The translations under genes were made by a program, and so were the position numbers. Source: Candidatus Heimdallarchaeota archaeon (GTDB taxonomy: Archaea; Asgardarchaeota; Heimdallarchaeia; Heimdallarchaeales; Kariarchaeaceae). Taken from it: a DNA stretch of 32,000 nucleotides. The stretch is from NCBI GenBank assembly GCA_030149205.1, contig JASBSB010000004.1:210001-242000 (forward strand), given 5' to 3'. This document shows, one piece after another, positions 1 to 32,000 of this stretch; positions within the stretch are counted from its first letter, which is position 1; every line of letters starts with the position of its first letter. A model generated the notes under the pieces. The model did not search any database. It saw only the letters and a list, made by a program, of their open reading frames with translations, and was not told the origin of the DNA.

Positions 1-90
1 ATCAGATCCCCTAGCTCAAAAATACTCTTCTCTAAGAATTTGTAAAATACTCTCTAATAACTACCTTAGATTCTTTGTTCCTGTAAACAA

Positions 91-98
91 TTTTTAAT
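91..98 (+). promoter_or_regulatory. Putative archaeal TATA box of the rhomboid gene (leaderless)
   Basis: TTTTTAAT, 21 nt before the ATG at 120; no SD upstream of the ATG. Confidence 0.45.
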
Positions 99-119
99 GA
101 GTCAGAGATATGATACTCT

Positions 120-764
120 ATGAATTTGGAAAAGCAAAAAGCGAATCGAGAAGAAGAGCCTTGGAAGGGCCCAACAGGTGTTTTATTTTTTCTCAATGTT
201 CTTTTCTATGTTTTTGCATACGGTTTCTCAGTCTTATTAAAATTTGAGGGAAACCCAGTTTATATAGACATTTTTTCAATGCCAAGCACTTCAGTCGTGG
301 TTTTTGGGCTATCATTCCTTACTTTATCAGATGGCTGGTTTTGGCAAATTATTACTAATATATTTCTACATGCAAATTTGGCACATCTGTTTGGAAATAT
401 GCTATTTTTGTTTATCTATGGATTTGCTCTTGAAGAGAGAGGATTTTCCGATAATGAAATTTATCTTGGTTTTATTCTAACAGGTATTCTTTCATCCCTC
501 GTATCAATGTTTTTTTTACCCTATACAAGTTTCTCACTGGGTGCATCAGGAGCAATCTTTGGATTGCTTGGAATGATTATAGCCTGGGCAAAGGTTCATA
601 GAAGTGACATTTGGAAGCGACAGGTTCTACTTGGAATTCTATTGTTTGTCTTTTCTTCAGCGCAACCAAACGTGAATATTTTTGCACATTTATTTGGTTT
701 AATTTTTGGTTATCTTATCTATTTTACACCCTTATTCAACAAATCTCTTTCTGTACCTCAATAG
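120..764 (+). CDS. Rhomboid family intramembrane serine protease
   Basis: Multi-TM protein with FLHANLAHLFGNM, catalytic GASGAIFG (Ser) and AHLFG (His); 3' end overlaps the convergent S8 gene by 33 nt. Confidence 0.93.
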   Translation: MNLEKQKANREEEPWKGPTGVLFFLNVLFYVFAYGFSVLLKFEGNPVYIDIFSMPSTSVVVFGLSFLTLSDGWFWQIITNIFLHANLAHLFGNMLFLFIYGFALEERGFSDNEIYLGFILTGILSSLVSMFFLPYTSFSLGASGAIFGLLGMIIAWAKVHRSDIWKRQVLLGILLFVFSSAQPNVNIFAHLFGLIFGYLIYFTPLFNKSLSVPQ

Positions 765-3700
765 TTTGTTCTGAATATACTGACCCTCATTTTTAACCCA
801 TAGGACCCAAGATAGAATTAAGAATCCAAGGAAAAGAAAACTGAAATTCGTGATTTGATCTTGACCAGTGTAATACTCAAGGTTTGCAAAGATATCAATT
901 TGAGTGCTTGATACTATTTTCCCATTTTGTAGAATCGGAATCACCAAGGTATAAGCCCCATAAAAATCAAATCTAAACTTATGAAAGAATTCATTGTTGG
1001 TCCTGGTAATATTGAACTGTGTGATAAAGTAAGGGGCTTCCTTGTGGATTAAGAAGGCTTGCGTACTTTGAGGTAAATTCAATTGTGTTTTATTACTGAA
1101 TTGAATTCCTTGTAAATTAAAACGAATATCTTCATACATTTTTACAGTTAACTGATTAGTCCCCGTAATAAGTTTCCCATTCAAAAGCATGTTTGCTATC
1201 GGAACTTGGTCTGAAATCAGCCAATTGACAAGACTGGACGCCATACGATTATAGAAGATAGCATCAGTTTGCGTGCTTCCATAATTTAGCAATTGGCTTG
1301 TGAAGGGTAAAACTGATGAGAATACTGCAACTCGCCCTTTACCTGAATTAGCCGCAGCTGCAAGTGTACTCTGTCCAAATGTAGCCAATTTAATCACGTC
1401 TTTCGATAGTAAATCAAGCTGAGGACCAAAACTAAGAATTGAGCCCTGTGCTGGTATAATTTTTTGAAATTTGTTAATTTGTGCATTAACAGGAACTTTT
1501 GTAAAGTTATAATCTATTCTACCATCATTATTGTTGTCAGTGATTATTCTTATGGGAACATTTTTGTTATTTATATTCATGTTTAAAATTTGATTGACTG
1601 ATTGAACTGCAAATGGTCCTACTGGTTGGTTTTCATTAACAAAGGTGCCTCCGTTAGCTAAAATGAGGAGACTCCCGCCCTGTATGTCAACAAATTTGCG
1701 GATAATTTCGACTTCAACAGGAGAGTATGCATAGTTCGGGTCAGCAATAATAAGTAAATTGACACCATTCAATGTTGATTTAGTAATAGTTTCATGATTC
1801 ACGGCCACACTAAACCCATTTAGTCTTAAAAGATTTCCGAACTCGTTGAATTTTCCCTGAGGTCCATTATTATAATAATATCCTGGTTGGTTAGCAGTCC
1901 CTTCTTTAGATACATCAAACAGAATTTTTCCCCTTTCAAATGTTGATGTGCTAAAATATGTTATATTCATAAATTTCATTTTTTGAGCTGTAGATGATTC
2001 AATAAAATAGAGTTCAGCTTTATTTTGGATCACCCTCTTATCATTTATAGTTATGTTTACATTGATAATATTCTCTCCAACATTTAATTTGACCAATTTG
2101 GGCATTTGAATGCTTACGTTCCCATACTTATAGTCAACTCGTGGATTCACGGTCAAGTTTCTTGCACTAAAGACAGAAATATTGAAGCTTGAAGTTGAAC
2201 CAATAATATTGTTAACAAACCAACTGTTTGGTTTTCTCACTCTATCATAACCATTGTTTCTGTATTCAGTTCCGTCATGGATCACGATTGGATTAGAATT
2301 GGCAAACTCTGTAGGGTCTTGATTTGTCGAGAACATTTTATCTAAAATTAGATATGATTTGGTAAAATTTACCAACCCACGTCCTTGAACTTCAACATTA
2401 ACTCCTAAGTCCTTGGCACCAGCTAATATTGCTTGTTTAATATCAGATGAGGTAGCTTGTGGAAAGGCCTCTCGTAGTAAGAGAGCTCCAGCAGAAACAT
2501 GAGGCACTCCCATTGAGGTTCCACTTTTTACTGAAGGGACATCATGAGGACCAACAGATACAATTTGAACTCCTGGTGCAATAATATCGGGTTTATTCAA
2601 GTAAGATGGAGGAACCGATGGTCCTTGGGAGCTTAATCCCCAAACTTGTTGTTGATTGATAGCTGCTCCTACACCAATTACATTGGGGAGTGCTGCAGGA
2701 ATACCAATAGTTGAACCTCCCAAAACTCCATCGTTTCCAGCGGCAGCGACTAACAAAATGTCTTTTTGCTGAGCCGCTTTTACCAACTTATAGTATAAAT
2801 CAGATGTACCGTTATAATTTGTAGAGCCAAAGCTCATTGAAATAACGGAAACATTTTTCGAGATTGCCATATCTAGACCTTCGAGAACCCAAGCTGATTC
2901 TCCAAATCCATAACGGTTTAACACTTTGATTGAATCTACCTGGGCAAAGGGTGCCACACCATGGCTTTTATACTGCTTAAGTTTTCCATTTACATTATAA
3001 ATTCCATTTCCAACAGCGATTCCACCAACATGAGATCCATGTGTTGAATGATCAAAAACACCCTCAGAATTTGCAAGATATGGAATAGCAAAATCAAAAA
3101 CTCTAGATTGGGATAAATTTGAGAGTGTTTTGAATGCAGCCAAAGAATTATTGATTCCTGTGTCGACAATTGCCATCCGCTGATTTTCTCCAAAGAATCC
3201 TTTGTTCCAGAGATAATTAAGACCAATCCATGAGGTAGATGTATCTAATAATGTACCTGATAAAACTGTGGAAAGTGAATCAAGATTTTCAAAATACTTA
3301 TTATGTGATGATAGGGCGTAACTGTTAAATTGACTTGTTAAGGTCTTTTGCAATCCCTTTAGTTCAGGTATTTTTTTGGAATTTTGGATGGAGATTGCTG
3401 GAATGTTCTTAAAATCGTATACAATTTTTATTCCTGAATTCAGAAGTTTAGAGATCGCTGCTTGTTTATTGGAAAATGTGTCAAAATTTAATATTTTTTC
3501 CATCGAAACAGACTTTAGATTGCTGGGTAGAATTCCTTTTGATGTTTTCATTAGGTTTGGGTTTTGAACTAATGGGTTAGAATCAATCAAGTTTCTATTT
3601 TTCTGATATAGAGAACTTTGTTCTTGATGAGTAGAAATTATATTTTGTTTGGCATGAGTTTCAGAGATATTTTGAAATGAGGGATTTGACACGGTGAGAA

Positions 3701-3773
3701 TTGGAGATATTAAGATACATATAAGGAGAGTTGTAAAGAGAAGATTCTTACCCATTAAATTACTCAAACTCAA
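732..3773 (-). CDS. Membrane-anchored S8 subtilase with Site-1-protease-like architecture (signal peptide, prodomain, S8, GldG/DUF4350-like domain, C-terminal TM)
   Basis: Catalytic triad motifs AIVDTGI, THGSHVGG, SGTSMGVPHV; oxyanion AAAGNDG; hydrophobic N-terminus; C-terminal TM FSFLFLGFLILSWVLWV followed by a basic tail. True start may be the ATG at 3755 rather than the TTG at 3773. Confidence 0.88.
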   Translation of the reverse strand: MSLSNLMGKNLLFTTLLICILISPILTVSNPSFQNISETHAKQNIISTHQEQSSLYQKNRNLIDSNPLVQNPNLMKTSKGILPSNLKSVSMEKILNFDTFSNKQAAISKLLNSGIKIVYDFKNIPAISIQNSKKIPELKGLQKTLTSQFNSYALSSHNKYFENLDSLSTVLSGTLLDTSTSWIGLNYLWNKGFFGENQRMAIVDTGINNSLAAFKTLSNLSQSRVFDFAIPYLANSEGVFDHSTHGSHVGGIAVGNGIYNVNGKLKQYKSHGVAPFAQVDSIKVLNRYGFGESAWVLEGLDMAISKNVSVISMSFGSTNYNGTSDLYYKLVKAAQQKDILLVAAAGNDGVLGGSTIGIPAALPNVIGVGAAINQQQVWGLSSQGPSVPPSYLNKPDIIAPGVQIVSVGPHDVPSVKSGTSMGVPHVSAGALLLREAFPQATSSDIKQAILAGAKDLGVNVEVQGRGLVNFTKSYLILDKMFSTNQDPTEFANSNPIVIHDGTEYRNNGYDRVRKPNSWFVNNIIGSTSSFNISVFSARNLTVNPRVDYKYGNVSIQMPKLVKLNVGENIINVNITINDKRVIQNKAELYFIESSTAQKMKFMNITYFSTSTFERGKILFDVSKEGTANQPGYYYNNGPQGKFNEFGNLLRLNGFSVAVNHETITKSTLNGVNLLIIADPNYAYSPVEVEIIRKFVDIQGGSLLILANGGTFVNENQPVGPFAVQSVNQILNMNINNKNVPIRIITDNNNDGRIDYNFTKVPVNAQINKFQKIIPAQGSILSFGPQLDLLSKDVIKLATFGQSTLAAAANSGKGRVAVFSSVLPFTSQLLNYGSTQTDAIFYNRMASSLVNWLISDQVPIANMLLNGKLITGTNQLTVKMYEDIRFNLQGIQFSNKTQLNLPQSTQAFLIHKEAPYFITQFNITRTNNEFFHKFRFDFYGAYTLVIPILQNGKIVSSTQIDIFANLEYYTGQDQITNFSFLFLGFLILSWVLWVKNEGQYIQNKLLRYRKRFVE

Positions 3774-3839
3774 AAGAAATTATAACCTTTGTTTGCCAAA
3801 GATAGATATTGAACTGAATTCTATTATTATCTAATCATT

Positions 3840-4769
3840 TCATGTGAGAAGTTCAACAGAAGATTTACCAACTAAAACTGTATGCTCATGTTGTGATACC
3901 AATGCTCGTTTAGATTTTTCTATTAATACAGGATATTTCATGATTATTTTCCGTTTTAGCAAGAACTGTATTTTTTTGTTTATTTCTTTTTTTTCAGCGA
4001 GTGTGTTTTTGTCAGTTACAAATCTTGGAGAAAAGGGTAAAATACCCACCTTTTGATAAAAATCATCAAAGATTTTGTTGAGTTTTTCATGATTTCCCTT
4101 TGGTTTCTTTATTATTCGGAAAATATTTGATACTTCAGATTCTTTGATAGCACCAGTCATTGTTGATGCAAATGGTTCTATTGCATAGACCTTTCCTGAT
4201 TCGAATTCACTTGCCCCCAAAAATTGCGCCCCTGAATGGTTTGGAACAGACACACCTGCATGAAGAACATATCGTTTAATTTGATGACCTGATAATTCCT
4301 TTATTGGATTAAATCCTGCTTGAGTTATAGTGGATTCAATAATCTTACCAATAGTTTTAAGTTTTTGACCTGCATGGACGTTCTCAACAGCTTTTGTTAA
4401 TGCAGTTTTAGTGCTATTTACCAAAGAATCTGTATCATCAGAAAATGAGACTGTAACTGCTGTGTCTACTATATATCCATCAATATGAACACCCAAATCA
4501 AGTTTAATCACATCTCGCTCTCCAATAATACGAGTGTCTAATATCTCAGGGGAATAATGTGCAGCTTCATAGTTTACTGAAAAGTTGGTTGGAAAGGCTG
4601 GAATGCCCCCCAGTTCACGAATTTTGTTTTCGATCTCTTCAACAATTTCATATGCATTTTCTCCGGGTTGGATTAATTTTTTTGCAAGTTTCTTGGCTGA
4701 TTTTGAAATTCTTCCGGCTTTTCGATACTTAGAAAGAATTTCTTTTCCTGAGGTGTTTATTTGTGACAT
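3840..4769 (-). CDS. map: Methionine aminopeptidase, type II (archaeal/eukaryotic type)
   Basis: Metal-ligand motifs AAHYSP, KLDLGVHIDGYIVDTAVT, LSGHQI, YAIEPF, SQHEHTV; helical insertion between EPF and HEHT typical of type II. Confidence 0.95.
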   Translation of the reverse strand: MSQINTSGKEILSKYRKAGRISKSAKKLAKKLIQPGENAYEIVEEIENKIRELGGIPAFPTNFSVNYEAAHYSPEILDTRIIGERDVIKLDLGVHIDGYIVDTAVTVSFSDDTDSLVNSTKTALTKAVENVHAGQKLKTIGKIIESTITQAGFNPIKELSGHQIKRYVLHAGVSVPNHSGAQFLGASEFESGKVYAIEPFASTMTGAIKESEVSNIFRIIKKPKGNHEKLNKIFDDFYQKVGILPFSPRFVTDKNTLAEKKEINKKIQFLLKRKIIMKYPVLIEKSKRALVSQHEHTVLVGKSSVELLT

Positions 4770-4802
4770 TTATGGCTAGATTTCCTTCAGTTACGTTAAC
4801 TT

Positions 4803-7800
4803 TTAGGCTTTCCACTGAGGCATAGCCATAAAATTGGTTACCAACGTACCAAATTCAGAAACAAACAGTGGGTCAGAAGTTACTATCCCATAGGGTTCTT
4901 TAGAGTTTAAAGGTCTTGCAACCATTATCTCCTCGGCATCTCGGGTAACTATAACCATGTTCATTCCTCCTCGATATCTTGATTCGTCATGCTCCCTAAG
5001 TTGTATGTTGTTTTCACTTTTACGTAGAAACTCAACTATTTTTTCATCCTCTGAAGTATGCTGCTTTCGGTCGGTAATAATTGTAACTGCTGTTCTACTA
5101 TATTCCTCCCAAATCTTCGGATTCAACCAATCAATATTAGGAGAAATAATGGTGAGCTTTGATTTAGTTCGACTTATGATACCATTGAGATTCGCTTCAA
5201 CTGCCTCTTTAGAAGCGTCTACATAGGTAGTTTCAATGATCTTAGGCTCTATCCCTTCACTAGTTTCCGCTATTGTTTTTAGTAATTTTATAGATTTCGC
5301 AGTTGCTTGCAGAGTTTCTTCAATAATACCAGGGATCTGTTCTATTGATTGTAATACATTCCCTTCATTTTTAGAATTCAATTCCTTAAGTGTCGTTGTT
5401 AGTTTTGAACTTAAACTATCAAGATCATTGTTTACTGTTGAATAGTTGGATTGAAGATTAGAGATAGCTTCATTGTACACTTTTTGAATGAATTCAGAGA
5501 ATTTTACATAATTTCCTTCAATCCCTTTGTCCACAATCTCTATATACTCATCGTTTACTTTATCAAGAGATTCATAAATGCCTTTGAGCATTGTACTTGC
5601 GCTTTCTGATGCCTTAACAACTGAATCCTCAATTACCTTAGTTGGTTGGTTTGTGGCTGATTTTAATCCTTCAATCTCATTCTGAATAAACTCAGACACA
5701 GTCTCATTAGTGTTTTGCACTGAAGAATTCACTGAAGTTAAAAGCTCATTTAACTGCTCAGTCGTCAAATTTTGATGATTTAAGGTTAAGGATTTCATTG
5801 ACTCAACTTGGGTTGAATAAATCTTTAAATGAGATTTATCAATTTCCTTTGTTTTATTCATCACCGATGTTCTAAACTTTTCTATGGATTTATTAAAATC
5901 AGTTTGTAGTTTCTCTCTCAACTTCTCTACTGATACAATTAGTTCTTTTGAATATGAATCAATTTTCTTTACCTCTGTATCAATTTTAGAGAATCCCGTA
6001 AGAGACTTATTAAAATTGGTTGAAAGTGCTTTTTCTACTATTGCTTTTTCTTTTTCAACAGATGCTTTAAAATCCTTATCTAGATTATTTGTGTCTGTTT
6101 TGATGGTAGCTAGTGGCTTTGACACATTTGTTGTTAATGAGTCAGTTGATTTCTTAATCCCCTTAACTGCTGATTGGACTGCTTTGACTATGGATCCCAC
6201 CGTCTCTTTCGTGTTCTTATCTTGAGTATTTTGTGTCGAATTGATAGTTTGTCCTGTCAATTTAATTATTTCGTCTTTAACCATACCGAGGTCTTCAGAG
6301 AATTTTTCAAACGAATCATCAATTAATTTAGACTGTTCTTCTAATCCCTCATCTAAATTGGAAGATTCTTTTGCCACAATTTCTTTGATTTCCTTACTTT
6401 TGGTCTCGACTGTTGTAGAAAGAACAGCTTTAACCTTGTCTACAATTTCATTCACTGATTCTAAACTTTGGTTTGCAATTTGTTTTACAAAAGTGTTTAA
6501 TTCCGTCTCATGAGTACCTATCACTTTTGAGATTCCATCTGCTGTTTTACGGATTTTATCCTCAAATTCATCTTTTAGAGTCTCTATTGTTGAATTTATT
6601 GATGTTATCTCTCCGTCAACAACTTCAATTAATTCAGATTGGAATGAATTTAGAAGTTCTACCAATTGATTAACAGCTTCAGAAATCCCTTCCATACTAG
6701 ACTCTTGATTTATCAAGATTCTGTTTTCTTTGGAGTTGCCTTCAACACCAGTTGCTAGGTATTGTGCCTTCGAAATCATTTCGGTAACAGGCGACACAAA
6801 ATATTTATTTAGCTCAGAAGACACTGTACCCTCAAATTTGGTGACAATTTCAAGACTAGAGGAAACCAATGTTTCCTTAAATGTCTCCTCATAATTTAGA
6901 ATATCAGTTGTAAAAGTTGCCAGTACAGACCCGTAAGAGTTAGATTGATCATCAATTAAGTTTTCAACTCGTTCTAATTCATCCTGAACTGTTCTACTCA
7001 AACTATCTAATACTTCACCTTGAGTGGTCTCCGTATCACTCAAGGCATCGCCCAAGAATTTATCCAAGGATTGGGAAAGTCTACCAAAATCATTGGTTAC
7101 ACGTTTATGCTCTTCTAGTTTTTGTATGACGAAATCCTTTTTCCCGAATAACCCCTTTGTGTTTGATTCTAAGGCAACTTCAAGTTCTCTAAGATGCTGA
7201 CTTGTTTTTTCTTTGAATGCCTCAAATTCTCGCTTTAAATTTCCAAGTTGGTCCTGATGATCATTAAATATCCTTTCAATATCAGTGGGTAGTTGTTCCC
7301 TTATATTTACAATATTTAATTCAAAATCAGACTTAAATTGTTTTAGCTTCGTTAGATTTGTGTTTTGTACTTTAGAGCTTGCACCGTTAAATCTGGACTC
7401 AGCATCAGAACAAGATTTTTTAAACTCTTCAAGCTGATTTTCTCTAACATCAGCTATGAGTTTCATAGAATTATCGATTAATTTCTTACTTGCAGCAGAT
7501 GCTTCAATTTGTAATGATTCTGCATCATTATTTAAATCGGTGATTTGTTCATTCATCCTCGCAATAATATCTTCATGGGTTTCTCTATAATTTGTTAATT
7601 TATCTAGAGTCTGGTCAATTGCATTTTGAACCGAAGTACTGATTGTGTTGACAGATTGAACTTTTTGCTCGGTTGTGTTGGACACAAACTCCTTGACATA
7701 TTTTTCGAGTGATTGTAATTTTTCATCGGAGATTTCAGTAACATTATCTTGAGTTTCACTTGATAATGAGTTATTTTTAGACTCCGTATTTTCAACCATC

Positions 7801-9239
7801 TTGTCTAAATTTGTTGAGACGTCAGAAATCAGATCTCCTAACCCAGACTCTAAGTCTGTCCTTGTATCATTTAAGAATTTAGTCACTTCATTTACAAGAA
7901 GATTCAAATTCTCTTTTACAAGATTAACAGTATTTCCTGACTCCTGCTTTAATGTCTCTTTGAACTCCGTATTAACAGATTTAATCTGTTCAAAAATCTT
8001 GGTGAAATCACTATTAACCTTTTTGTTTAATATATCGAGGTCTGATTTCAATTTTGTATTTGTCGTTTCTAATATCTTGGTTAAATCTTTTTCCGTAGAA
8101 TTTAGGTTTTTGGTAACTGCATCAAGAATCTGTTTTAACCCTTCTAGTGCAGTGGATTGTGTTGATTCAATGGAAGACAATAGGAGGCCTTGAATATTTT
8201 CAATACTAGCTATTAAGCTTTGACTAAATTTATCTAAGGAAGTTTTGGCGACATCAATTGATTCTGATTTCAAAGCATCCTTTACTTTGATTAAATCTGC
8301 AAGAGTTGTTAGTATTAATTTAGAAGAGTCCTTTGAAGTTTTTTTCAATGATTCGAGAAGATCCACAAAATTTTGATGAACATCTGTTGTAACATTCTCA
8401 CCAGCTTCGTTTGCTGATTTGTTTATTGTCTTCGAAATTTCATCAACTGAGGAGTTAAGTGACTTATCTATCTCTATGATATCAGTCAACTGTTTGTCTG
8501 TTATTTCAGAGAGGCTCTGGGTGATAGCTGTTGTACGTGCATTTGTATTCATCGCCACCTCATTAACATATTCTTGGATTTCACCTGTTATCTCATTTCG
8601 AGTGTTCTCAAGGTCTGCTGAAAATTTGTCAAATAATTGTTTAATGGACTCCGATTGTTCAGTCTTTTGTATTTGAAGCTTTTCATCTGCAGTTTTGAGA
8701 TCAACACTTAGTTTACTTAAAGGAGCTATGATTACTTGTTTTATTTCATTACCGAGTTCTTTCCCTTTAGTTTTTAAATTAGAATCTGAAAGTGTGACTT
8801 CCTCTTTTAGTGTAGCGCTTTGTTGTTCTGTAACTTTTTTAACATCGTTTTCAAATTCATTTAGGGTTTTATCCTTGTTTCCGATAAAATCATCTAATTC
8901 AGAGTCAATTTTTGATTTTGTTGTATCCCAGCTACTTTTTACCTCATCACTGACTACTGCCAGCTTTTGTGATAGTTTTTCGCTAAGGTCTGCTGAAAGT
9001 GCTATTTTTGGAGAAACTGGGATAAAAATACTCATTTCACCATTTGTTGATTTTACTTCTTTAACAAGACCCTTAGTTTTAAGTTGGTCTACCGCTCCTC
9101 TAATCTCTTCCAAACTGGTAGAGTCAATATATGTGTAAATTTGTCCTAAGGTTCTAAACCCAAAAGTAACTAGATTAGTATAGGTTTTTGCCTCTATTTC
9201 CGAAAATCCGAGATCACTTAATTCTGTTGCTATGCTCAT
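4803..9239 (-). CDS. TrmB-like winged-helix protein with about 1250-aa hendecad coiled-coil insert and C-terminal TrmB effector/PLD-like domain
   Basis: N-terminus LSDLGFSEIEAKTYTNLV...LKTKGLV...FIPVSP matches TrmB wHTH pattern; aa about 82-1330 helical with 11-residue periodicity; last about 148 aa (EPKIIETTYVDASKEAV...IISP...VIVTRDAEEIMV) resemble the TrmB PLD-like domain without HxK. Confidence 0.75.
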   Translation of the reverse strand: MSIATELSDLGFSEIEAKTYTNLVTFGFRTLGQIYTYIDSTSLEEIRGAVDQLKTKGLVKEVKSTNGEMSIFIPVSPKIALSADLSEKLSQKLAVVSDEVKSSWDTTKSKIDSELDDFIGNKDKTLNEFENDVKKVTEQQSATLKEEVTLSDSNLKTKGKELGNEIKQVIIAPLSKLSVDLKTADEKLQIQKTEQSESIKQLFDKFSADLENTRNEITGEIQEYVNEVAMNTNARTTAITQSLSEITDKQLTDIIEIDKSLNSSVDEISKTINKSANEAGENVTTDVHQNFVDLLESLKKTSKDSSKLILTTLADLIKVKDALKSESIDVAKTSLDKFSQSLIASIENIQGLLLSSIESTQSTALEGLKQILDAVTKNLNSTEKDLTKILETTNTKLKSDLDILNKKVNSDFTKIFEQIKSVNTEFKETLKQESGNTVNLVKENLNLLVNEVTKFLNDTRTDLESGLGDLISDVSTNLDKMVENTESKNNSLSSETQDNVTEISDEKLQSLEKYVKEFVSNTTEQKVQSVNTISTSVQNAIDQTLDKLTNYRETHEDIIARMNEQITDLNNDAESLQIEASAASKKLIDNSMKLIADVRENQLEEFKKSCSDAESRFNGASSKVQNTNLTKLKQFKSDFELNIVNIREQLPTDIERIFNDHQDQLGNLKREFEAFKEKTSQHLRELEVALESNTKGLFGKKDFVIQKLEEHKRVTNDFGRLSQSLDKFLGDALSDTETTQGEVLDSLSRTVQDELERVENLIDDQSNSYGSVLATFTTDILNYEETFKETLVSSSLEIVTKFEGTVSSELNKYFVSPVTEMISKAQYLATGVEGNSKENRILINQESSMEGISEAVNQLVELLNSFQSELIEVVDGEITSINSTIETLKDEFEDKIRKTADGISKVIGTHETELNTFVKQIANQSLESVNEIVDKVKAVLSTTVETKSKEIKEIVAKESSNLDEGLEEQSKLIDDSFEKFSEDLGMVKDEIIKLTGQTINSTQNTQDKNTKETVGSIVKAVQSAVKGIKKSTDSLTTNVSKPLATIKTDTNNLDKDFKASVEKEKAIVEKALSTNFNKSLTGFSKIDTEVKKIDSYSKELIVSVEKLREKLQTDFNKSIEKFRTSVMNKTKEIDKSHLKIYSTQVESMKSLTLNHQNLTTEQLNELLTSVNSSVQNTNETVSEFIQNEIEGLKSATNQPTKVIEDSVVKASESASTMLKGIYESLDKVNDEYIEIVDKGIEGNYVKFSEFIQKVYNEAISNLQSNYSTVNNDLDSLSSKLTTTLKELNSKNEGNVLQSIEQIPGIIEETLQATAKSIKLLKTIAETSEGIEPKIIETTYVDASKEAVEANLNGIISRTKSKLTIISPNIDWLNPKIWEEYSRTAVTIITDRKQHTSEDEKIVEFLRKSENNIQLREHDESRYRGGMNMVIVTRDAEEIMVARPLNSKEPYGIVTSDPLFVSEFGTLVTNFMAMPQWKA
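7776..8237 (-). repeat. Fourteen in-register hendecad (11-aa) protein repeats, clearest part of the rod
   Basis: LDKFSQSLIAS / IENIQGLLLSS / IESTQSTALEG / LKQILDAVTKN / LNSTEKDLTKI / LETTNTKLKSD / LDILNKKVNSD / FTKIFEQIKSV ... LDKMVENTESK with hydrophobics at positions 1, 4/5 and 8. Confidence 0.85.
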
Positions 9240-10550
9240 CTAAACATCCCTCGTATCTTTAATTATGCTATTTAACAAATTGTTAAGAATTTTTTCAATA
9301 TCCTTAAATTGATCATTCATCTCTTTGCTACCAGATTTACTCAGGTCTTTTGCTTGATCTGTTAGTTTCTTTAGATTCGAAATAAACCGTTGGGTATTTA
9401 GATTTGATTGCTCATTATAATGAGTTTTTGTTTCGTTTAAAATTTTCTTAAAATCAGTTGAAAGAATATTAATTTGTGTTTCAACTAAGGATTTGTTTTC
9501 GTTTCCCAACTTCTCAATTTCAGACCTTAATGTTGCAAATGACTTTATGGCATCTTTCCTGTTGTTTTGGAGTTGACTATTTATAATCTGAAGAGTGTTC
9601 TGAATTTGTTTGGATTGTTCTTCTGTCAAAGAATCAATATTTGAATATAAATTCTGTTTTAAAACCTCTACTTCACCCCTTATTTCTCCAAGAGTTGACC
9701 TTGTTTTATTAAGGTGTGTATCCAACAAATGAACCATTTGTTTGTTGTAGGCATCTATAATATTTTTAAGAGTTCCTTCAAGTTCTCCTTCAAATGAAAG
9801 GACAGTGTCTTGAAGTTCCGCAACCTCCAGAGAAAAGTGAGAATCGATTTCACTGTGCAACCTTGCAAGATTTGATTGTAAGTGATTTATTGTATCACTT
9901 ATAATTTCATTTACAGCTTCTTTTGTCCCTGCAACTCCGCTAAATACTTTCTCTACCTTAGACCCTATAGCGTCTTGAAATTCATCCTTCAGATTCACTA
10001 GAGATTCAGACAATACCTCTTCGTTAAGTTCTAATATAGTTTTTAGTTCTGAATTTACCTCGTCATTTTTTGCCGCAATTAGGTCCAAGGATTTGACCGT
10101 AGATTCAGTTCCTAATGATTGTAAGCTTTTTGTGTATTTCTCAAAATTAGAATTTTGAGTGTTGAGATTATCAGTGACTAAAGAATTCAAAGTATCAAGA
10201 GTTAAGACAAGGGTTGATTCTTCTTGATCGATTATCTGCTTACTGTACTCCTCCATGTTTGCAAAATTTGTGTTCAAATCCTCTTCCATATTTTTAATAT
10301 CTGAGGTGCTCTGTTGGTCTAACTGATTTAGGTCTTGAGTAATTTTGTCTGTTGTCTCTTCATTAGATTTTTTTATTGATTTAATAATCTGAGATTCATT
10401 TTCCTCAACATTTTGCCCAAACTGCTGTATTTTTGACTCCATCTTACCCTTTAGGGAACTCAATTCATTGTTAATTTCATTGGTTTTTGCTGAGACCTTT
10501 TCATTTATTGACTTCAATCTATTTTTGTAAATATTCTCTTCTTCTGCCAT
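9240..10550 (-). CDS. Hypothetical all-helical protein, continuous hendecad coiled coil
   Basis: 436 aa split into 39 x 11 + 7 with positions 4 and 8 mostly hydrophobic; no Pro, Trp or Cys; AGGTGA SD upstream; TAG stop abuts the next ATG. Confidence 0.8.
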   Translation of the reverse strand: MAEEENIYKNRLKSINEKVSAKTNEINNELSSLKGKMESKIQQFGQNVEENESQIIKSIKKSNEETTDKITQDLNQLDQQSTSDIKNMEEDLNTNFANMEEYSKQIIDQEESTLVLTLDTLNSLVTDNLNTQNSNFEKYTKSLQSLGTESTVKSLDLIAAKNDEVNSELKTILELNEEVLSESLVNLKDEFQDAIGSKVEKVFSGVAGTKEAVNEIISDTINHLQSNLARLHSEIDSHFSLEVAELQDTVLSFEGELEGTLKNIIDAYNKQMVHLLDTHLNKTRSTLGEIRGEVEVLKQNLYSNIDSLTEEQSKQIQNTLQIINSQLQNNRKDAIKSFATLRSEIEKLGNENKSLVETQINILSTDFKKILNETKTHYNEQSNLNTQRFISNLKKLTDQAKDLSKSGSKEMNDQFKDIEKILNNLLNSIIKDTRDV

Positions 10551-10554
10551 AATC

Positions 10555-10560
10555 TCACCT
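10555..10560 (-). promoter_or_regulatory. Archaeal-type Shine-Dalgarno site (AGGTGA) coupling the STAND gene to the 436-aa gene
   Basis: Minus strand reads AAT TAA GGTGAGATT ATG. Confidence 0.75.
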
Positions 10561-12230
10561 TAATTTGTTATATAATTTTGCTTTTCAAAATAAGCCTTGT
10601 GTACGGGTAACTCTTCGAATGATATAATTGCCTGGTTTCTGGTCTGTTGAGCAGATTTCTTTTCATTAGCCTCGAGAAACGATTTTATTGATTTTTGATA
10701 GATTGACCGAGCTGCGTAATGGAACATCTTAAGGTCAATCTGATCCGCATGACGACGGTACCTCCTCCCAGCTTCTCGATAGTTTGCAATTGATCTCCAT
10801 TCAATTCCCGCCTTTTTAAAATACCTCCCTGATTTGTGGTAAATTTCTGCAGCATAATAATTGTGATCTTTCATTGCAAATTTCTTAGCGATTTGTTCTG
10901 AAAGTTCTCCCAACCTCTCATAATTTTGTATCTTTTCTAACCCTGAGGTAGATATATCTAAAAACTCCAAGGATGTATTGATTAAACCATTTTCCAATGC
11001 AATTTCTGAGGTTTTAGCAAATTCTGTGGCTAAACTAAAAATCAAGTTACGATCCGAAATATTTCCCATCGTTCGTTTAATGATATTTACATCCTCTTCA
11101 TAAGGAAGTTGTTTTTCACTTGAAAGTGATTGAACTCTAGACAGGAGGAGTAATATCTCAGTTCTTGGGTCGATTGGTAAAAATACCTGTTTGATTAATT
11201 CCCAGATTGCAGGACTAATAAAACTATAGAATTCACCATCCTGAATTAAAATTAATCCTTCTTGTAGTCTCTTTATAGTTTCGATGTCGCTATGGGCAGT
11301 CAAGTCTGACTTTTTAAAATGATTTACTTCTGACTTTGACATTTGTGATAAGAGTTCAACTTCAATGTTAGATAGACCAAACGCTATCTGCAACATTCCA
11401 GAAGTGATCTTGGTAAAATCAAGGTTATGAGAGAGCAGATATTGTCGTAATTTAATGTCAAATGGGAGTCGTGTTGAAACACTTAGAATTTGTTCTCTTT
11501 GTGTTTTTATTAATTTTCCAATACGACGCATCATAAGTTCAGCATCCTTGAAATCAAAAGCACTGATCGTTATTTCTTTGCAGATCCCCTCTGGACATTT
11601 AATCAAATGTTGTGTAGATTTTAAACCGGTGGTCACAAAAAATAAATTATATCCTCGTTTGTGCGATTCTGTAATTATACTCCTTATAAGATCGAAAACA
11701 GAGTATTGTTCATAATATGAAATTCTTTCTAGATTGTCAAGAAACACTCCAATTTTTTGTCTTTCCTGTTTAAATTTGGAATTCACCTTATCCAAATTTT
11801 CAAAAAAAAGTGTAAGAAATTCGTTCCTATTTTGTTCTGAAATTTCCTTTTTGAAAAACAGTTTGCTTTGTGCTAATGAAACCTCTCCAATGCTGGTTCC
11901 AGTTTTTTTCTGAATAAAACTTCTCCATTCAGGAGAAAGGTTATCTAGCTTTTCCTTAAAGCCATTAAAAAGTGAAACCATGTTATCAGGGTTAATTGGA
12001 ACCTCCAAGCTAAAGACTATCGCTCCCCTCGTCATTGCTGTTTCCATAAATTTTCTCATTAATGATGATTTACCCGAGCCTGCAACTCCAGAAATATGAA
12101 ACCAGTTAGGAGCGGGTTGGTCATTAATTATCTCTTTGATAGTCTCATCAAATAGGTTTAATTCATCAACTCTTCCAACAAAATCATTGGGGTTAACCAG
12201 TGAGATTACTTCTTCAAATGAGATTTCCAT
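10560..12230 (-). CDS. STAND-class P-loop ATPase (AAA_16-like) with winged helix and C-terminal TPR/SNAP-like repeats
   Basis: FVGRVDEL pre-Walker motif, Walker A GVAGSGKS (12066-12089), Walker B VFLDNL, sensor FFVTTG, degenerate GxP (STRLPF), wHTH-like IKRLQEGLILIQDGEFYSFISP, helical repeats AAEIYHKSGRYFKKAG/ANYREAGRRY. Confidence 0.8.
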   Translation of the reverse strand: MEISFEEVISLVNPNDFVGRVDELNLFDETIKEIINDQPAPNWFHISGVAGSGKSSLMRKFMETAMTRGAIVFSLEVPINPDNMVSLFNGFKEKLDNLSPEWRSFIQKKTGTSIGEVSLAQSKLFFKKEISEQNRNEFLTLFFENLDKVNSKFKQERQKIGVFLDNLERISYYEQYSVFDLIRSIITESHKRGYNLFFVTTGLKSTQHLIKCPEGICKEITISAFDFKDAELMMRRIGKLIKTQREQILSVSTRLPFDIKLRQYLLSHNLDFTKITSGMLQIAFGLSNIEVELLSQMSKSEVNHFKKSDLTAHSDIETIKRLQEGLILIQDGEFYSFISPAIWELIKQVFLPIDPRTEILLLLSRVQSLSSEKQLPYEEDVNIIKRTMGNISDRNLIFSLATEFAKTSEIALENGLINTSLEFLDISTSGLEKIQNYERLGELSEQIAKKFAMKDHNYYAAEIYHKSGRYFKKAGIEWRSIANYREAGRRYRRHADQIDLKMFHYAARSIYQKSIKSFLEANEKKSAQQTRNQAIISFEELPVHKAYFEKQNYITN

Positions 12231-12268
12231 GTTATCCTAACCTTGTTCAAATTAGTTTAAGCGGTAAC

Positions 12269-12276
12269 CTATAAAA
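12269..12276 (-). promoter_or_regulatory. Putative TATA box for the STAND / coiled-coil operon
   Basis: TTTTATAG 38 nt upstream of the ATG at 12230, leaving room for a short leader containing AGGTTAGGA. Confidence 0.4.
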
Positions 12277-12291
12277 TTCTAACCTTCTAGT

Positions 12292-12300
12292 AAAAAGAAA
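12292..12300 (-). terminator. Putative archaeal oligo-U terminator after the CPBP-like gene
   Basis: TTTCTTTTT on the minus strand, 14 nt downstream of the stop at 12315. Confidence 0.4.
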
Positions 12301-12314
12301 TTGTTCGCTATTTG

Positions 12315-14528
12315 TTAGATGTTTATTGTAAGTGAGTCTCTCACCCCAGCTAATGGATAGTTTGGATCTATCTTGAGTATTGATTTTATACCAATCTTTA
12401 CTAAGTCCTTATACGGGTGCTCTTCTATTGTTGTGACCATTCGGTTCAAAGAGTTTATGCTTTCTAGCTCACCCAAAGCCCATAATGCTGAAATTTTAAC
12501 TTGGATGTTCGGATGAGACAAGAGGTCTCTAATGGTACCTTCAGAAAATTTATAATGTTTTAACCCTAATCCAATGACCAATCCACAGATTGATCCTTCA
12601 GTTAATTTCTCTTCCTTCAATTTATTAAGTAACTCTTCATCTGTGTAGTATTCAAGTTTGCTTGATAGCAAAATAGAACCCAACTTAACCATCTCATGAG
12701 GGTGATTCTCTAATTCCTTATATATTTTTGAAAATTGATCCTGTGAGCGAAAAATCACCCACCTAAATGTCTCCTTTCTACCTTTGTATCCTATACCGAC
12801 TGCATAATCTGAGTCTATCTCTTCCAAGTCCTCAGGAAATACCACTAAAAGAAAAGGAAGAAAAAGTGGAAGTGTTCGCCAACTAAAATGTGAAATTGCT
12901 GCCTGACTTCCAATAATATAAAACATAGAAATCCCGAGTAAATACAAACTTGAAATTACCCGTGGCCTCCAGGAGCGGGAGAAAAAATATCCATAGAGTT
13001 GAGCTCTTCTCATAAAGAAGAAGGCAAATGAAAATGCTACAGCTGGACCTACAACAAATAAAAGTATATAATAAAGAACATTTAATGATGTTAGCTGTTC
13101 AATTTGTCTGTATACAGCATAAATGAATAGTAGATATAAATAAAGAAGACCAAAAATTAACCCGAACATTCTTGGATTTGAAAACCTGTTTGATTTGACT
13201 GTAAGGAGTTTACTTTCCTCTAAATAGTCAAGGTCTGGTTTCACAACCAGAGGGTAAAGATGATTCAAATTAAAGGTCTCTTCTTTAATAGTTAATTGTA
13301 TTAACGGATCTGGATCTGGGAAATATTTAAACAGAATTGGTAAGACAAACCTAAGAATCACAATTGCAATAATAAATCCGAGAACTAATCCTATTATGGA
13401 AGTGGAGACAATGCTTGATGTTGCTGAATTTATTAGGCTGAATATTAATGCAATCACAAAGAAGGCAAGGATTATTAAGAATAATGATTTATATTCCCGT
13501 CTAATACCAATATATGCTGATTTAAAGAATTCTATGGTATCCTGATACCCCAAAATCAATGATACAGGAGAAAGTATTAAAAGAGCAATCCCCAGAAAAT
13601 TCAAAAATGTAAAGGTCTGTGAGGTAAAGAAGGCCCCACTTGAAAGAAATGGAATATAGCTATCAACAAATAAGGTTAATAGCTCTTTAGAAACATCTTG
13701 GAAGAGTGAATTTGGCTGTAAAAGTGGAACTAAAACCGCAAAAAGTAAAACTGACCAGAAATTTTTTGTCTTTAAGAGTATAAACCCAGCAATTATTCCA
13801 TAAGTAAAATTCAATACAAAAACCAAAGAAACTGATCCCCAAGCAGAAGGTGAGAATATTCCCATAATGTTTACAAATGAAATTGCTTGAATTATTGCCA
13901 CAACCAAAATTGAGACACCTAATCCAAGTTTGTTTATTCTCGAATAATTTAATAATACGCCCCTAAGTAATATTTCTACTGCAATATAACTTAATATGAA
14001 AGAAATAAAAATTATGATTCGTTCACCTATTAAATTCGTAGCAGGTTTAATCTGAGTATAAACGCTAATAGTAAAGCTATCTATTGAAAATTGATTACTA
14101 TTGAACAGAAATATAGTTTGCTGACCAAAAATTGAGACTAAAGATTGAGTGAAAATAAATTGGAACAGCAAATACAAACCAACACCCATGAAGGTTAAAT
14201 AGAGAGTAAATAACTTCGATTTCCTTCCAAGGATAGGGCTATAGTTCATTTTTTCTTGACTCATTTTATTCATCGATGCAAGAATAGTCAAAAATGGAAT
14301 TAAAAATGCTATTGCAAGTGAAGAATTAATAATGAATCGGTATTGACCAGGGAAACCCCCGTTAATTATATCTCCAACATTTCCAAGAAGAGCTCCAAGT
14401 ACATTATTTCCAAAGATAAAGCCCATGATTAGACCAATTAAATAAGCTGGGAATAGGATTCCGTAATAGAAATTCAAAAATTGAGGTCCATTTATCTTAT
14501 TAATCCAATTTTCTGACAATTTACTCAT
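12315..14528 (-). CDS. Polytopic membrane protein with degenerate CPBP (CAAX protease-like) domain and C-terminal HEAT repeats
   Basis: Many TM helices; VEILLRG and GIIAGFILLKTKNFWSV resemble CPBP segments; HEAT-like LLSHPNIQVKISALWALGEL. Start reassigned from 14555 to ATG 14528 because GGAGGGTGA SD lies just upstream. Confidence 0.65.
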   Translation of the reverse strand: MSKLSENWINKINGPQFLNFYYGILFPAYLIGLIMGFIFGNNVLGALLGNVGDIINGGFPGQYRFIINSSLAIAFLIPFLTILASMNKMSQEKMNYSPILGRKSKLFTLYLTFMGVGLYLLFQFIFTQSLVSIFGQQTIFLFNSNQFSIDSFTISVYTQIKPATNLIGERIIIFISFILSYIAVEILLRGVLLNYSRINKLGLGVSILVVAIIQAISFVNIMGIFSPSAWGSVSLVFVLNFTYGIIAGFILLKTKNFWSVLLFAVLVPLLQPNSLFQDVSKELLTLFVDSYIPFLSSGAFFTSQTFTFLNFLGIALLILSPVSLILGYQDTIEFFKSAYIGIRREYKSLFLIILAFFVIALIFSLINSATSSIVSTSIIGLVLGFIIAIVILRFVLPILFKYFPDPDPLIQLTIKEETFNLNHLYPLVVKPDLDYLEESKLLTVKSNRFSNPRMFGLIFGLLYLYLLFIYAVYRQIEQLTSLNVLYYILLFVVGPAVAFSFAFFFMRRAQLYGYFFSRSWRPRVISSLYLLGISMFYIIGSQAAISHFSWRTLPLFLPFLLVVFPEDLEEIDSDYAVGIGYKGRKETFRWVIFRSQDQFSKIYKELENHPHEMVKLGSILLSSKLEYYTDEELLNKLKEEKLTEGSICGLVIGLGLKHYKFSEGTIRDLLSHPNIQVKISALWALGELESINSLNRMVTTIEEHPYKDLVKIGIKSILKIDPNYPLAGVRDSLTINI

Positions 14529-14529
14529 C

Positions 14530-16344
14530 TTAGTTTTCACCCTCCTGTTCCTCAATAGTCAAGATCATGTCAACTCGACCCTCTTCCTCTGTTTGTTTCT
14601 CTTTATACTTTCTATAAAAATATCGACCTGTTAGAACAGCTATAATTGTGAGAACTAGATAGAATGTACCTCTTAATCGTAAATTCTGCACCACAGGAAC
14701 ATTAATTGAAAGGTTGTTATCGTTCTTTGTGATCTCGTTTACCTGGTTGTTAATGTCAACTGAAACAACAACAGAGAGAGTTTTAGTATCAAACGGTAGA
14801 AATTGATTGAATTTTAGTTCTATCGTATTATTAACGGGAAGAAATGTTACTGTATTTTTTGCGACTTCTTTTCCATCAATTGTAACAGTATAAACGAATT
14901 CTCCAGCTGGAAGTGAACCATTTGAAACTATTTTAACTATAATTGTTTGAGAAGAAAACTCTTCAGGGGGCTTTGGAAAGAAAGTAATTGAATTAACTGC
15001 TAAATCGATAAACCTGTACCATGTAGATTTTACTCCAGTCACATTTCTAAACAATGTTTGTGAGTTTAAGGGGAGCGGTAAGTATGCCATACTCGGTGAC
15101 ATTGGGTTCCCGATTTTCCCAGGTGAAGTCCCTATACCAAATAGAGAATGATTTGCTACAAGTACAGAAGGAACAACTTCTGTTAAAATTTCATGTGTGT
15201 CGTATTTTGAATAGACGGGAATGTCTCGATATGCCACTCTGTATTGATTTGTATCAAAATGAAGTAAAGTCATGTTAGTTTGTTGATTTATTACGGAAAA
15301 TGATTCACTAAATCCTGAAGAGTAAGCAAAGAGCTCCCCGGCTCGCATCTCTGGTGCAGCCATTAGTTCAACAGAAGATGACCTCAATATTCCACCATAA
15401 GCAATATTGATTTCAACAGAAACCGAAATATCCCCTCTTAAGCTTTTGATACCACGAATTGATGAAGTCAACGGCAACACGGTATCACCGAAAATCGCGA
15501 GCTTTTTAATTTGATTGTTAACATATTGAATCTGAAGTTCCGTAGGATGATCTGTAAATATACGAATTTTAGATAAATCGACTTGATTGTTGTTTAAGTT
15601 ATATAGGTTTCCACTAAAAATATAATCTTTACCTCTCAGAAACTTTGGAACCGCCATGCTTGCTTTATAACCACCAATTGTTGTATAAAATGCCCCTATG
15701 GTTGACCTAGATGTGTTAATATAAGCTCCGCTTGTTACTGAAAACATTTTCATAGTGTTTGGGATAAATATCCTTCCTGATTTTACTGTTCCATTTCTGT
15801 GTCTAATGTTAACCTGGGTATCCTGTGTTTTTGTAAATATAGCTATGAACCCATCAAATGGAGCGCGGTACTCATAACCTGCCATTCTAATTGGTAAGAT
15901 TGTATAACTAAAAGAATGATCCCAAGAGATATCCTGAGTGTTTCTCTGTACGATAACTTGGACTGGAGAAGTTGTTCTAATTAACGAACCATTAGTCAAC
16001 CCTCTTGCATTGTCAGGGTCCAAAATAATAGTTTGTGGGGTTCGAATCTGAGATTGTGTAACTCCAGCTTTATCTTGAGCAAAGGTTGTAATGAGAACCG
16101 ATGGTTGAATAAAGGTAATTTGGATAATGGATTTTCCGTCAGCATGACTAGAGTTAAAGATTAAGGGAACATAATAATCAAAAAATTGAGGTGACCCCCC
16201 ACCTCCTCCTCCTCCTCCTGCAGGAGGTGTCCCAGGATCTCCCTCAGAAGAATCGGCCATTACTGAATTTGGATTTCCTAGGCTTATAATAAATAAGATT
16301 ACCAAGCAAATTCCAAAAGTTTTCTTGGTAATATTTCTAACCAC
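14530..16344 (-). CDS. Type I membrane surface protein: signal peptide, Gly-rich linker, IgGFc-binding-like beta region, CARDB/Ig-like domain, C-terminal TM
   Basis: Signal KKTFGICLVILFIISLG; YTILPIRMAGYEY...IAIFTKTQDTQVNI; CARDB-like DLAVNSITF...NNQVNEITKNDNN; TM FYLVLTIIAVLTG then RYFYRKYKEK. Confidence 0.65.
   Translation of the reverse strand: MVRNITKKTFGICLVILFIISLGNPNSVMADSSEGDPGTPPAGGGGGGGGSPQFFDYYVPLIFNSSHADGKSIIQITFIQPSVLITTFAQDKAGVTQSQIRTPQTIILDPDNARGLTNGSLIRTTSPVQVIVQRNTQDISWDHSFSYTILPIRMAGYEYRAPFDGFIAIFTKTQDTQVNIRHRNGTVKSGRIFIPNTMKMFSVTSGAYINTSRSTIGAFYTTIGGYKASMAVPKFLRGKDYIFSGNLYNLNNNQVDLSKIRIFTDHPTELQIQYVNNQIKKLAIFGDTVLPLTSSIRGIKSLRGDISVSVEINIAYGGILRSSSVELMAAPEMRAGELFAYSSGFSESFSVINQQTNMTLLHFDTNQYRVAYRDIPVYSKYDTHEILTEVVPSVLVANHSLFGIGTSPGKIGNPMSPSMAYLPLPLNSQTLFRNVTGVKSTWYRFIDLAVNSITFFPKPPEEFSSQTIIVKIVSNGSLPAGEFVYTVTIDGKEVAKNTVTFLPVNNTIELKFNQFLPFDTKTLSVVVSVDINNQVNEITKNDNNLSINVPVVQNLRLRGTFYLVLTIIAVLTGRYFYRKYKEKQTEEEGRVDMILTIEEQEGEN
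16202..16219 (-). repeat. (AGG)6 trinucleotide microsatellite within a Gly8-encoding run
   Basis: Plus strand shows CCT six times; encodes part of PPAGGGGGGGGSP. Confidence 0.9.
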
Positions 16345-16695
16345 AATTCTTAATTCATTAAAGCATTTATCAAACTACTGTTTAAAGGCATAAGAATTTT
16401 TAATTCTTTTAACTTAACTTTTCAGACCTTTAATCAACTGTTTCAAAAGAATTAATCTTACAAATTGGATTCTGGTTAATCATTGGGAAAAAAGATCCAA
16501 AGTTGTAAGAATGTAAAGGTAATAAACTCCATTCTGGCTATCAATAGAACCAGCTTTACCATTGTCTAAACAATTTTAGGGATAGTATATAAAATAACTG
16601 AAGACAAAAAACAATATGAGTGAATGCCAAGATCAATTAACCCTCAAAAATGTTTTAACAAATATTTATCAAAAAGGGTTTTAGCTTAACTCAAA

Positions 16696-16703
16696 TTTAT
16701 ATT
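16696..16703 (+). promoter_or_regulatory. Putative TATA box of the oxidoreductase gene (leaderless)
   Basis: TTTATATT, 22 nt before ATG 16726. Confidence 0.6.
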
Positions 16704-16725
16704 AACAAAATTGAAAAAAAGATAG

Positions 16726-17736
16726 ATGCGAGCCGTTGTCTTAAAAAAAACAGGTAATGCTGATGTATTAAAAATCACCAATGTTGAAAAGCCTAAAATC
16801 AAAGAACATGATGTTTTAATTCGTGTAGCATATTCTGGAATAAATTATGCAGATCTACTTTCTAGACAAGGATTATATTCTTGGTCACCGAAACGACCTT
16901 ATATTCTAGGCTTAGAGGTTTCAGGCACAATTGAACAGGTTGGTGCATCGGTAAAATCCTTCATACCTGGTGATGAAGTAGTAGTGGGTACTCAGAGTGG
17001 AGGGTATGCAGAATATATTGCAATGAATGAAAACTTTGTCCTGAGAAAGCCAAACCATCTAAATATGAAAGAGGCAGCAACTTACCCCGTCAATTTTTTC
17101 ACTGCTTGGGTCACCATTGTAGAGATGGGAAGATTAAAAGAAGGAGAAAAAATACTCGTTCAGTCTGCTGCAGGAGGAGTAGGCACCGCCGCGGTAACGA
17201 TTGGCTCAAAGCTAGGGCACAAGGTATTTGGAACAACTGGAAGTCCACATAAAGAACAAATCATTAAGAAGTTGGGGGGAATTCCACTTTCATATGATAA
17301 TTTTGATGATAAACTAAGGGAAACTGAGACGTTCCCTGAATTTATACTTGAAATGATGGGAGGAGAGGTATTTAATAGATCTTTAGATATTTTGTCTCCC
17401 TTGGGTAAATTGGTGTCAATCGGTGCAACTTCAATACAAGTCAACAAATTTAACCCAATTAGCGTTTACAACGCTCTTAAATCAATCCCTTCTGTTAAAT
17501 ATAAAAATCTTCTTAGAAGTGGAAAAGGGTTCTTTGCGGTTCATGTCGGATATTTGTTAAATAAACCTGATGTATTAAGACCGATGTGGGAACAAATGAA
17601 TGAATTCACAGAAAAACATAAATTACGTCCAATTATAGAAGATTCTGCTGTATTTAGTCTAGAGACAGCTTCAGAGGCACATAAGTACATACACTCTAGA
17701 AAAAATATAGGGAAGGTTCTGTTAAAAGTTAATTAA
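16726..17736 (+). CDS. MDR superfamily NADPH:quinone oxidoreductase-like protein (zeta-crystallin / VAT-1-like)
   Basis: GINYADLLSRQGLY, GLEVSG, nucleotide-binding LVQSAAGGVG, C-terminal SRKNIGKVLL; no catalytic Zn motif. Confidence 0.88.
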   Translation: MRAVVLKKTGNADVLKITNVEKPKIKEHDVLIRVAYSGINYADLLSRQGLYSWSPKRPYILGLEVSGTIEQVGASVKSFIPGDEVVVGTQSGGYAEYIAMNENFVLRKPNHLNMKEAATYPVNFFTAWVTIVEMGRLKEGEKILVQSAAGGVGTAAVTIGSKLGHKVFGTTGSPHKEQIIKKLGGIPLSYDNFDDKLRETETFPEFILEMMGGEVFNRSLDILSPLGKLVSIGATSIQVNKFNPISVYNALKSIPSVKYKNLLRSGKGFFAVHVGYLLNKPDVLRPMWEQMNEFTEKHKLRPIIEDSAVFSLETASEAHKYIHSRKNIGKVLLKVN

Positions 17737-17797
17737 CATGATTGAACTTTTTATCAAGGGACTTTCGAAACTAAATAATTTAATATTAAAACAGAAA

Positions 17798-19537
17798 TTA
17801 GTTGGCTAGGCGTTTCAGTTCAATATCAAGCAACTTTTCTACTTCTTCCGCAGACTCCAATGCCATCACCTTATCTTTAATTTTAATGGCTGTCTCCATG
17901 TCGAGTTGAGAAATTATTGACTTGATTTCAGGTATAAGGTTAGGTACCATACTAAATTCCTTGAGTCCCATACCTAAGAGCAAAGGAACTGCCTTTTTCA
18001 CTCCAGCCAATGCACCACACATCGCAACAGGAATATTATTTGATTCTCCAGCATTGATTGTCACTTGTATAGCTTTCAAAACAGCAGGATGAAATGAATT
18101 AAATAAGTATGATAGATTCTCATTTGTACGATCAACTGTTAACACATATTGAGTCAAGTCATTAGTTCCAATACTAAAGAAGTCAGAATGATTTGCAAGA
18201 AGGTCTACAATAAAGACTGATGCTGGAGTTTCGATCATAATGCCCAAAGGCAAATTTTTATTAAAAGCTAGATTTTCTTTTTCCAAATCTGATTGAACCT
18301 GTTGTATGTATTGTTTTACGAATTGAATATCTGCAATACTGGCAACCATCGGAATCATAATTTTAACATTGAATCCTATACTTGCCTGTAAAATTGCTCT
18401 AAGCTGAGTTTTAAGTAAATCAGGATATCGACGATATAAACGAACTGCTCTAATTCCCAAGAAGGGATTTAATTCCTCAGGAAAATGTAGATAATTCGGA
18501 TGCTTGTCTCCACCTATGTCTAGTAATCTCACAACTATTTCCATTTTTGGATATTCAGAAAAAATTTCTATTAATGATTGAATCTGATGACTCTCATCTG
18601 GAATAGATGTTTCATTAATAAACATAAATTCTGAACGAAGCAACCCTATCCCCTCTGAGCCAAAATTTAGAGATGATTTAGCTGAGCTTACATTTGCGAT
18701 ATTTGACAAAACGTGAATACGAATGTTATCTTTGGTATAACAATCCTTTAATGAGAGGTCTTTGAGTTTTTCTGATCGCTCATTATGTGCTTTTATCTGA
18801 CTTTTATATGTATTTTTTTCCTCTAATGTTGGATTAATGATTACCAAACCTGTCTCGCCATCAACTATTAACTCATCATTATTTGTGATTTTGTTTTTAG
18901 CTTCACCAATCCCAACTACTGCCGGAATACCTAATGTTCTGGCTAGAATGGCAGTGTGAGATGTGTATCCTCCTTTCTGAGTGATTATTGCTTTAACATA
19001 ATTCAATGGTAAAGTTACTGTATCAGATGGGGCTAAATCCTCAGCTACAAGGATGACTTCTGATGTAAAAGTTAATTGTTCTTGTTCTGACACGCCTAAA
19101 AGATTTCTTAATATTCTTCGGCCAATATCCTCAACATCATTCGCCCTTTCTGAGATAATTGCGTCATCTAGCTGTCTAAGACTTTCTGCAATTTCTTTGA
19201 TAGCCTTGTTAAGTGCCTCTTCTGCAGTTAACCCAGATTTAATTGACTCTGAAACTTTTTCCTGTAAGGACGGATCCTGTACCATCATTTTATGAGACTC
19301 AAAAATTGCAAGGTTTTTCTCGTTAATCACTCCTTTGTTTTTATTTATCAGATTATCTAGTTGTTTTACAGCAAGCTCTGTAGCATCATTAAACAGTTTG
19401 ATTTCTTTATCATAACCATAAAATTCCCTTGAAGATGGTTTAAGCTCATGCTTTTGATAGAGAAAGGCCATACCTATCTGAATCCCTTCAGACACACCAA
19501 TTCCTTGGATCTTCAGCTCTTCAACCTGTTTATTCAT
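17798..19537 (-). CDS. ptsI: PTS Enzyme I (PEP-protein phosphotransferase)
   Basis: Phospho-His motif GGYTSHTAILAR; GIGLLRSEF, VRLLDIGGDK, ELNPFLGIRAVR, MIETPAS, FFSIGTNDLTQY, MCG. Confidence 0.97.
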   Translation of the reverse strand: MNKQVEELKIQGIGVSEGIQIGMAFLYQKHELKPSSREFYGYDKEIKLFNDATELAVKQLDNLINKNKGVINEKNLAIFESHKMMVQDPSLQEKVSESIKSGLTAEEALNKAIKEIAESLRQLDDAIISERANDVEDIGRRILRNLLGVSEQEQLTFTSEVILVAEDLAPSDTVTLPLNYVKAIITQKGGYTSHTAILARTLGIPAVVGIGEAKNKITNNDELIVDGETGLVIINPTLEEKNTYKSQIKAHNERSEKLKDLSLKDCYTKDNIRIHVLSNIANVSSAKSSLNFGSEGIGLLRSEFMFINETSIPDESHQIQSLIEIFSEYPKMEIVVRLLDIGGDKHPNYLHFPEELNPFLGIRAVRLYRRYPDLLKTQLRAILQASIGFNVKIMIPMVASIADIQFVKQYIQQVQSDLEKENLAFNKNLPLGIMIETPASVFIVDLLANHSDFFSIGTNDLTQYVLTVDRTNENLSYLFNSFHPAVLKAIQVTINAGESNNIPVAMCGALAGVKKAVPLLLGMGLKEFSMVPNLIPEIKSIISQLDMETAIKIKDKVMALESAEEVEKLLDIELKRLAN

Positions 19538-19805
19538 TGAAATTGTTCTCCACTAACTCTTTTAATGCTGTAATAGCTTCTTTCTCATCAGAACCAGTGG
19601 CTTCAATTTCGATTTCATGTCCATAGCTTACACCAAGGGTCATTAGTTCTAAGGAGCTTTTTGCGTTTCTAAACCCAGTATTCCGGCTAATATTTTTTAT
19701 TTTAATATTAGATGAGAATTTAGATGCAGTTTGAACAAACAAAGCCGCAGGTCTTAGATGAAGACCAACTTTATTTGTAATTTTTATTGTAACACTTGAT
19801 ACCAT
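19530..19805 (-). CDS. ptsH: Phosphocarrier protein HPr
   Basis: GLHLRPAA (His15 equivalent), NAKS (Ser46 equivalent), GSDEKEA; 8-nt overlap with ptsI. Confidence 0.96.
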   Translation of the reverse strand: MVSSVTIKITNKVGLHLRPAALFVQTASKFSSNIKIKNISRNTGFRNAKSSLELMTLGVSYGHEIEIEATGSDEKEAITALKELVENNFNE

Positions 19806-19809
19806 TGAC

Positions 19810-20214
19810 TCACCCTAGTTTGTTCAATTCTTTGGTTCCCTCTGCTGCATTGTTGACCTCGACTAGAGTTTTCCCTGTGGATGCTTCAATAGCAGCGATA
19901 AATGAACCTTCAACCAGTGGAGCATTTGAAATCACAACGTTATTCTGCTTGGATTCATCAAGAAATTCTATTGCTTCCTTTGCACTGAGTACAGCACTTC
20001 CAAGATCAACTAATAAAAGAACACCAGATTCGTCATAAACAGAATTTATACCATTTAAAATCCCTTCAACTGATGTCCCTAGGGTTGATTCATCCAACCC
20101 TCCAGCAGAAACCACTTTTACTTTATCTGCAACCATCTGTTCCACTAATTCTTTTATTCCATCAGTAATTTTGCGACTATGTGAAATAAGAACTAGACCA
20201 ACCACTAATATCAC
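19810..20214 (-). CDS. dhaM: Dihydroxyacetone kinase phosphoryl donor subunit (stand-alone EIIA-Man-like DhaM)
   Basis: VGLVLISHS (phospho-His), AGG...GTS, LLVDLGSA, NAPLVEG; GTGA overlap with dhaL. Confidence 0.94.
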   Translation of the reverse strand: MILVVGLVLISHSRKITDGIKELVEQMVADKVKVVSAGGLDESTLGTSVEGILNGINSVYDESGVLLLVDLGSAVLSAKEAIEFLDESKQNNVVISNAPLVEGSFIAAIEASTGKTLVEVNNAAEGTKELNKLG

Positions 20215-20849
20215 TCCACTACACTTGCAAGAGCCTTTAAAATCAGATCAGATGAGGTTGCCCCTGGATCCTGATGTCCAGCACTTCTCTCACCTAAATA
20301 ACTTGCTCTACCCTTTCTTGCAACTAAGGGAATAGTAGCCTCTACTTGCTTGTCTGCTTCGCTTACAACTTTTTCCATGATTGTTTTAAGATCTGAACCA
20401 TTACCTAATTCATTTCTAAATACTTCAAGTGCAGGTACCCAGACATCAACCATAGTTTTATCACCAACCTTAGCACCACCTATTTCCATAACTCCGTCTA
20501 TACCATCTTTTAACGCCTGGTACAACTCTTCTGAAGTTAAAGAATCTGGGGTATCCTTGGTCGCAACTGACATTTTTCGGAAGATTCTCCCATAAAGTGG
20601 GCCACTTGCCCCTCCAACTGTACTCATTAAAGTCATGGCAATTGCCTTAAAGATGTCAGATATGGGTTTATCTTTATATGAATCAAATTTCTCCAAAACC
20701 TTGGAAAATCCTCGTTCCATATTTATTCCATGATCTGCATCACCGATTGCTGCATCTAGATCAGTCAGGTAATCTTTATTTTCTTTGATTGTCTCTGATA
20801 CAGCTTTAATCCATTGTAAAATTTGAGATTTATTTATATTATTTGACAT
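20211..20849 (-). CDS. dhaL: Dihydroxyacetone kinase ADP-binding subunit L
   Basis: LTDLDAAIGDADHGINM, GGASGPLYG, GDKTMVD, KGRASYLGERSAGHQDPGATS; AGGAGG SD at 20859-20864. Confidence 0.97.
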   Translation of the reverse strand: MSNNINKSQILQWIKAVSETIKENKDYLTDLDAAIGDADHGINMERGFSKVLEKFDSYKDKPISDIFKAIAMTLMSTVGGASGPLYGRIFRKMSVATKDTPDSLTSEELYQALKDGIDGVMEIGGAKVGDKTMVDVWVPALEVFRNELGNGSDLKTIMEKVVSEADKQVEATIPLVARKGRASYLGERSAGHQDPGATSSDLILKALASVVE

Positions 20850-20916
20850 AATTTAATTCCTCCTAAGAGAAATAGGAAATTCCCTCCCTCTAAATTTATT
20901 TGGTATCTAAATTAAA

Positions 20917-21984
20917 TTACCATTTAAGTCCTGGAGTGTGAACGGGTGCATCCCAAAACTTCAACATTTCATCATCTACTTTTAATAAAGTAATTGACGC
21001 ACCTTGCATTTCTAAAGATGTTATAAATGGACCAATAAGATTTCTTTCAATTTTGATGTTCTTGGCTGTTAGCATCTGATCCATCTTACGATAAATAGCG
21101 TATAGTTCAGAAACCGGAGTTCCGCCCATACTATTAACAAATGCTATCACCTTATCACCAGTTTTGAGAGGTTCATTCGTGAGTTGTTTTTCAACCCATG
21201 AACCAGAACTTCTGTCAAATTCTTTAACTGTTCGAGTATAAGGGCCATCATCAAGAATTGCATTAACCATCATCTCTGTAATCTCATCAGCTGTTTTCAT
21301 CTTATGTCGTTCACGTCCAGGTTCACCATGAATTCCAATACCAAATTCGAACTCATCTTCAGGTAGATCAAAAGTTGGTTTACCATGTGCGGGAACAGTA
21401 CAGGATGTTAAGGCTACACCTATAGATCGTCCATTGGTGTTTACCTTCCTTGCTAAATCTGCACACTTATCTAAATCATAACCTGCTTCCGCGGCAGCAC
21501 CAACAATTTTTTCTGCTAAAACTGTAATACCGACTCCTCTTCTACCAGCTGTGTAGAGACTGTCTTTGACTGCAACATCATCATCAGTTAGGACCTGTTG
21601 AACCTTAATACCATCTTCATGAGCTAGTTCTGCAGCTTCTTGGAAGTTTAAGACATCACCGGTGTAGTTCTTGACAAGAAATAGAACTCCTGCACCACTG
21701 TCCACCTTCTTGGCTGATTCATACATTTGATCAGGTGTAGGTGAGGTAAAAACCTCTCCTGGACATGCTGCAGTTAACATCCCCTTTCCAACGAAGCCAC
21801 CATGCATTGGTTCATGACCACTTCCACCACCAGAGATGATTGCTACTTTCCCTGAGACTGGTGCATCAGCCCTATAGACATATTTTGGATCATGGCTTAC
21901 CTTAACAAGATCTGGGTGTGCCCTAGCGACACCCTCGAGTTGCTCCTTAACTACATTGTTGACATCATTAATGAATTTCTTCAT
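20917..21984 (-). CDS. dhaK: Dihydroxyacetone kinase substrate-binding subunit K
   Basis: [50 protein letters not shown]; AGGTGA SD at 21991-21996. Confidence 0.97.
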
Positions 21985-21994
21985 TAAACATCAC

Positions 21995-22762
21995 CTAGAA
22001 GTTCTTTGGAATGAACACGCCGAACATCATGCCAAATATCCAAGCGATAATTGCCCCAATTATTGGACCCACTATTGGTACCCAAGCATAATTCCATCCA
22101 GAGTCTCTTTTGCCGGGAATAGGGAGTAAGAAATGTGCAATTCTTGGACCTAGATCTCTTGCAGGATTAATTGCATATCCAGTTGGTCCACCAAGAGATA
22201 GACCAATGCTCCATACTAAACCACCTATTAAGAATGGGAAAAGACCAGTTGGAATTACTGAGCTACCATAATTAGGGCTGTTTTGGACAGCAATCATGTA
22301 AATTCCTCCAATAAGCATGAAAGAACCAATAGCTTCTGTTACTGTGTTCCAAATCGGATCACTGATTGCTGGCATAGTTGAGAAGGTTAACAGCTTAAGA
22401 TCTGCATCTTCTGTCTCCTCATAATGCCTATAATATGCAAGCCAAACTGTAACTGCAGCTAAAAATGCGCCTAAAAACTGACCACTAAAGTAGAGCATAG
22501 CATCTCCAAAAGTAACTGATCCCAATAGCATAAATGCAACTGTTACAATAGGATTAATATGTGCACCTGCACTTCCAAAAGCTTGGGCAGCAAACACACC
22601 CATCATGACTGCTAATCCCCAACCTGTTGTGATTACAATCCAACCAGAGTTCTGTGCTTTGGATTTGTTCAATAGGACAGCTGCCACAACACCGTCACCA
22701 AGTAGTACTAGTACGAATGTTCCTACTAATTCTCCGAGAAATATATTTGTGAAAAGAACCAT
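21995..22762 (-). CDS. glpF: MIP family aquaglyceroporin (glycerol/DHA facilitator)
   Basis: GAHINPIVT and GYAINPARDLGPR (Asp after NPAR is the glyceroporin signature); start moved from GTG 22774 to ATG 22762 because that GTG is part of the GGTGA SD (22771-22775). Confidence 0.93.
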   Translation of the reverse strand: MVLFTNIFLGELVGTFVLVLLGDGVVAAVLLNKSKAQNSGWIVITTGWGLAVMMGVFAAQAFGSAGAHINPIVTVAFMLLGSVTFGDAMLYFSGQFLGAFLAAVTVWLAYYRHYEETEDADLKLLTFSTMPAISDPIWNTVTEAIGSFMLIGGIYMIAVQNSPNYGSSVIPTGLFPFLIGGLVWSIGLSLGGPTGYAINPARDLGPRIAHFLLPIPGKRDSGWNYAWVPIVGPIIGAIIAWIFGMMFGVFIPKNF

Positions 22763-22813
22763 TTGTTTTATCACCAGTCATCTAAAGATGACTGAGGGAA
22801 TATATTGTAAGCC

Positions 22814-22821
22814 TTTATAAA
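22814..22821 (-). promoter_or_regulatory. Putative TATA box of the glpF-dhaKLM-ptsHI operon
   Basis: TTTATAAA with purine-rich AATGAGAATGA upstream (BRE-like), 51 nt before ATG 22762. Confidence 0.55.
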
Positions 22822-23007
22822 TCATTCTCATTTTCTAAAATGGTTATTCCAAAATTCTGATGTAATATAATAAATAATTCATTGTGTACATTTACTAGAA
22901 ATATACCAATAGTGTATACAACTGATCAAGAGAGGAAAATACTGTAGAAAATCTAATTCTTCTCCAGATATTCTTAAAAAAAATATTATTTTGTGAAAGA
23001 AATTCGG

Positions 23008-24036
23008 TTATTTACATACGAAAATAGAAAAGTAATCTGAAAATGCTAGAACCACATCATCAAAATACTGATTTAATAAATCTTCAATCGATTGATTGTT
23101 TAATTCAGGAAGAGCGAAATGTGGGTTGAATGGAGATTTGGATTGATCTGATGTGGCTTCAATCAGGGAAAGCTTTTTTAAAAAGTGTTGTGAAGGAGTT
23201 TGCATATCAGTGGTCAGCTCAATAAAAATGACATACCCATTTGAATCTAAAACCCGCTTTATTTCTTTGAAGTAATCATGCAAATGTTCCGACCCAATTT
23301 TTTGGGTGGCAGACATTGAAATAAAGACATTAGCAAATTGAGATTTTACAGGTAGGGACTCAGGACTAGCCTGTAAATAAGTGATGTTTAGAACCCCATG
23401 TTGCTTAGGAATATTCCCATTGAAAGCTAAATAATATGATTGAATATGATTCTCCCGTTCGACAACAAATTGTTTTCCTATCTCCTCATAATAATTCGCA
23501 GCATCAATTACAAGTTTAAGATCTGATAATTCTGGCAAAACTCCAACAATTTTATCTTTTTTAAAATCATGACCTAGGTCACGTAGTAATAATGTAATAA
23601 GAAATAAGGTGGTTGTTTTTAAGTAGATGCGAGTTCTATCAAAGAAGTATCTATTCGCTCTCCCTAATTCATAGCCGCCTTTTGCTGTAGTTTGAACCAT
23701 CGTGAACCTCCCGGATTTTCTTGATGATATAAGGCCTATTTGATCAAGTTTTCGTATGTCTCTGTAAAATGTGCTGAGTGGAATTTCTTTAACCGTTGAA
23801 TAGAGCTCATTGATACTCTCTCGTAGATCTGTAACTGAAACCTCAACGATGGCATGAGAAAGTATTTCCATTTCTATCCAATCAAGATCAAACCCATTTG
23901 CTGAGTCATTAAATGCATTTAGATAACCCTCAGGGAAAAGATAAGGAACTTGATTCTCCAAAGCAAACTTAGCTAAATCAAATGTTTTTGGAATCTTATT
24001 CTTCAATGTTAATTTACTGAGGGTATCTATAGTCAT
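23008..24036 (-). CDS. Putative transcription regulator: winged helix fused to a degenerate class I methyltransferase-like domain
   Basis: wHTH IPLSTFYRDIRKLDQIGLISSRKSGRFTMVQTTAKG; C-terminal ASPESLPVKSQFANVFIS...FKEIKRVLDSNGYVIFIE; no GxGxG. Confidence 0.6.
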   Translation of the reverse strand: MTIDTLSKLTLKNKIPKTFDLAKFALENQVPYLFPEGYLNAFNDSANGFDLDWIEMEILSHAIVEVSVTDLRESINELYSTVKEIPLSTFYRDIRKLDQIGLISSRKSGRFTMVQTTAKGGYELGRANRYFFDRTRIYLKTTTLFLITLLLRDLGHDFKKDKIVGVLPELSDLKLVIDAANYYEEIGKQFVVERENHIQSYYLAFNGNIPKQHGVLNITYLQASPESLPVKSQFANVFISMSATQKIGSEHLHDYFKEIKRVLDSNGYVIFIELTTDMQTPSQHFLKKLSLIEATSDQSKSPFNPHFALPELNNQSIEDLLNQYFDDVVLAFSDYFSIFVCK

Positions 24037-24171
24037 TAGTCTTGTATATTCATACTAGCGGTTCCACTTTAATAAAACATTCTTTATTATCAAAAATTAA
24101 ATTTAAATATTAAAAGTTTCTATATAACAATATTTTAAGATTCGTAGAACAAAATTTTTTTGAGATACCTA

Positions 24172-24981
24172 TTAACCCTTTAAATTAGGTAAATCTTCTG
24201 GTCTAATTTCAAACAAACGTTTTGAATAGTTCATTTCACGGGTTCCAGCTAAAGTTATATATTCATCAAAAACACTTTTCAGAGTCGGTAAGGAGTTAAG
24301 ATTTTTTAATTGACCAAATATCAATGGATTGATTATAGCTTGCCTCCCAATCATTACTCCAGAACAACCCATTTCCTCCAATAGATTAACATCTTCATGG
24401 GATTTGATATCCCCATTTGCGATGATCTCTTTTCCAGTGGCAACACATTCCACAAAGATATCCCATTTAGGGGGAACTTTATAGGACTGAGAACGATACC
24501 TTGCATGAACTACGAAAAAATCTGCATTTACTTTCTCAATTAATTTGAGATAGACTTTATCTAATGTTTCCTGCCGAGTCATCCCCAATCTCATCTTAAT
24601 GTTTACAGGATACCCATAATCTTGAACAATTGATACCAATCTCTGTGTTTTAGTGGGTCGGCTTATCATCCTAGAACCGACACCAGAATTCACATAGTTC
24701 TGAGAAGGACAACCAAGATTAAAATTAAATCCTTTAAATCCAGGTGTTGGATTGAAATTATCTAAGAATTTCTTCAACTTATCTTCGTTTGTTCCCATAA
24801 ATTGTATCATGGTTGGGGTTTCATCGTACAATTTTATTCTTTTAAGGGCAGATCGATTGTTCTTAGCTAGTGTTTCAAACCTAATTAGCTCAGTGAATGT
24901 GAGGTCGGCCCCGTATTTATAACAAATAGTTCTGAATGCCGCATCAATAATTTTTTCCATTGGTGCAAGCATAAAGATCAC
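24172..24981 (-). CDS. dus: tRNA-dihydrouridine synthase family protein
   Basis: LAPM, FTE, NLGCP (catalytic Cys), VVHAR, IIANGDI, GVMIGR. Confidence 0.92.
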   Translation of the reverse strand: MIFMLAPMEKIIDAAFRTICYKYGADLTFTELIRFETLAKNNRSALKRIKLYDETPTMIQFMGTNEDKLKKFLDNFNPTPGFKGFNFNLGCPSQNYVNSGVGSRMISRPTKTQRLVSIVQDYGYPVNIKMRLGMTRQETLDKVYLKLIEKVNADFFVVHARYRSQSYKVPPKWDIFVECVATGKEIIANGDIKSHEDVNLLEEMGCSGVMIGRQAIINPLIFGQLKNLNSLPTLKSVFDEYITLAGTREMNYSKRLFEIRPEDLPNLKG

Positions 24982-25004
24982 TTGTCAATTTTGATTTATC
25001 TTGG

Positions 25005-25012
25005 TTTTATAA
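25005..25012 (-). promoter_or_regulatory. Putative TATA box of dus (leaderless)
   Basis: TTATAAAA, 23 nt before GTG 24981. Confidence 0.55.
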
Positions 25013-25378
25013 TTTGATTTTGTGTACAAGAAAATCGATCTTATGAACTAGTAATCCATTAATAATAAGAAACTGGAATGGGGTAAGACTCCAAATGAAT
25101 TGTTAATCCATTTGTGTCAACCTCATAATCCGTAACACTCAGCAAGAGAATTTGGATATTTGAATAAAGGGGTGACAATTTTGAACCTTTAAATTAATAA
25201 TTAGCATATTTTTTGAGTTAAAAGAATCCTTACAAAATTATTGCTGCGCTTGAACCCCAAAGCTAAAGCTCCTAATTTCACATTTTACGACATTTATGTA
25301 AATAACCTAAACAGAAATACATTGACTCAACATTGATAATTTGTTAAATTGTATTATTTGACAAAATCAGAAATTTAC

Positions 25379-25396
25379 AAAATTTGTACAAATTTT
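25379..25396. repeat. Perfect 18-bp palindrome in a long intergenic region
   Basis: AAAATTTGTACAAATTTT equals its own reverse complement. Confidence 0.85.
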
Positions 25397-25556
25397 ATCT
25401 GAAATAGGAAATAAAAAAGAATTGTCAAATCAATTGTTTCAATTGAGAATATTGGTTTTTAAGGTTTCTATAAAACATTTGAATTTTCAAAAATCTCCTG
25501 CATCTACAAAACAATAAAAGCTGTTGTAAAGAATTTAGGCTAGTTTTTATTTGATA

Positions 25557-26540
25557 TTAACGAATAGACTCATAAGAATCTATCCAATCAGACAATGAAG
25601 TTAATGATGACAACTCATCGTTGGTAAGTTTTACATCAAGAGCACCAACATTTTCTACTAGCTGATCTATTGAATTTGCTCCAATAATTGGAGCATTGAT
25701 GAACTCTCTGCTCAGTACCCAAGCCAAAGCTACTTGGGTTAATGTTATATCATGATTCTTTGCGATCTCCATTAGTCTATCTAAAACTATCCAATTCCTT
25801 TCCTTAAAATATCTTGATACCACACCTTTATTTCTAGGTGTATCAGGCAATACCTCTCCTTTCTTATATCTACCTGTGAGGAATCCACCTCCAAGAGGGG
25901 AATAAGGTATTATACCTATATTGTATTTTTGATGAATATCGACAAACGAATGTTCGACTAAATATCTTCTTGCCAGATTATAGGGGGGTTGGAATGTTTC
26001 AAACCTCTGGAGTCCTAATGATTCACTTCTCCACAATGATTCTATAAATTTCCAAGGTTGAATATTTGAAGCTCCAATGTAGTTAACCTCACCGTTATCT
26101 ATTAGAACATTAAGAGCGTGAAGAGTCTCTTCAATGGGTGTATCAACGTCAAAACTGTGAATTTGATACAAATCAATCCAATCAGTTTGTAGTCGTTTTA
26201 AACTTCCAGAAATAGCCTGCCTGACATGCCTTCGAGAAAGACCTTTGTCATTAATATCTTCACTCATCTTACCTAAAAGCTTTGTAGCAAGAACGATTTC
26301 ATCTCTCACACCTCTATCTTTCATCCATTTACCAATTATTTCTTCTGATTTACCAGGATAGCTATTCTCTCCCCAAGAAGAATAAATATCTGCTGTATCA
26401 AAACAGTTAATTCCAAGTTCTAATGCTTTATCCATTACTTGAAAAGACTCTTCCTCGGATACTCTCCATCCAAATTGCATGGTTCCCAATATTAGTTTAG
26501 AGATTTTTGTTCCTGTGTTCCCTAATTTAACATAATCCAT
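25557..26540 (-). CDS. Aldo/keto reductase
   Basis: LGNTGTKISKLILGTMQFG, FDTADIY (Asp/Tyr), LATK (Lys), SLKRLQTDWIDLYQIH (His), PYSPLGGGFLTG. Confidence 0.95.
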   Translation of the reverse strand: MDYVKLGNTGTKISKLILGTMQFGWRVSEEESFQVMDKALELGINCFDTADIYSSWGENSYPGKSEEIIGKWMKDRGVRDEIVLATKLLGKMSEDINDKGLSRRHVRQAISGSLKRLQTDWIDLYQIHSFDVDTPIEETLHALNVLIDNGEVNYIGASNIQPWKFIESLWRSESLGLQRFETFQPPYNLARRYLVEHSFVDIHQKYNIGIIPYSPLGGGFLTGRYKKGEVLPDTPRNKGVVSRYFKERNWIVLDRLMEIAKNHDITLTQVALAWVLSREFINAPIIGANSIDQLVENVGALDVKLTNDELSSLTSLSDWIDSYESIR

Positions 26541-26561
26541 GAGAATGAAATTTATGTTTTA

Positions 26562-26569
26562 CATAAAAA
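26562..26569 (-). promoter_or_regulatory. Putative TATA box of the AKR gene, overlapped by an inverted repeat
   Basis: TTTTTATG, 21 nt before ATG 26540; TTTATGT-N3-ACATAAA at 26551-26567. Confidence 0.45.
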
Positions 26570-26745
26570 CCTATTTTCATCAGCAATATGTTTATCAAAA
26601 TTATTTTACAATTGTTGAAACACAATTCTCATCTTCATTTGTGGAATATATAACATTATGATCTGCATAATCTTTTATCTAAATTTTATGACTAAATTAT
26701 AATTTGTTACAAATGAAGAGAGATAACATTAATAATTGGCGAAAG

Positions 26746-27384
26746 TTAAAGTCCAAACACGCTGAGGGCCTGTGCGACCCCCTGATAACCCTCAAGATAC
26801 CACATCAACCAGGTGAACATCATAATAGAATGTGATAATAATATACCAAAATGACAGCTAACTTCTACAAGTCCAGACCCACCTTGGGAATATCTTACCC
26901 AGTGAATCCCTTCGTCAATTAAGGAATATACCATTGAAAGTCCAATCAGAACCAAAATAGGGATAAAGAAAAATTGAGGATAAAAATATCCTAGAATTAA
27001 TGCCACAGTTGAACCAATTCCTGCAGTTGTTGTGAATTTATGTATTGTAAATTCTGAAAGTGAAATCCATTCCTTGTAAATCACTGAATGGGCTATGTTA
27101 TCGAATGCAATTGAAATTGTAAACCCAAGAATTGATATTGGGATTAACCAGACATAAACTGGGAAACTTGTTCCAGTCCCTAGTCCAGTAAAAAGTATTG
27201 TACTGACAAACACATTCAACCCGATCATCATTCCAACCCAAGTAACATATTTTATCCAATCGACCCTTGTAAATTTAGAGGTGTAACGGATATAGTCCAA
27301 TAAACTAGGGTCAAGCTTCTGACCTTGTGTAGATTGTCTTTCTTTATTATCAGTGAAAAAAGGTGCTTCCCTGTTAATATTCAT
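26746..27384 (-). CDS. Hypothetical integral membrane protein with duplicated DxxxH...ExxxH motifs
   Basis: About 5-6 hydrophobic helices; DNIAH...EFTIH and DEGIH...EVSCH; ATGA overlap with the upstream hydrolase gene. Confidence 0.7.
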   Translation of the reverse strand: MNINREAPFFTDNKERQSTQGQKLDPSLLDYIRYTSKFTRVDWIKYVTWVGMMIGLNVFVSTILFTGLGTGTSFPVYVWLIPISILGFTISIAFDNIAHSVIYKEWISLSEFTIHKFTTTAGIGSTVALILGYFYPQFFFIPILVLIGLSMVYSLIDEGIHWVRYSQGGSGLVEVSCHFGILLSHSIMMFTWLMWYLEGYQGVAQALSVFGL

Positions 27385-28127
27385 GACTGGAGATTCAGAC
27401 TTCCTTTATAAGTTTCTGCTTCAAGTAAAATTTTGACTAATTGAGATATTTTTTCTTCGAGTTCTTGAGTGACATGAATATGAGATGGGTCAGATACCTG
27501 AAGTTCCACCATTCTAATCTGAGGTAAATTACTAACTGATTCTAAATCAAGTGGAGGAACCATTACATCATCCTGTAAATTTATGTAAGTTGTTGGAAGA
27601 ATGGGCGTTTGACCTCGATATAATTGAATAGAATTCTGAAAAGCATTATTAAACAAATTGTATGTATGTTTTAAACCTAGTCTCTTAATGATTTTGAAGC
27701 CTCCAAACCGTTGTCTGAATGTATTTGAGGCAAAGAACATGAGGAATGGATATGAGGCCAGAAAGATGCCTAGTGAAACCAGATAAAACAGATAGCCATT
27801 TTTAAATATTAAATTAAGAGATCGAGGAGGTAAGAGCTCTCTTCCTGCTCCTACAACAATTTGGGATGTGATTCGGTCTGGATACTTAGAACTATAGAGT
27901 TGGGCAAGAATTCCACCCCAACTGAATCCAAGTAAATGTATCTCCAAATCTTCCTCTTGATTGTAAATCAAACTAATGTAACTTTCAATTGTTTCAAGAT
28001 GTTCTTCTAATGTAATTTCAGTGGTGAATCGAATTATTGTCACTTCAACAAAGAGTCTTTTGTAAATATCATAATCATTACGAGAAGACCCAAAGCCAGG
28101 AATTATCACAAGCACAGGTTGAATCAA
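27381..28127 (-). CDS. Alpha/beta hydrolase
   Basis: Oxyanion loop IIPGFGS, nucleophile elbow LLGFSWGG, candidate Asp (QDD) and His (SHIH); start could be GTG 28115, which fits TATA spacing better. Confidence 0.85.
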   Translation of the reverse strand: MIQPVLVIIPGFGSSRNDYDIYKRLFVEVTIIRFTTEITLEEHLETIESYISLIYNQEEDLEIHLLGFSWGGILAQLYSSKYPDRITSQIVVGAGRELLPPRSLNLIFKNGYLFYLVSLGIFLASYPFLMFFASNTFRQRFGGFKIIKRLGLKHTYNLFNNAFQNSIQLYRGQTPILPTTYINLQDDVMVPPLDLESVSNLPQIRMVELQVSDPSHIHVTQELEEKISQLVKILLEAETYKGSLNLQS

Positions 28128-28411
28128 TGAGTCAAGATATATAATTTTGCTTCAACCTAATGAATCGGAAATTACATGGTTTGTTTTCTTAGCTTGAGAT
28201 TTTTGTCACAAATGATTGATCTGATATATCCCATTTGACTTTGAGAGCTTATCTCCTTCAAATTGAAAACCACCATAGCAACCAAAAAAAAACCTTTTTC
28301 TAGCATTGTAATTTTTCGTATAACTGAAGCTAAACGCAAGTTTAATTTCTTTCATTGTTCAACAAATCTAATTTAATCCATTTAATTTAACAATCAGGTG
28401 TTTTGATGGAT

Positions 28412-29737
28412 TTATCGATCCCGATTTGAATCCCAATTTGAATTTCTTTGATTTAATATGACATGGTCAAAACTGGGCTGAAGATCCATCTTGAATTTTG
28501 AATCTTTGTACACTATATCTCCGTCAATAATCACCTCTGAAATATCCCTTTGGTTTGCTGAGTAAACTAAATATGAATAAGGGTCATACATAGGAAATGC
28601 AGAAGGGGTTGATAGTCTAAATACTATAAAATCAGCTAAGTATCCTTTCTTTAGTTCACCGACGTTGGGTAAATTTAAGGCAAGAGCTCCACCTTTGGTT
28701 GCATGATAAAACACTTCCTTTGCGGTAATGGCTTTAGAATTTATGTGAGTAGCAGTCTGAAGGTAGGCAGTTAATCTCATCTCAAATAAAAAATCATGTG
28801 ATCCTGAAGCTGGGTTACCATCTGTCGCTATTCCGAAGTGAATTCCTTGCTCTATAAATTTTGGAATTGGTGCCACTCCAGACCCAAGTTTACTGTTAGA
28901 ACTTGCATTATGTGAGATATTGGTTTTTGTATCTTTCAAAATCTCTATATCTGTCTGATTAACCCACACACAGTGAGCAAGGACTGAGTGTTCACCTAAA
29001 CAACCTAAAGATTGAAGGGCCTCTATATTTGAGGAGCCAAATTCTGATTCAACTATTTTTATTTCATCTTTATTTTCTGATGCATGGGTATGGAACATTA
29101 ACCCTCTTTTCTTAGCCTCCTTAGAAGCGTTTCTCATCAATTCAGGTGTACATGTGGGAAGAAATCGCGGTGTGTAGCTAAACTGAAGCTTTCCATCCTT
29201 GGGGTATTTATCTGCCAACATATTAGCCTCTTTTAACGCATCTTCTGCGTCTTGTCTGAGAGAATCTGGGCAATTTCGATCCATCAGCATTTTACCAATT
29301 CTACCTCGAATCCCAAGAGCTTCAGCAGCTTTAAACACTTGATCAGTATGGTATACACTACCCATATCGTTGGTACAAGTCACTCCTGAGCTGATCATTT
29401 CTGCATAACCTACAATTGACGAATGAAACGCGTCTTTTGATGTTAAAGCACCTTCTCCTGGAAGTATCACCTGATTTAACCAATCTAAAAGCTCTAATTC
29501 ATCACCAGCACCTCTGAATATTGATTGAATTGCATGAGAGTGTGTATTTACAAAACCTGGTAGAATAAGGAGATTCTCGCCTCCCATAATAGAAGATACA
29601 TCGACCTCAGGGTTTCGATCAATAACATTCTGAAATTTTCCAATATCAAAAATTCGATTACCCTTGACTAAAATTAAACCATCTGTTAGAATGGGAAGGT
29701 CAACTGATTGTATAATCATTCCTCTGTAACCAAACAT
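28412..29737 (-). CDS. Metal-dependent amidohydrolase of the MTA/SAH/5'-deoxyadenosine deaminase group
   Basis: PGFVNTHSH (HxH), FRG..D.LELLDWL, HTHASE, LAHCVW, SNSKLGSG, ATDG; exact substrate cannot be read from sequence. Confidence 0.88.
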   Translation of the reverse strand: MFGYRGMIIQSVDLPILTDGLILVKGNRIFDIGKFQNVIDRNPEVDVSSIMGGENLLILPGFVNTHSHAIQSIFRGAGDELELLDWLNQVILPGEGALTSKDAFHSSIVGYAEMISSGVTCTNDMGSVYHTDQVFKAAEALGIRGRIGKMLMDRNCPDSLRQDAEDALKEANMLADKYPKDGKLQFSYTPRFLPTCTPELMRNASKEAKKRGLMFHTHASENKDEIKIVESEFGSSNIEALQSLGCLGEHSVLAHCVWVNQTDIEILKDTKTNISHNASSNSKLGSGVAPIPKFIEQGIHFGIATDGNPASGSHDFLFEMRLTAYLQTATHINSKAITAKEVFYHATKGGALALNLPNVGELKKGYLADFIVFRLSTPSAFPMYDPYSYLVYSANQRDISEVIIDGDIVYKDSKFKMDLQPSFDHVILNQRNSNWDSNRDR

Positions 29738-29906
29738 GTGTTTACCTTAATTCTAACAATTGAGTCTATTATAACTATTAAGATTCATTTTTCAATATAA
29801 ATCAAGTATAGAGTGAATCTTTACATAAAGAGATTTTACAAATTTGATTATTAGCTATTCAGAGTAAATTTTTATTTCTATTAATTGAACCTATTGGATT
29901 CAAATT

Positions 29907-30341
29907 TTATTCAACATCAGAATCCCCTAAGTATAATTGCCAACTGATACCATAAGGGTCTTTCACCATCCCAAACAGATCTGCAAAAAACTCTTTTTTC
30001 AGAGGCATAGCAATTTGCCAGCCTGCCTTCTCGGCATTACTATATGTTTCCTTGATGGATTTTTCATCATCAAAGTGAATAAGTATATCTACATTGTTAT
30101 TAGGCTCTTTCTCATCTGGTTTATTCAAATTATCTGCGAGGTACAAAACAGCATCTCCAATTTTCAATACTGCATGCATGGTCGAATTATCGAAGTCAAA
30201 GTTCTCAGGTAAACCCCATTGCTTTGCTACCTCCTCACTGACCTTTTCTCTTCCAGCTAAATTTGCATTAAGTACCTTCTTATACTCTTCAATTGCATCT
30301 ATAGCTCTAGGAACTCCTAAGTATGGTGTTATGCGAACCAT
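29907..30341 (-). CDS. VOC / glyoxalase family protein (PhnB-like), paralog A
   Basis: ITPYL...AIEEYKKVL, MHAVLKIGD, GMVKDPYGISW. Confidence 0.9.
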   Translation of the reverse strand: MVRITPYLGVPRAIDAIEEYKKVLNANLAGREKVSEEVAKQWGLPENFDFDNSTMHAVLKIGDAVLYLADNLNKPDEKEPNNNVDILIHFDDEKSIKETYSNAEKAGWQIAMPLKKEFFADLFGMVKDPYGISWQLYLGDSDVE

Positions 30342-30501
30342 GACAAAAAATATTCAAAAAGTATTAAAATTTTTAGTTCGCAGAGAGAATTGAAAGTGAA
30401 CAAATGTAGGACAAATATACTGTTGTCTTGTTATTTTTTAGATTTTTGATGGCAAAGTATTCGATATTCAATTTAGAAATCCTTTATTACTCTAATTAAA
30501 T

Positions 30502-30939
30502 ATGAAACCTATGACCAAGGTTATTCCTTATGTAATGGTGAAAAACGCATTAAACGCAATTAATACTTACACAGAGGTATTTGATGCTAAGGTTCTGATG
30601 CGTGAGAAATTTAATGAACATGTAGCTAAAGATATGAATCTCCCCAAAGATTTTGATTTTGAAAATTCCACAATGCACGCGAGGATTCAAGTCGGTGACA
30701 CACTAATTTATCTTTCTGATGACCCAGAAGCTGAAACCAAAACTAATCAAATTGAATTAAATATCGAGTTCTCTTCAGAAGAAGAAATTAAGAAGGTATT
30801 TGAAAAATGTAAATCAAAAGGTTGGTACATTGGAATGAACCTAGATAAGATGTTCTGGGGAGCATTATATGCCAAAGTGAAAGACCCCTTTGGTATTGGT
30901 TGGCAGTTTAATTTCGAGCTTCCAAAAGATGCAAAATAA
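30502..30939 (+). CDS. VOC / glyoxalase family protein (PhnB-like), paralog B
   Basis: VIPYV...AINTYTEVF, MHARIQVGD, FWGALYAKVKDPFGIGW. Confidence 0.9.
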   Translation: MKPMTKVIPYVMVKNALNAINTYTEVFDAKVLMREKFNEHVAKDMNLPKDFDFENSTMHARIQVGDTLIYLSDDPEAETKTNQIELNIEFSSEEEIKKVFEKCKSKGWYIGMNLDKMFWGALYAKVKDPFGIGWQFNFELPKDAK

Positions 30940-31000
30940 ATCCACGAATATACTTTGTTGTCAAAATAATCTAATAAATCAAATTATGCATTCCTAAATA

Positions 31001-31453
31001 GTGACAATTCAAGAAAAGAATAAATTATCATTGGCTAACTTAAGCATTTTGCACAAAATTTCAGAAGCATTGATAGGTGTTAAGGAACTTGAAATGGATA
31101 ATACAATTGATAATGAAATTCAAAAATTTTATGAAGCTCTACCCACCCTACTACAAGATAGTCTGGCCAATGCTATAAACTTGTGTGGAGGTAGAATTAT
31201 CCCCGTTTTGTATCTTAAATCATTTCATAAACTGATTAACTTGTCTGTAGAATCTCAGATAGACCTATTTTCAAAAATGAGTATGAGTAGGATTGGATTA
31301 TTCAGAACGTTAGTAGTTGCAACAAAATCAATATTAGGTTGGGCATTTTACGCACGAGAAGAAGTGTGGTCGGAACTTGAGATACCAGGTAAAACAATAG
31401 GTAGAGAAGAGGAGATAATCTTGTTAATCCATCCACCCAAGGAGGAGAATTAA
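31001..31453 (+). CDS. Small helical partner subunit of a GMC oxidoreductase (gluconate 2-dehydrogenase subunit 3 / long-chain alcohol oxidase N-domain-like)
   Basis: Pattern LINLSVESQIDLFSKMSMSRIGLFRTLVVATKSILGWAFY...WSELEIPG resembles the helical domain preceding GMC alcohol oxidases; directly abuts a GMC gene. Confidence 0.6.
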   Translation: MTIQEKNKLSLANLSILHKISEALIGVKELEMDNTIDNEIQKFYEALPTLLQDSLANAINLCGGRIIPVLYLKSFHKLINLSVESQIDLFSKMSMSRIGLFRTLVVATKSILGWAFYAREEVWSELEIPGKTIGREEEIILLIHPPKEEN

Positions 31454-32000
31454 TTGTCAACTGAGCAATCTGAACCAGATCTAACAAAACAGTTTGATGT
31501 TATTATCATAGGTTCTGGTGCTGGAGGAAGCATTTCTGCGGCTCATATCACAAAAATGGGTCTATCTGTTCTCATGATTGAAGAGGGGAAAGTTGTGAGA
31601 GATCATGATTTTAACCAAAATGAAAGCCAAATGGTCAGAGAGATGTATAGATATGGGGGTGCATTAGCTACTGATGATATGAGCATTAAAATACTTCAGG
31701 GAAAAGTTTGGGGTGGTTCAACAACCATCAACTGGATGAATTGTTTTCGAACACCTGAAAATGTTCTGATTGAGTGGGAAGACAAATTTGGATTGGAGCA
31801 ATATACAAATGGTACACTGAAGCCCATATTTGAAGGCATTGAAAAGCGTATGTCAGTTCATGAGGTGATAAGTCATAACCCACAGAACCAGCTCATAGAG
31901 AAAGGATGTGAGGCTCTGGGGATAGAGTCATCTAACTGTCATAATAATTCTAAAGAGTGTATTGAATGTGGAAAGTGTGGATTGGGATGTTCATACAATG
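31454..32000 (+). CDS. GMC family FAD oxidoreductase (long-chain alcohol oxidase-like), truncated by window end; absent from the ORF track
   Basis: My translation from TTG 31454: MSTEQSEPDLTKQFDVIIIGSGAGG...LMIEEG...GKVWGGSTTINW...CIECGKCGLGC, open to 32000; GGAGGAG SD at 31441-31447. Confidence 0.92.
   Translation, partial: MSTEQSEPDLTKQFDVIIIGSGAGGSISAAHITKMGLSVLMIEEGKVVRDHDFNQNESQMVREMYRYGGALATDDMSIKILQGKVWGGSTTINWMNCFRTPENVLIEWEDKFGLEQYTNGTLKPIFEGIEKRMSVHEVISHNPQNQLIEKGCEALGIESSNCHNNSKECIECGKCGLGCSYN

Follow-up and report, generated by a model that had tools for sequence, protein, structure and literature searches.

A conserved gene set of Asgard archaea encoding a STAND ATPase and two hendecad rods: a possible long-range DNA tether

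Introduction

The coiled-coil helix of the archaeal protein TrmB pairs antiparallel through the contacts F81/I91' and F84/L88', and TrmBL2 of the same family is a chromatin protein (PMC4158304); TrmBL2 is also reported to act as a roadblock to SMC (PMC11840125). The locus described here encodes a giant protein with an N-terminal winged helix-turn-helix (wHTH) of the TrmB type, a helix after it, and a PLD-like domain whose best fold match is TrmBL2. It differs in that the linking helix spans ~1,250 hendecad residues rather than ~30, in that the DNA-contacting Tyr/Asp is not retained, and in that genes for a second rod and a STAND ATPase accompany its own. In the literature searched, no TrmB or TrmBL2 member of this kind is described.

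Other systems share part of this composition. SMC, Rad50, and MukB have globular DNA-related ends, a very long arm with halves matched in length around a central element, and an ATPase in the system; that element is a hinge or zinc hook in those proteins and a K-x-[LVM]-F-G-K-K-type motif in the giant. The giant, however, does not end in ABC ATPase half-heads, its partner ATPase being a STAND protein encoded by another gene, and the rods are hendecad rather than heptad based, with no CxxC hook or hinge domain; the resemblance is one of topology only. MalT, AfsR, GutR, and the archaeal 6mfv protein share with our ATPase a TPR-like sensor that accompanies a nucleotide-binding domain, an arm, and a winged helix, but in our ATPase no effector domain, DNA-binding or otherwise, is fused to these parts, and its family is restricted to Asgards. 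The STAND-TPR fold also recalls Avs proteins and NLRs, and the long helical partners match models of the Zorya ZorA tail and Lamassu LmuB; unlike those systems, the present set has no effector domain, MotA-like membrane part, SMC head, or defense-island context, and inheritance of its ATPase follows taxonomy at the family and order levels. A likeness to alpha-SNAP/NSF, in idea only, lies in combining a helical-repeat domain, a P-loop ATPase, and helical-bundle partners, although our ATPase is of the STAND type and not a classic AAA+ of the NSF type.

Results

Three tightly coupled genes

The window (the whole stretch of DNA analyzed, 32,000 nt) belongs to a Heimdall-group (Kariarchaeaceae-like) Asgard archaeon, the host of the three-gene set. 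An earlier note on this DNA had proposed three tightly coupled minus-strand genes, and the open reading frames (ORFs) were upheld; they and their surroundings are as follows.

3840-4769, minus strand: map, methionine aminopeptidase (Peptidase_M24 match, E 3.7e-27), downstream of the giant gene
4803-9239, minus strand: giant gene for a TrmB-rod-PLD-like protein (ORF, 1478 aa)
9240-10550, minus strand: small hendecad rod gene (ORF, 436 aa)
10555-10560, minus strand: AGGTGA, Shine-Dalgarno-like motif overlapping the ATPase stop codon, read directly
10560-12230, minus strand: STAND ATPase gene (ORF, 556 aa)
12231-12314, minus strand: intergenic region 5' of the ATPase gene, with candidate terminator and promoter, read by eye
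12315-14555, minus strand: polytopic membrane protein with HEAT-like C-terminus, directly upstream neighbor, lineage-specific

The junction between the ATPase and small rod genes is 9 nt long and that between the small rod and giant genes 0 nt, the TAG being followed immediately by ATG; map lies 33 nt further on, with no oligo-T run in between. On inspection by eye, a T3CT5 run at 12292-12300 lies 15 nt past the point where the preceding gene stops, and a TTTTATA box occupies 12270-12276 upstream of the ATPase gene, an arrangement consistent with a candidate archaeal terminator and promoter. Homologues of map stand beside the operon at one further locus of family f1 and at all seven f2 loci inspected, in differing arrangements. 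Homologues of the upstream membrane protein occur on the same strand directly 5' of the operon in f1, f3, and f4 loci, and five genomes from f2, f5, Freyr, and Borr gave no match to this query; it is possible that this protein is an accessory of the operon. The operon is surrounded by housekeeping or metabolic genes, and a search of the window for defense or mobile genes found none, in keeping with the earlier note.

Conservation and distribution

A search for the three-gene neighborhood across genomes, which the earlier note had offered as a means of refuting itself, found that the genes co-occur. Of the 41 genomes in the order, 40 carry the ATPase, and the ATPase-rod-giant order is kept in 14/14 loci inspected there, with gaps of ≤17 nt or short overlaps at all junctions but one (an apparent 62-nt overlap in L013, from ORF coordinates). 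Genomes that bear a Freyr-, Borr-/Sif-, Jord-, Wukong-, or Helarchaeota label hold variants of the set. Among 30 loci across Asgard lineages, the ATPase gene is followed by a hendecad-rod gene in all 29 with enough downstream DNA, the hendecad power of these rod genes being 4-20 versus ~0-1.5 for other ORFs. The three genes are a conserved unit that co-occurs, and the strict universal pair is ATPase plus hendecad rod. Helarchaeota-labelled genomes carry a two-gene form with a fused TrmB-headed giant, and in family f5 of the class the ATPase and rod are present with the giant 10-18 kb away on the opposite strand or not found, so that the ATPase-rod pair can do without the DNA-binding head.

In one genus-level group, ATPase and rod occur together in nine genomes and are both missing from 12; one further genome carries just the ATPase, at a contig end, and the rod never occurs by itself. 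The ATPase tree recovers each taxonomic family as monophyletic and the order as a 100/99 clade; one sequence, G227, groups with the Wukong row, probably through one transfer. Since the module is present in about half of this genus-level group and has probably been transferred once, it is dispensable and not strictly "core." The housekeeping or metabolic context and the taxonomy-following tree support the earlier preference for core cell biology, but not in its strict sense. Profile, fold, and literature searches assigned the three genes to no characterized system, in line with the earlier note, which recognized no named system of this composition.

The STAND ATPase

Four parts make up the ATPase: nucleotide-binding domain, helical arm, winged helix, and a set of ~10 TPR-like helices. 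It has no effector domain.

12063-12089, minus strand: Walker A, G48-S56, GxxGxGKS (G51 and G53 invariant in alignment A1 of 19 divergent homologues)
11736-11750, minus strand: Walker B strand ending at D165 (invariant in A1; on strand E160-165 of the model)
10581-11168, minus strand: TPR-like helical repeat domain, residues ~355-550 (AF2 helices H355-H549)

It matches Pfam AAA_16 at 35.1 bits (cutoff, 32.6), with weaker matches to ATPase_2 and NACHT. A Foldseek search of the PDB with its AF2 model (pLDDT 89.8) returned the STAND-TPR protein 6mfv (E 3.4e-10) as well as Avs3, Avs5, MalT, and Apaf-1/NLRs; VIA-align placed MalT 8bob at Z 16.4, and the Swiss-Prot models resembling the fold are NPHP3, AfsR, PknK, MalT, and GutR. 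This agrees with its earlier description as an effector-less STAND ATPase. Given the invariant Walker A and B residues and the MalT/NLR/Apaf-1-type fold, the protein is predicted to be a nucleotide switch. Of the label "SNAP/TPR-like" previously given to the repeats, only the second half stands: in the model they are TPR-like by fold, aligning to the TPR of LGN/Pins (Z 13, a weak score for repeats of this kind) as well as to the TPR sensor of 6mfv, with no Pfam match to TPR or SNAP. A likeness to alpha-SNAP is not supported, as there is no SNAP Pfam match and SNAP/Sec17 is absent among the fold matches listed. The family is restricted to Asgards, with only 33 relatives among 1.84 billion representative proteins, and all named relatives are "hypothetical" or generically named.

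The small rod

The 436-aa protein contains no Pro, Trp, or Cys, has a net charge of -25, and would be ~65 nm long as a single helix. That it is a pure hendecad rod, as the earlier note had it, is borne out by a hydrophobic power of 12.7 at period 11/3 (maximum of 100 shuffles, ~2; power at 3.5, <0.2) in a register that runs end to end without a break, with core positions a/e/h 54-78% hydrophobic.

9726-10058, minus strand: central module, residues 165-275, the most conserved block (E254 invariant)

This module gives one strong match, exactly central, in the pure 503-773-aa rods of all other lineages, and is central also in the 425-487-aa rods from which it was built; alignment A5 of 20 sequences is essentially gapless. 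It is single-copy, its 71 strong matches among 400 Asgard genomes all fall in ATPase-positive genomes (71/71), and the match adjoins the ATPase in every case checked (e.g., G015, G020, G066, G074, and G116). The small rod is symmetric about its midpoint.

The giant rod and its end domains

As previously described, the giant comprises a TrmB-type wHTH, a hendecad rod of ~1,250 residues, and a PLD-like end domain; the last resembles that of TrmBL2.

9009-9221, minus strand: TrmB-type winged helix-turn-helix, residues 7-77 (Pfam TrmB, domain alone, 28.9 versus 25.6 bits)
7158-9008, minus strand: rod N-arm, residues 78-694, ~93 nm (phase track in a single register for ~600 residues)
7134-7157, minus strand: midpoint (apex or dyad) motif KGLFGKKD, residues 695-702, main register break
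5265-7133, minus strand: rod C-arm, residues 703-1325, ~94 nm (secondary breaks near 815-835 and 1080)
4806-5264, minus strand: C-terminal PLD-like domain of the TrmB/TrmBL2 type (AF2 pLDDT 87.4 and Foldseek)

The rod has a hydrophobic power of 14.7 at 11/3, which like that of the small rod far exceeds chance (maximum of 100 shuffles, ~2; <0.2 at 3.5), and 58-71% of the a/e/h positions in its N-arm are hydrophobic. The phase track jumps at ~690-705, and in ~20 of 24 giants (902-1812 aa) the main break falls at a rod fraction of 0.48-0.53, measured with fixed rod boundaries. A regular expression for the K-x-[LVM]-F-G-K-K-type motif gave a single rod match ≤15 residues from the midpoint in 13/24 homologues (1176-1812 aa); a 14th match, in L018, lies at the C-terminal end of the rod. 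Arm lengths co-vary within one family (N/C 458/488 in a 1176-aa and 792/790 in an 1812-aa protein) and are 510/519, 592/618, and 615/633 elsewhere, while mirror symmetry of the secondary breaks is weak (z ~1-2). Like the small rod, then, the giant rod is symmetric about its midpoint, which is a new finding; this symmetry and the exactly central motif imply antiparallel pairing of the rod halves, as a hairpin or a dimer.

The 11-residue (11/3) periodicity is shared with apolipoproteins A1/A4/E and with right-handed coiled coils of the tetrabrachion type, and Pfam Apolipoprotein matches of the window's proteins fell below the curated cutoff. In contrast to these proteins, the rods are strongly acidic (net charge of the giant, -72) and their core is a narrow a/e/h stripe; it is therefore unlikely that they form a lipid-binding amphipathic surface, and on the same grounds they are probably spacers rather than lipid or DNA surfaces.

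Both end domains are kept across classes. The wHTH profile A4 matches TrmB 3qph (E 1e-10) and TrmBL2 (2.5e-6); the DNA-contacting Tyr50/Asp51 of TrmB is not kept in it, the column being variable. The best Foldseek match of the C-terminal domain model is TrmBL2 5bqt (E 6e-9), followed by NucT, TrmB 3qph and 2f5t, and PLDs; like TrmBL2, the domain lacks the sugar-binding subdomain of TrmB. K1359 is nearly invariant and R1433 and D1434 are invariant, the HKD motif is absent, and alignment A3 has no invariant His. We refine the earlier description accordingly and place the giant in the TrmB/TrmBL2 family, as a member in which the helix for antiparallel dimerization has been enlarged into a rod.

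Discussion

We propose, as a possibility somewhat short of probable, that the three proteins form an Asgard-specific, non-enzymatic architectural module that tethers or bridges chromosomal DNA over long distances and is switched by nucleotide. The short helix between the wHTH and PLD-like domain of TrmB, an antiparallel dimerizer, would have been enlarged in the giant to ~1,250 hendecad coiled-coil residues, with the rod halves pairing antiparallel around the exactly central conserved Lys/Gly/Phe motif. The outcome could be a ~93-nm hairpin, with the wHTH and PLD-like domain of one chain side by side, or an antiparallel dimer of ~187 nm, each end of which would carry a mixed TrmB-like head; either would be an acidic spacer rod bearing one or more putative DNA-binding heads. 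The small rod would be a second symmetric rod with its conserved central 100 residues as a docking module, and the effector-less STAND NTPase may grip the rods by its TPR-like domain and, by oligomerizing on nucleotide binding, cluster or free them. The cellular role would be nucleoid architecture or anchoring. The filament or membrane link put forward in the earlier note is possible; no membrane-targeting element came to light.

The same components might instead exert transcription control as a split MalT-like system, in which the ATPase senses a ligand via its TPR-like domain and governs the TrmB-type protein in trans, the rods serving for spacing or multimerization. By fold, the ATPase best resembles transcription regulators of the STAND type (MalT, AfsR, and GutR), TrmB-family proteins are classic archaeal regulators, and, as the ATPase has no effector domain of its own, an effector in trans is plausible. 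A regulator, however, has no need of a 1,250-residue rod that is kept, with balanced arm lengths, from class to class, or of another pure rod besides; this reading is rather unlikely also in view of the unconserved DNA-contacting residues of the recognition helix, the TrmBL2-like lack of a sugar-binding subdomain, and the f5 genomes that keep the ATPase-rod pair without a linked giant. That this pair alone is the universal core favors a function unrelated to DNA, with the rods forming cables or a lattice of cytoskeletal or scaffold filaments (for shape, protrusions, or membrane support), the ATPase nucleating or remodeling them, and the wHTH and PLD-like domain acting as protein-protein end caps. 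The rods are very long, acidic, regular hendecads whose conserved central and apex motifs could be lateral contacts, and a polytopic membrane protein lies directly upstream in three families. We nevertheless judge such filaments unlikely, because the head combines a genuine TrmB-type wHTH with a TrmBL2-like domain, evidence for filament-forming end-to-end motifs is absent, and the membrane neighbor was not found by this query in the five genomes of other lineages.

Distinctly improbable is a conflict (antiviral or anti-plasmid) system, in which, as in Lamassu or Zorya, coiled-coil proteins would partner an Avs-like STAND sensor, with the PLD-like domain either attacking invading DNA as an effector or recruiting one that does. 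Defense sensors are commonly STAND NTPases with a TPR sensor, the ATPase fold matches include Avs3 and Avs5, PADLOC models of the ZorA tail and LmuB match the rods, the PLD fold serves nucleases such as NucT and Zucchini, and the patchy f5 distribution and one likely transfer, like the dispensability of the module, would suit an accessory or conflict role as well. But the C-terminal domain lacks the HKD catalytic His, the ZorA matches (PADLOC and NCBIfam) cover the helical tail only and not the MotA-like part, and the ATPase has no meaningful PADLOC match; moreover, the module is single-copy, nearly universal in the order, and stably syntenic next to map, its ATPase phylogeny is congruent with taxonomy at the family level, and it has no defense or mobile neighbors. 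A last reading is chance adjacency of three unrelated, fast-evolving genes with no shared function. At least seven Asgard lineages, despite rearranged surroundings, retain the gene order and close spacing and either have the genes together or lack them together; the co-occurrence data come close to refuting chance adjacency, and we regard it as very improbable.

The set is conserved across many lineages of the Asgards, the closest archaeal relatives of eukaryotes, and matches no described system; if the tether reading is true, these relatives possess a long-range DNA tether. Stand-alone TrmB-rod paralogs also occur without the ATPase, including in Lokiarchaeum ossiferum, and have no central register break, so a hairpin is not necessary in the wider family.

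Organization of the operon

The operon comprises three minus-strand ORFs, which lie exactly where an earlier note, made from the sequence alone, had placed them, followed by the housekeeping gene map:

10560-12230, minus strand, STAND ATPase gene (556 aa)
9240-10550, minus strand, small rod gene (436 aa)
4803-9239, minus strand, giant gene (1478 aa)
3840-4769, minus strand, map (methionine aminopeptidase; Pfam Peptidase_M24 match)

The gene spacing also reads as that note had claimed: the ATPase-to-rod junction is 9 nt, with an AGGTGA that overlaps the ATPase stop codon; the rod TAG directly abuts the giant ATG (0 nt); and the giant is separated from map by 33 nt. Reading the sequence of this 33-nt junction directly showed no oligo-T run, and transcriptional read-through from the operon into map is possible. 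Upstream of the ATPase, a T3CT5 run located 15 nt past the stop of the preceding gene and a TTTTATA box approximately 40 nt ahead of the ATPase start codon (both found by eye) would fit an archaeal terminator and promoter.

The ATPase is a STAND NTPase with no fused effector domain

Walker A residues G51 and G53 and Walker B residue D165 are invariant across 19 divergent homologues of the ATPase (alignment A1), and the protein scores above the Pfam AAA_16 cut-off. Its AF2 model (pLDDT 89.8) contains a nucleotide-binding domain, a helical arm, a winged helix, and approximately 10 antiparallel helices that form a repeat (sensor) domain at residues 355-550. Model residues 1-352 align with MalT (Z 16.4), NLRP, NOD2, and Apaf-1 in VIA-align, and the STAND-TPR protein 6mfv is a full-length structural match; Foldseek/VIA-align matches comprised 6mfv, Avs3, MalT, NLRs, Apaf-1, and Orc1/Cdc6, and look-alikes among Swiss-Prot models were NPHP3, AfsR, PknK, MalT, and GutR. 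Approximately 40 residues precede the P-loop and none follow the repeats, leaving no fused effector domain, whereas all AFDB look-alikes of the ATPase carry extra (effector) domains. The Asgard protein therefore has the Walker A/B motifs, arm, winged helix, and C-terminal repeats common to STAND NTPases but is missing their fused effector, in agreement with its earlier description as an effector-less STAND ATPase. That description had also called the repeats "SNAP/TPR-like"; the fold bears out the TPR-like part but not the SNAP-like part, as neither Pfam TPR nor Pfam SNAP matched the repeats at E values up to 10, and alpha-SNAP was absent among the listed fold matches of the whole-ATPase model, so that the alpha-SNAP likeness is unsupported. 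When 1.84 billion representative proteins were scanned exhaustively with HMMER, only 33 proved related to the ATPase, and the database product names of ATPase-operon homologues are all "hypothetical," "ATP-binding," or "AAA family ATPase."

The giant has the termini of a TrmB-family protein

When residues 1-110 of the giant were searched alone, they matched Pfam TrmB PF01978 at 28.9 bits versus a cut-off of 25.6, and a profile of 20 homologous N-termini (A4) matched TrmB 3qph (E 1e-10) and TrmBL2 (E 2.5e-6) in the PDB. The alignment of A4 with TrmB extends into the helix that follows the winged helix-turn-helix (wHTH); the hendecad rod of the giant begins at approximately residue 78, the same point as the TrmB CC helix, and is about 40 times longer. 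The C-domain, comprising the last 165 residues (AF2 model pLDDT 87), had no match in Pfam or the PDB by sequence and was identified by fold search alone: Foldseek placed TrmBL2 5bqt best (E 6e-9), followed by NucT, TrmB 3qph/2f5t, and many members of the PLD superfamily. Since the wHTH profile, the C-domain fold, and the sequence matches all point to TrmB/TrmBL2, we conclude that the giant is a member of this family in which ~1,250 residues replace the short dimerization helix of TrmB; the TrmB-type wHTH and PLD-like end recognized in the earlier note are both upheld, by a Pfam score above cut-off and by the best fold match, respectively.

Neither an invariant His nor an HxK(x)4D motif was found among 20 aligned C-domains (A3), in which conservation is limited to K1359 (nearly invariant), R1433, D1434, and E1436. 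Because no His is invariant in A3, the C-domain is classed as a noncatalytic PLD-like module, as in TrmB proteins. The giant stops after this domain, as TrmBL2 does, and the sugar-binding C-terminal subdomain is absent. The TrmB DNA-contact residues Tyr50/Asp51 are not kept, being R/G in the window protein and variable among homologues; DNA binding by the wHTH head of the giant is therefore plausible but unproven.

Both rods have hendecad periodicity and a marked midpoint

Hydrophobic periodicity at 11/3 reached a power of 14.7 in the giant rod and 12.7 in the small rod, a sharp peak far beyond the shuffle maximum of ~2 that confirms the hendecad rods proposed earlier; neither rod has a heptad-type signal at 3.5. 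At core positions a, e, and h, 54-78% of residues are hydrophobic, and the composition of the two rods is strongly acidic (net charges of -72 for the giant rod and -25 for the small rod), which argues for spacer coiled coils over lipid- or DNA-binding surfaces. The register is unbroken from end to end in the small rod. The giant rod keeps a single register for ~600 residues and breaks at 690-705, with other breaks near 815-835 and 1080.

When the rod was taken to run from residue 80 to length minus 150 in all homologues, approximately 20 of 24 giants (902-1812 aa) had a register break at rod fraction 0.48-0.53. This break carries a Lys/Gly/hydrophobic motif, KGLFGKKD in the window giant and KKVFGPKKE, NKLFGKGEG, QKVFGKEE, RKLFDKKE, SSLFGLRK, or KKKLSLGKEE elsewhere. 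In a regex search of whole rods, the motif occurred once per rod, at most 15 residues from the geometric midpoint, in 13/24 giants; a 14th match (locus L018) lies off the midpoint, at the C-terminal end of the rod. With the motif at the rod midpoint in these giants, the lengths of the two arms co-vary: N/C arms are 458/488 in the 1176-aa giant and 792/790 in the 1812-aa giant of a Freyr-labelled family, and 510/519, 592/618, and 615/633 in other lineages. Such balancing is what antiparallel pairing of two halves predicts, and from this midpoint symmetry we infer that the arms of the giant pair in antiparallel fashion. Pairing may take place within one chain, giving a hairpin of ~93 nm, or between two chains, giving a ~187-nm rod with a mixed head at each end; both forms fit the data alike. 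In the TrmB dimerization helix, F81 pairs with I91' and F84 with L88' (PMC4158304). This pairing is an antiparallel geometry, and by analogy the two-chain ~187-nm form would be a direct extension of the TrmB dimer. The secondary breaks show positive but weak mirror symmetry around the midpoint (z 0.1-2.2).

The most conserved block of the small rod is residues 175-265. In every other lineage, a profile of this block gave one strong match, at the exact center of pure rods of 503-773 aa, and the resulting central-module alignment (A5) is almost gapless, with one invariant Glu. The small rod, like the giant, is thus symmetric about its center; this midpoint symmetry of both rods is a new observation. 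The idea that the length of the small rod represents a sub-segment of the giant's arm was rejected, as it fits some lineages and not others. When the ATPase (A1) and the small-rod central module (A5) were submitted together to complex prediction, the score was 0.00, a value that, obtained without controls, is uninformative in either direction. Word-based homologue searches, whose index is limited for low-complexity rods, returned only the giant itself when the whole protein was used and only 12 long proteins when the C-domain profile was used.

Distribution, variants, and inheritance of the operon

The genomes compared include Heimdallarchaeum aukensis, H. endolithica, Lokiarchaeum ossiferum, and Freyarchaeum deiterrae, as well as genomes labelled Borrarchaeum, Jordarchaeales, Wukongarchaeota, and Helarchaeota. 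Within the Heimdall-group order to which the window's genome belongs, the ATPase is present in 40/41 genomes. The earlier note had regarded the three genes as one tightly coupled operon, and a search for this neighborhood showed that they co-occur across Asgard lineages, with the gene order ATPase, rod, giant kept in all 14 fetched loci of the order (two complete genomes included). The proteins encoded there measure 557-595 aa (ATPase), 432-487 aa (rod), and 1241-1489 aa (giant), and all junctions but one are gaps of ≤17 nt or short overlaps; the exception is L013, where the rod and giant ORFs, as called, share 62 nt. Among 400 Asgard genomes, full-length ATPase matches are restricted to certain families, the remainder being short P-loop/repeat matches. 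The small-rod central module gave 71 strong matches (E ≤4e-17) in the same 400 genomes, every one of them in an ATPase-positive genome, and it adjoins the ATPase wherever coordinates were compared. ATPase-positive genomes without a strong module match have an ATPase that is near a contig end (G005, G039, and G077) or partial (G113), or they carry the two-gene form described below; G054 is likewise ATPase-positive without a strong match. A genus-level group of 22 genomes divides into 9 that have both genes, 1 with the ATPase only (at a contig end), and 12 with neither; no genome of the group has the rod without the ATPase.

The three-gene form is found in the order, in Freyr-, Borr-, and Jord-labelled genomes, and in family f32, where rods measure 425-773 aa and giants 1176-1812 aa; the Wukong-labelled contig ends inside the operon region. 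Helarchaeota-labelled genomes and family f15 (L036-L038 and L041) have a two-gene form, in which a longer ATPase (622-636 aa) immediately precedes a wHTH-rod-PLD giant of 1048-1123 aa and a separate small rod is absent. The best central-module match lies directly after the wHTH in two of three two-gene giants and the second best in the third, and in two of the three the domain E value at this site is only 10 to 1000 times better than those of other repeats; a relationship between the small-rod center and the post-wHTH site may be taken as a lead only. Family f5 has the ATPase and a 718-721-aa rod only, and a 1538-aa giant is located 10-18 kb away on the opposite strand in some f5 genomes and was not found in others. 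Because f5 has no linked giant and other architectures vary, the strict pair is the ATPase and a hendecad rod, which the TrmB-headed giant usually, but not always, joins. In one f5 genome (G070), an ORF of at least 2355 aa (L044:7612-14679) begins 720 nt past the ATPase-rod pair and reaches the end of the fetched stretch; it has no hendecad signal.

Stand-alone TrmB-rod-PLD proteins (650-1050 aa) also occur without an adjacent ATPase. Two are encoded in the window's own genome (G000), both with a wHTH-hendecad rod-PLD-like architecture:

G000:C8 ~31266-33992 (L054:6267-8993), stand-alone paralog, 908 aa
G000:C4 ~587042-589078 (L055:6043-8079), stand-alone paralog, 678 aa

The 908-aa paralog has neither a central break nor an apex motif. 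The 678-aa paralog has a break at the rod midpoint and no apex motif; a central break was otherwise absent from stand-alone paralogs. Lokiarchaeum ossiferum and another Loki-group genome, both without the ATPase, have several TrmB-rod-PLD proteins of 943-1051 aa, and ESM Atlas clusters of such proteins contain 71-354 members, which are archaeal and mostly Asgard.

The ATPase tree recovers every taxonomic family as monophyletic and the order as a clade with 100/99 support. G227 is the sole module-bearing genome of the 135-genome family f20; its locus (L040) encodes the ATPase, a 529-aa rod, and an upstream 902-aa protein that has the C-domain and no recognizable wHTH. The ATPase of G227 groups with the Wukong-labelled row with moderate support, which suggests that its module was transferred.

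Comparison with known systems

Each known system considered has a defining feature that the operon lacks. SMC and Rad50 build an ABC head from their N- and C-termini and carry a hinge or a CxxC zinc hook in the middle of the arm, whereas the giant has a wHTH and a PLD-like domain at its termini and, at its midpoint, a Lys/Gly/Phe motif of 8 residues that lacks a Cys pair. HKD phosphodiesterases have HxK(x)4D, and the C-domain of the giant lacks the catalytic His. Zorya ZorA has a MotA/ExbB-like membrane domain, whereas the rods match its helical tail only (model positions ~210 onward); their NCBIfam/PADLOC ZorA scores are far below curated cut-offs, and the only PADLOC matches of the rods are to ZorA helical tails and LmuB. 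Avs systems combine an effector, a defense-model match, and a defense-island context, and the Asgard operon is without all three; PADLOC found a single weak P-loop match for the ATPase (mad8, E 2e-4). TrmB regulators proper have a sugar-binding domain and DNA-contact residues, both missing from the giant, which resembles TrmBL2 in having a PLD-like domain and no sugar subdomain. The parts belong to, or resemble, known kinds, namely, the TrmB family, STAND NTPases, and hendecad coiled coils. Neither giant-rod TrmB proteins nor the operon itself turned up in literature searches, and because a defining feature of every system considered is also missing, we rate the operon as a new kind of system whose function is assigned by inference; the earlier impression that no named system has this composition therefore stands.

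Proposed role and rival explanations

The best-supported reading is that the operon encodes an architectural, nonenzymatic module. The giant would act as a TrmB-headed, antiparallel, length-balanced spacer rod and the small rod as a second symmetric rod whose center would serve as a docking module, and the STAND NTPase would be the assembly switch for the rods. As the head is that of TrmB/TrmBL2, the module may be a nucleotide-regulated long-range DNA tether or bridge. It is rather unlikely, in our estimation, that the operon is specifically an SMC-unrelated, Asgard-specific core for chromosome tethering, in which a 90-190-nm TrmB-headed rod and its companion rod would be assembled or released by the STAND ATPase and would keep DNA at a set distance from another site in the cell or bridge DNA segments that lie far apart. 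Split MalT-like transcription control and a cytoskeletal scaffold independent of DNA are rivals to the architectural DNA-tethering reading, as is a conflict system. This last explanation stays alive because the module is patchy in f5 and was probably transferred once; against it weigh the missing catalytic motif, the stable synteny beside map, and a phylogeny congruent with taxonomy.

Among known organisms, Asgard archaea are the nearest relatives of eukaryotes, and to our knowledge little has been established about the organization of DNA and internal space in their cells. Within reach of our searches, the gene set is confined to Asgard archaea, where it extends beyond the order to several other classes, and it is predicted to encode some of the longest regular rods in prokaryotes, one of them with a head like that of the chromatin protein TrmBL2, alongside a switch ATPase. 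A DNA tether or bridge of this kind would be a new class of chromosome organizer with an origin independent of SMC and an example of long coiled-coil "ruler" proteins older than eukaryotes; if tethering is true, the module would be a prokaryotic analogue, in lineages near the eukaryotic ancestor, of the long coiled-coil tethers that organize the eukaryotic nucleus. Whatever their function, exactly length-balanced hendecad rods are a useful model for coiled-coil design rules.

Neighboring genes and occurrence in sequencing runs

The operon's neighbors in the window are a rhomboid, a subtilase, map, a membrane protein, a CARDB protein, a dehydrogenase, a PTS/dihydroxyacetone-kinase cluster, and other metabolic enzymes. 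Surroundings free of defense and mobile genes, as noted earlier, are thus confirmed: the neighbors are metabolic or housekeeping genes, and PADLOC gave nothing meaningful for the ATPase. Three of these neighbors are as follows:

12315-14555, minus strand, polytopic membrane protein, 746 aa (many hydrophobic segments in a crude hydropathy scan)
732-3773, minus strand, S8 subtilase, 1013 aa
17798-22774, minus strand, PEP-dependent dihydroxyacetone kinase cluster (Pfam: PTS enzyme I, Dak1)

Families f1, f3, and f4 have homologues of the membrane protein immediately upstream of the operon and in the same orientation. Searched with the window protein as the query, five genomes outside those families (f2, f5, Freyr, and Borr) gave none, and the protein was accordingly rejected as a universal fourth component; it may be a lineage-specific membrane partner. 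Its C-terminus is faintly HEAT-like.

No RNA data set was among the sequencing runs listed as containing the stretch; all or part of it was present in three DNA metagenomes (two from sediment and one from a hydrothermal vent), and two more runs from the same study as the best-matching run contained next to none of it.

The map gene also lies beside the operon in another f1 locus (L014) and in 7/7 inspected loci (L017-L023) of f2, a Heimdallarchaeaceae-like family. It is downstream of the operon in the window and upstream and divergent in the f2 loci, so the association survives rearrangements. The post-catalytic region of the subtilase scores 26.4 bits against the IFT52 GIFT domain, just short of the 27.2 cut-off, and has a similarly near-threshold match to ABC_transp_aux.
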